Part shown: piece after piece, positions 1-59,237 of the stretch
Layout of the letters: the number at the start of each line of letters is the position of its first letter
Position numbering within the stretch: the first letter of the stretch is position 1
Source: Balanoglossus misakiensis
Taxonomy: Eukaryota > Animalia > Hemichordata
Assembly (NCBI GenBank): GCA_040954595.2
Contig: JBECUI020000054.1
Location: 1-59,237, forward strand
Direction: 5' to 3'
Length of the DNA stretch: 59,237 nt
The notes under the pieces: model-generated
The model's database searches: none
What the model saw: the letters and a program-made list of their open reading frames with translations, nothing else
What the model was told of the DNA's origin: nothing
Position numbers and translations under genes: made by a program

Positions 1-990
1 ATATATTTTGGTGGTAATTCGTTTTGAATTGAGGTCAGTAGAGGTCAAAAGGTCATGAAATTTGGGTCATTCTGAAAATTTGTAGTATGACTATTTCTTG
101 AACGATTTTTTTGAACTTAAGTCTTCAAATGTCATTTACAAGATAAAATACTCTCCCAGAATCTATTTCAAACCAATAGAAAACCTTATTATTCATTTAT
201 GACCAGAAAAACACAAATAAAGAGAAACGACAGAAAGACATCCAATTTTCCACTCAGATTTAAGGGTAGGGGAAACTTAAGTTCTTGTAACTCCGGCAAA
301 AATAAACCCAGAACAGTCATCTACCACTCAAATTGTGTGTTTTTTAGAACTCTGCCAATATAATATATTTTGGTGGTAATTCGTTTTGAATTAAGGCCAA
401 TAGAGGTCAAAAGGTCATGAAATTTGGGCCATTCTGAACATTTGTAGTATGACTATTTCTTGAACGATTTTTTTGAACTTAAGTCTTTAAATGTCATTTA
501 GAAGATAAAATACTCTCCCAGAATCTATTTCAAACCAATAAAAAAACCTATTATTCAATTACGATCAGAAAAACACAAATACAGAGATACGGAAGAATGG
601 CACAAGACTTCAGACCCTGATATTGGGGTAGGGGAAACTTAAGTAGTTGTAACTCCGGTCAAAATAAAGCCAGAGCAGTCATCTACCTCTCAAATTGTGT
701 GTTTTTTAGCACTCTACCGATTGTAATATGTATTTGTTGCAATTTTATTTTGAATTTAGGTCAAAGAGGTCAAAAGATCACAAGATTTGGGTAATTTCGA
801 AAAATTATGGTACGAACATTTCCCGCATTAATTTTTTAAACCCAAGTCTTCAAATGTCATTTATGAGATAAAATACTCTACACGATTTTTTTCAGACCAA
901 TTGAAGACCTTATTATTCAATTAAAATCAGAAAAAAAAATAGTAGAGAAACTGGATAATAACAAACAATTCCCACGGATTTTGGGGTAGG
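1..990 (+). repeat. Tandem ~362-bp subterminal repeats of the fold-back left arm (about 2.7 units, third unit degenerate)
   Basis: ATATATTTTGGTGGTAATTCGTTTTGAATT recurs at 1 and ~363; a degenerate third unit starts near 725. Confidence 0.85.
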
Positions 991-1315
991 TTTGGCCATC
1001 TAACAGGTAAGTATACACCCAACTGATCATGCACATATGGTGTTTAGGAGAACGGATATGCAGATTTGTGAACCTTTGCATGCTGCTCATGTGCACTGTA
1101 CATGTACTTGTATGATGATTCCTAACAATACTACGAGAAGGGGCCATTATAGCATTGTAGCTCTGATTGTGTATTATTGTTGGATACCATCCTACAGTGT
1201 ACAGGCACAGCAGATGACAAGCCAAGCAAAGGTTCAAAAATCTGCTTATTTTTTTTTCCTCAACACAATATGAGCATGATCTATTTATATTCAGGTCTAC
1301 TATAATAAATAAAAA

Positions 1316-2266
1316 ATGGCAAACCCATCTTCTATTCCACACAAGAGGGCTCGACGGGATTGTTTTCTCGACTGTCATGAATCCGACCATAAAGCAAGCC
1401 TCGTCACTCTACAAGATCACGCCTTCTGGATAACTTTGCTGAATACAGCTAACATACAAAAATACAAACCAATTCAGGACCTCGCCATTGGTTTGGGCGA
1501 AGGTGAAATTCCTCAGGTGCAGTGCCATCGGAAATGCCGAAGTCTCTTTACGATGAAAAAGGCTCTTGAATCTATCCCTTCTAAAGAGCAGTCGTCATCA
1601 ACTGAGGGAACCAACACACTGGAACGTGAAAAGAGGTCGAGCATACAAGGGTCTCGGGTGTACGATCATATTTGCATATTTTGCTCCACCACCAAGTACA
1701 TGAAGGGAAGTAGGACAAGAGCTCCTTTAGTTCGTTGTCATCAATTGCGTGCGGACAACACATTAAGGGAGGCAGCAACAAGAAAAAATGACAGTAAAAT
1801 TCGTGCACTTCTCAGTCGTGAGTTGGTTGCTGCTGAGGGTCACTATCATAGAGCAGGTTCAAGTCATATGGAGGTTGATGAAAGTCAACATGATCAAGAT
1901 ACTAGTTATGAGGATGTCCTGCAAATTGCTCAAGAAGAGTTATTTTCTTTTATCAGAAATGATTTGTTCACAAACCCTGAGGTAGTTCCCCTGACTGATC
2001 TATCAAACAAGTTAGTTACCAAAATGCTCCAACTTGGTGTTAAACAGGTTAACAATTCCACCAACAAAACTTGCAGCATACGCTAAATACGGAATTCAAA
2101 GGGACATTGATTTTTTTGGATGATGTAAATGGCAGGGTGCTTGTATATCCGTCATCACTAGATAAAGGTACTGTTGACCTGAAGTACAATGCTGTAAGAA
2201 AAGAACTTCTTGCAGCAGAAAAACAATCACATGAAAGTATCATCACCACATCTGCTCTAATCCTGC
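1316..2266 (+). pseudogene. 5' fragment of a putative transposase gene (left arm), internally deleted and frameshifted
   Basis: ORF 1316-2086 with CHRKC, CIFC and LVAAEGHYH motifs; the reading appears to continue after a frameshift in ORF 2071-2316 up to the inversion junction near 2266. Confidence 0.6.
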
Positions 2267-2849
2267 TTACGCTGCTTGAATATCAGGCCTTGTATAGTCC
2301 CTATAACACTTTCTAAGATAGTGACCCTCAGCAGCTACCAACTCACGACTGAGAAGTGCACGAATTTTACTGTCATTTTTTGTTGTTGCTGCCTCCCTAA
2401 ATGTGTTGTCCGTACGCAATTGCTGACAACGAACTAAAGGAGCTCTTGTCCTACTTCCCTTCATGTACTTGGTGGTGGAGCAAAATAGGCAAATATGATC
2501 GTACACCCGAGACCCTTGTATGCTCGACCTCTTTTCACGTTCCAGTGTATTTGTTCCCTCAGTTGATGACGACTGCTCTTTAGAAAGGATAGATTCAAGA
2601 GCCTTTTTCATCGTAAAGAGACTTCGGCATTTCCGATGGTACTGCACCTGAGGAATTTCACCTTCGCCCAAACCAATGGCGAGGTCCTGAATTGGTTTTG
2701 TATTTTTGTATGTTAGCTGTATTCAGCAAAGTTATCCAGGAGGCGTGATCTTGTAGAGTAACGAGGCTTGCTTTATGGTCGGATTCATGACAGTCGAGAA
2801 AACAATCCCGTCGAGCCCTCTTGTGTGGAATAGAAGATGGGCTTGCCAT
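2267..2849 (-). pseudogene. Second, inverted copy of the putative transposase 5' fragment (right arm), +1 frameshift near 2695
   Basis: MASPSSIPHK... (2849) and GEGEIPQVQYHRKC...LVAAEGHYLRKCYRDYTR are nearly identical to the left copy; an extra A in AAATACAAAACC shifts the frame. Confidence 0.65.
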
Positions 2850-3174
2850 TTTTTATTTATTATACTGGACCTGAATATAAATAGATCATGCTCATATTGT
2901 GTTGAGGAAAAAAAATAAGCAGATTTTTGAACCTTTGCTTGGCTTGTCATCTGCTGTGCCTGTACACTGTAGGATGGTATCCAACAATAATACACAATCA
3001 GAGCTACAATGCTATAATGGCCCCTTCTCGTAGTATTGTTAGGAATCATCATACAAGTACCGTGCACATGAGCAGCATGCAAAGGTTCACAAATCTGCAC
3101 ATCCGTTCTCCTAAACACCATATGTGCATGATCGGTTGGGTGTATACTTACCTGTTAGATGGCCAAACCTACCC

Positions 3175-4260
3175 CAAAATCCGTGGGAATTGTTTGTTAT
3201 TATCCCGTTTCTCTACTAATTTTTTTCCTGATTTTAATTGAATAATAAGGTCTTCAATTGGTCTGAAAAAAATCGTGTAGAGTATTTTATCTCATAAATG
3301 ACATTTGAAGACTTGGGTTTAAACAATTAATGCGGGAAATGTTCGTACCATAATATTTCGAAATTACCCAAATCTTGTGATCTTTTGACCTCTTTGACCT
3401 AAATTCAGAACAAAATTGCAACAAATACATATACAATCGCTAGAGTGCAAAAAAAACCCACACAATTTGAGAGGTAGATGACTGTTCTGGCTTTATTTTT
3501 GCCGGAGTTACAACTACTTAAGTTTCCCCTACCCCAATATCAGGGTCTGAAGTCTTGTGCCATTCTTCCGTATCTCTGTATTTGTGTTTTTCTGATCGTA
3601 ATTGAATAATAGGGTTTTTTATTGTTTTGAAATAGATTCTGGGAGAGTATTTTATCTTCTAAATGACATTTAAACACTTAAGTTAAAAAAATCGTTCAAG
3701 AAATAGTCATACTACAAATGTTCAGAATGACCCAAATTTCATGACCTTTTGACCTCTATCGGTCTTAATTCAAAACGAATTACCACCAAAATATATTATA
3801 TTGGTAGAGTTCTAAAAACACACAATTTGAGTGGTAGATGACTGTTCTGGGTTTATTTTTGCCGGAGTTACAAGAACTTAAGTTTCCCCTACCCTTAAAT
3901 CTGAGTGGAAAATTGGATGTCTTTCTGTCGTTTCTCTTTATTTGTGTTTTTCTGGTCATAAATGAATAATAAGATTTTCTATTGGTTTGAAATACATTCT
4001 GGGAGAGTATTTTATCTTCTAAATGACATTTAAAGACTTAAGTTCAAAACTATCGTTCAAGAAATAGTCATACTACAAATTTTCAGAATGACCCAAATTT
4101 CATGACCTTTTGACCTCTATTGACCTCAATTCAAAACGAATTACCACCAAAATATATTATATTGGTAGAGTTCTAAAAAACACACAATTTGAGTGGTAAA
4201 TGACTGTTCTGGCTTTAGTTTTGCTGGAGATACAGCAATTTAAAGTTCCCCTACCCCCAA
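3175..4260 (-). repeat. Tandem ~360-bp subterminal repeats of the fold-back right arm
   Basis: TTACCACCAAAATATATTATATTGGTAGAG at ~3780 and 4141; GAGTTACAA..ACTTAAGTTTCCCCTACCC at ~3505 and ~3865. Confidence 0.85.
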
Positions 4261-4350
4261 AATTTGGGTCGGAAATTTTTATGTTCTTACATTAGTTTTT
4301 GAGGGAAAAAATGCAGAAAGCTACTCGATAGGCAGGGCTATCACCCCAAT

Positions 4351-6066
4351 TTATAATCTAGAGATATAGGCCTTTCCAAAAAACCACATGAGGCTTTGTC
4401 CATCTTTCTGATACCAATTCATGAAAAATCGGGTCCTGGCCCATGGACTAATTGTTCCGTTTTTTCTCTCTTCCACCATCTCTGGACTCTCAACTTCCTT
4501 CGATTCCGATTTGATCGCGTCGGCGGAAGCTGAACCGTGCGTTCTGTTGTCTCCCGTTGCCGTGGCTACGGTGTTATCTCCATCAACCGTTCGAGTCTTC
4601 GACACACCCGTCTTCAAAGTAATTGTTCCGTTTCTACTCTCTGTCACCCTCTCTGGACTCTCAACTTCCTTCGATTCCGATTTGATCGCGTCGGCGGAAG
4701 CTGAACCGTGCGTTCTGTTGTCTCCCGTTGCCGTGGCTACGGTGTTATCTCCATCAACCGTTCGAGTCTTCGACACACCCGTCTTCAAAGTCATTGTTCC
4801 GTTTCTACTCTCTTTCACCCTCTCTGGACTCTCAACTTCCTTCGATTCCGATTTGATCGCGTCGGCGGAAGCTGAACCGCGCGTATTGTTGTCTCCCGTT
4901 GCCGTGGCTACGGTGTTATCTTCATCATCCGTCCGAGTCTTTGACACACCCGTCAATGTATACGTCATCGCTGTTTGGATTATACCGAGGGTCTTCGTCT
5001 TGCAGAAGTCGCCACTCCGTTTGAACTCCATGTAGTCACTCTCTCTCGGCTCGCACTTACTCTCTTCCTTTAGTAATTGTTTCACTTTGGTAGAGATTCC
5101 AACTTTGGCCGACATCAGATGCGCAGCGTTGCCATAATTCATTAGCTTCTCGGCATATTCCCGTGCATTTGAGAGATCATACTGCATGATTTCCAGTTCT
5201 TTCAGTTGGGCGTTCAAATTGACGTTTCTGGAGTCGTATTCGGCCTTCATTTCTGTCTGAAGTTTCTCGTCATCTTCTGTAATAAGACGAATCGTTTCTT
5301 CTATCGTTTTCTGGGTGTGATCTTTCAGTTTCTTTGTTTCTTTCTTGAAGCACGTGTCCAGGGATTGCAAGGTGAACGTCACGGCAGTTTTGCTGTCGTT
5401 TGCTTCGGTTTCTTTCATTTTCACTTTGTCAATCATGGCCGTCAGATGTTTGGTGTATTCTGTGGCTGCATCTTTGACGCACCTGTATTTGTGCTGTGTC
5501 ATTGGATGGTCCAAAACGGTACACTTCAGACAGATCGTCCCGTCGCACGTATCGCAGTAGAATTCGATCTCGTAGTTTGGGTGCTTGGTGCAGTAGATCG
5601 GAGGCTGCACTGACGCCGGGTCGGAGGACTTGGCCGAGAGATACTCGTCAAGGGAAATCAGGCGGTGGGATCTCGTCAGCGGAAGCACCTTGTGCGTGGC
5701 TTCACACGCGGAGCATATGGCGATGGCACACTCCACGCAGTGCTTCACCTGATCCCCTTGCTTGCAGCCTTCACATTTCGCCAGATCTTCTTGTTTGTCG
5801 CCTCGTTTCTTGAAAAGTTCCACCAAATCGTTCAAGAACGGGTTGTTGTCAAGGCCGGCTGCACCGTCGGCGGGCAGTTGGTGTGATCGCCGACACACCG
5901 GGCAGGTCACAGACCGGCCTCCCCCGGCCAGCTTACCCAGACACGGCTCACAGAAGGTGTGGAAACACGGTAGAATCTTAGCATTCTGGTATCGCTGTGA
6001 GCATACACTACAGAGGAGAAAATTCTCGTTGATTTCCTCCAGAAAGGTGGTCGCCTTTGCAGCCAT
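4351..6066 (-). pseudogene. TRIM-NHL paralogue A1 (RING, B-box1, B-box2, coiled coil, 57-aa repeats), truncated before the NHL domain by the fold-back transposon
   Basis: Near-identical to 18073-20742 down to nt ~4451. The last ~32 aa (SPWARTRFF...ISRL) are read from the transposon end. The frame is open, so a truncated protein is possible. Confidence 0.85.
4451..4950 (-). repeat. Coding 171-bp (57-aa) tandem repeat, about 3 units
   Basis: GVSKTRT..DNTVATATGD...SRNGT(M/I)TLKT units; ATTGTTCCGTTT recurs at 4451, 4622 and 4793. Confidence 0.95.
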
Positions 6067-8047
6067 TTTGTTGAACGCCTAGATTGTGCGCCAGTTCGTA
6101 CCTGTCTCTCTGAAGTCATGTGATTTGCTTATGAATTGACTCTGCGTACGTGATACTGTAGTATGTAGGCGAGGCGAACTGAATTTCAGTAGCTAGGCAG
6201 TATTGAGTTGGACAAACTTTTCGCTTTGATCTTTGGACTTCATACTACATGTAGGTCTATATAAAGATACTCTTCATTGTACAGATGCCTGCGTAACCTC
6301 GCTAGTTCTTGTTTTTAACAGTTTCAAGTCTTTCAACATTGAGCTGCCACTATCAGCATCAATCAATCCAACCAGCCGATAACTGGCCTCAATAATTTAT
6401 TGCGTTACAACGCCTCCGTGCAGATTCTAATAACATGCATATACATTGTACATGCTCATACCACGAAAGTTGTGTCAGACGCAAGCTGAGTGCTGCATGA
6501 ATGAAATGCCCTTATCGCCAGCGACATTGCTAAGTCGCTGTCTGCATTGCAGCCACCTTCACTGTAAACGATAAATATGATAAATATTTGTCCAGAATGT
6601 GAATCGTAGAGAGAAGATCTTGACAGAATATGTGAAATAGTGCTTATAATATTATGATCGTCCTACACATGTAGAATCTCAGCGTAATACAATGAATCCC
6701 TAACAGACTACCCACTGGGCCACCTTCCAGTATTCAGCGTCGCGTTTATGCAAATAAATCCGGAGAAATCTAGGCGATTTTGATGTAATCAATTCTTTGG
6801 AACATATAGAGTGTCGAGTGGGCAAGTGAACACATATCGATCCGTTTCTTTGACCTGAAGTCCTGGGGTTATCAGGGCTGTCACGCCTGCCCTCTGTTGT
6901 GTGACTTTATTGGGGGTTGGGACAAATGTGTAGGTTGTTTTTTGCTTTCTGTTTGTCTCTCACGGGATTGATGCATGAATCAGATTTGTCTATCATCAGA
7001 ATCTAGTCCGTCTGCAGACTTTACAGATGGCCAACGGCATCAGCCTATCCCTGGCGACTGGTGAGCCTATACGGTGACCTTTATATATGAACACACTCCA
7101 ATGGCATAGATGGGTTTTCTATCCAAAATTCTGGGTCTACTGTTCTCACTACATGTATATCGTTTACTTGTTTTATTTGAAATGTTAGTTTTCCCTGAGT
7201 AGGGCTTTCCAGGTTTAAAGCCCGAAGATATAAACGCAATTCTCAGAATGTTTATCAGGTCTGCGGGAAATCTGCATTTCTGAGTATTTCAAGAAGCCGC
7301 CCATTGCACAGCGCCAAAAATTTCACCGTGGTCACAATTGGACTATTTCATATACCCGTGGCATATCGCCGAAAGCCGGGGAAAAGTGTAACATTTTACC
7401 ATGTGGTCGACATCAAACACCCGGCGCGTTTGACGCTTCGCTGGGGGGGGGGGGGGGGTTGTATCTAAAAATACATACGAAAATCTGCTTCAGTCCCATA
7501 GCTGTACCTTGGCTTCTTTTATTTTGATAGACACTCACATGTTGATATTTAAATTTTGTTGATTTTATTATATCTATGCAATACATCAAACGCAATAGTA
7601 TTTCCAGTAGGACACTGATGTTGAAAATTTGAAATTTATAAAAAACTAAAACAACTTTAAAAAGAATCAATATACATAACAGTGCTTCCAAGTTAATACA
7701 GAGAGTGTTGGAATATTCATACCAAACTTGATTGGTTGAGACAGATTATTTGTGTGAATATTTCTAGGAAAATACAGCTTTTCCGCTCGAATTTGAAAAA
7801 GAAAAAAAAAACTGTGTTACATAGAGTAGAAATGGAACTATAATTTCCAATGTTTACATTTTTTTTGAAAATTAAAATTGTCACTTTGGTACACTATTTC
7901 TATGGCTTATGCATTCGAAGGTGAAAGACCAGAGTTCATCGTCTCTCTAATGTCAACAGTTGCGGATTTTGCTTCTTGGACATCAGCCACTGGGACAGTT
8001 GTTTGTAAAGCTTGTTTGTTAATACAGGGAGTCTTATGGACACTTAT

Positions 8048-10240
8048 TTACTGCGCGAATACCTTTACACAGTCGTTTCCATAGTCAACGACCAGAACCT
8101 TACAAAGTGGTTCATCATCCGTTACACAGATACCATAGGGTTCATTGAGTCCATCAACGTCACTGTCAACACGACAGACAAATTTCCCCCCAGATTCATA
8201 TTTGACAATTCTGTTATTGCCGTTATCTGAGACATACACATAGCCGTGTTTATCCACAGCCACTCCACGGGGGTAACTCAGCCGACCATCTCCACTTCCT
8301 TTGTAGCCGAATGTATACAGGAAGTGACCATCACCATCGAACACTTGGATTCGATGGTTGTAACCATCTGATACATAGACATTGCCTTTGTCGTCAATGC
8401 AGACAAACCATGGGTAGATAAACTCACCCTCCTTACTTCCCTTACTCCCAAATGATTTGATATGATTTCCATCTTGGTCGTAAATGTGAATACAGTGTCC
8501 ATAGTGATCCACAACATAAACCCTCCCATTCACAGGATTTATACCAATACCGATCGGAAATTTAATCTTTCCCTTCCCAAAACACTTGATCAGTTTGCCA
8601 TTCTCGTCACAGACAATTACCTGCGTATTTCCTGTATCTGTTGTGAAAACATTTCCATCCACCGACACAGCTGCATCGTATGGTTTAAATGATTTACCCA
8701 AATTTTCAAATCGGAATATTTTCTTCTGTTTTCCACCCACACTGAAAGATTGCAATCTGTGATTCCAACAGGCAGAAACTAACGCATCTCCTGTTCTTGT
8801 GAGGGTTACCCCATATGGATAATTCAGCTGACCAACCCCTGTACCCTTCTCCCCAAATTTACACACCAACCCCTTCTTAGGAATAACTTTAATTCTAACC
8901 GGTGAACCCCGTACTACTTTCTTACGTACCGACACTGACAGTTCACGTTCGCCTTCCGTGTTTGCACGAGTTTTTAAACTCAGAGTCCCGTCGTTATTAT
9001 CGCTGACTTCCACATTTTCTCCTGATGTCAAGGCAGCCTTAACTTCGTCGATCTTTGTCTTGAGCGGTGACGTCATTGTGACGCAGATTTCTTCGTCTAT
9101 TCTTCTGAAGTCCGGAGCATCCAGTATTTCATAGGCAACTGCAGTGGTCTCTATCGCTCCTAGCTTCTTCTCCTTACAGAAATCATCACACGGTTCGAAC
9201 TTCAGGTAGTCGCTCTCTATCGGTTCGGTTTCTGTCTCCAATTTCAGCAATTCTGTCATCTGACTGGCTATCCCCTTCTTTGCCGTCATCAGCTGCGTAG
9301 CGTTGCCATGGTGAACCAGTTTCTCGGCGTATTCTCGCGCGTGCGACAGATCATTCTGGCAAACTTCCATTTCTTTCAGCTGAGCGTTTAAATTCAATTT
9401 TCGCCTGTCGTATTCGTCTTTCAGTTCTTTCTGAAGTTTGTCGCCGTTTTCTTGTATCAGACGAGTGAGTTCTTCGATTGTTTTACGGATGTGTTCTCTC
9501 AGTTTGTCGCCTTCTCTCCTGAAGCTCTCGTCTAAGGATGTCGATACTTGGGTTACAGCTATCGTGCTCTCACTGACTTGAGTTTCTTTCGTTTTCACTT
9601 TGTCAATGGTCGTTAGCAAATCTTCGGTGTAGGCTTCGGCTGCCTGTTTCATAGAACGGTACTGGTGCTCGGGTTTGCAATGATCCAACGCCGTGCCCTT
9701 CAGACAGATCGCCTTGTCGCACGTATCGCAGTAGAATTCGATCTCGCAGTTTGGATGTTTGCTGCAGTAGATCGGTGGCTGAACGGAGGCGGGGTCGACC
9801 GACTTGGCGGTGCTGTATTCGTCCAGTGAAACGAGCCGGTGCAGTTTCGTCATCGGGACTTTTACGTGTCCCCTGGAACAAGCATCACACATTTCGAGCG
9901 AACACTCGACACAGTGCATGGTCCGAACGCCTTGCTCGCACAGTTCACACTTCATCGTTGACGTCGAAGTGTCTCGTTTATTGAGCAGTTCAACCAAATC
10001 GTTCAGAAAACCGCTGTTGTCGAAGCCGGACACGCCATTACCCGGAAGCTCGTGGGACCGCCGACATATTGGACAGTTTACAGCACCATGAGTTTTCTCT
10101 GCCAGCTTACCCAGACACGGCTCGCAGAAGGTGTGTAGACACGGTAGAATTTTCGCATTCTTGTACCTCTCTGAACAGACAGCACAGAGGAGGAAATTCT
10201 CGTCGATTTCCGTTGCAACCCCGGAATCCTTGGCAGCCAT
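8048..10240 (-). CDS. Intronless TRIM-NHL E3 ubiquitin ligase-like protein B1 (TRIM2/TRIM3-like architecture), ~730 aa
   Basis: RING CAVC..CLHTFCEPC..CPIC, two B-boxes, coiled coil, filamin-like segment (DNNDGT..GSPV) and six NHL repeats. Start placed at the MAAK ATG (10240) by analogy with the other paralogues. Confidence 0.92.
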   Translation of the reverse strand: MAAKDSGVATEIDENFLLCAVCSERYKNAKILPCLHTFCEPCLGKLAEKTHGAVNCPICRRSHELPGNGVSGFDNSGFLNDLVELLNKRDTSTSTMKCELCEQGVRTMHCVECSLEMCDACSRGHVKVPMTKLHRLVSLDEYSTAKSVDPASVQPPIYCSKHPNCEIEFYCDTCDKAICLKGTALDHCKPEHQYRSMKQAAEAYTEDLLTTIDKVKTKETQVSESTIAVTQVSTSLDESFRREGDKLREHIRKTIEELTRLIQENGDKLQKELKDEYDRRKLNLNAQLKEMEVCQNDLSHAREYAEKLVHHGNATQLMTAKKGIASQMTELLKLETETEPIESDYLKFEPCDDFCKEKKLGAIETTAVAYEILDAPDFRRIDEEICVTMTSPLKTKIDEVKAALTSGENVEVSDNNDGTLSLKTRANTEGERELSVSVRKKVVRGSPVRIKVIPKKGLVCKFGEKGTGVGQLNYPYGVTLTRTGDALVSACWNHRLQSFSVGGKQKKIFRFENLGKSFKPYDAAVSVDGNVFTTDTGNTQVIVCDENGKLIKCFGKGKIKFPIGIGINPVNGRVYVVDHYGHCIHIYDQDGNHIKSFGSKGSKEGEFIYPWFVCIDDKGNVYVSDGYNHRIQVFDGDGHFLYTFGYKGSGDGRLSYPRGVAVDKHGYVYVSDNGNNRIVKYESGGKFVCRVDSDVDGLNEPYGICVTDDEPLCKVLVVDYGNDCVKVFAQ

Positions 10241-10295
10241 GATCGCGCTGTTCGTTGATCGTCTGTTTACCGTTCTCGTGACCTGGCTAGTTACC

Positions 10296-10305
10296 ATCAC
10301 GTGAC
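10296..10305. promoter_or_regulatory. E-box/CLEAR-like palindrome ATCACGTGAC ~56 bp upstream of the TRIM B1 ATG
   Basis: TCACGTGA occurs at the same spacing upstream of paralogues (10758, 20791, 24977, 39978). Confidence 0.45.
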
Positions 10306-10615
10306 CAACTGTGCATTGACAATGTATTTCTACGAAAGGGGCTATACTATGGTCTTTCTTTTGTGGATCGTGGGGTTTAGATTTTCTGAAATCTTAGATT
10401 CGTGAACACAAATCAAAAGTATAATATTCGTTGTCCTCAGGTGAACTTTTAAATGACCCGACGTGACCTCATATGACCTCCAGAACTGTACATGTACGTT
10501 GTATCTTATTCTTCCTGATCATGATTCCTGAGCTGTACCAACACTGTCATCAACAATTTTGCGCGCAGACAACAGCAGCTTATAAATACATTTTGTAGCA
10601 AAATTTCGAAATGTT

Positions 10616-10785
10616 GAATCTTAGCATTCTGGTATCGCTGTGAGCATACACTACAGAGGAGAAAATTCTCGTTGATTTCCTCCAGAAAGGTGGTCGCCTT
10701 TGCAGCCATTTTGGTGAACGCCTAGATTGTGCGCCAGTTCGTACCCGTCGCTCTGAAGTCACGTGATTTGCTTACGAATTGGCTC
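10616..10785 (-). pseudogene. Relic of an A-type TRIM gene: promoter plus first ~31 codons
   Basis: MAAKATTFLEEINENFLLCSVCSQRYQNAKI is identical to the A1 start, then breaks; flanked by deletion junctions. Confidence 0.9.
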
Positions 10786-11418
10786 TCCTTTTACCATGTA
10801 GTCGACATCAAACACCCAGGGCTTTTGACGCTTCGCTGAAGGGGGGGGGGGGTATCAAAAATTACAAACGAAAATCTGCTTCAGTCCCATAGCTGTACTT
10901 TGGTTTCTTTTATTTTGATAGACACTCACATGTTGATATTTAAATTTTGTTGATTTTATTATATCTATGCCATACATCAAACGCAATAGTATTTGCAGTA
11001 GGACACTGATGTTGAAAATTTGAAATTTAAACAAAACTAAAACAACTTTAAGAAAGAATCAATATACATAACAGTGTTTCCAAGTTAATACAGAGAGTGT
11101 CGGAATATTCATACCAAACTTGATTGGTTGATACAGATTATTTGTGTGAATATTTCTAGGAAAATACAGCTTTTCCGCTCGAATTTGAAAAAAAAGAAAA
11201 CTGTGTTACATAGAGTAAAAATGGAACTATAATTTCCAATGTTTACATTTTTTTTTTGAAAATTAAAATTGTCACTTTAGTACACTATTTATATGGCTTA
11301 TGCATTCGAAGGTGAAAGACCAGAGTTCATCTTCTCTCTAATGTCAACAGTTGCGGATTTTACTTCTTGGACATCAGCCACTGGGACAGTTGTTTGTAAA
11401 GCTTGTTTGTTAATACAG

Positions 11419-12269
11419 TGTTACGTATTCTGCAAACTGCAAGTCAGTGCTGATTGGACATGTGTTACGTAGGTTCAGTCGGCTATTGTTTTGTGACCAG
11501 GTGTGTTTTTCGTGTGCGTTTCGTTTGCTTTCTTTATTTGAATATTTAAGTGACCAGGTGTGAGGAATTAATTTTTGGCTAGTATAAAAGCCCGCTCGTT
11601 GCCACGTTGTGCGAGTGGATGTTAATTTGACCTGGAGGACGTGCTGCTCGTTTGAACCGTCTTGGAAGCTGTGGCTGCTCTTCTGAACAAGTTGTAAGTC
11701 GTTCTGTTTCGTGTGGAGCGGACTTTTGAAGCGGACTTTTGTGGAGCAGACTTTTGCGGACTTTTGTGGAGCAGACTTTTGCGGACTTTTGTGGAACCAG
11801 TTGGAGCTGGACTTTTGCCTGGACCGCCGTGTCGCTGTGTCTACGCTGAACTGCCGCCGAGTTGGAGCTGTCGCTGTGTCTACGCTGAACTGCCGCCGAG
11901 TTGGAGCTGTCGCTGTGTCTACACTGAATTATCGCCGAGTTGCTGTGTCTACGTGTCCTCCGTCAAGTCAGCGGAACGTTCTAGCGGACATTGGACTTGT
12001 TCTGTTTCAGTTTATGCACACCTGGTCACGTTTAAAAAGGTAGTTCACTTGTTTCTTGTGTGTTTCTTTAGTTTATAATATTTAATGTTCACGATTATTT
12101 TAGTTATTATTAAATTCGTTATAAATAAGGTGATTTGCTGGTTGTTGTGACTTTTGTTGACCAACTTTGTTGCGTGCGGCGCTGGTTTGGTTCCTTACAA
12201 AGTACGCCATCCGGCTAGTGTGTTTATTGCTCGCCCTGTTTCGGCTGGAACGGCCAGCGTGTCGTAACA
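11419..12269 (+). repeat. 5' LTR (851 bp)
   Basis: TG...CA termini, TATAAAAG near 11584, internal 24-bp and 39-bp tandem repeats. Confidence 0.96.
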
Positions 12270-12272
12270 AAT

Positions 12273-12290
12273 TGGGGGCTCGTCCGGGAT
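12273..12290 (+). promoter_or_regulatory. Primer binding site complementary to the tRNA-Pro 3' end
   Basis: TGGGGGCTCGTCCGGGAT, 3 nt after the LTR; matches the canonical tRNA-Pro PBS used by murine leukaemia virus. Confidence 0.93.
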
Positions 12291-12348
12291 CTATCCTTGA
12301 ATTCATTCAGTGCGCACGGTCAATAACGGTTCACAATTACTATTCGTA

Positions 12349-15300
12349 ATGGCTTCCACAGCGGAGTTCAACGTAACTGAGTTTGTTAAAAATGAAAATT
12401 TAACTGTTGATGATTTACAACGTTTGCGAAAGGCTGAACTACAGCAGGTAGCTGCTCATTTTGGTGTCAGTCTTGGTAGTAATGTAACAAAAAAGGAAAT
12501 TATTGATAGTATTTCTGTTTTCCTTGGTTTGACTAAACATGGTATGCATAATGCTGAGAGTACTGAAGTGGCATTGGCAAAAATTGAACTTGAAAGAGAG
12601 AAATTAAGACTTGCTCAAGAAAGAGGAGAGGCCCAATTATTGAGAGAAAAAGAAAGAGAAGAGGCCCAATTATTGAGAGAAAAAGAAAGAGAAGAGGCCC
12701 AATTATTGAGAGAAAAAGAAAGAGAAGAATTCGAGTTGAGGAAGTTAGAACTTGAACTTCAGTTAAGTCGACAGAATCATGAACCTGTTCAGAGCACTAC
12801 GAGAAGTTCTGATTTTGATGTTACTAAATATATTAAGTTGGTCCCAAGGTTTTCTGAAGCCGAAGTAGATACTTACTTTTTGGCTTTTGAGAAAATTGCG
12901 AGACAACTTAAGTGGCCAACTAAATTTTGGACTTTGTTGCTTCAAAGTGTGTTTGTTGGGAAAGCCCAGGAAGTGTTTTCTTCCCTGTCTGATTCAGATT
13001 CTGAAGATTATGAAATTGTCAAGAAAGCAGTTCTATCCGCTTATGAGTTAGTTCCCGAGGCTTATAGACAGAAGTTTAGAAATTTAAGGAGACAGACTGG
13101 ACAAACCTTTGTTGAATTTGCAAGAGAGAAGGAAATTATATTTGATAGATGGTACCGTTCCTTGCAAACTGAAAAAGAATTTAATATACTGAGGGAGGTA
13201 ATACTCATGGAGGAATTTAAGAACAGCATCCCTTTGGACATTAGAACCCATATTGATGAACATAAAGTTACAGAACTAAAGCGGGCAGCCGTTATTGCTG
13301 ATGATTATGAGCTTACTCACAAGAAAAGTGGTAGTAGCTCACCTAATTATAATAGGTATGGTAATAAACCTTTCACTAATTATGCCAAATTTGATAACAG
13401 GGTAAATCATCCTAGTCCAGACAGAAAGGGCCAGTCTGTTGCTGCTAATAAGCCACCTGAGATTAGAAGGGGTCCTGTCTGTTTCCATTGTGGTAAAGTG
13501 GGGCACATTAAGTCTAATTGTTATCAATGGAAGAAGAGTAACCAGAGGGATAGTAAACCTGTGGCTTTTGTTAATAGAAATGCCGATATCCGTACAGATA
13601 GTCATATAAATATTGGTGATAAGTACCAAAGTTTGCCTGCACGAGATAACTGTAAAATCCCCAAGTCTATTCCTGACGGTTATAGGGATTTTGTATCCCA
13701 AGGAGAGGTATCTGAATTATCTGACGTGCATGAAGTAAAGCCCATTATCATACTGAGGGATACTGGTGCCGCTCAATCATTAATGTTAGCAGACGTCTTG
13801 CCAGAGAATGTATGTCGTTCAATGGATACCAGAATGTTGCTGCAAGGTATAGGTGGTAATTTTGTTTCGGTTCCTTTGTGTGAGGTTAATTTGAATTCTG
13901 ACCTAGTCAATGGTCGGGTTAAAGTTGGCATTGTCCAATCTTTACCAATAGAGGGGGTAGATTTTCTCTTGGGGAATGATCTAGCTGGGGGAAAGGTTCA
14001 AGTCTCTCCCATACTTACTAAATTTCCATCTGTCCAACCGGCCACAGAGGAATTAAAGGATACATTTCCGGGTATATTTCCATCATGTGCAGTTACCAGG
14101 TCACAGTCACGTGTTGCGCGTTTAGATGAGGCGAATTCTCCCGACGTTCCCAATTCTGGTGTTTGGTTGGCAGAAACATTTTTCAAAGATTTAGACAGTG
14201 GGGATGGTCTATCTAAACCTGGTGATTCTGAGACCGTGTTTACTCAGACTTCTCTAATAAAAGAACAAAAGGCTGATCCAATTCTGAATGACTTAATTCA
14301 TAAGGCATTATCAGAATCCGAAGCCAACAATGTTCCAGAATGTTATTACATGAAGTCAGGAATTTTAATGAGAAAGTGGAGACCACCGTCTGTTCCTGCT
14401 GATCAGGATTGGTTGGTGAAAAATCAAATAGTGGTACCTGCATGTTACCGTCCTGAAATTCTGCGTTTGGCCCACGAAATTCCTATGGCTGGGCATTTGG
14501 GCATTCGAAAAACACAATCCAGGGTTATGGCTCATTTTTATTGGCCAAAATTGCATCAGGATGTTGTTGAATTTTGCAAAACTTGTCATACGTGTCAGCT
14601 GTTAGGCAAACCCCAGCCGGCGATCAAACCCGCTCCATTAATTCCAATTCCTGCGTTCGGCGAACCCTTCAGTAAGGTTCTAATTGATTGTGTGGGCCCT
14701 TTGCCGAGAACCAAATCTGGTAATAAATATCTTTTGACAATTTTAGACACATCGACCAGATTTCCTGAGGCTATTCCTTTGAAAAACATCTCTACCAAAG
14801 TAGTAGTTGACGCGCTAATGCATTTCTTCACACGGTATGGTTTGCCCAAGGAGGTCCAAACAGATCAAGGGTCCAACTTTATGTCTGGTTTATTTCAGGA
14901 AGTGTTGTGTCAATTGGGGGTTACACAGTTGCATTCGTCGGCCTACCATCCTCAATCTCAAGGTGCGTTGGAAAGGTATCACCAAACGCTAAAGAATATG
15001 TTGAAGGCATACTGTTTGGAATACCCTGGGGATTGGGATAAGGGCGTTGCATTTGTATTATTTGCCACAAGGGATGCCCCTAACGAATCAACTGGTTTTA
15101 CTCCCTTTGAACTTGTATATGGTCATGAAGTCAGGGGCCCTCTTAAATTCATCAAAGAGAGATTTCTTAATGAACAGGATGATGTCAACCTCCTGGATTA
15201 CGTTTCCAAATTTCGAGAACGTTTGACTAAGGCCTGTGATTTGGCTAGACACCATCTGAAACTGTCTCAGCAAACCATGAAGAGGTATTATGATAGGGAT

Positions 15301-17052
15301 AGTCAATTTCGCAAATTTAAAGTTGGTGACAAAGTTTTAGTTTTGTTACCTATACCAGGTGAACCATTATCCGCTAAATTCAGGGGGCCCTATGAAGTAG
15401 AAAAGAAATTGAATAGTGTGAATTATGTTATCCGAACCCCTGACAGACGCAAGACACGCAGGGTTTGTCATATTAATATGTTGAAGCTGTATTTTGTTCG
15501 TGAAGGTGACCATAAGCATTCCGTTGGTTTGGCTGCTGCTGTCAACAATATGGATGTTCACAATGTCGATTGCAATGATACAGAATGTGTTGAGTTTGAG
15601 GTGACTGAAGTTGATTCTATGACGGGAAAATTGTCTAATTCGGAAGCACTTGCTAATTTACAGTCTACTTTATGTCACTTGCCTGAGAATGAAAGGGCTG
15701 GCATTGTCAAACTTATAAATGAATATAAACCTCTGTTTTCCGATGAACCGGGTTGCACGTCCATAGCTGAACATGACGTAGACGTCGGCAATGAACCACC
15801 TATCAAACAACACCCCTATAGGTTAAATCCTTATAAAGCAGCCAAAGTTGAGGAGGAATTGCAGTATATGTTGGACCACGACCTAATTGAACCAAGTGAG
15901 AGTAGTTGGAGCTCTCCAGTAGTGTTAGTACCAAAGCCAGACAAGTCTTTGAGATTTTGCATAGATTATCGCAAGGTAAATGCTGTTACGCGTACTGATT
16001 CCTATCCACTTCCTCGAATTGAGGATTGCATTGACAAAATTGGTACAGCCAAGTATGTAACCAAAATTGATTTGTTGAAAGGTTATTGGCAAGTACCTTT
16101 GTCTAACAGAGCCAGGAAAATTTCTGCTTTCATTACTCCAAACGGATTGTACCAGTTTAAAGTAATGCCCTTTGGCATGAAAAATGCCCCGGCTACATTT
16201 CAAAGGTTGATGAACAAGGTCACAGCCGGTTTAGCATATTGTGTTGTGTATATTGATGATATTCTGGTTTTCAGTGACACATGGGAAGATCATGTAACCC
16301 ATTTAAGGAATCTGTTTCAGCGGCTTCACGAGGCTAATCTGGTGGTTAATCTGTCAAAGAGTGGTTTTGCCAAAGCCAAAGTGGTTTATCTTGGGCATGT
16401 CATAGGTGAAGGCAGAGTGTCTCCAAGACAAGCGAAAATTCAAGACATCATAGAGTTTCCAGTGCCTACAAATAAGCGAGAATTACGCCGTTTTCTAGGC
16501 GTTTCGGGGTTTTATCGGAAATGTTGTGCAAATTATAGCACCATTGTTGCTCCTCTCACTAATTTGCTTAAAAAGAGTGTAAAATACGAGTGGTCCGATT
16601 CGTGTCAAAATGCATTCGATGTAATAAAAGCAGTTCTAGCAAGTGAGCCAGTGCTTACGGCTCCAGATTTCTACAAGCCGTTTAAATTGGCTATTGATGC
16701 CAGTGATGTTGGTATCGGTGCCGTCTTATTGCAGGATGATGAATCAGGTATCGAGAAACCTGTCAGTTATTTTTCGAGAAAACTAAACCGTCACCAAAGA
16801 GTGTATTCTACCATTGAGAAAGAGGCTTTAAGCCTAGTGTCTGCTCTTCAGCATTTTGAAATTTATGTGACTAATGGGGTAGGTGATGTTACTGTTTACA
16901 CAGATCACAACCCACTTGTATTTCTTGACAAGTTCAAAACAAAGAGTAACAGGTTGTTTCGCTGGAGTTTGTTGCTTCAGCCTTATTCAATTAAAGTCGT
17001 ACATATTTCTGGAAAAGAAAATGTCATTGCAGATGCACTATCCAGAGTTTAG
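12349..17052 (+). CDS. Gag-Pol polyprotein: Gag (SCAN-related capsid, CCHC knuckle), aspartic protease, integrase, reverse transcriptase, RNase H
   Basis: In order: CFHCGKVGHIKSNC; LRDTGA; HHCC (AHEIPMAGHLG...CKTC); DCVGP/TDQGSNF/ERYHQTLK; GPY; YIDD; DASDVG...ADALSR. No stops or frameshifts; first ATG at 12349. Confidence 0.96.
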   Translation: MASTAEFNVTEFVKNENLTVDDLQRLRKAELQQVAAHFGVSLGSNVTKKEIIDSISVFLGLTKHGMHNAESTEVALAKIELEREKLRLAQERGEAQLLREKEREEAQLLREKEREEAQLLREKEREEFELRKLELELQLSRQNHEPVQSTTRSSDFDVTKYIKLVPRFSEAEVDTYFLAFEKIARQLKWPTKFWTLLLQSVFVGKAQEVFSSLSDSDSEDYEIVKKAVLSAYELVPEAYRQKFRNLRRQTGQTFVEFAREKEIIFDRWYRSLQTEKEFNILREVILMEEFKNSIPLDIRTHIDEHKVTELKRAAVIADDYELTHKKSGSSSPNYNRYGNKPFTNYAKFDNRVNHPSPDRKGQSVAANKPPEIRRGPVCFHCGKVGHIKSNCYQWKKSNQRDSKPVAFVNRNADIRTDSHINIGDKYQSLPARDNCKIPKSIPDGYRDFVSQGEVSELSDVHEVKPIIILRDTGAAQSLMLADVLPENVCRSMDTRMLLQGIGGNFVSVPLCEVNLNSDLVNGRVKVGIVQSLPIEGVDFLLGNDLAGGKVQVSPILTKFPSVQPATEELKDTFPGIFPSCAVTRSQSRVARLDEANSPDVPNSGVWLAETFFKDLDSGDGLSKPGDSETVFTQTSLIKEQKADPILNDLIHKALSESEANNVPECYYMKSGILMRKWRPPSVPADQDWLVKNQIVVPACYRPEILRLAHEIPMAGHLGIRKTQSRVMAHFYWPKLHQDVVEFCKTCHTCQLLGKPQPAIKPAPLIPIPAFGEPFSKVLIDCVGPLPRTKSGNKYLLTILDTSTRFPEAIPLKNISTKVVVDALMHFFTRYGLPKEVQTDQGSNFMSGLFQEVLCQLGVTQLHSSAYHPQSQGALERYHQTLKNMLKAYCLEYPGDWDKGVAFVLFATRDAPNESTGFTPFELVYGHEVRGPLKFIKERFLNEQDDVNLLDYVSKFRERLTKACDLARHHLKLSQQTMKRYYDRDSQFRKFKVGDKVLVLLPIPGEPLSAKFRGPYEVEKKLNSVNYVIRTPDRRKTRRVCHINMLKLYFVREGDHKHSVGLAAAVNNMDVHNVDCNDTECVEFEVTEVDSMTGKLSNSEALANLQSTLCHLPENERAGIVKLINEYKPLFSDEPGCTSIAEHDVDVGNEPPIKQHPYRLNPYKAAKVEEELQYMLDHDLIEPSESSWSSPVVLVPKPDKSLRFCIDYRKVNAVTRTDSYPLPRIEDCIDKIGTAKYVTKIDLLKGYWQVPLSNRARKISAFITPNGLYQFKVMPFGMKNAPATFQRLMNKVTAGLAYCVVYIDDILVFSDTWEDHVTHLRNLFQRLHEANLVVNLSKSGFAKAKVVYLGHVIGEGRVSPRQAKIQDIIEFPVPTNKRELRRFLGVSGFYRKCCANYSTIVAPLTNLLKKSVKYEWSDSCQNAFDVIKAVLASEPVLTAPDFYKPFKLAIDASDVGIGAVLLQDDESGIEKPVSYFSRKLNRHQRVYSTIEKEALSLVSALQHFEIYVTNGVGDVTVYTDHNPLVFLDKFKTKSNRLFRWSLLLQPYSIKVVHISGKENVIADALSRV

Positions 17053-17175
17053 AATGTATAACAGGATAGCTTTTTGAAATGATTCTTGAATGATTCTTGA
17101 AATGATGTTTTTGAAATAATTAACATATGTGATTACCCCTTGAAAAACGTCACCATGGTAACGTTTTTCTTTTCT

Positions 17176-17186
17176 GAGGGGGGAGG
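17176..17186 (+). promoter_or_regulatory. Polypurine tract
   Basis: GAGGGGGGAGG immediately before the TG of the 3' LTR. Confidence 0.9.
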
Positions 17187-18048
17187 TGTTACGTATTCTG
17201 CAAACTGCAAGTCAGTGCTGATTGGACATGTGTTACGTAGGTTCAGTCGGCTATTGTTTTGTGACCAGGTGTGTTTTTCGTGTGCGTTTCGTGTGCGTTT
17301 CGTTTGCTTTCTTTATTTGAATATTTAAGTGACCAGGTGTGAGGAATTAATTTTTGGCTAGTATAAAAGCCCGCTCGTTGCCACGTTGTGCGAGTGGATG
17401 TTAATTTGACCTGGAGGACGTGCTGCTCGTTTGAACCGTCTTGGAAGCTGTGGCTGCTCTTCTGAACAAGTTGTAAGTCGTTCTGTTTCGTGTGGAGCGG
17501 ACTTTTGAAGCGGACTTTTGTGGAGCAGACTTTTGCGGACTTTTGTGGAGCAGACTTTTGCGGACTTTTGTGGAACCAGTTGGAGCTGGACTTTTGCCTG
17601 GACCGCCGTGTCGCTGTGTCTACGCTGAACTGCCGCCGAGTTGGAGCTGTCGCTGTGTCTACGCTGAACTGCCGCCGAGTTGGAGCTGTCGCTGTGTCTA
17701 CACTGAATTATCGCCGAGTTGCTGTGTCTACGTGTCCTCCGTCAAGTCAGCGGAACGTTCTAGCGGACATTGGACTTGTTCTGTTTCAGTTTATGCACAC
17801 CTGGTCACGTTTAAAAAGGTAGTTCACTTGTTTCTTGTGTGTTTCTTTAGTTTATAATATTTAATGTTCACGATTATTTTAGTTATTATTAAATTCGTTA
17901 TAAATAAGGTGATTTGCTGGTTGTTGTGACTTTTGTTGACCAACTTTGTTGCGTGCGGCGCTGGTTTGGTTCCTTACAAAGTACGCCATCCGGCTAGTGT
18001 GTTTATTGCTCGCCCTGTTTCGGCTGGAACGGCCAGCGTGTCGTAACA
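17187..18048 (+). repeat. 3' LTR (862 bp)
   Basis: Matches the 5' LTR by eye except for an extra 11-bp TTTCGTGTGCG unit near 17287. Confidence 0.96.
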
Positions 18049-18072
18049 ACAGCGAGTCTTATTGACACGTAT

Positions 18073-20742
18073 TTACTGCGCGAATACCTTTACAGAGTTG
18101 TTTCCATTGTCAACGACCAGAACCTTACAAAGTGGTTCATCATCCGTTACACAGATACCATGAGGATCACTGAGTCCATCGTCGTCACTGTCAACACGAC
18201 AGACAAATTTCCCCCCAGATTCATATTTGACAATTCTGTGATTGTCGCTATCTGAGACATACACATAGCCGCGTTTATCCACAGCCACTCCAAGGGGGTT
18301 ACTCAGCTGACCATCTCCACTTCCGTAAGAGCCGAATGAATACAGGAAGTGACCATCACCATCGAACACTTGAATTCGATGGTTTCCGGCATCTGATACA
18401 TAGACATTGCCTTTGTCGTCAATGCAGACAAACCATGGGAAGTAAAACTCATCCTCCTTACTTCCCATTCTCCCAAATGATTTGATATGATTTCCATCCT
18501 GGTCGTAGATGTGAATACAGTCTCCATGGTAATCCACAACATAAACCCTCCCATTGACAGGACTTATGCCAATACCGAGCGGCAATTCAATCTTTCCCTT
18601 CCCAAAACACTTGATCAGTTTGCCATTCTCGTCACACACAATTACCTGCTTATTTCCTTCATCTGTTGTGAAAATATTCCCATCCACTGACACAGCTGCA
18701 TCGTTTGGTTTAAATGCATTACCCACATTTCCAAATCGGAATATTTTCTGCTGTTTCCCACCCACACTGAAAGATTGCAATCTATGATTACCAAAGTCAG
18801 AAACTAATGCATCACCTGTTCTTGTGAGGGTTACCCCACATGGATCATTCAGCTGACCAACCCCTGAACCCTTCTCCCCAAATTTACATATCAGCCCTTT
18901 CTTAGGGACCACATTACTTCTAACTGGTGATCCCTGTACAGGTTTCTTACGGATTGGAGTCTTCAAAGTCGTCGTTTCGTTTCTACTCACTTCCACTCTC
19001 TCCACACCATCAAATCCCTTCGATTTGACCGCGTCGGTAGAAGCTGAACCGTGCGTTCTGTTGCCTCCAGTTGCCGTGGCTACGGTGTTATCCGTTCGAG
19101 TCTTTGACACACCCATCTTCAAAGTCATTGTTCCGTTTCTACTCTCTTTCACCCTCTCAGGACTCTCAACTTCCTTCGATTCCGATTTGACCGCGTCGGT
19201 AGAAGCTGAACAGTGCGTATTGTTGTCTCCCGTTGCCGTGGCTACGGTGTTATCTCCACCATCCGTTCGAGTCTTCGACACACCCGTCTTCAAAGTCATT
19301 GTTCCGTTTCTACTCTCTTTCACCCTCTCTGGACTCTCAACTTCCTTCGATTCCGATTTGACCGCGTCGGCGGAAGCTGAACCGTGCGTTCTGGTGTCTC
19401 CCGTTGCCGTGGCTACGGTGTTATCTCCACCATCCGTTCGAGTCTTCGACACACCCGTCTTCAAAGTCATTGTTCCGTTTCTACTCTCTTTCACCCTCTC
19501 AGGACTCTCAACTTCCTTCGATTCCGATTTGACCGCGTCGGCGGAAGCTGAACCGTGCGTATTGTTGTCTCCCGTTGCCGTGGCTACGGTGTTATCTTCA
19601 TCATCCGTCCGAGTCTTTGACACACCCGTCAATGTATACGTCATCGCTGTTTGGATTATACCGAGGGTCTTCGTCTTGCAGAAGTCGCCACTCGGTTTGA
19701 ACTCCATGTAGTCACTCTCTCTCGGCTCGCACTTACTCTCTTCCTTCAGTAATTGTTTCACTTTGGTAGAGATTCCAACTTTGGCCGACATCAGATGCGC
19801 AGCGTTGCCATAATTCATTAGCTTCTCGGCATATTCTCGTGCATTTGAGAGATCATACTGCATGATTTCCAGTTCTTTCAGTTGGGCGTTCAAATTGACG
19901 TTTCTGGAGTCGTATTCGGCCTTCATTTCTGTCTGAAGTTTGTCGTCATCTTCTGTAATAAGACGAGTCGTTTCTGTTATGGTTTTCTGAGTGTGATCTT
20001 TCAGTTTCTTGGTTTCTTTCTTGAAGCACGTATCCAGGGATTGCAAGGTGAACGTCACGGCAGTTTTGCTGTCGTTTGCTTCGGTTTCTTTCATTTTCAC
20101 TTTGTCAATCATGGCCGTCAGATGTTTGGTGTATTCTGTGGCTGCATCTTTGACGCACCTGTATTTGTGCTGTGTCATTGGATGGTCTAACACGGTACAC
20201 TTCAGACAGATGGCCGCGTCGCATGTATCGCAGTAGAATTCGATCTCGTAGTTTGGGTGCTTGGTGCAGTAGACCGGAGGCTGCACTGACGCCGGGTCGG
20301 CGGACTTGGCTGAGAGATACTCGTCAAGGGAAATCAGGCGGTGGGATCTCGTCAGCGGAAGCACCTTGTGCGTGGCTTCACACGCGGAGCATATGGCGAT
20401 GGTACACTCCACGCAGTGCTTCACCTGATCCCCTTGCTTGCAGCCTTCACATTTCGCCAGATCTTCTTGCTTGTCGCCTCGTTTCTTGATCAAGTCCACC
20501 AAATCGTTCAAGAACGGGTTGTTGTCAAGGCCGGCTGCACCGTCGGCGGGCAGTTGATGTGATCGCCGACACACCGGGCAGGTCACAGACCGGCCTCCCC
20601 CGGCCAGCTTACCCAGACACGGCTCACAGAAGGTGTGCAGACACGGTAGAAGCTTAGCATTCTGGTATCGCTGTGAGCATACACTACAGAGGAGAAAATT
20701 CTCGTTGATTTCCTCCAGAAAGGTGGTCGCCTTTGCAGCCAT
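18073..20742 (-). CDS. Intronless TRIM-NHL protein A2, 889 aa, with a Ser/Thr/charged tandem-repeat linker in place of an intact filamin domain
   Basis: RING, two B-boxes, coiled coil, 3 full and 1 degenerate 57-aa repeats, six NHL repeats; open frame. Confidence 0.92.
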   Translation of the reverse strand: MAAKATTFLEEINENFLLCSVCSQRYQNAKLLPCLHTFCEPCLGKLAGGGRSVTCPVCRRSHQLPADGAAGLDNNPFLNDLVDLIKKRGDKQEDLAKCEGCKQGDQVKHCVECTIAICSACEATHKVLPLTRSHRLISLDEYLSAKSADPASVQPPVYCTKHPNYEIEFYCDTCDAAICLKCTVLDHPMTQHKYRCVKDAATEYTKHLTAMIDKVKMKETEANDSKTAVTFTLQSLDTCFKKETKKLKDHTQKTITETTRLITEDDDKLQTEMKAEYDSRNVNLNAQLKELEIMQYDLSNAREYAEKLMNYGNAAHLMSAKVGISTKVKQLLKEESKCEPRESDYMEFKPSGDFCKTKTLGIIQTAMTYTLTGVSKTRTDDEDNTVATATGDNNTHGSASADAVKSESKEVESPERVKESRNGTMTLKTGVSKTRTDGGDNTVATATGDTRTHGSASADAVKSESKEVESPERVKESRNGTMTLKTGVSKTRTDGGDNTVATATGDNNTHCSASTDAVKSESKEVESPERVKESRNGTMTLKMGVSKTRTDNTVATATGGNRTHGSASTDAVKSKGFDGVERVEVSRNETTTLKTPIRKKPVQGSPVRSNVVPKKGLICKFGEKGSGVGQLNDPCGVTLTRTGDALVSDFGNHRLQSFSVGGKQQKIFRFGNVGNAFKPNDAAVSVDGNIFTTDEGNKQVIVCDENGKLIKCFGKGKIELPLGIGISPVNGRVYVVDYHGDCIHIYDQDGNHIKSFGRMGSKEDEFYFPWFVCIDDKGNVYVSDAGNHRIQVFDGDGHFLYSFGSYGSGDGQLSNPLGVAVDKRGYVYVSDSDNHRIVKYESGGKFVCRVDSDDDGLSDPHGICVTDDEPLCKVLVVDNGNNSVKVFAQ
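18958..19626 (-). repeat. Coding 171-bp tandem repeat, 3 full + 1 degenerate unit
   Basis: GVSKTRT...TLKT units in the A2 translation. Confidence 0.95.
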
Positions 20743-22728
20743 TTTGGTGAACGCCTAGATTGTGCGCCAGTTTGTACCTGTCTCTCTGAAGTCACGTGAT
20801 TTGCTTACGAATTGACTCTGTGTACGTGATACTGTAGTATGTAGGCGAGGCAAACTAAAGCCCAGTAGCTAGGCACTATTGAGTTGGACAAACTTTTCGT
20901 TTTGATCTTTGGACTTCATACTACATGTATAGGTCAATATAAAGATACTCGTCATTGTACAGATGCCTGTGTAACCTCGCTAGTTCCTGTTTTAACAGTT
21001 TCAAGTCTTTCAACATTGAGCTGCCACTATCAGCATCAATCAATCCAACCAGCCGATAACTGGCCTTAATAATTTATTGCGTTACAACGCCTCCGTGCAG
21101 ATTCTAATAATATGCATATACATTGTACGTGCTCATACCACGAAAGTTGTGTCAGACGCAAGCTGAGTGCTGCATGAATGAAATGCCCTTATCGCCAGCG
21201 ACATTGCTAAGTCGCTGTCCGCATTTCAGCCACCTTCACTGTAAACGATAAATATGATAAACATTTGTGCAGAATGTGAATTGTAGAGAGAAGATCTTGA
21301 CAGAATATATGAAATAGTGCTTATAATAGTATGATCGTCCTACACATGTAGAATCTCAGCGTAATACAATGAATCCCTAACAGACTACCCACTGGGCCAC
21401 CTCCAGTATTCAGCGGCGCGTTTATGCAAATAATTCCGGAGAAATCTGGGCGATTTTGATGTAATTATTTCTTTGGTACATACAGAGTGTTGAGTGGGCA
21501 AGTGAACACATATCGACCCGTTTCTTTGACATGAAGTCCTGGGGTTATCAGGGCTGTCACGCCTGCCCTCTGTTCGGTGATTTTATTGGGTGTGGGGACA
21601 AATGTATAGGTTGTTTTTTTTCTTCTGTTTGTCTCTCACGGGATTGATGCATGAATCAGATTTGTCTATCATCAGAATCTAATCCGTCTGCAGAGTTTAT
21701 AGATGGCCAACGGCATGAGTCTTTCCCTGGCGACTGGTGGGCCTATACGGTGACCTTTAAATATGAACACACTCTAACGGTACAGACGGTTCTTCTATCC
21801 AAAATTCTGGGTCTACTGTTCTCACTACATGTATATCGTTTATTTGTTTTATTTGAAATGTTAGTTTTCCCTGAGTAGGGCTTTCCAGGTTTAAAGCCCG
21901 AAGATATAAACGCAATTCTCAGAATGTTTATCAGGTCTATGGGAAATTTGCGTTTCTAGTATTTCAAGAAGCCGCCCAATGCACAGTGCCAACAATTATC
22001 ACCGTGGTCACAACTGGACTATTTCATATACCTGTGGCATATCGCCGAAAGCCGGGGAAAAGTGTAACATTTTACCATGTAGTCGACATCAAACACCCAG
22101 CGCGTTTGACGCTTCGCTGGTTGGGGGGGGGGGGGGGGGGTTGCATCTAAAAATACAAACGAAAATCTGCTTCGGTCCCATAGCTGTACCTTGGCTTCTT
22201 TTATTCTGATAGACACTCACATGTTGATATTTAAATTTTGTTGATTTTATTATATCTATGCAATACATCAAACGCAGTAGTATTTCCAGTAGGACACTGA
22301 TGTTGAAAATTTGAAATTTATAAAAAACTAAAACAACTTTAAGAAAGAATCAATATACATAACAATGCTTCCAGGTTAATACAGAGAGTGTCAGAATATT
22401 CATACCAAACTTGATTGGTTGATACAGATTATTTGTGTGAATATTTCTAGGAAAATACAGCTTTTCCGCTCGAATTTGAAAAAAAAAGAAAACTGTGTTA
22501 CATAGAGTAGAAATGGAACTATAATTTCCAATGTTTACATTTTTTTTGAAAATTAAAATTGTCACTTTGGTACACTATTTATATAGCTTATGCATTCGAA
22601 GGTGAAAGACCAGAGTTCATCTTCTCTCTAATGTCAACAGTTGCGGATTTTGCTTCTTGGACATCAGCTACTGGGACAGTTGTTTGTAAAGCTTGTTTGT
22701 TAATGCAGGGAGTCTTAAGGACACTTAT

Positions 22729-24921
22729 TTACTGCGCGAATACCTTTACACAGTGGTTTCCATAGTCAACGACCAGAACATTACAAAGTGGTTCATCATC
22801 CGTTACACAGATACCTTGGGGACCTTTGAGTCCATCATCATCACTGTTAACACGACAGACAAATTTCCCCCCAGATTCATATTTGACAATTCTGTTATTG
22901 TTGCAATCTGAGACATACACAAAGCCGTGTTTATCCACAGCCACTCCGCGGGGGGAACTCAGCTGACCATCTCCACTTCCTTTGGAGCCGAATGTATACA
23001 GGAAGTGACCATCACTATCGAACACTTGAATTCGATGGTTCCAAGTATCTGATACATGGACATTGCCTTTGCCGTCAATGCAGACAAACCATGGGTAGTT
23101 AAACTCACCCTCCTTACTTCCCTTACTCCCAAATGATTTGATATGATTTCCATCTTGGTCGTAGATATGAATACAGTGTCCATGGTAATCCACAACATAA
23201 ACCCTCCCATTGACAGGACTTATGCCAATACCGATCGGCAATTTAATCTTTCCCTTCCCAAAACACTTGATCAGTTTGCCATTCTCGTCACAGACAATTA
23301 CCTGCTTATTTCCTTGATCTGTTGTGAAAACATTTCCATCCACTGACACAGCTGCATCGTATGGTTTAAATGCATTACCCAAATTTTCAAATCGGAATAT
23401 TTTCTGCTGTTTTCCACCCACACTGAAAGATTGCAATGTATGATTACCATAGTCAGAAACTAACGCATCTCCTGTTCTTGTGAGGGTTACCCCATATGGA
23501 CCGTTCAGCTGACCAACCCCTGAACCCTTCTCCCCAAATTTACACACCAACCCCTTCTTAGGAATAACTTTAATTCTAACCGGTGAACCACGTACTACTT
23601 TCTTACGTACCGACACTGACAGTTCATGTTCGCCTTCCGTGTTTGCACGAGTTTTCAAACTCAGTGTTCCGTCGTTATTATCGCTGACGTCCATCTTTTC
23701 TCTTAATGTCAAGACAGCCTCAACTTCTTCGATTTTCGTCTTGACTGGCGACGTCATAGTAACGCAGATTTCTTCGTCTATTCTTGTGAAGTCTGGAGCA
23801 TCCACTATTTCATAGGCAACTGCAGTGGTCTCTATCGCTCCTAGCTTCTTCTCCGTACAGAAATCATCACACGGTTCAAACTTCAGGTAGTCGCTCTCTA
23901 TCGGTTCGGTTTCTGTCTTCAATTTCAGCAATTCTGTCATCTGACTGGCTATCCCCTTCTTTGCCGTCATCAGCTGCGTAGCGTTGCCATGGTGAACCAG
24001 TTTCTCGGCGTATTCTCGCGCGTGCGACAGATCATTCTGGCAAACTTCCATTTCTTTCAGCTGAGCGTTTAAATTCAATTTTCGCCTGTCGTATTCGTCT
24101 TTCAGTTCTTTCAGAAGTTTGTCGCCGTTTTCTTGTATCAGACGAGTGAGTTCTTCGATTGTTTTACGGATGTGTTCTCTCAATTGGTCGCCTTCTCTCC
24201 TGAAGCTCTCGTCTAAGGATGTCGATACTTGGGTAACAGCTATCGTGCTCTCACTGACCTGAGTTTCTTTCGTTTTCACTTTGTCAATGGTCGTTAGCAA
24301 ATCTTCGGTGTAGGCTTCGGCTGCCTGTTTCACACAACGGTACTGGTGATCGGGTTTGCAATGATCCAACGCCGTGCACTTCAGACAGATCGCCTTGTCG
24401 CACGTATCGCAGTAGAATTCGATCTCGCAGTTTGGATGTTTGCTGCAGTAGATCGGTGGCTGAACGGAGGCGGGGTCAACCGACTTGGCGCTGTTGTATT
24501 CGTCCAGCGAAACGAGCCGGTGCAGTTTCGCCAACGGGACTTTTACGTGTCCCCTGGAACAAACATCACACATTTCGAGCGAACACTCGACACAGTGCAT
24601 GGTCCGAACGCCTTGCTCGCACAGTTCACACTTCATCGTTGACGTCGAAGTGTCTCGTTTATTGAGCAGTTCAACCAAACCGTTCAGAAAACCGCTGGTG
24701 TCGAAGCCGGACACGCCATTACCCGGAAGCTCGTGGGACCGCCGACATATTGGACAGTTTACAGCACCATGAGTTTTCTCTGCCAGCTTACCCAGACACG
24801 GCTCGCAGAAGGTGTGTAGACACGGTAGAATTTTCGCATTCTTGTACCTCTCTGAACAGACAGCACAGAGGAGGAAATTCTCGTCGATTTCCGTCGCAAC
24901 CCCGGAATCCTTGGCAGCCAT
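22729..24921 (-). CDS. Intronless TRIM-NHL protein B2, ~730 aa
   Basis: Same architecture and length as B1 with all zinc ligands intact; MAAK ATG at 24921. Confidence 0.93.
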   Translation of the reverse strand: MAAKDSGVATEIDENFLLCAVCSERYKNAKILPCLHTFCEPCLGKLAEKTHGAVNCPICRRSHELPGNGVSGFDTSGFLNGLVELLNKRDTSTSTMKCELCEQGVRTMHCVECSLEMCDVCSRGHVKVPLAKLHRLVSLDEYNSAKSVDPASVQPPIYCSKHPNCEIEFYCDTCDKAICLKCTALDHCKPDHQYRCVKQAAEAYTEDLLTTIDKVKTKETQVSESTIAVTQVSTSLDESFRREGDQLREHIRKTIEELTRLIQENGDKLLKELKDEYDRRKLNLNAQLKEMEVCQNDLSHAREYAEKLVHHGNATQLMTAKKGIASQMTELLKLKTETEPIESDYLKFEPCDDFCTEKKLGAIETTAVAYEIVDAPDFTRIDEEICVTMTSPVKTKIEEVEAVLTLREKMDVSDNNDGTLSLKTRANTEGEHELSVSVRKKVVRGSPVRIKVIPKKGLVCKFGEKGSGVGQLNGPYGVTLTRTGDALVSDYGNHTLQSFSVGGKQQKIFRFENLGNAFKPYDAAVSVDGNVFTTDQGNKQVIVCDENGKLIKCFGKGKIKLPIGIGISPVNGRVYVVDYHGHCIHIYDQDGNHIKSFGSKGSKEGEFNYPWFVCIDGKGNVHVSDTWNHRIQVFDSDGHFLYTFGSKGSGDGQLSSPRGVAVDKHGFVYVSDCNNNRIVKYESGGKFVCRVNSDDDGLKGPQGICVTDDEPLCNVLVVDYGNHCVKVFAQ

Positions 24922-25246
24922 GATCGCGCTGTTCGTTGATCGTCTGTTTACCGTACTCGTGACCTGGCTAGTTACCATCACGTGACCAAAATTCTACGAA
25001 CTGTGCATTGACAATGTATTTCTACGAAAGGGGCTATACTATGGTCTTTCTTTTGTGCATATGGAGTTGAGAGATTTTGAAATTTAAGATTCGTGAACAC
25101 AAATCAAAAGTATAATATTCGTTGTCCTCAGGTGAACTTTTAAATGACCCGACGTGACTTCATATGACCTCCAGAACTGTACATGTACGTTGTATCTCAT
25201 CTTTCTATTCCTATCAGGCCGAAATGTGGAAATGTGACGTGTAGGA

Positions 25247-25272
25247 TACACACACACACACACACGCACACG

Positions 25273-25308
<36 letters not shown>

Positions 25309-25309
25309 T
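25247..25309. repeat. (CA)n/(CG)n microsatellite
   Basis: Direct reading. Confidence 0.95.
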
Positions 25310-25375
25310 AACAAGACAGCATACACTGCATTGTGGTGGCGCTATGCACACGCGCCCTAGCTACATGTAAACCTG

Positions 25376-25992
25376 GGGTGCGTTCGACGCACAAAGCGTT
25401 TTGTGAATGCTTGCGCAGGGCGCTTTTGTACTTGGTCGAACGATAGGCTTGTCAAATGGGGGCGTGAAAGGCATAATGGCGGCATATATAAAGCGACAAG
25501 CCTGTATGATACTTGTGCAACAATTTATAGACGATAGCGTCGGCATTGACGATGTGGATATATACAAACCAACAAGCCGCTGCTAACTTAAACATAACAT
25601 CCTCCCGTGATTTAGTATCAGCAGCGGCCGTTGGCAAGAATGTCCCTGTGCGCATATAAGGACATGATTCCGGAAGTGCATACCACTTTTAAACCGTAGC
25701 GGCACAATTCATGTGAATTGGTGTATTGGTGGGGAAAAATACAAGCTTTCGCTTGGTAAAACTATCACTACCTAATCGACAAATATTCTGCAACTTCTTT
25801 GAAAATATGCCCTGCGAGTCGTACTTTGGCTAACATGTCCGCCATTTTGAATTAATGAGTTGTTCGCCGCGAGTCACCTCCGTCTTACGCCTTCCATTGT
25901 TACAAAACGTTCGCGAAAAACAATGACAAAAGATCGTTCGACATGAAAACGTTCCCGAACGTTGCCGAACGCTTCGTACGTCGAACGCACCC
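25376..25992. mobile_element. Non-autonomous TIR element (GGG...CCC ends, possibly PIF/Harbinger-like)
   Basis: GGGTGCGTTCGACGCACAAAGCGTT versus the reverse complement of AACGCTTCGTACGTCGAACGCACCC (23/25); TSD unclear. Confidence 0.6.
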
Positions 25993-27296
25993 TGAATACA
26001 TCTAAACCATCTACACGAACGGATCACAAAGAGCGCCATCATTATCCGGAATTACGGCTGCTTTCTCCCTTGGCCGTTATAAAGTTTCATCTCTCGATAC
26101 ACTTTGGGCGTTTTAGTGACAGAATAATAACAAGACTAAATTCATTAATTTACATTCATTTGTTTTTTGACAAAACGACATATATCGTAGGGTAAAAGTT
26201 GCCTTACTCATTTCTTTTACTCCCCGGAATAAGGAAATCAAATTAAATTGATGTGATATTACAGGGTCTCTATCTGTACCACCTGGTTACACCTCACCCC
26301 ACCCCTCACCCCGAAAAAAACACGTTTCTATTTGCATATATATTTTATTCCGATACCAAGAAATATTGTGTAACGGAACTCCAAAAACAACGGCAGCGGA
26401 TTTCTAATAATAAATTTACGTCTTTAATTGGTTTCATGGTCGGAAAACAACATGTTTAAATTATTTATAAGGCAACATGTTACTGGTACAGAGAATTTTA
26501 AAATAAAACGTGTATCAGAAAATTTGTGAAGAATTTATACGGGTATTAGAAATAACGGCAAAGGCGTATTTGCTGGAAAGGAGAATTTGTTGATTCAGGC
26601 AGCAAAGATTGGGCTTCGGGAGATTTCTTAACTCTCGCCATATATATGGCTGGAAGGTACTAGACCCACACACTTTTTCCAGTACGGTATTTCAGTTCTG
26701 CTTGTATCCCTTCTGCACACTTATGAGTGCGAATTTCTGTGCTCGAGTACTGTTAAAGGGACATGCGCTGCAACTGGATAAAAAAATAAAGTTTTAAATA
26801 ATCTCATATATTCTTTTAATTATGTCTATTAAATGATATTTCATGATAGCATATCAAGATCAACACTTATTTATGACAAAATTGGCAAAAATTAAAGAAA
26901 AATGAAAATTCCTGCAATTTTTTTTTAAAAGTGCAATATTGCAATAAAAAAATGAAAATCTGATGTCTCAGTGGTGTACATTTACTTCCATGAGCTCAAG
27001 TGGATGAGATCATGTTTTGTTTATGAAGTTTCATAACCGGAAATGCAACTTTTCATTGTTTCTTGCATTTTCCCACGGCGGCGGCCATAATCGCTTGCGG
27101 CAAAGCTTTATTATTTATCTGGTTAAAACTTGCACATGCACTCATATTTAGGGTTTATAATGCTTGTGTATAGTTCACTGCCTTCATCTGCATGGACTAA
27201 TGGTAGTGCAGTTTGAAAAAAAAATATGAAAATTATCCCAAAAGTTACAGCTTACATGTACGTGCCTTTAATGAACAAGCTAAGGTAGATGCACCC

Positions 27297-27643
27297 TGAA
27301 CGGGACAAAGTCTCTCTCTCGCTGCCCTTTTTCCATTAATTAAGTTTGATACAAGACACCGTTCATGTTATTCTACATGTGGATATATAGTGAATCAACA
27401 TTCAACGACACACAACTTCCATCCCGTTTATAGGATATGAGAGTAAAAATCTCGCCAAAATGAATAAATGGTAAACACCGATTATTCATTTTGGTGAGTT
27501 TTTCACTCTCGTGTCTACAAGTTGGATGGAAGTTGTGTGTGGTTGAACGTTGATTCACTATATATAGAATAACATTAACAGTGTCTTGTATCAAACATTA
27601 TTAATGGGAAAAGGGCAGCGAGAGAGAGACTTTGTCCCTTTAA
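27297..27643. mobile_element. ~350-bp palindromic MITE, family 1 (AGGGACAAAGTCTCTCTC ends, TTAA flanks; Kolobok-like)
   Basis: Long internal inverted repeat; other copies at 41339, 54208, 56167 and 58974. Confidence 0.85.
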
Positions 27644-27997
27644 ATGGATTATAGACGACAATTTCCCTTCCAGAACACAGAAACATACGAGATGGACTTG
27701 GACCTCGTGGTGGTGGAATGTGTGCGGGAGGGAGGATGTGTGTGTGTTGGGGGGGGGGGGGGGTGTATTGATCGCATTTCTCAACTGACAGCCTGCATTT
27801 CCATGCGTCTTTGTCAAAGTTTATGAATCATTCAAGCAGTTCCTAAGTAATTATTCATGACAAAGCACAGTTGCGTAAATTGTAAACGGGCGCCTAATTT
27901 GCTTAATGTTTGCATGCGATTTGTATACATATTTGAATCCGCGGAAAGTTCCCACAAGATGAATAGATTACTTTGCTTCATTTGTTATTGATTCAAT

Positions 27998-28960
27998 TTT
28001 TTTTTGGCTGCTGCATCAAATTAGAATTTTTGGCAGACAACATATTTCTGCTCGGCGAGGCTTAATTAAGTGTTGTTTTCCAGTTATCGACGGGCTGAGA
28101 AGATATTATTTTGAATATAAACATACATATTGATAAAAAATTAAAAAAAGAAAATTAAATCTTAGCCTTTTCCATCAAGTATGCAGCAAGCTAATAAAAA
28201 TTACTGCAACGTAGAAGTACATAGAATGAAGTGTGACAATATTTCAACTCTAAGTCCCGTTTAACAACAAATTCATCAAGTTCTCATTAATATACACCAA
28301 CACTAGGATCTATTAATACAGACAATTTACAACCTGTTAATTAATACAGCCTTGTTATTCATAAAAAGGTAAATTCTCATGTTTGAAATATTTAAAATGC
28401 ACAGAATGAAGAAGGGCACCTGCATCTTTTTGGCTGCTGCATCAAATTAGAATTTTTGGCAGGCAACATATTTCTGCTCGGCGAGGCTTAATTAAGTGTT
28501 GTTTTCCAGTTATCGACGGGCTGAGAAGATATTATTTTGAATATAAACATACATATTGATAAAAAATTAAAAACAGACAACGAAATCTTAGCCTTTTCCA
28601 TCAAGTATGCAGCAAGCTAATAAAAATTACTGCAACGTAAAAGTACATAGAATGAAGTGTGACAATATTTCAACTCTAAGTCCCGTTTAACAACAAATTC
28701 ATCAAGTTCTCATTAATATACACCAACACTAGGATCTATTAACACAGGCAATTTACAACCTGTTAATTAATACAGCCTTGTTATTCATAAAAAAGGTAAA
28801 TTCTCATGTTTGAAATATTTAAAATGCACAGAATGAAAAAGGACACCTGCATCTTTTTTGGCTGCTGCATCAAATTAGAATTTTTGGCAGGCAACATATT
28901 TCCTGTTGTTTTCCAGTTATCGACGGGCTGAGAAGATATTATTTTGAATATAAACATACA
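27998..28960. repeat. Direct tandem duplication, ~425-bp unit, about 2.25 copies
   Basis: TTTTTGGCTGCTGCATCAAATTAGAATTTTTGGCAG at ~28001, ~28427 and ~28855. Confidence 0.9.
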
Positions 28961-29803
28961 ATCCATGATTATTTTCCAGAATGGTACGTGTATGCTGAAA
29001 TCCACAGATATATCGATGTGTAGCTTTCCCTGGTTCATGCAATTACAATGAAAAGCCTGCTTTTAATTTTGACTTATGCAATGCGTATCAATGTCGTCAG
29101 CCTCTAGTTAGATACTGATACACCTTAAAAGGAGAGAAATTTATGCGTGAATTTTTAACACAATAATTACCGCTGGTCTATAAATATCCTTACTTTGAAA
29201 CAAAGTTGTTAGTTGGTACGTCGACAAAGTCGTTTGTTCGACTTTCACAATCTGCTTGATAAACGGCGGCGAAAACGAAGGTATGTTTCTTGAAGCTTAC
29301 ACTATTCGGTAGTGTGGACCGAACTACATTGACTGTAGCAATGCAATAATGGAGCGAAGACATTTTGTAAAATAATGCCTTACTTTTGAAAAAAAAGTTT
29401 AATTTTGTACGTTTGCAAAGTGTCTTTTTCAACTCCCACCATCTTCTTGATACAAGCATTCGGTAAGGTTATTTGTATACGTGTTTATTACTATACAATA
29501 GTGCAAGGTAACAAACAAAAACGACAATGTACATGTATGTAACTGCTTACAAACTTGTGACATAAAGAGTTGTAGGAAGCAAAATCTGCGACAAGACTAA
29601 ATGTATTTTAAAGTGGATATGCTATGGATGTGTACAGAAGGACCTTGTCTATAAGACCTGTAGAAATTTGATTACAGAAATAACAGGAACCGAATAATGT
29701 GTTCTCTCTTTGAATGCTATTAAATTTCAGAAAGTATATTAATTCATTAATTGCAGTATGTCTGTCTTCAAAACTGCGTTTTTATAAGACTTTATATGAC
29801 ATC

Positions 29804-30694
29804 ATGGCATTTCAGGCGATCATGATCACATCGCACTCCGCGGCGATTTGGTTTGGCATGTTTGCATTACTTGTGGCGCAGATCACAGCTGCCAGCACAA
29901 ACAAGAGGAAGATTGAGGAAGAGCGAAGAATCCGTGCACTGCGTCCGAGCTTCGTCAAACGTGAACATCAAGCTCCACTGATTCACGCTGGAGACGAGAA
30001 GATAGACGAGGAATACATTGTAAAACTGAGGGTTAGTAGATGTTGTGGCGGACACACACGTCTCCCAATTAATCTTCTGTGTTGAAAGGTCATGTGTTCA
30101 CAGCTGACGCTATGTTTCCAGATAAGCAATGCCGGACAAAGACAATCAAAACATTCTCTATATATTTCAATAAAATTATTTACTTCTACAGGTATGGATG
30201 GGCCTTAGTTCTCCCACAGCCTATATACGGTTCGCTACAAGGCTCTTGACATGTTACACACTGATGAACTCCCGTCGCTAGGAGATGCACCATAATGTTT
30301 TGTGCAGACTCGCAGGCCAGGTTTCACTCGGCCATTAAGACCCATCGTTAAATCCGACAATATGTCTGCGCAGGCAACGAAAGGGTCTGTGAGTCAAAGA
30401 CGGGCCTATAAATCCAAGTCGAATGAACAACTATTGACTTACTACACTTATCACTTGATTTGCAACACTTCGCACAATCAATACATATTATCTCATTTCA
30501 TTCAGGACGACCTTACTGATAATGAATTAGGCGAATTCGAAGACAAATTTCAAGCACTTTCTGAAGAACATGGCTGGCACATTGATTTTCAAATTAATGT
30601 GACACAATTGATGAAAGGATTTGTCGCCAGAATTCCCAGTGGAGCAGTTGATATAGTATGTGTCCATTTTGTTGTCATTAATTCCAACGGCCAA

Positions 30695-30725
<31 letters not shown>

Positions 30726-30801
30726 TGTATGTATGTATGTATGTATGTATGTATGTATGTATGTATGTGTGTATGTATGTATGTATGTATGTATGTATGT
30801 A

Positions 30802-30890
<89 letters not shown>

Positions 30891-33800
30891 ATGTATGTAT
30901 GTATGTATGTATGTATGTATGTATGTATGTATCATCCTCTTCTTATTTTCATTCAGCTCCGTTGGCTGGATGAGGTAGAGTTTGTTGAAGAAGACGAAGT
31001 TGTCCATGGAAATGTAGAGTGGGGTTTGGACAGGATTGATCAGGCAAATCTGCCTTTGAATAACGTTTATTCAACACGACTAGGTAAGTCAGGGACCCTC
31101 TTTGCAGTTAACCTTACACGCAGGTTGTACGTGATTAAGTGTTCGGCGTTGGAAGTTTGTTTATTCATATACGACGATCTTCTTAACAATTAATTTGCGG
31201 TAATCATATGTACTACATTTATATTCTCTTAGAAATACCACATTTAACTTAAAATATCCATTGTTTTTTTCGCCAGCTTCGTTTGTTAAGTGAATTATTA
31301 ACCAAGTAATTGTTGTGACCATCGCTTACTCAGTTAGCCTTAAGTATGCGTGTAATCACTTTTTCATCATTCTTATTTTCTGTTCTGTAAAGGGGACGGC
31401 AGTGGCGTGTATGTCTTTGTTTTTGATACTGGCATACGTTATTCTCACAGCGAGTTTGGTGGTAGAGCACATCCATTTTTCGATGCCTTTTCAGATGGAC
31501 AAAATGTAAGATGCTCTATATAATACCACTGTCTGAGTAACATATGGTAAAATGTAAATGCCTCCGTGTCGAATTAAATATACATATTGTGAGAACATTC
31601 GTTTTTAAGAAATATATTTCCGGAACACAGGTTCAACTTAAACTGTTGCGTCCACTGTATATTTATTTTTTTCAGAAATAATCTTTGGGCTGCAAAAGAA
31701 CTATTTTGCAAAAATGTCTTACCAGTTTAAATCAATTCAGTTGATTAACACAATTTACAAAATATAAATTGCATTACTTCATGAAAAGAGACTACTAAGG
31801 TTTTTCTGTGTTCAAAATTACTGTTGTCGCTGGCCCCTGTTTGAGGAGTTATATGTATTGATAACATTCGTGTGTATAATACTTATATCGTTGGCCTATG
31901 TTTTATACAGGGAAACGACTGTACAGGACATGGTACTCACTGTGCAGGTACTATTGGTGGGAGCACTGTTGGTGTTGCACCTGGTGTTACGCTGTTTTCT
32001 GTTCGCGTTTTGGACTGTTGGGGAAGTGGGGCTTGGAGCGGCGTTATTGAAGGTGAGGGTACAATTACAAAAAAGATACATTGCAATTTTAATGCAAGGC
32101 GTACGGCAAATTAGACATTCATAACATCCGGGTCCTCAACACTTATCCCTGCAGGCATGGATGCAGTCGCTGGTTCCAATATGGGACCAGCATTGGTCTC
32201 CATGTCGCTGGTCGGTTGGCGCAACCGGGCCACGAATTTGGCAGTCAAACGGTTAACCGATGCTGGGTACATCGTAGTCGTTGCTGCTGGAAACGATAAG
32301 AGAGACGCCTGTACCAAGTCACCTGCATCGGCTCCTGAGGTAATACATTTGAAGTCTGGCAAAATCAATTAGAATATTTTGAGGCATGACTCCAAGCAGA
32401 AAAGTGACATACGATCACCAAGAGTATGCGTGCCATCTTAGGAAAGGAATAAAATGCAGGTGTTAACGCCCAGTGTGTATAGTTTTATCTGTTTTTAGCT
32501 AGCTCAGCAAAGTCACCTCCAATTCTTGTGAGTTCTGATTTTGATTTCACCGTGAAGTATCCGTATAGCGACGGTTAAAGTACCGTTCGCTCCATTGTAC
32601 ATGTGTTCATTTCTGAAAATATCCTGCCCACGTCCATTGTCACGCACTGTGTGTCGTACATGTACATGTACATGACCAGACTATACCATAACTGACTGAT
32701 AGTTGGCAACTATTTCTGTATGTTACAGGCAATTACGGTGGGAGCCACTCAATCTAACGATGCTTTAGCTGGGTATTCTAATTACGGCAGCTGTGTTAAT
32801 ATTCTGGCACCAGGAAGTGACGTCAGAAGTGCTTGGCACACTGGGGACGCCAGCTACAACACTATTAGTGGAACCTCGATGGCAACTCCTCACGTTACTG
32901 GTAAGAGTGTCTTGATATATTCTGGGGTCTTCATGTATTCTCAGGGTATGCTGTAAGCAAATATATGTAAACTTAAGATGGGTCCCTGGGATCTTTTTGC
33001 CCGTTGCTATGGGCCTTTATAGGACATTACACCCCGATTTGGACTAAGACGTTTTCAGAGTCTAACAAGGGGCTGGTAACTGGTTGAAAATCTGCACGAT
33101 TGTGAGCGCGCGCCCCCTGACGCCATTGATATGCAAATTAGTTAGGTCAAATTTCAAAAGCCTAAGGCTTTTTATTCCGTGACCTCAAAAACGAACTTGA
33201 TACGTATTCATTAGTTGCTTGAACCAGGGAAGATCGTGACGGATTTTGTTTTCGAATATTATCGTTGTATCCTACGATTTCAGCATACCCGTACCACACC
33301 TGAAAAAGTCATCGATTTTGGGTGTTTTTGGACGCACTCTTCCACTGGTATCGCTTCTTAGCACGACGAAAACCGAAAAAACGATCCGTCACACTATGCG
33401 GAAGTGCGTTCTCAACAAGCAGGTCAAATTTGGCTGGCCTACGTCGCCTGTGAAAAAAGCCTTAGGGATTTTCGTGAACGGTACAAAATCTCTGTGTACA
33501 AAACATTGGATTTTTAGCGTTCGATCCAGTTACTGTGGTTACAGGACGCGCACGCTATCGCTGACCGCTGATTTGCCGTATTAGCGTGGCGGCCTATGGC
33601 CGGGCGGTAGCTGCCGTAAACATACTCAGACAGGGGGTGTGCACACAATCGTGCGTATTTTTAACTAGTTACAAGCCCCTTGTCGGACGTTCATAACGGT
33701 TTCGATCAAAATTGAGTGTAGTGTCCTATAAAGGGCCATAGCAACGAGCAAAAAGATCCTAGGGACCCATCTTAACAAATTGCTCTCTATTTCTTCAAGG

Positions 33801-34894
33801 TGTTGCCGCCCTGTACCTTCATTCGGAGCCATTTCTCACACAATCGACGATGTTAAACCGGTTGTTGGACACTGCCCAAACAGGAAAAATTGACATGTCC
33901 AGTGTGGCTCCGAGTTGGAGATCTGCAACCCCGAATAAACTTCTAAATATTGCCCCACTTGGTGAGTTGAATCATGGTTTGTTTCAATTGGAGCCCTTTA
34001 CGTCATTGTAATGGACGTGCTCAATTCGGACTCCATAAAGTCAAGTACATTCGCTTAATTACCATACGAGGTAGCAAGCACCCGCTTGCATATCCGATGA
34101 TTGATGAACGAAAGAGCGCCAGCACTCCACTGAAATTTAAGTCAAATGTTCTAGCTGCATTGACTACAGACGTGAGTAATATAAATTTTTCAGTCTGGCA
34201 TTTTATTATTACAACAATGAAGGCGCACTTTTAAATACCTGTAGGAATAATATGATTGCCAATGGTTACAATTCTCAAAAGCCTACACATATTCTCTGAA
34301 CTACCTATATATAGGTCTACGTGCCTACATACATACATACATACATACATACATACATACATACATACATACATACATACATACATACATGCATGCATGC
34401 ATGCATGCATGCATGCATGCATGCATACATACATACATACATACATACATACATACATACATACATACATACATTCATACATACATACATACATACATAC
34501 ATACATACATACATACATACATACATACATACATACATACATACATACATACATACAACATACACAGACAGACAGACAGACAGACAAAGAGATTTTGGTA
34601 CAATGCACCATATTATTAATATTAATCTTTCCTTTAGATTCCCGACAATTGTGTGAGAATACCTGCTCGTTGAGAGGAGATGGCGAATGCAATGATGGTG
34701 GACCCTATTCGCAATTGGCCGACTGCAGATTTGGAACCGATTGTGATGACTGTGGACCACGCTCATTTTTGTGCACGAATACATGCTATTGGAGAGAAGA
34801 TGGCAAATGCGATGACGGTGGGCCCAATTCGCAATACAGCGGCTGCGACTATGGAACCGACTGTGATGACTGTGGACTCCGCCCTCCACGTTGA
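29804..34894 (+). CDS. Secreted proteinase K-like subtilisin (S8A) with signal peptide, I9 propeptide and two C-terminal Cys-rich repeats; 9 exons, 511 aa
   Basis: GT-AG exons with consistent phases: 29804-30031, 30506-30655, 30957-31083, 31393-31505, 31911-32052, 32155-32339, 32729-32900, 33800-33961, 34638-34894 (1536 nt). Motifs [31 protein letters not shown]. Confidence 0.92.
30696..30931. repeat. Compound (TATG)n/(TG)n microsatellite in subtilisin intron 2
   Basis: Direct reading. Confidence 0.97.
32973..33775. mobile_element. ~800-bp non-autonomous TIR element with TTAA TSD (Kolobok-like) in subtilisin intron 7
   Basis: TTAA|GATGGGTCCCTGGGATCTTTTTGC ... GCAAAAAGATCCTAGGGACCCATC|TTAA with more than 100 bp of imperfect TIR; a related right end is present near 51340-51477. 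Confidence 0.85.
34326..34587. repeat. (CATA)n/(CATG)n/(CAGA)n microsatellite in subtilisin intron 8
   Basis: Direct reading. Confidence 0.97.
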
Positions 34895-34980
34895 GTCAGC
34901 CTTCACTGAACGTCCACAGGGAAGATAGACGTCCTTTGTGGTTACACTGCGATGCATGAAAAAAAAATGACAATATATTT

Positions 34981-35279
34981 AAGCAATAAAACACCCCCAG
35001 CCATGGTATACCACGAGATTTTGACCAGTTCACGACATATACGCACGAGCGATAATTGAACTGGTCAAAATCGAGTGGTATACCATGGCTGGGGGTGTTT
35101 TATTGCTATTATATTATGCCAGTATATTGAAACTTTGCATAAAACATTTTAAAAAGGCATTTTCTTTGACTATGATATATGACTGTGGTATATGGCTAAT
35201 ATATCACGGTCACGTGTCGTGTCTCGACCAATCAAATAGCGTGATTTACACCATCAATATACTGGTATAATATAATAGG
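34981..35279. mobile_element. Hairpin-forming non-autonomous element downstream of the subtilisin stop codon
   Basis: GCAATAAAACACCCCCAGCCATGGTATACCAC...GTGGTATACCATGGCTGGGGGTGTTTTATTGC hairpin, followed by a second inverted pair (~35107-35130 and ~35254-35278). Confidence 0.6.
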
Positions 35280-35804
35280 ATTTTTGACCCTTTTCACCTT
35301 TCTCTGCAGTATGACAGTATTGCGAATATGACTTCTGAATGAGGCTACCGTCTCTGGTGGCTATCGTTGGAATTGGTATTATCTTTTGGGAATAAACCTA
35401 TTATTGCATTGATATGTTGTCATGGCATTAATACACTTATTTATTTCGTCAAAAGTTACAAACTTACGTGTACATATACTTCACAACGCCAGGAAATTGA
35501 TAGAAAACCCACAAAAATATTTATCCTATAGTATGGACAATATTATCTGCTATGTAGCTGTTGGTGCACCAGGTATAAATACGCTTTATGTGCATCTATA
35601 TTTCAACTTTCCAATTTTAGTCAATAAGTTCGGATGTAGTTTGAATACATGAAATGAAGTACTACAAATGTAGATGGCCTTTACATGGCCACGACAAAAT
35701 GACATTTGTGAAGCAAATGATCTCACACGACAGGAAAACATCACTGTCTCACAAGAGAGAACTGTGTGTGTGTGTGTGTTCATTGTTGCGTTAATTGTAA
35801 ACGG

Positions 35805-36155
35805 GCGCCTAATTGGCTTAACTGACCATCTCCACTTCCTCCTGAGCCGAATTTATACCGGAAGTTGCCATCGCTGTCAAATACTAGAATTCGCAGACAA
35901 ACCCCGGGAAGTAAAACTTTCCAACCCTTTCTCCCAAATAGCCTACCCAAACTGTTTGATGTGATTTCCGTCTCGGTCAAACATGTGAACTCTTAGTGCT
36001 CCGATACGACCATAACAGACAAGCGGTCAGTTCACTTCTCCCTTGGGCCTATTTGATCTGTCTGCCATTTTCATCACAGACAATCACCTGTTCATTTTTG
36101 CCATCGACTACATACATGTTGCCATCATCTGATATGACTACATCACAAAGTTTGC
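35805..36155 (-). pseudogene. Degraded NHL-repeat relic of a TRIM-NHL gene
   Basis: DVVISDDGNMYVVDGKNEQVIVCDENGRQIK* and RILVFDSDGNFRYKFGSGGSGDGQLSQ resemble NHL blades of the neighbouring genes; stops and frameshifts lie between them. Confidence 0.8.
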
Positions 36156-36216
36156 ATCTGGTACCTCGCTTATCTTGCACCTCAGCCGCCATCTTGGGGT
36201 CTCTCAGCCCACCCTT

Positions 36217-36532
36217 ACACACACACATACATACATACATACATACATACATACATACATACATACATACATACATACATACATACATTCATACATACAT
36301 ACATACATACATACAGACAAACAGACAGACAGACATACATACATACATACATACATACATACATACATACATACATACATACATACATACAGACATACAT
36401 ACATACATACATACAGACAGACATACATACATACAGACAGACAGACAGACAGACAGACATACATACATACATACATACATACATACATACATACATACAT
36501 ACATACATACAGACAGACAGACAGACATACAT

Positions 36533-36583
<51 letters not shown>

Positions 36584-36612
36584 TACATACATACATACAT
36601 ACATACATACAT

Positions 36613-36655
<43 letters not shown>

Positions 36656-36656
36656 T

Positions 36657-36687
<31 letters not shown>

Positions 36688-36888
36688 TACAGACAGACAG
36701 ACAGACAGACATACATACATACATACATACATACAGACAGACAGACAGACAGACATACATACATACATACATACATACATACATACATACATACAGACAG
36801 ACAGACAGACAGACATACATACATACAGACAGACAGACAGACAGACATACATACATACATACATACATACATACATACATACATACAT

Positions 36889-36939
<51 letters not shown>

Positions 36940-36942
36940 AAC
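36217..36942. repeat. ~725-bp compound (CATA)n/(CAGA)n microsatellite
   Basis: Direct reading. Confidence 0.97.
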
Positions 36943-37716
36943 AATCTTCAAGGATTGTGTTTTTATTTACACTACGATAAAATAACAAGAATACTCTGAC
37001 AATGGGCGGCCAATCTAAACTGATTGTATGTACACTTAATGAACACATATCCTTTTGTTAATATACGTACATATGGTCATTGAACTAAAGTTTAACTTAA
37101 TTTATGAAATTAAACTGGAATAGTCATTTCTACTGGGTTCTTTTTGGTTCAATGTGAATTGTATTTTGGTATTCCTTGTATAAACCCCGATTATACATTG
37201 TGTACTGTTTTCTAAAAACGGGGTTGATATTCAGTATGGGTGATTGTCATTATAAGATGAATTTATGCTGTGTGTTGATGATTCAATTCATATCAAGGTA
37301 GTGATGAGGTCGATGATATTGCAGATGACAACACTGCAAGACGTTGCCTCTACTATAACATGGCATTTCAGAAAGTTTTTAAATGTTCTACACTACACAC
37401 AAAAAAACGAACAAGATTGTAGACGCTATACATGATAGAAATATCCATGTGCAAGTCGTACACGCAAAACAACAATCGACGAATTTAACTCACATGGACA
37501 TTGAATATGAGATAACTGTGTGTCATTATCGCCGCAGAAATATACATTTCATGTGAAAGAACTACATATAATACACATTATTGATATAATCGAATTGTCA
37601 TATATCTACATGACATGAATTAACTTCACTATGAAGCCTATAATATTCTATGTTTATGCATGTTTCTGATTAATAATTGGCCTATGTTCTGTTCTGGCAA
37701 TACACAATTCAACTTC

Positions 37717-39916
37717 TCACTGTGCAAACACCTGTACAACTCCTGAGCAAAAATTAACCACGATGACGTTGCCAAATGGCTTGTCATCGGTCACACAGAT
37801 ACCAGTTGGACCGTTTGCCCTGTTATCATCACTGTCAATGCGACCAATGAATTGACCGTCAGACTCATACTTCACCACTCTGTTATTACTGTGATCACAC
37901 ACATACACATTGCCTTCGCTGTCAAGGGTTGTACCTTGGGGGTTACACATCTGATTATCACCTGACCCTTGACTTCCAAAGCTGTACAAATATTCCCCCT
38001 CGGCATCAAACACTGGAATACGGTGATTGCCCCCATCTGCAACAAAGACTTTGCCTGTAGAATCAATGTTAAGACCTACAGGACTGTCTAGCTGACCTTC
38101 ACGGGTTCCTTTAGAGCCAAAGGACTTGTAAAGTTGCCCATCTTTGTTGTAAATGTGTATGCAATGACCGCCGTTATCAACAACATAAACCCTCCCATTG
38201 ACAGGATGTATCGCAATGCCGAGTGGGCTATCAATCACACCTTTGCCAAAACATCTGATCACTCTACCATTCTCATCATGCACAATGACTTGACAATCAC
38301 TGCTATCAGTAGTATAGATACTTCCATCCTCTGATACGGCTGAAAACTGCGGACAAACTATGGTTGAAATATTACTGAACGTGGTTGTACATCTATGTTG
38401 GCCATGTTGTGTGTATGTCTGTAATCTACTATTACCAGTATCACACACTCCAACATTGCCATTCCTGGTTACCATGACTCCCCATGGATAACGCAACTGC
38501 CCTACTCCTGACCCTGACTGACCAAATTGACATATTAAACCTTTCTGTTGGATAACATTGATTGTAACTGGTGACCCTTTGACCGGTTTCTTAGATACCA
38601 TCACCGAGACTTCATGATTTCCTGTCATCTTGGCACAAGTTTTCAAACTCCAAATTCCATCACCATTATTTGTTGTTTCCATGCCTTCTTGGCTACCATC
38701 AGGTTTCTTCAAGACCGCTTCTACTTCTTCCTGCCCTTCTTTTCTCTGTTTCAACTCTGTTGCTAGGGTGATGGTAATATCTTCATCAACTCTTACAAAT
38801 TCAGGAACATCAACTAGATTGGAGGCATTACGTATGGGAGATATGCATAATATCACACCCATAGTTTTTGTTGTATAGAAATCATCACATGGTTTGAACT
38901 CCATGTAGTCTGTCTCAGTCGGGTCAATTTTCGTCTCCATACTCAGCAATGAGTGTCAATCCCTTTCTTGGCTGACATCATCTGCGTGGCATTTCCATAA
39001 TGCATAAGTTTCTCAACATACTCTCTCGCATTTGACATGTCACTCTCTGCAAACTCCAGTTCTTTCAGTTGTGCATTTAAGTTTACTTTCCTTCTGTTGT
39101 ATTCATCTTTCAGCTCTCCAAGAAGTTTGTCACCATTTTCTCGTATCAAACGAGTGACGTCATCGACTGTTTTCTGGATGTGTTCTTTCATTTTCTTGTC
39201 CTCTGTCTGATAACAGCTGTCGAGAGATTCGGCCGTCTCCATGACTACGGCTTTGCTGTGGCTGGCTTCATCTTCTTTCGTTTTCACTTTGTCAATTGCT
39301 TCTGTCAGATCTTTGCAGTATTCGGTGGCTGCGTCTTTCAAGTATCTGTACTTGTGCTCGGGTCTCGGATGATCTACAGCCGTGCATTCGAGACATATTG
39401 CTACGTCACACGTGTCACAGTAGAATTTGACTTCGTTGTTCGGATAGCAGTGCAGAAGACTGAAGCCAGGTCATCGGACTTTGCAGACTCGTACTCTTCT
39501 AAGGTCATCAACCTGTGCGATTTTGAGCTCCGAAATTTAGCGTGTGAACGGGCACAGATACCACACATGTCAACATCACACTCCACACAGTGGTTAACGC
39601 ACTCCCCTTCACCACAGCCTTCGCACTTTCTAGATTTTGACAAACCCTCCTCTCGTTTTCTGAACTGTTGAACCAATTCATTGATGAACTGATTACCGCC
39701 AATACCTGCCACGCCACTATCAGGAAGTTGGTGCGATCGCCGACATATTGGGCAGGTAATAACGCCACTTTTCTCGGCCAGCCTCCCCAGGCACGGCTCA
39801 CAGAAGCTGTGTAGACACGAGAGGAGTTTAGGGTTCTTGTATCGCTCCGAGCAAACGGTGCAGGAGAGAAAGTTGGCGTCGATTTCCTCCACAAACCTGG
39901 ACTCTTTGGCCGCCAT
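37717..39916 (-). pseudogene. TRIM-NHL pseudogene C with two frameshifting deletions (~39448 and ~38950)
   Basis: Three consecutive ORF pieces (39401-39916, 38943-39341, 37717-38949) together give RING-Bbox-CC-filamin-NHL; residues are missing at both breaks and there are no splice signals. Confidence 0.88.
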
Positions 39917-39977
39917 TCTGTTTTAACGATTTCTCTGTCTGGTATACAGCTGTGTAGTGTATGATGACCTTATCGTC

Positions 39978-39987
39978 GTCACGTGAC
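39978..39987. promoter_or_regulatory. Perfect GTCACGTGAC (CLEAR/E-box) ~62 bp upstream of the TRIM C ATG
   Basis: Direct reading; position conserved with the A and B paralogues. Confidence 0.45.
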
Positions 39988-41338
39988 CTGTTCCGCGATG
40001 GTGAACGCGTTCTACTACGTACAAACAAAGGGGCGTATTTCAGGCAGGTCGCGTGACATCATGGGCTGTGTGGTAAAATGTAAACTGAAATGAAAATGAA
40101 TGACCCCGTTTGAACTAATCGACCACTCAACTGCGCTCATAGTACAAACCCACGAATTGTTTTCGTTGCGGGGAAGGGTATTCTTCTGAAATGACTTCAT
40201 TTCATCATATATATATAGTTAAAGAGTGATTTGAATTTAAATTTCTGAAAACAAGTTTTTCATATTTTCAGTATATGACATGTATGGTGTTCTTTACACT
40301 GGCAAAAAGTTGTGTTTTCCCCCGCCAAACACATAAATCTTACTTGCATGCATTTACAAATAGAAGAATTGTTGAGTTTCACTTCTATTTCATTTTTTTA
40401 AATTGGAGTGAATGTTAATGGTTTAAAGTTGCCCACAATGTTCAGCTTTGGAAGTTTGTTGACGTTCGTTTATCAAATAATTTGTAAACGATAGACGGAA
40501 AACAAATATGCACATTCAAATTGAATTTAAATTTTATTTATTAGTACCAACAGAATGTATACCGCAAAAACTACATCTATCTGACACACACATATCAATG
40601 TGATTGAAATTAGGTTTTGATTAACTTTCTAAACTTTACAATGAATAAAGAGTATATCTCTACAATCAAAATACTGATTAAAGATCAACAAAACATTAGT
40701 ATGAAACACAAAAAATATAACCACACCAGAATTAAACAAATGTTTCTCAAAAGTTTATGTTGTTACTTTCAATTTATCTTGAAGATAATTTTATAGTTGA
40801 ATAGAAAACAAACAATATGGTGCTAGATGATCAATCATGTTTTCTGATCAGAAACACTAACTTTCAAAACTATTTGTTATGATTTCTTTAATTTCTTTTT
40901 TAAATTTTGAAATAAACACCAATGAAAATACAGGTATACATATGTGATGTATGTTCATGAGATAAATTCATGAACTTTGAAACTGCTGATAAAGTTTGTT
41001 TGACTAGTTTGAAAAAAAAAATCTTCATCATTTTCTCTGTTAAATTCGACTCTGGCATAACTATAAGTAAAGGTCACAAACTTCAGTCATTTGACATCAT
41101 GGAGGAAATATTCGTAATGCAACATTTCATAATACATTAAAACAGTTATGCTTTCTGTGACAAATTATTAATGACAGATAAATTCAATTAAAGTTATTTT
41201 TTGCTCTCTCCAAAATGCCATCACATCCTGACATCGCACTCCCCAAGCACAAATTAAAATAAACTTCACTTCATACACCATAAATTGTTTTATATGAAGT
41301 ATACATCAACATTTTAAGAATCTCATGAAAAGGAATTC

Positions 41339-41667
41339 TTACAGGGACAAAGTCTCTCTCTTCTTCTCCATTTCACATTAATTATGTTTGATACAAGACT
41401 CCGCTTAGGTTATTCTACATGTGGATAAACAGTGAATCAACATTCGACCACTTAAAACTTCCATCCCGCTTGTAGACCATGAGTGAAAAACTCACCAAAA
41501 TGAATAATCGGTCTCTACCATTTATTCATTTTGGGCGAGATTTTACACTCATATCATACAAGCGGGTGGAAGTTGTGTGTGGTCGAACGTTGATTCACTA
41601 TATATCCACATGTAGAATAACATAAACGGTGTCTTGTATCAAACATAATTAATGGGAAAAGGACAGC
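41339..41667. mobile_element. MITE family 1 copy, right end truncated, 13 bp past the TRIM D stop codon
   Basis: AGGGACAAAGTCTCTCTC start and the same internal palindrome as the other copies. Confidence 0.85.
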
Positions 41668-41680
41668 TTTGTTTTCAGTG

Positions 41681-43909
41681 TCACTGTACAAACACTTTGA
41701 TGCAGTAGTTGTAAGTATCAGCTACAACGACCCTGCAAGGTGCATCATCTGTCAGTGCCAGACCAGTGGGGAAGTTCAGCTTATCCCCATCACTGTCGAC
41801 ACGACAAACAAACTTACCACCAATCTCAAACTTCAGTATGCTGTGACCCCCAAAAATGGTACCAGTACTAACATACACATATTTATCATTCTCAATGATT
41901 ATTCCCCTGGGGCGTCTCAGCTGACCATCCCCACTCCGACAATCAAAGGAACGCAAATACTGGTCATCTGAACTGAACACCTGGATGTGCTTGTTACCAC
42001 AGTCGGCAACAAATACCATCCCATTACTTCCCACTGTTATCCCCCAGAGATCATTGAATTTCCCCTGGCCTTTACCCTTTGACCCAAATGACCTAATATA
42101 CTTGCCATCATGTGTATAAATCCTGACACATTGCCCACCCAAATCTGTCACATAGACATTACCATTGACAGGGCTGATAGATATCCCCCATGGATCCTTC
42201 AGCTCATTCTGTCCAAAGCATCTGATGACGTGTCCATTCTCACCACTCACAACTACTTGCTTATTGTTACCATCTAAACTATAGTGTGTATTATCACTTG
42301 ATATAGTTATGTCACATGGCTTGAAAGATTTGTGAAATTGTGTAAATTTCAAGATTTTCTTCACTCTGCCCTCTCTGTTAGTTATTTGTAATCTGTTATT
42401 TACTGTATCAGCAGTGACAATGTCTTTGTCTTTGTTTATGACCACACTGTAGGGATAGTTGAACTGTCCCTCAGCACTTCCTTCACTGCCAATGGTTTGA
42501 ACCAATCCTTTGATGACAGGTATGATGACAGGAGAGCCTGTTATTTGTTTATCCCCTATTGTCAAGGCAACTTCATAATTACCATCCATTTGTCCGGTAA
42601 CAGTCATTCTGTGTGTACCATCTCTGTTATCTGATACTTTGATGTCTTCCCATGATGCATAAGGTTTGCTTACCTTGGCTTTCACTGGTTGTTTTGGGAT
42701 GACTTGTTTTCCTGTGGAATCCCTGGTTGTGATCAGCAGGTGTGCAGAGTCACCTTTCAGAAGTTGTTCTGGAATGTTTTCAACTGTACACTTTGAGATA
42801 CAGACATCAGATACATGTATCAGCAATCCCAGAATTCCTTGCTCATTGAACTCTTCGCTGGGGTTGAATACATATTCCTCATCAATTGTCAGTGGTTTGG
42901 TTTCCATGGCGATAAGTTGAATGATGCGATGTTCTGCATCAGCTTTGGTAGACAGAAGTTGACTAGCATTCCCATGATGCATCAGCGTTTCAAGATAACT
43001 GCATGCACTCTTAATGTTACCATGTTTTAATTCAAACTCATCAATGTCCACAGCTGCTGTTTTTATTTTCAGTTTGTAATTTTCATTCAGTTCATCTACC
43101 AGTCTCTGCTCTTCTCTCTTTACTTTGTTGATGATTTCTTCTGCTGTCATTCTCACCTTCCTTTCTTCTTTCTTATGCTGCTCTGTGAGATCACTGTGTA
43201 CCTGCTTGGCTAGGCTTTTGTTCTTTTCAGTTTCCTGTTCTTTCACTTTCAGTTTGTCCAACTTGACTTTCATGTCTCTCAGATACTCATCTGCTGCATC
43301 TTTCAAGTCTCTGTGTACATGTTCTGGTATGCGGTGTTTGACAATTGTACAGTCTGTACAGACAGGTACCTGACAGGTTTCACAGTAGAATTCAATTTTG
43401 TTGTCTGTGTGGACATTGCAATATTCTACTGCTTGCAATTTTATAGGACTAGTTGACTTTGCTGTTGAATATTCTTCTATGGTCAGAACACTGTGTGTCT
43501 TTGTGAGTGGTAGATTTCTGTGGGCCTTAACACAGCTTTGACAGAGATAATGTTGACACTCTACACACCTGTGAGTGGCTGTATTCTCTTGGCAACCTTC
43601 ACACTTGATTTTAGCAGCTGCATGGACGGACTCCAGTCGTTGTTTGAAAATGTCCACAAGATTGGCCATGAAGAAATTTCCCTTTAAACTTGCCACTTGC
43701 CCATCAGCAGGAAGTTGATATTGCTGTCGACATTCTGGACAGGTGAGAGATCCTGTCTTTTCAACCAGGGTGACTAAACATTGCTGACAGAATGTGTGCA
43801 GACATGGTAGAACTTTAGGAGTTTTAAACAACTCCAGACAGATGGTACAACACAGGAAATCTTCACTGATTTCTTTCACAAAGCGGCCGTCCGTGCTAGC
43901 TGCCGCCAT
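41681..43909 (-). CDS. Intronless TRIM-NHL protein D (divergent paralogue), 742 aa
   Basis: RING CTIC..CLHTFCQQC..CPEC, B-box1, B-box2, coiled coil, fuller filamin domain (ITTRDSTGK..DNRDGT..GSPV) and NHL repeats. Confidence 0.93.
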   Translation of the reverse strand: MAAASTDGRFVKEISEDFLCCTICLELFKTPKVLPCLHTFCQQCLVTLVEKTGSLTCPECRQQYQLPADGQVASLKGNFFMANLVDIFKQRLESVHAAAKIKCEGCQENTATHRCVECQHYLCQSCVKAHRNLPLTKTHSVLTIEEYSTAKSTSPIKLQAVEYCNVHTDNKIEFYCETCQVPVCTDCTIVKHRIPEHVHRDLKDAADEYLRDMKVKLDKLKVKEQETEKNKSLAKQVHSDLTEQHKKEERKVRMTAEEIINKVKREEQRLVDELNENYKLKIKTAAVDIDEFELKHGNIKSACSYLETLMHHGNASQLLSTKADAEHRIIQLIAMETKPLTIDEEYVFNPSEEFNEQGILGLLIHVSDVCISKCTVENIPEQLLKGDSAHLLITTRDSTGKQVIPKQPVKAKVSKPYASWEDIKVSDNRDGTHRMTVTGQMDGNYEVALTIGDKQITGSPVIIPVIKGLVQTIGSEGSAEGQFNYPYSVVINKDKDIVTADTVNNRLQITNREGRVKKILKFTQFHKSFKPCDITISSDNTHYSLDGNNKQVVVSGENGHVIRCFGQNELKDPWGISISPVNGNVYVTDLGGQCVRIYTHDGKYIRSFGSKGKGQGKFNDLWGITVGSNGMVFVADCGNKHIQVFSSDDQYLRSFDCRSGDGQLRRPRGIIIENDKYVYVSTGTIFGGHSILKFEIGGKFVCRVDSDGDKLNFPTGLALTDDAPCRVVVADTYNYCIKVFVQ

Positions 43910-44090
43910 TCTGTAGAGTGGGGTGTATCAGAACTAACAGTTGCCGCAGGAACAACTGATAGAAGGGCTCTTTGTCTTGGTGTTATTTAAACACTTCCCA
44001 GCGGCTAGCTGGTCCGTGATTGGTGAATCGCAATATATGGTGTTTACAACATGACTAAATAAGGGAGTACTTGTACACTTACACCAGTGA

Positions 44091-47000
44091 GTGCCTGGTG
44101 CGAGAATAGATTGTGGGCATTGATGATCATTCAGTGACGCGATTTGGGGTCAGGCAAGGTTATCTTCACAACGATGCCACGAATACCTGTGTGTATCAGA
44201 CAACTGAGGTATGGCATTGTTAAAAGATTCGGAAGTCTTCAAAGCGAAAATAAATATTTCGTTTGCGTAATTTAAACTTGCTGGTGTGGTTGCGTAGAAT
44301 GAACAAACGATATCACAAGTATAGCAGACATGGAAAGAGGTATCGCAATTTTAGTCGATAATGGATGAAAACTGCTGACTCAGCATATTTCACCAATGGT
44401 TTGTCTATGAGCAAAATATTCAACGAAATTTATCTCAAAATAGAGCGCGGTGACCATATGTTTTTATTTGACCAATGAATTTATTTATACTTGACTGAGC
44501 TATGCTAACATTTTTCTTGTACATTGAAGCGACAATAGGCAGTACAGAGAAATTGTGTGGCAAATTCAGTTAATGCTGCTAGTACATGTACATGTATGTG
44601 TGGTACGCGTACTTTTTTTTTTTGGGGGGGGGGCAGAGTCATATCAAGCGAGCATAAATGTTGTTTCACAGTTAATTGGAACACGTGACGTCATACCACC
44701 GAATTCACCTATAAATACAGACATGTAAATAATAGGTTATCTATGGTATCATCTTCGGGAGATTAAAGAGCATATCTTGCCTTTTTAAATCTTATCAGAA
44801 GGTTAAAAAATGTTCAAAAGAAATATACTATTTTCCAAAAGTGACAATATTTTTCGGGTATCGATTTCTATAATATTTGTTTTGTTCTCATAAAATGCTT
44901 CAAAATCCACCCCGTCCTGAAAAGTCCGAGTTCAGATTTGCTGCATTTTGGTCACGTGACGTGACGTCACAAGAGGAACCGGTCAGGTAGACCAGCTTTA
45001 GCGATGCTCACAGGTGTCATACGGTGTTTTCGTGCTTTTCTGTGTAATACCACAATGGGGAAAGGAGTTGTTTGCCGTGGTTGCAGCAACACATTACCTA
45101 GACGGGAGTCACCCGTGTGAGTTCCACAAAAACGAATGAAAGTCTATGCCACGATCATCAACATCGTACGGTGGATATGAAGCCGGCGCGGCACCGGTGA
45201 CGGCCGCGGCCGTAACTGTCAATGCATGACCGTTGAACCATGGTTGAACGATAATCGGCCAGGTTCGAATCACGAGAAGACAATCCCCACCCATACAGGA
45301 AAATAGAAGCCTGTCAGCAGGAGAGGTCGACCAACAGATCGTTTATGCCCGGTATTGGTGTTCATACAATGTTCCAGCGACCGCGATTTACACAGTACTG
45401 TAGACAAGTAGTAGTAGGTGAACTGGCAGGATGCGTAAACACAATTTTGCGTTGGCCGACATCATGTTGAGATTGTTTATTATTATTCACGCTTCCGTCT
45501 GGCTAACCGGTACCCAGTGACCGCAAACTACGATAATTAAGGTTGACAGCAATCGATGTAAAAACTTGAACGTTCAAAATATTACCGTTACTATTTCACG
45601 TTTTTTTTTCAGTCGTACCTTTGTATGGCTTCGGCTGAATGGTCGCCATCTTTCTTTTCTAATTTCTTTGTTTACAAGTTTTACGTCGCGCTATGTCCGA
45701 CTCATCGGCTCCAAAACACACTGTACAAATTTTGAAACAAAATATGTTGAATAAATTTTGCCTCGTGTGAGTGAAAACTGTTTCCAAACTTAGATATTCG
45801 TGTGTATCAATGAAAATGTTTCATGCTTTGTGAGCGTGAGTGGGTCGGCCTGGCATGATCGCCTGTTGCTGTTGGTTGTATGGTTTCATTTTGTTATAAT
45901 GCAGTATGAAGCATGTCAAGGTACTTCCATGATTACAGCGACAAGTCATAAATGTTTCTGTTTGTCATCACCAAAAAGGCATAGCTTACATGTAATTCAA
46001 AAGACAGAATTTTAGTGCTGGTAGTAAATATACATCGCGGCGCGATATGTGTCATCGCTGCCGATCGGCGCTGATGGAGTTCCCTTGACCTTGTACAATA
46101 ACACACGCGTATTTTGTCTGTTAAGGCAGTCATTGAAAATCGCCAAAAAGACCACGATCAGTTATCAATAAGTTGACATTGTCCAAGATAAGTAGATTTA
46201 GTCCCAACACTCTAGACCTAAACCTCTGGGCAATATTCGACGGTTTAATCGAGGCAGCAATCATTGTATGTGTAAGCTTAAGGTGCCTATACACATCCGC
46301 TGCCATTGCATGTTGTGTACTGCTTGCAATGCGAAGCCGTAGCCTAACCGGGCCGAGTTTTTTTTTTCATAATCGCATCTCCCCTAGATGATAAGGTAGA
46401 CATATGTACGTTTATTTTGAAGGGTACGGGGGATACAGAGTTGTACCCAGGCTGACACAGCAAAGCCGTTTAGATCACAGGCATGTATGGTTGCAATTCA
46501 ACCACTGCAATGTACAGTGCTAAGTCTGTTGCAAACGTAAATGGTTCCTCTTGTGACGTCACGGAAATGGGCGTGGCCAAAACAGAACTTTTTTCTCAGG
46601 CCCTGAACATTTTTAAATTTAACATTTATTTATCCACATGAAATAAGTAAAAGGACACCAGCATTTAACACACAAGCCCAATTATTATTTATCCTCAAAA
46701 GTGTGTTTCGAGGTAAGATAGGCTCTTTAAAGGTATATAGTCACCTCCTATTTACATACGCCCATATATGGCTGAAATGGCGTATTTGAGCGTTCTAAAG
46801 AACACATGGTGGCGCCTGGTGCCTGGTGCGAGAATAGATTGTGGGCATTGACGATCATTCAGTGACGCGATTTGGGGTCAGGCAAGGTTATCTTCACAAC
46901 GATGCCACGAATACCTGTGTGTATCAGACAACTGAGGTATGGCATTGTTAAAAGATTCTGGAGTCTTCAAAGCGAAAATAAATATTTCGTTTGTGTAATT

Positions 47001-47573
47001 TAAACTTGCTGGTGTGGTTGCGTAGAATGAACAAACGATATCACAAGTATAGCAGACATGGAAGGTATCGCAATTTTAGTCGATAATGGATGAAAACTGC
47101 TGACTCAGCATTTTTCACCAATGGTTTGTCTATGGGCAAAATATTTAACGAAATTTATCTCAAAATAGAGCGCGGTGACCATACGATTTTATTTGACCAA
47201 TGAATTTATTTATACTTGACTGAGCTATGCTAACATTTTTCTTGTACATTGAAGCGACAATAGGCAGTACAGAGAAATTGTGTGGCAAATTCAGTTAATG
47301 CTGCTAGTACATGTACATGTATGTGTGGTACGCGTACTTTTTTTTTGGGGGGGGGCAGAGTCATATCAAGCGAGCATAAATGTTGTTTCACAGTTAATTG
47401 GAACACGTGACGTCATACCACCGAATTCACCTATAAATACAGACATGTAAATAATAGGTTATCTATGGTATCATCTTCGGGAGATTAAAGGTATATAGTC
47501 ACCTCCAATTTACATACGCCCATATATGGCTGAAATGGCGTATTTGAGCGTTCTAAAGAACATATGGTGGCGC
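44091..47573. repeat. Tandem duplication of a ~755-bp unit (44091-46815, interrupted by an insertion; 46819-47573)
   Basis: GTGCCTGGTGCGAGAATAGATTGTGGG at 44091 and 46819; both copies run to ATCTTCGGGAGATTAA and then AGGTATATAGTCACC. Confidence 0.9.
44763..46730. mobile_element. ~1.96-kb Kolobok-like non-autonomous DNA transposon with TTAA TSD
   Basis: TTAA|AGAGCATATCTTGCCT ... AGGTAAGATAGGCTCT|TTAA; inverted subterminal GTGACGTCACAAGAGGAACC (44961 and 46543); empty site at 47485-47488. Confidence 0.85.
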
Positions 47574-47946
47574 TCTTTTATTGCGTGAGCCACCGACTGA
47601 AAACCTGTGATTGGCTAGATCTCAAGTTACCATGGTAACTTTATCTAAATGTGTATAGGTGACCGAATATTTAATATTTATATGACAGAGCCCACTATGG
47701 GAGCCAATTCATGTGAAAAAAACATCCAAGATAATGTAAGCTAACCGCATCCCCACGCTTGTTACAAGCAATATTTTACCACAATGTCTATTTCGAGAAT
47801 TTGACAAATTTTTCTTGTAATTTTAAATATATCAGTCAAGAAAAACGGTGAGGGTATCGCCATGTTTATATATGAACACGGCTTATTCTGCTCAAGAACG
47901 TACTCTAAACTACATATAATGAAAATGACAATCTAGCTACAATTGC

Positions 47947-48041
47947 TGTAATGTAATGTAATGTAATGTAATGTAATGTAATGTAATGTAATGTAATGTA
48001 ATGTAATGTAATGTAATGTAATGTAATGTAATGTAATGTAA
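47947..48041. repeat. (TGTAA)n pentanucleotide microsatellite
   Basis: Direct reading. Confidence 0.97.
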
Positions 48042-48104
48042 GAGCAGACAACACTGAACAAACAGTGACAGTAGAGATCCACATCTCCAACAGCAAATAG
48101 AATT

Positions 48105-48152
48105 AACCAACTGATGAAGAGACTGTGCTGAAGTTTGAAACATATGTAGTGG
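48105..48152 (+). ncRNA. Degenerate minimal hammerhead ribozyme motif (Penelope-like)
   Basis: CTGATGA (48111), weak stem II, GAAA, palindromic ACATATGT stem III, GTA triplet; stem I imperfect. Confidence 0.45.
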
Positions 48153-48640
48153 CAAAGGCTCACTTCTGTCTATGACTGAGGTGTGGTTACATGTGTCTTC
48201 GTCACTTGGTAGAAACTGATGATGGAAATTTAGTGAACCCCCGATGCCCCTCCCCCCTTTTCCGTGTGCAAAAAGCAAGACCCTCTCCATTGCAGTGATA
48301 CCCCCTGCATATTACAACTACCTCAACCCCATCCCCACTGCCTGGCCGTAAAAAAAACTAATGGTTCTCAACACAACTGCCGAAAATACTTTCAAACAAA
48401 GGATGTTTTCACCAATTGCCAAAAAGAGAGCTTCAGACAGTAAATCTTCAACTAGTCTGGATACCGACACAGACAATTGGGTGCCTATATTCTATTTACA
48501 AATGAAATATCTATAGTGACCTACGTATGTAATAAATTTACTCTGTCGAAAAGTAAAAACAATCTATTCTGAAAGAACGCATGCGCACACATGTATCTGC
48601 ATAATGTGTCATGCAAGAGCATACATCTTCAACTGTTCTC

Positions 48641-48730
48641 ATTTATTTCATTTCATTTCATTTCATTTCGTTTTATTTCATTTCATTTCATTTCATTTCG
48701 TTTTATTTCATTTCATTTCATTTCATTTCA
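48641..48730. repeat. (ATTTC)n microsatellite
   Basis: Direct reading. Confidence 0.9.
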
Positions 48731-50254
48731 CGACAAGGCAAAGAGACACAGTAGCTAAAATTGTGTAGCCTTTAGAACTTCCTCCTGAATGTGATGAAAT
48801 GGCGGTATGTGGGTAAAAACTGCAAATGGCGACAGGCCGTTTAACATTATTTGACACCGAAGATTGTATGACGACGTTTGGAATCGAAACCTGCATCATG
48901 TTTATCTCTTCTTGAAATCTTACTGGGAGAGATTATTTAAGCAATAACCTCCACCGCAGGCGGGTATACACGAGATTTTGGCACAACTCGAGACATATAG
49001 CACGAGCCGTTTTGTGGCATACCAGCGCCAGAAAAAGAAGTTACGATCGTGAACCAACATGGCGTCGGTGAATGTAAACACGAGCGGCCCGGGATCGAAC
49101 ATAAAACATGAAGCAGACGACAATTCAAAAAGCGACAAAAGTGCAAAATATTCAGAGCAGAGCAATTCCAAAATTAAACATCCGTAAATTCAAGTGTTTT
49201 TATTCTATTTATTTGGTTTAATCCCACGCGACTGAGGTTTAGCGGCTAGAGGAACTATGGTCTTCCTCCAAATATTTAATTGTATTTATCTTTAACATCT
49301 AATGACTTTTGAATTAAGTATGCATTAGGCCTACTATTATTTACTGTGGATTTGAGAGTGCATGAAATTGCCTTTGATCATAGCAAAGTTCCCAAGACCA
49401 GTGCTGATGAATTCTATGGCCGGAAAATGAAAGTTTGGGCTTTGGCAACCTACACCTAAACATTTAAGCCATATTTTCAGAGCTAAAATGAGCAACCTAC
49501 ACTAACCTTCTAAATTCGTACTCTATTGCGCAGCAATAAAAGATAGTTTATGTCTAAAGTACACAAATCATCGACTAGCTATACCTTACATTGCTTGAAA
49601 TAGTCGATATGTATTTTATATAAAGCAGAATAATGTTTTCTAGTTCCAGTACCAGCTGTAGGTTTTGAAGATTGGTGGAATTGCGCGACTTGGCTGACAC
49701 TCTCAAACACTAGTGAGTTTACCTGAATCTTTCTTACTCTTTCATACTTACTGTCGGACTAAGCAACCTTGAGAATACACATTATATTTTATTATTACTT
49801 TTCAAACCGTCGCCACTGCGTCTTGACACTGGACTGCTACCCAATAGCTAAGAGCAGGCTTTCAATATATTCGGAGATGGGGGACGTTAATCACTACCAT
49901 CCGGTAGAATTGAAAATCATGAGAAAGTTATGCCGTTCAAAATTGAAGCTTTCATGCTGTATTTTAAAAAAAAGACATATGTTATTCGGTTTTAAGTTAA
50001 CATAATGTATTCATGTATTCATTAATATTTACTTTACAAACCGAATGATACGAGAAGTAACTGTTTAGACACTTTCACCACTTACGTTGAAGGGCGAGAT
50101 TATTTCAACTTCAGATACTATCGCTGACCATCTAACGGCCGAATGGGTCGTTAGCCGGACAACACTGACAGTCAGCGGGGGGTGGCTAAGCACAAAAGAC
50201 AGGCGAGTGACGCCAGCGTGCTGTTGCGTAGTGACATTTTGCCTACTCGTTTTT

Positions 50255-50342
50255 GAATGAATGAATGAATGAATGAATGAACGAACGAACGAACGAATGA
50301 ATGAATGAATGAATGAATGAATGAACGAATGAATGAATGAAT
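50255..50342. repeat. (TGAA)n/(CGAA)n microsatellite
   Basis: Direct reading. Confidence 0.92.
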
Positions 50343-50645
50343 GGCATATTGATCTCCTAATGGTTAGAAAGGGTTGTTAGCAAATAGACCAAATTACGTT
50401 ATAAGTAGAATATTGAAGTTGGCTTTGAACTTGGGTGTTTGTTTATCGTCAAGATTACTTTTTATAATTTTCAACAGGCTATGAAGATTATAATTGTATT
50501 GTTCCTGGCTTGCATATCCATAACAAGCATTGTTGGTTTACGTATGGTGAGTGTTTTATCTAAATTGTACCTTAATCTATCACTAGCTCGATATTAAGCT
50601 TTAGCCCACAGAAAAGTGTATGACGTACTTTCTTTTTTTCAAAAC

Positions 50646-50832
50646 GATTATGGTTTGAATTAATTGATTATGGTTTGAATTAATTAATTAATACATTAAT
50701 TAATACATTAATTAATACATTAATTAATTAATTAATTAATTAATTAATTAACCATAATCAATTAATTCAAACCATAATGAATGAATGAATGAATTTAATT
50801 AATTAATTTATTAATTAATTAATTAATTAATT
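50646..50832. repeat. AT-rich palindrome with (TTAA)n core
   Basis: GATTATGGTTTGAATTAATT (x2) ... AACCATAATCAATTAATTCAAACCATAAT. Confidence 0.8.
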
Positions 50833-51732
50833 TTGTTCGCATTTTTATTCCGCAGTGTACACAAGAAGAAGTCAACGTGTTGATAATCTGCATGAATAAT
50901 GTTCGACAATTTTGCGTGAGTTGATATTATATTGAGTATGATTTAAAAATTAATACTTGTATATATAGTTTGCTTATCCTGATAGGCACAAAATTGCACA
51001 GTAGTATGCATTTATTTCAGCGTGGGTCTATGATATGAAAATGCGCCTGCATCAATGAACACAGTATTTAATCAATTACCTGTTGTAACATTATTTTGGG
51101 GAATCATGCAACAGTCGTATATACAGCTGTGACTGACGTTGATGATCAGGATACAAATTTCCCCTACAGACAATTTTTGAACGGATTGAATGTCCGGTGT
51201 TTAAAAAAACAGCAACGAAAGTGTGTGTTCTCCGTCAACAGGTTAAATTTGACCGGCGGATTTTTTGACGATAAAAAATCTCAGAGTACAAAATCATTGA
51301 GGGTTCAATCGAGCTAGCGCTAACCGATGCCTTTCCCTTACAAACGTGGCGGCCTATGGCCGAATGAAGCCCCTGCTTGGATGTTCGTATAGCGGTTTCG
51401 TTCAAACCTCATCAGTGTACAGTCCTATAATGGCCTATAGCAATAACGGCCACGAAGATATGGGTGACTCACCTTAACAGCACATAATCTATTCATACTC
51501 AAGAAAGTTTTTTTTCTTAGCAAAAAAAATATGAAATATTGCGCAAAATAATTGCGTTACATGATTGCATAAGGAGGTAAAATTTAATGCACTTTTATTG
51601 TGTGATCATTTTGTTTATTCATTTTCGCGGCACTTGTTATCTTTTGTTCCCTAGGATCAAATGTGGTGCTTGGCGACTATGCATTGTGAACCCTACCGTA
51701 CTCTTTACGTGTCCCTGGTTGACAGTTCTAAC

Positions 51733-51760
51733 TGTATGTATATGTATATGTATATATATG

Positions 51761-51792
<32 letters not shown>

Positions 51793-52117
51793 TGTATGTA
51801 TGTATGTATGTATGTATGTATGTATGTATGTATGTATGTATGTATGTATGTATGTATGTATGTATGTATGTATGTATGTATGTATGTATGTATGTATGTA
51901 TGTATGTATGTATGTATGTACGTACGTATGTACGTACGTACGTACGTATGTATGTATGTATGTATGTATGTATGTATGTATGTATGTATGTATGTATGTA
52001 TGTATGTATGTATGTATGTATGTATGTATGTACGTATGTACGTATGTATGTATGTATGTATGTATGTATGTATGTATGTATGTATGTATGTATGTATGTA
52101 TGTATGTATGTATGTAC
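51733..52117. repeat. (TATG)n/(TACG)n microsatellite
   Basis: Direct reading. Confidence 0.97.
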
Positions 52118-52218
52118 GAAGTATGCGGTTGGACTGGTCCGATTCAAAGTGCTCAATACAAGAGTAGAGCGCGAGCGGAGTATAGAGTAGGGTAGTAGAA
52201 GAAACGAAAAGGCGGTAA

Positions 52219-52270
52219 AATATCTACAACGCTGTTTCGTGAGTCACTAGACTCACTCATCAGGAGACTA
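52219..52270 (-). ncRNA. Minimal type I hammerhead ribozyme (Penelope-like element pLTR remnant)
   Basis: Minus strand reads agtctc CTGATGA GTGAGTC tagt GACTCAC GAA ACAGCGTTGT A gatatt: complete core, perfect 7-bp stem II, quasi-palindromic stem III, GUA triplet. Confidence 0.75.
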
Positions 52271-52302
52271 AACTGGCCAGTTTAGTGTCCTGATGAGTGA
52301 GT

Positions 52303-52485
52303 CTAGTCACCTATGGAAAATTAGCTATAGTTACCATGGCAAATTGAGATATAGCCAAACACAGATTTTCAGTGTGTGGCACACGCGAAAAGGAGAGCGC
52401 CACCATATGTTCTTTAGAGCACTCAAATCCGCCTTTTCAGCCATATATGGGCGTATGTAAATTGGAGGTGATTGTATACCTTCAA
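52303..52485 (-). mobile_element. MITE family 2 copy (AGGTATA.AGTCACC ends)
   Basis: Reverse complement of the sequences at 46731, 47489 and 58476 (CCATATATGGCTGAAA core). Confidence 0.75.
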
Positions 52486-53627
52486 ACTTACGGATCAACC
52501 TGTTTATTTTTCAGAAAGTTACTTCCAATTTAGAGTAGGAATGTAAGGCGTATTTATATATGATCTCGAAGTGTGGCTGCTTGTATGAAGGGTTTTATTT
52601 ATGTTGCTGTGTTGATATACACATTCATCGTCTGTTCTCTTCTGTGTTCTTTAGGTAACGTTGATGTGTGACGGCTGAACGGGCTATCCTGCAAAATCAT
52701 AAATACGTCATTCTTTTCTCTGATTATGACATTTTGCTTTATTGTCACTATTGATGAATAAAGCCTTATTGGGGCACATGGTGGATATTACTGCTTATAT
52801 GATTATGATATATCGCCTGGATGGTTTGGATTAAACTACTGAGACTCAGATTCAACCAAGCATGTAATTTTTGTATGGCTTCCATACAGCTAACAGATAA
52901 CATCCCATAATATTCAGATAGCAACTGTTCTTCCATTAAGAATAGAGGGCGGTATAACATCAGCACACGACATCAATTAACTTGTATCGTTTGGATTATT
53001 TGCACCACTGTTTCGGTCGTATGTTTGCTATTAAATTATTTTCGGCAAGTTCAATGCCAAGCACATGCACATATGTCACTTGCCAAAGATCATGGATCAT
53101 AATCTACAGAAGAGTATACTGTAAACCAGGAAATTTTCGCAAACAATATTTTTTGCAAACTTTGTGAGAACCAAATGAGGCGATAATAAAAGTCACGAAA
53201 AATTAGTCGAAAAAGAACAATATGGGATTTTACATCGTAAAATGAAACACACCCACTTGGCTCTATTCACACTCTGGCAATGGAGCTTTAAACTTTGCCT
53301 TGGCCAAACACGTCAAATCACTGAGACTTGAGCATTCTTTACGATTAAGACTTCATTTATTTGCACATATAAGCAAAATGGTATTTTCTAAATGTTCACA
53401 TTCGTAATCAGTTTCGCATTTGTGTGAATGACATCTCTTGGAAGACAACCTCAATTTCAAGTTGGTAGTTCTATCATTGAAAACATTGAAGCTTTTAAAT
53501 TCTGAAGTTGTACTGCAATTTTGAACCAGAAAAAATAATAATAAAAAGACAACAACTTGGATGAGGCCTGTAGTTATCAAACTGGTATGTTCCAAGTTAA
53601 AGCTACTCCTGGAGGTCAGGACTGAAT

Positions 53628-53865
53628 TTAAGGGGAGCGGTCGTCGCACCACGTTTGTTTATAAACATTGCAATTCATCCACAAATCCCTGAAATTAGAT
53701 AATTCTTAGAACGAACGAAGCAGCCAACCGTAGCAAAGACTAGGCATGACAGCAACTGAAGATCCTAGTAGGTCGTGGCGACTGCAGTGGGGTTTAAGCT
53801 GGTATGGGAGGACATATTCTCATCAAGGGGGACACCCACGCGGTGCGACGACCCCTTCCCTTTAA
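53628..53865. mobile_element. TTAA-flanked MITE
   Basis: TTAA|GGGGAGCGGTCGTCGCACCACG ... CGCGGTGCGACGACCCCTTCCCT|TTAA. Confidence 0.7.
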
Positions 53866-54207
53866 AGTAGATGACTACCCAGATGCTGTGCATGGTTTAT
53901 CACATTCCATTTGTACATGTAGAAAGTTTGAGAAAGCAGAGTTATAATATTGTCATTTTCTCGACATTTTCACAAAAGGTGCCAAAAAGAGCAGTATTAA
54001 TGAAGGATATAAAGAAAACACTATGTCACTGTGCTTGATTTTTTGGTAGAGCTGTTCAGAAATATTCAAACTATAGCATTAGGAGTGTGAAAAAAGTGCC
54101 GACTCAGCATTTTATACAATATTTGTGAAACTGGAAAAAAGTATCATGGAAACACCCCTGTTTTGACTTTATTTTTGTAAATTCTAAACTTTGAGCAGTC
54201 CACTACC

Positions 54208-54558
54208 TTAAAGGGACAAAGTCTCTCTCTCCATGCCCATTTTCCATTAATTATGTTTGATACATGAGACCGTTTATGTTATTCTGCATGTGTATGTGTA
54301 GTGAATGAACATTCAAACACAAACATCTTCTATCCCGCTTGTAGACACAAGAGTGAAAAACTCACCAAAATGAATAATCGGTCTTTACCATTTATTCATT
54401 TTGGCGAGGTTTATGCTCATCCAACAAACGGGATGAAATTTGTGTGTTGTCAAATGTTGATTCACTATATATCCACATGTAGAATAGCATAAACGGTCTC
54501 GTGTATCTAGCATAATTAACGGAAAAGGGGCAGCGAGAAAGAGACTTTGTCCCTTTAA
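54208..54558. mobile_element. MITE family 1, complete copy
   Basis: TTAA|AGGGACAAAGTCTCT ... AGAGACTTTGTCCCT|TTAA. Confidence 0.9.
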
Positions 54559-54943
54559 AGAACTGTTCTGAGTATTCATTGATTCATCTTGCTTTCTGCA
54601 AAAGACTGGTCAATTCACATATTGCAAATAAAGCCGTCATTTCTTACAATTTATAAGTCAACAAAGCTTTTCACACCATGGAAAAATTTTGCATCTCTGA
54701 AACCTGAATTCCATAATCTATCAATTATCATAGTATCAACCTAGGATCGAACCATTAAAAGCGTAACCATGTCAACTTCACATTCCTTTAATGCACATTC
54801 ACTTAATTGAACTCAGAACATCTAGGAAATATCAGAAGATATATTGATTAAATCAAGATAAAAAGGGTAAATAAAATTATGCAGATAAGAGTAAAACTCC
54901 AAAGAGCACTGACAGCAACAAGCAAAACTAGCTAGCACTGACT

Positions 54944-55036
54944 TTAACCCTTTCACCACCATGGTTCAGCCCCGACCCATAGTTTTCTATGATTAAATTG
55001 GACCTCTTTACTGGGAAATGGGGATGAAAGGGTTAA
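54944..55036. mobile_element. Tiny piggyBac-like MITE
   Basis: TTAA|CCCTTTCA ... TGAAAGGG|TTAA; a related copy lies at ~58225-58318. Confidence 0.65.
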
Positions 55037-55315
55037 AACATGTAAATGATATTGCGGGGATAACACAGGTCTCTGAGCAATAGACTGTTTCCGGATCCAT
55101 CTGCCAACCCATCTGACGACCCCTTCCCTTCAAACACTGTGACAGAGAAATTTGATCCAAATGATTTCACCACTCTAAATGGAAAACATTACATACACCT
55201 CAACATTTGAATTGAATTTCTTTGAGTTGCACAAATAGCTAGTTTTTCACAATTAGAAAAAAATGTCAAAACAATTTTTAATACTATATCCAGAAATAGC
55301 AGTTGTGAATACTGG

Positions 55316-55494
55316 TACAGTAAAACCTGTCTAAACCTAACCCTATCTAATTTGGAAACCAGTCTCTACCAAACATTTTCCATCCCTTTGACAGAGAAGC
55401 ACAGGTTAAAAAAACCTCTATAAATTGGACCTCTCCACAAACCAAACAGTTTCTTCAGTCCTTTTGGTGTTCAGTTTAGACAGGTTTTACTGTA
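55316..55494. mobile_element. Tc1/mariner (pogo-like) MITE
   Basis: TA|CAGTAAAACCTGTCTAAAC ... GTTTAGACAGGTTTTACTG|TA. Confidence 0.8.
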
Positions 55495-55775
55495 TAATGA
55501 AATATAATCACTGGGATGTCATGATTTCTTTTGTTCTACAATGGCTAGTTACGCTGGCTAAACCTGAATCTTTGGCTTTTGGAAAAAATATGCGAATGTT
55601 GCATTGTTCTTGAGTACATCTGTGTTCATGTGAAAATATATCTATATACCATCTGTTGAAAATTGACAACCATGTGGAATGTCCTGAAAGTTTCTTGACC
55701 TTTGACCCTGCATTTGACCTTGACCTCCAACACAGAGCAGAAAAGGTCATGACCTTGATTGGCAAGATGGCGGTG

Positions 55776-58700
55776 TTATTTAGTGGCTGTCTTGTTGAAA
55801 TAAGCTGACCAGGAGGCATTCTTCTTGATGTTAATTTTATCTCTCTGCGAACGAAATTCATACAGGTATAATAAGATTGTTTTCTGCACAAAGAAAACGC
55901 ATCACAACAAAAGACATACAACGGTTTCCACATAAAAACCCTACAAATCTGTCACTTTTTTTCCCATTGGGACATGACAAATCTTCACAGAGACATGGAC
56001 CATTCAAATATTGTTCTTTTTCCGGGGGAGGGAGGGAGGGAATAAACTTACTTGAATTTATTATGAGTGACTCTGCACAATATATACATTATTAAACTTA
56101 GTTTATAAATTAGGGTGGCATCTGGGAACTGTCCACCCTAATTTTTCAAGAAAATCACAATAGCGGTTAAAGGGACAAAGTCTCTCTCTCGTTGCCCTTT
56201 TTCCGTTAATTATGTTTGATTCAAGACACCATCCATGTTATTCTACATGTGGATATATAGTGAATGAACGTTCAACCACACACAACTTCCATCCAACTTG
56301 TAGGCACAAGAGTGAAAAACTCGCCAAAATGAATAATCAGTCTCTACAATTTATTCATTTTAGGAGAGTTTTTACTCTCATATCCTACAAACGGGATGGA
56401 AATTGTGTGTGGTTGAACATTGATTCACTATATATCCACATGTACATTAACATAAATGGTGTCTTGTATCAAACATTATTAATGGGAAAAGGGCAGCGAG
56501 AGAGAGACTTTGTCCCTTTAAACATTTACCACAAAATGCAAATCAGTGGAAAAAAAATATACATGTACCAGAAGTATTACTAACCTCTTTTGGACTGAAG
56601 TGAAGTATCGTCATAATTGCATTCAACATTCTCAGTTTTCCTGTGTAATCATCACTCATCATATAGTTGTAAATAACATTCTTCAAATATTCTAAATTTG
56701 CACTCTCTCGAGACCTGAAAGTGAATAAAATGACAGTGTATACATAAAACCAGAACACTATGTAGCCAGTGAAAAGGGATTCGTGTAATGTGTGTTAAAT
56801 TATTTTCAGGTTCTGATTCAGAATCTATTTGGCATTTTTTCTGAATCTGCACACAGGCTAACTTGTTGTCTGGCAGAGATTCTGTGATTTGTGTTCTTCC
56901 ATGTCTATCACAGCTGGAAGAGACGCAATGTGAATATCAGGGTCTGGACGTTCTTGCAAGCGACCAGCAAATATCTCACCTGAACGTTACAGAACTCTAG
57001 GCATCCGAAAACCAGAAATAAATTGTACACTAACTGAATCAGAGGCCATACTAGGCTGATGTCACCTTCAAACAACCATGGTGAAGAGGCAAGAAATAAG
57101 GATGTACTGTAAAACACTTTTTTTTTCGCGAGCAATAAATTTACGCGAAATACGCGAGAGCCAAAATAGCGTGAAAATAAAAAGTCGCGTAATTTTTTTT
57201 GAAGATAACGATGCAGTGAATGAAATAAGAGAACTCAAAAATTAATACTCGCAAAACAGTGGCCTCTCTCAATATCGAGAAAATTTCAACTCGAGAAAAT
57301 AAAGTGTTTTACAGTATCTTTTGACTTGCGTTTGATAAAAGGCATTCTCGTATTAGATCAAAGAAATTTCATCTTACTGGCTTCGTTCAAGTCTGTTCAC
57401 TTCATCCCCTAATTTTTCAAGTTCTTCATGAAACTTCTGCTCAGACGTGACGCACTTGTCTTGGAGTTGTCTCAGGGCTGTTTCCAGCTGGTGTTTCTGT
57501 TTTCGTAGGGTGTTTATTTCCACATCTTTTCTTGCTTGGACATCGATGTGATGTAGAATTGCAGTGTCGCCGCCTTGTGTCTGTCATGATAGACGGAAAG
57601 TGGTTTATTCTTTGGACTGACAGACGAGCCAAATGAATGAATAATTGAATGAGTGACTGAGTGAGTGAGCCTCGTAAACCGAAACAAAAGTAAAAAAAAA
57701 AAAACAATGTCAAAAATACAAATTTTTTGAAAATTGTGAGAATCACGCAAGAACTTTGACGTCATTCTTCTACACTACGGCGACCAATGATATATAAAAA
57801 ATTGCAAAATAAAAAAATTTCCCTGCCTACCTACCCTATTTTTGAAAACCATGTAATCGGAACAGCACATATTTTTTTATTTGGCCTAAACAATATACAA
57901 TGAAATATTTTCTTACTGCGTTAAGATGTGTTTGTGAAAGCAACTCTGTGATGCTGGGTTCACTGTCCGATGGATGGATGTCGTCGGCTGACCCACTACT
58001 GGTATGTGTTAAATCCGGAGCTGAATGTCTGGAACCCATTTGGTAATCCCTGTCAAATCAACATATCATTAACATATTTCTGGCATACGGCTAGTATCTC
58101 ATTAGCATATTTTGGGCAAATGCTTAAACTTATCGTCAGCATATTATAGGCAAATGGCCCAACATAACATTAGCATATTCTTGGCAAATAGGCAAACATC
58201 TCATTCACAATTTCGGACAAATGCTTAACCCTTTCACCCCTATTTTCCTGTGTAAAGGTCCAGCCTGGCTTTCGAAAAGAATAGGGTTGGATCAAACCAT
58301 GATGGTGAAAGGGATAAACATATCATTAGCATGTTATTGGAAAATGGCCAAACATATCGTTAGCAGATTTTTCGGCAAATGGCCAAACATATCATAGCAA
58401 CTATCACAACAATTAACCTTTTAATGGCTGGTGACACTCTTCCAGTGTGAATGATGGCAAATAGTTTGTTATTAAAGGTACACAGTCACATCCAATTTAC
58501 ATATGCCCATATATGGCTGAAATGGCGTATTTGAGCATTTTAAAGAACATTTGGTGCCACCCGCTGAAAATCTGTGATTGGCTAGATTTCAATTTGCCAT
58601 GTTAACTATATCTAATTTTCCATAGGTGACTGTATACCTTTAATGGAACAAGGCCATCATTGGAGATTTAGCCACAGTTAAGCCAAGCTAAAAAAAAACA

Positions 58701-59237
58701 TGGACTTTTAACCATACATGGACATAATGTAAATTAAAAGTGATTTTGTTTCTTTTAGATGTTTTTCTTTGTATATTTCTTACCCTCCGTAAGCACCGTA
58801 TGTTTGTTGTAGTTTCTGTTTCATAACTTCAATTTCCCGGTCTTTTTCTTCAATCAATGCCAATGTCCTGTCTCTTTGTCTGTGTACCTGTTCTTCTAAC
58901 TCTCCAACTTTGTGCTTTAAACAAAAGTATAAAATATTTCAGTGGCCAAGTTAGCCACAACTTCTCATCAATATTAAAGGGACAAAGTCTCTCTCTTGCT
59001 GCCTTTTTTCATGAATTATGTTTGATACAAGACACTGTTAATGTTATTCTAAATGTGGATATATAGTGAATCAACGTTCGACCACACGCCACTTCCATCC
59101 CGTTTGTATGATTTGAGAGTAAAAACTCGCCCAAAATGAAGTAAAACACAATACCTTATATTCGGCTTCTGCAATGGCTAATTCTTCTCTGTGATGTTCT
59201 TCTAAACCTTTCCTTTCGGAAACCATATTGCCAATCT
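55776..59237 (-). CDS. GCC1: GRIP and coiled-coil domain golgin GCC88; last six coding exons (5' part outside the window)
   Basis: Phase-consistent exons >59237-59155, 58914-58784, 58049-57917, 57580-57378, 56714-56585, 55844-55776. They give ELEEQVHRQRDRTLALIEEKD..., ARKDVEINTLRKQKHQLE..., QSRESANLEYLKNVIY...ILHFSPKE...ASW, which match my recollection of the GCC1 C-terminus better than other GRIP golgins. Confidence 0.88.
56167..56521. mobile_element. MITE family 1, complete copy in the last GCC1 intron
   Basis: TTAA|AGGGACAAAG ... CTTTGTCCCT|TTAA. Confidence 0.9.
57105..57316. mobile_element. TA-flanked MITE in a GCC1 intron
   Basis: TA|CTGTAAAACACTTT ... AAAGTGTTTTACAG|TA. Confidence 0.8.
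58060..58400. repeat. Degenerate ~33-bp minisatellite in a GCC1 intron
   Basis: Recurrent AACATATCATTAGCATATT..GGCAAATGG units, interrupted by a small TTAA MITE. Confidence 0.65.
58472..58643. mobile_element. MITE family 2, complete copy
   Basis: TTAA|AGGTACACAGTCAC ... GTGACTGTATACCT|TTAA. Confidence 0.85.
58974..59145. mobile_element. MITE family 1, half copy
   Basis: TTAAAGGGACAAAGTCTCTCTC start; similarity stops near the palindrome centre. Confidence 0.8.

Follow-up and report, generated by a model that had tools for sequence, protein, structure and literature searches.

The closest described relatives of the genes reported here are the TRIM-NHL proteins of class VII, or subfamily C (TRIM2, TRIM3, TRIM71/LIN41, Brat and Thin), which present the same order of RING, B-box, coiled coil, filamin and NHL domains. 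Group 1 TRIMs are highly conserved among vertebrates (PMC2533329), and TRIM-NHL genes have been treated as conserved regulators, whereas diversified and positively selected TRIM recognition families have been described for the vertebrate B30.2 domain. In class IV (B30.2/PRY-SPRY), represented by TRIM5alpha/TRIM22 and by the fish finTRIM, btr and trim35 sets, an RBCC module is likewise joined to hypervariable C-terminal binding loops, and positive selection on these ligand-binding loops, multigene sets and recombination are documented (PMC3137616). TRIM56 also combines an RBCC module bearing two B-boxes with an NHL-like domain, which exerts antiviral activity through RNA and protein binding (PMC11768893); it is one gene, and it was not among 17 positively selected primate TRIMs (PMC3845644). 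A literature search found no paper describing a TRIM family with a hypervariable NHL face, and the main text of an amphioxus pangenome paper mentions neither NHL nor tripartite (PMC12373286).

The window, a stretch of 59,237 nucleotides from the acorn worm Balanoglossus misakiensis (contig JBECUI020000054.1), carries a set of TRIM-NHL genes and relics, all on the minus strand. B1 (8048..10240; NHL at 8051-8875) and B2 (22729..24921; NHL at 22732-23556) are intronless ORFs of 730 aa, B1 showing the order RING, B-box1, B-box2, coiled coil, filamin and NHL, and A2 (18073..20742) is a chimeric ORF of 889 aa with a B-type NHL at 18076-18900. The RING was recognized by Pfam zf-C3HC4 above the cut-off in A1, B1, A2, B2 and D, with TRIM3 and TRIM2 as best PDB matches and TRIM56 scoring below both in this region. 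The zf-B_box model exceeded its cut-off in A1, A2 and D, B2 remained below it (22.5 vs 24.1 bits) and B1 gave no match in the Pfam scan; the B-box/coiled-coil region could be aligned with TRIM28. Filamin was only weakly matched in B2. The NHL domain scored 95-110 bits with Pfam NHL, and the B2 model was a six-bladed propeller of 24 strands (pLDDT 96.9), with a TM score of 0.93 to the human TRIM2 NHL and of 0.89-0.94 across TRIM2, TRIM3, Thin and LIN41. Thus, a RING, B-box(es) with a coiled coil and a C-terminal six-bladed NHL propeller place these genes in TRIM-NHL class VII / subfamily C, and no SPRY or PRY match was returned by Pfam for the six TRIM frames scanned. Unlike the one-to-one orthologues of that class, they belong to dozens of lineage-specific copies with a single coding exon. 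They share with class IV the multigene expansion and the hypervariable ligand-binding loops, but the head is an NHL propeller rather than B30.2 and the host is an invertebrate deuterostome.

The remaining copies are in different states of preservation. A1 (4351..6066) consists of an A-type RBCC with 57-aa repeats and lacks an NHL, its end adjoining an extensive element with inverted repeats (1-4277). Like A1, C (37717..39916) is broken; it is a distant paralogue in three reading frames with 51-61% identity to B2 and likely a pseudogene. D (41681..43909) is an intact distant paralogue of 742 aa, 38% identical to B2, and each of the two trees places it as the sister of Ptychodera P0052. B1 itself may be decaying, since a B-box2 Cys is replaced by Gly at residue 182 and the blade-1 Asp by Ala at residue 490.

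The sequence-only reading had described near-identical paralogues built on a constant E3-ligase module, which holds for B1 and B2 and fails for A2. In A2, an A-type RBCC is followed by about 3.6 copies of the 57-aa repeat (19021-19630), standing where the filamin domain would be, then by the B-type NHL and a B-type 3′ flank. Since the RING-B-box-coiled coil module of A2 is just 59.5% identical to that of B2 (216/363), A2 is a chimera, and its sequence shows that a B-type NHL head was moved onto an A-type ligase body. The A2 flank (10789..11418), 94-95% like those of B1 and B2, is separated from its gene by a Ty3/gypsy-type LTR retrotransposon (11419..18048, plus strand), which entered some 24 bases past the stop codon of A2. 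This element has a single open frame of 1583 codons and a 4-base target duplication (ACAG), and its LTRs show 0 substitutions between them and one 11-base length difference. Between B1 and B2, the first 350 residues show 14 differences, for a hand count of about 15 (15/366 up to the filamin domain), and the filamin segment is not invariant either, as 12/89 residues differ in it and its dS is 0.19.

B1 and B2 lie in the two units of a 6-kb duplication, 4451..10509 (with part of A1) and 19127..25200 (with part of A2), and the possibility was considered that the assembler had strung together two haplotypes of a single locus, the array being partly an artefact. The units are 95.4% identical, with a uniform non-coding divergence of about 4.5%, and no read or contig spanning the units was seen. 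However, NHL copies, 3′ flanks and A-type starts each occur three times here, the third start being a relic of upstream bases and about 32 codons (10613..10786), and a single diploid locus could not supply three of each. Close paralogues also lie on the same chromosome in related genomes. The artefact appears very improbable, and even with B1 and B2 as alleles the signal described below would remain, as balancing selection.

The central observation concerns where these copies differ. The xPx and Dxx loops listed from the sequence were each found exactly as written, and the blade-2 xPx loop (FKPY/FKPN/FKPY in B1/A2/B2) and the blade-6 Dxx loop (DYG/DNG/DYG) proved variable too. Among B1, A2 and B2, 27/48 top-face positions vary, compared with 3/47 in the bottom loops, 13/54 in the distal loops and 11/126 in the strands (Fisher p 8e-8 for top face against bottom loops), and all 13 positions with three states are on the top face, so that the proposed clustering on one face was borne out. 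The copies have different residues at 18 to 27 of the 48 face positions, at a neutral divergence of about 4.5%. Between B1 and B2, the 34/275 NHL residues counted by hand were recovered exactly, and at the nucleotide level 30/144 face bases differ, against 23/681 in the remaining NHL and 89/1976 in non-coding DNA. The variable sites correspond to the positions contacting RNA in LIN41, and when the face was set from other species only, 25/32 of its positions were variable here vs 29/243 of the other NHL positions.

Codon tests, run with our own codon models on the three NHL sequences of B1, A2 and B2 only, pointed to diversifying selection on this face. Site models were significant (M1a/M2a 2dL 12.1, p 0.002; M8a/M8 p 0.0005), and allowing double-base changes left this outcome unchanged. 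Per-site posteriors were of no use for ranking sites because M2a assigned every variable codon to the selected class. With fixed classes and a shared synonymous rate, dN/dS was 4.1 for the 48 top positions (p 3e-7, rejecting relaxation at this rate), 7.0 for the 14 equivalents of LIN41 contacts (p 4e-7) and 6.6 for the 32 positions taken from other species (p 2e-11). Each pair was significant alone, and B2/A2 without B1 gave 5.3 (p 3e-6). The whole-NHL dN/dS was 0.98.

A process without positive selection was also weighed, in which unconstrained loops would gain in dN and dS alike from mutation hot spots or short tracts of gene conversion, and conversion would keep the scaffold alike. Synonymous divergence over the whole B1/B2 NHL (dS 0.06) is near the non-coding 4.5%, as expected had conversion not raised it throughout, but inside the loop codons dS reaches 0.14-0.20, against 0.05-0.10 elsewhere. 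The signal for a loop dN/dS above 1 is strong with a shared synonymous rate and borderline when face codons have their own (2.0-3.2; p 0.12, 0.16, 0.049 and 0.023 for four classes). The locus is moreover a mosaic, as seen in the A2 chimera and the filamin tract, and the observed site-model statistic was equalled in 3/22 null simulations with codon-wise rate variation. Against this, tract-wise simulations reached it in 0/22 runs (highest 11.4), and only 4/18 purely synonymous changes fall within 2 codons of the face (p 0.81) and 3/18 in it (p 0.18), therefore showing no enrichment near or in the face. CpG-type bases make up just 5/45 of the variable face bases, and neither CpG hypermutability nor double-base mutation, both tested as sources, accounts for the signal. 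A neutral process would also have to strike, in each of four genera, one and the same set of twelve windows of four codons. This explanation is quite improbable.

The replication in other species was obtained at the protein level. It is on this face, too, that close paralogues differ in Ptychodera, Glandiceps and amphioxus, and in 12 disjoint database pairs, with common ancestry within each genus, 223/572 top positions differ vs 36/547 in the bottom loops. Family matches are 72/78 hemichordate, and the tree shows species-specific tip clades. Together with the site models and the fixed-class estimates, these results support the proposed analogy with the variable loops of TRIM5 SPRY.

The composition of the face bears on its ligand. 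Tyr, Trp, Asn and Ser are abundant on it, Tyr making up 12.0% and Trp 4.0% over 30 positions vs 0.7% and 0.2% in other loops. At the 14 LIN41-equivalent positions, B1, A2 and B2 have one Arg/Lys each, compared with 8 in LIN41, and any of 68 domains has at most 5; the basic pocket with which LIN41 holds stem-loop RNA is absent from the three top faces. RNA as the default ligand is unsupported because this pocket is missing. These proteins might also be diversifying towards new targets in the host, either as mRNA regulators of the Brat/LIN41 kind or as factors of self/non-self recognition (between gametes or allogeneic). The NHL top faces of ancient subfamilies do differ strongly and bind different RNAs (PMC5908797; PMC9634614), aromatics can stack on bases, and the mean face net charge is +1.7. 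Regulators nevertheless keep their face, zebrafish and human LIN41 having ten named RNA contacts in common, whereas the copies here have diverged as widely as noted above at so small a neutral distance. Across the 68 domains the face charge runs from -4 to +6, with the close copies A2 at -4 and B2 at +4. Such a role thus appears very doubtful.

Taken as a whole, the observation of the sequence-only reading was confirmed, and its interpretation was supported in part. Since change on the predicted propeller face outruns silent change several-fold, the young copies of this expanded acorn-worm TRIM-NHL family are probably a heritable set of cytosolic sensors, which would bind pathogen molecules and mark them with ubiquitin, that is, a diversified sensor family comparable to TRIM5 and finTRIM built on NHL, with a putative immune role. 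By analogy with the family, coiled-coil dimers would display two propellers, and target binding would draw the RINGs together, leading to ubiquitination. The evolutionary pattern alone suggests that the target is an invader which itself evolves fast, be it a virus, an intracellular microbe or a retroelement, more likely bound through a protein or glycan surface than through an RNA backbone. Sources of variety could be point changes under selection within twelve short segments of the loops, tandem duplication and loss, and recombination at the filamin/NHL border. It is a more tentative proposal, somewhat short of even, that marine invertebrate deuterostomes hold germline-encoded, antibody-like intracellular E3 ligases, in which the twelve loop segments would form Tyr/Trp/Asn/Ser-rich paratopes against pathogen proteins or glycans and heads would be swapped between different RBCC bodies by recombination at that border. 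Such a repertoire would be to invertebrates what the PRY-SPRY TRIM arsenal is to vertebrates, on a fold best known from RNA regulators of development.

Selection may also be real and directed at an internal opponent, with the family tracking the proteins or RNAs of retrotransposons or endogenous viruses and serving genome defence in the germline as a repertoire. The same sequence signature would be predicted, the very recent LTR element indicates active retrotransposition in this genome, and germline RNA control is among the TRIM-NHL roles described in the part of the literature consulted. The position of the element beside A2 carries no information on targeting, though, and the face has no LIN41-like basic pocket, so we regard this alternative as unlikely. 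If the pathogen-sensor reading is true, the NHL face would be a variable surface for candidate cytosolic pathogen sensing in acorn worms and amphioxus, with a bearing on the detection of diverse intracellular invaders by invertebrates that lack adaptive immunity. The residues to be tested are named, and the family would offer a natural propeller scaffold free of cysteine bridges, its variable face joined to an E3 ligase.

Part of this stretch occurs in three DNA sequencing runs of one sample, and no RNA run was listed as containing it, which says nothing about expression. In the three DNA runs, 397, 187 and 45 contigs matched B2, many of them 82-95% alike, and up to 22 contigs covered one NHL position of B2, a depth that hints at more copies and gives no copy number. 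A 180-base contig comparison, intended for counting silent and replacement variants, was uninformative, as it placed only 3/31 listed variants on the face, the contig fits stopping at or near the loops. Separately, 42 related loci from a metagenome scan were set aside, their identity being 25-58% over repeat-length segments only.

Six TRIM genes were found in the window, all on the minus strand and each with a coding region without intron. B1 (10240-8048) and B2 (24921-22729), both B-type, A2 (20742-18073) and the more distant D (43909-41681) are TRIM-NHL genes; C (39916-37717), another distant TRIM-NHL paralogue, is spread over three frames, and A1 (6066-4351) is a TRIM without NHL, broken copies standing here beside intact ones. 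A 6-kb unit is present twice, its copies 95.4% identical. By domain content, the family belongs to the TRIM-NHL class and is neither a LIN41 nor a class IV TRIM, although it evolves like class IV. A database search (7997 candidates scored) revealed an expansion, with 78 relatives of B2 at E 1e-50 or better (36 from Ptychodera flava, 30 Glandiceps talaboti, 6 Saccoglossus, 4 Branchiostoma and 2 without a name) and a top identity of 59-60%. In quick FastTree trees, Ptychodera sequences surround the window's TRIM genes, which makes an acorn worm the likely host, and D and Ptychodera P0052 are sisters for both the RING-B-box-coiled coil module (RBCC) and the NHL. A small NHL fragment at 35816-36165 (81% identical to B2 across 26 residues and 33% across 101), adjoined by a long four-base microsatellite, is a putative remnant of a further copy.

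The sequence-only reading had described hypervariable xPx and Dxx loops on an almost invariant propeller scaffold in B1, A2 and B2. Every loop that it listed was correct on recheck, and B1 and B2 differ at 34/275 NHL residues and at 14 of the first 350 residues (its hand counts were roughly 34 and about 15). NHL positions were classed by repeat topology, in which P-2..P+1 around the conserved Pro and D+1..D+4 after the conserved Asp make up, over six blades, the 48 positions of the top face. Because this class was drawn with the earlier claim already known, two independent position classes were added. Among B1, A2 and B2, variable positions numbered 27/48 on the face, 3/47 in the bottom loop, 13/54 in the distal loop and 11/126 in strands, so the variation is clustered on one face and not scattered; all 13 three-state sites fell inside the face class. 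Between B1 and B2, bases differ at 30/144 in face codons and 23/681 in the remaining NHL, and the non-coding divergence between the two duplicated units is 89/1976.

AlphaFold gave a 24-strand model for the B2 NHL (pLDDT 96.9), which matches the NHL of TRIM2, TRIM3, Thin and LIN41 at TM 0.89-0.94. In this model the Pro opens each first strand and D+1..D+4 lie within the second-third strand loop; the face itself was assigned via LIN41 contact residues. A passage of a previous study names 14 RNA-contacting residues on the LIN41 upper surface (PMC5908797). Fitted by hand to the TRIM71 chain by letters and spacing, with blades assigned by order, these correspond to offsets P-2, P-1, P+1, D+1 and D+2, and their equivalents are variable in the window at 10/14 versus 44/261 other positions (p 2e-5).

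Our own GY94-type codon code was run on the three NHL sequences (B1, A2, B2). M0 gave a dN/dS of 0.98, and the site models favoured a selected class (M1a/M2a 2dL 12.1, p 0.002; M8a/M8 p 0.0005; M7/M8 p 0.002), an outcome unchanged with adjacent double-base changes permitted. Fixed-class tests, with four position classes under one synonymous rate, revealed a replacement excess: dN/dS was 4.1 at the 48 face positions (p 3e-7, profile interval about 2.5-7), 7.0 at the 14 LIN41 contacts (p 4e-7), 6.7 at 30 offset positions (p 4e-11) and 6.6 at 32 positions defined solely from other species (p 2e-11), against 0.5-0.8 outside the tested classes, and the excess was significant in each sequence pair alone. 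However, face-codon dS appears raised (0.14-0.20, on about 30 sites), and with an own synonymous rate per class the values drop, in the same order, to 2.0, 2.9, 2.8 and 3.2 (p 0.12, 0.16, 0.049 and 0.023); the proposed dN/dS above 1 at the loops was thus clear under the shared rate and borderline under own rates. The raised dS, the own-rate p values up to 0.16 and the null simulations, of which 3/22 with codon-wise rate variation reached 2dL 12 (plain 0/22, mosaic tracts 0/22), would fit a face free of selection, but there is no enrichment of purely synonymous changes around it (4/18, p 0.81), and we regard this explanation as improbable. Conversion combined with diversifying selection likewise gives locally raised dS. 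Since strong shared-rate tests stand against borderline own-rate tests and the codon-rate null runs, positive selection on the face is likely, short of proof with three sequences.

The pattern was also observed in 63 database NHL domains covering at least 250 of 275 positions, out of 96 proteins fetched, in which the top 12 columns by entropy, and 25 of the 40 highest, were face positions. At the protein level, in 59 overlapping pairs selected for low off-face divergence (at most 20%), face change exceeded bottom-loop change at p <0.05 in 57, the exceptions being P0040/P0050 (0/40 face differences) and P0006/P0003 (p 0.08); the extreme pair, Glandiceps P0085/P0020, differs at 21/48 face positions versus 6/227 elsewhere. 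Twelve disjoint pairs, hand-picked with P0040/P0050 among those omitted, and several sharing one clade and so representing fewer than 12 independent events, summed to 223/572 face and 36/547 bottom-loop differences. Of 32 positions differing in at least 5 of these 12 pairs, 29 belong to the face, and 25/32 are variable in the window, against 29/243 others. D and P0052 differ at 26/47 face versus 71/225 other positions, a weaker contrast than among young copies.

The constant E3 module attributed to near-identical paralogues describes B1 and B2, but not A2, whose RBCC is only 59.5% identical to that of B2 (DNA 68%). The A2 NHL shows 91-93% DNA identity to the B-type NHL, and A2 trees with A1 by its RBCC (support 1.0) and with B1 and B2 by its NHL (0.98). 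Because its RBCC is A-type whereas its NHL and 3' flank are B-type, A2 is, on sequence grounds, a chimera with its junction near the filamin/NHL border. It likely arose by deletion or unequal crossover within a B-A-B-A array, an origin which a relic A-type start at 10613-10786 fits. The uncoupling of RBCC and NHL recurs in Ptychodera P0092, which differs from P0080 at 99/370 RBCC and 17/223 off-face NHL positions. Domain listings of three hemichordate relatives (P0059, P0069, P0071), holding RBCC and other Pfam domains (PF00638; PF03256) with no NHL listed, suggest more head replacement in the family. In A-type genes, a 57-aa (171-base) repeat rich in Thr, Ser and Gly, present in 3 to 3.6 copies (4449-4954 and 19021-19630), takes the place of the filamin domain; it aligns loosely to part of that domain and is likely a flexible spacer altering the head's reach. 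The B filamin region (about 23590-23805 vs 8910-9125) carries 11 synonymous B1/B2 differences in 89 codons (dS 0.19 vs 0.03 in RBCC) and probably represents an older tract affected by conversion or recombination.

An RNA-binding face like that of LIN41 was not borne out: the basic pocket is missing from B1, A2 and B2, each with 1 Arg/Lys at the 14 contact equivalents versus 8 in LIN41. Base stacking at the face may provide for RNA binding. Over 68 domains, Tyr makes up 12.0, Trp 4.0, Asn 12.5, Ser 12.4 and Arg 6.7% of the residues at 30 face positions (other loops 0.7, 0.2, 8.4, 7.7 and 2.7%), with net charges from -4 to +6, a composition that we take to resemble antibody paratopes. TRIM proteins dimerise through the coiled coil, so that each dimer bears two heads, and they ubiquitinate their target when the RINGs come together. 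By analogy, dimers of the window proteins would present two heads per coiled coil, with RING clustering leading to ubiquitination of a target that the evolutionary pattern suggests to be a fast-changing invader. The variation itself is real and selection likely; for the function, read from that pattern, we somewhat favour a selected family that would recognise such an invader and have it ubiquitinated. That the heads instead follow an internal parasite is rather unlikely, and diversification toward host targets is less likely still.

Passages of the TRIM literature, beside which PMC9070667 is cited, report positively selected B30.2 loops in fish multigene sets, with a call for binding evidence (PMC3137616); a conserved TRIM group 1, and a filamin-related subgroup as the sole invertebrate expansion noted (PMC2533329); TRIM genes expanded in tandem, possibly in connection with defence (PMC3503706); two selected sites in TRIM2, both outside known domains (PMC3845644); differing top faces among human NHL paralogues (PMC9634614); antiviral action of TRIM56, with its NHL-like domain, through RNA and protein binding (PMC11768893); and one coral gene encoding an NHL domain, which has a Ka/Ks above 1 and is upregulated upon symbiont infection (PMC7783167). 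The amphioxus pangenome main text, as far as covered, mentions neither NHL nor tripartite (PMC12373286), and in mostly open-access main texts no published description was found of selection on the top face of expanded TRIM-NHL families. Table S12 of the coral study and the supplements on hemichordate genomes may be relevant to how new the pattern is.

Directly behind the A2 stop codon lies a Ty3/gypsy-type LTR retrotransposon (11419-18048), apparently intact and very recent, with LTRs without substitutions, an ACAG target duplication and a Gag region that contains a SCAN domain. Its integrase precedes the reverse transcriptase, an order presumably Gmr1-like, and its primer site, we assume, resembles tRNA-Pro. 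The truncated A1 end is adjoined by a large inverted repeat at 1-4277 (1-1852 vs 4157-2312, 96.8%). Tandem units of 360 bases occupy the two outer ends of this repeat, and the transposase-like fragments in it gave no Pfam match. Exon-like pieces on the plus strand at 29714-34894, with a signal-peptide-like start and Cys-rich repeats (34649-34877), gave no Pfam match in the frames tried; one stretch presumably resembles a subtilase start. A 678-base direct repeat lies at 44091-44768 and 46819-47490, with 97.8% identity.
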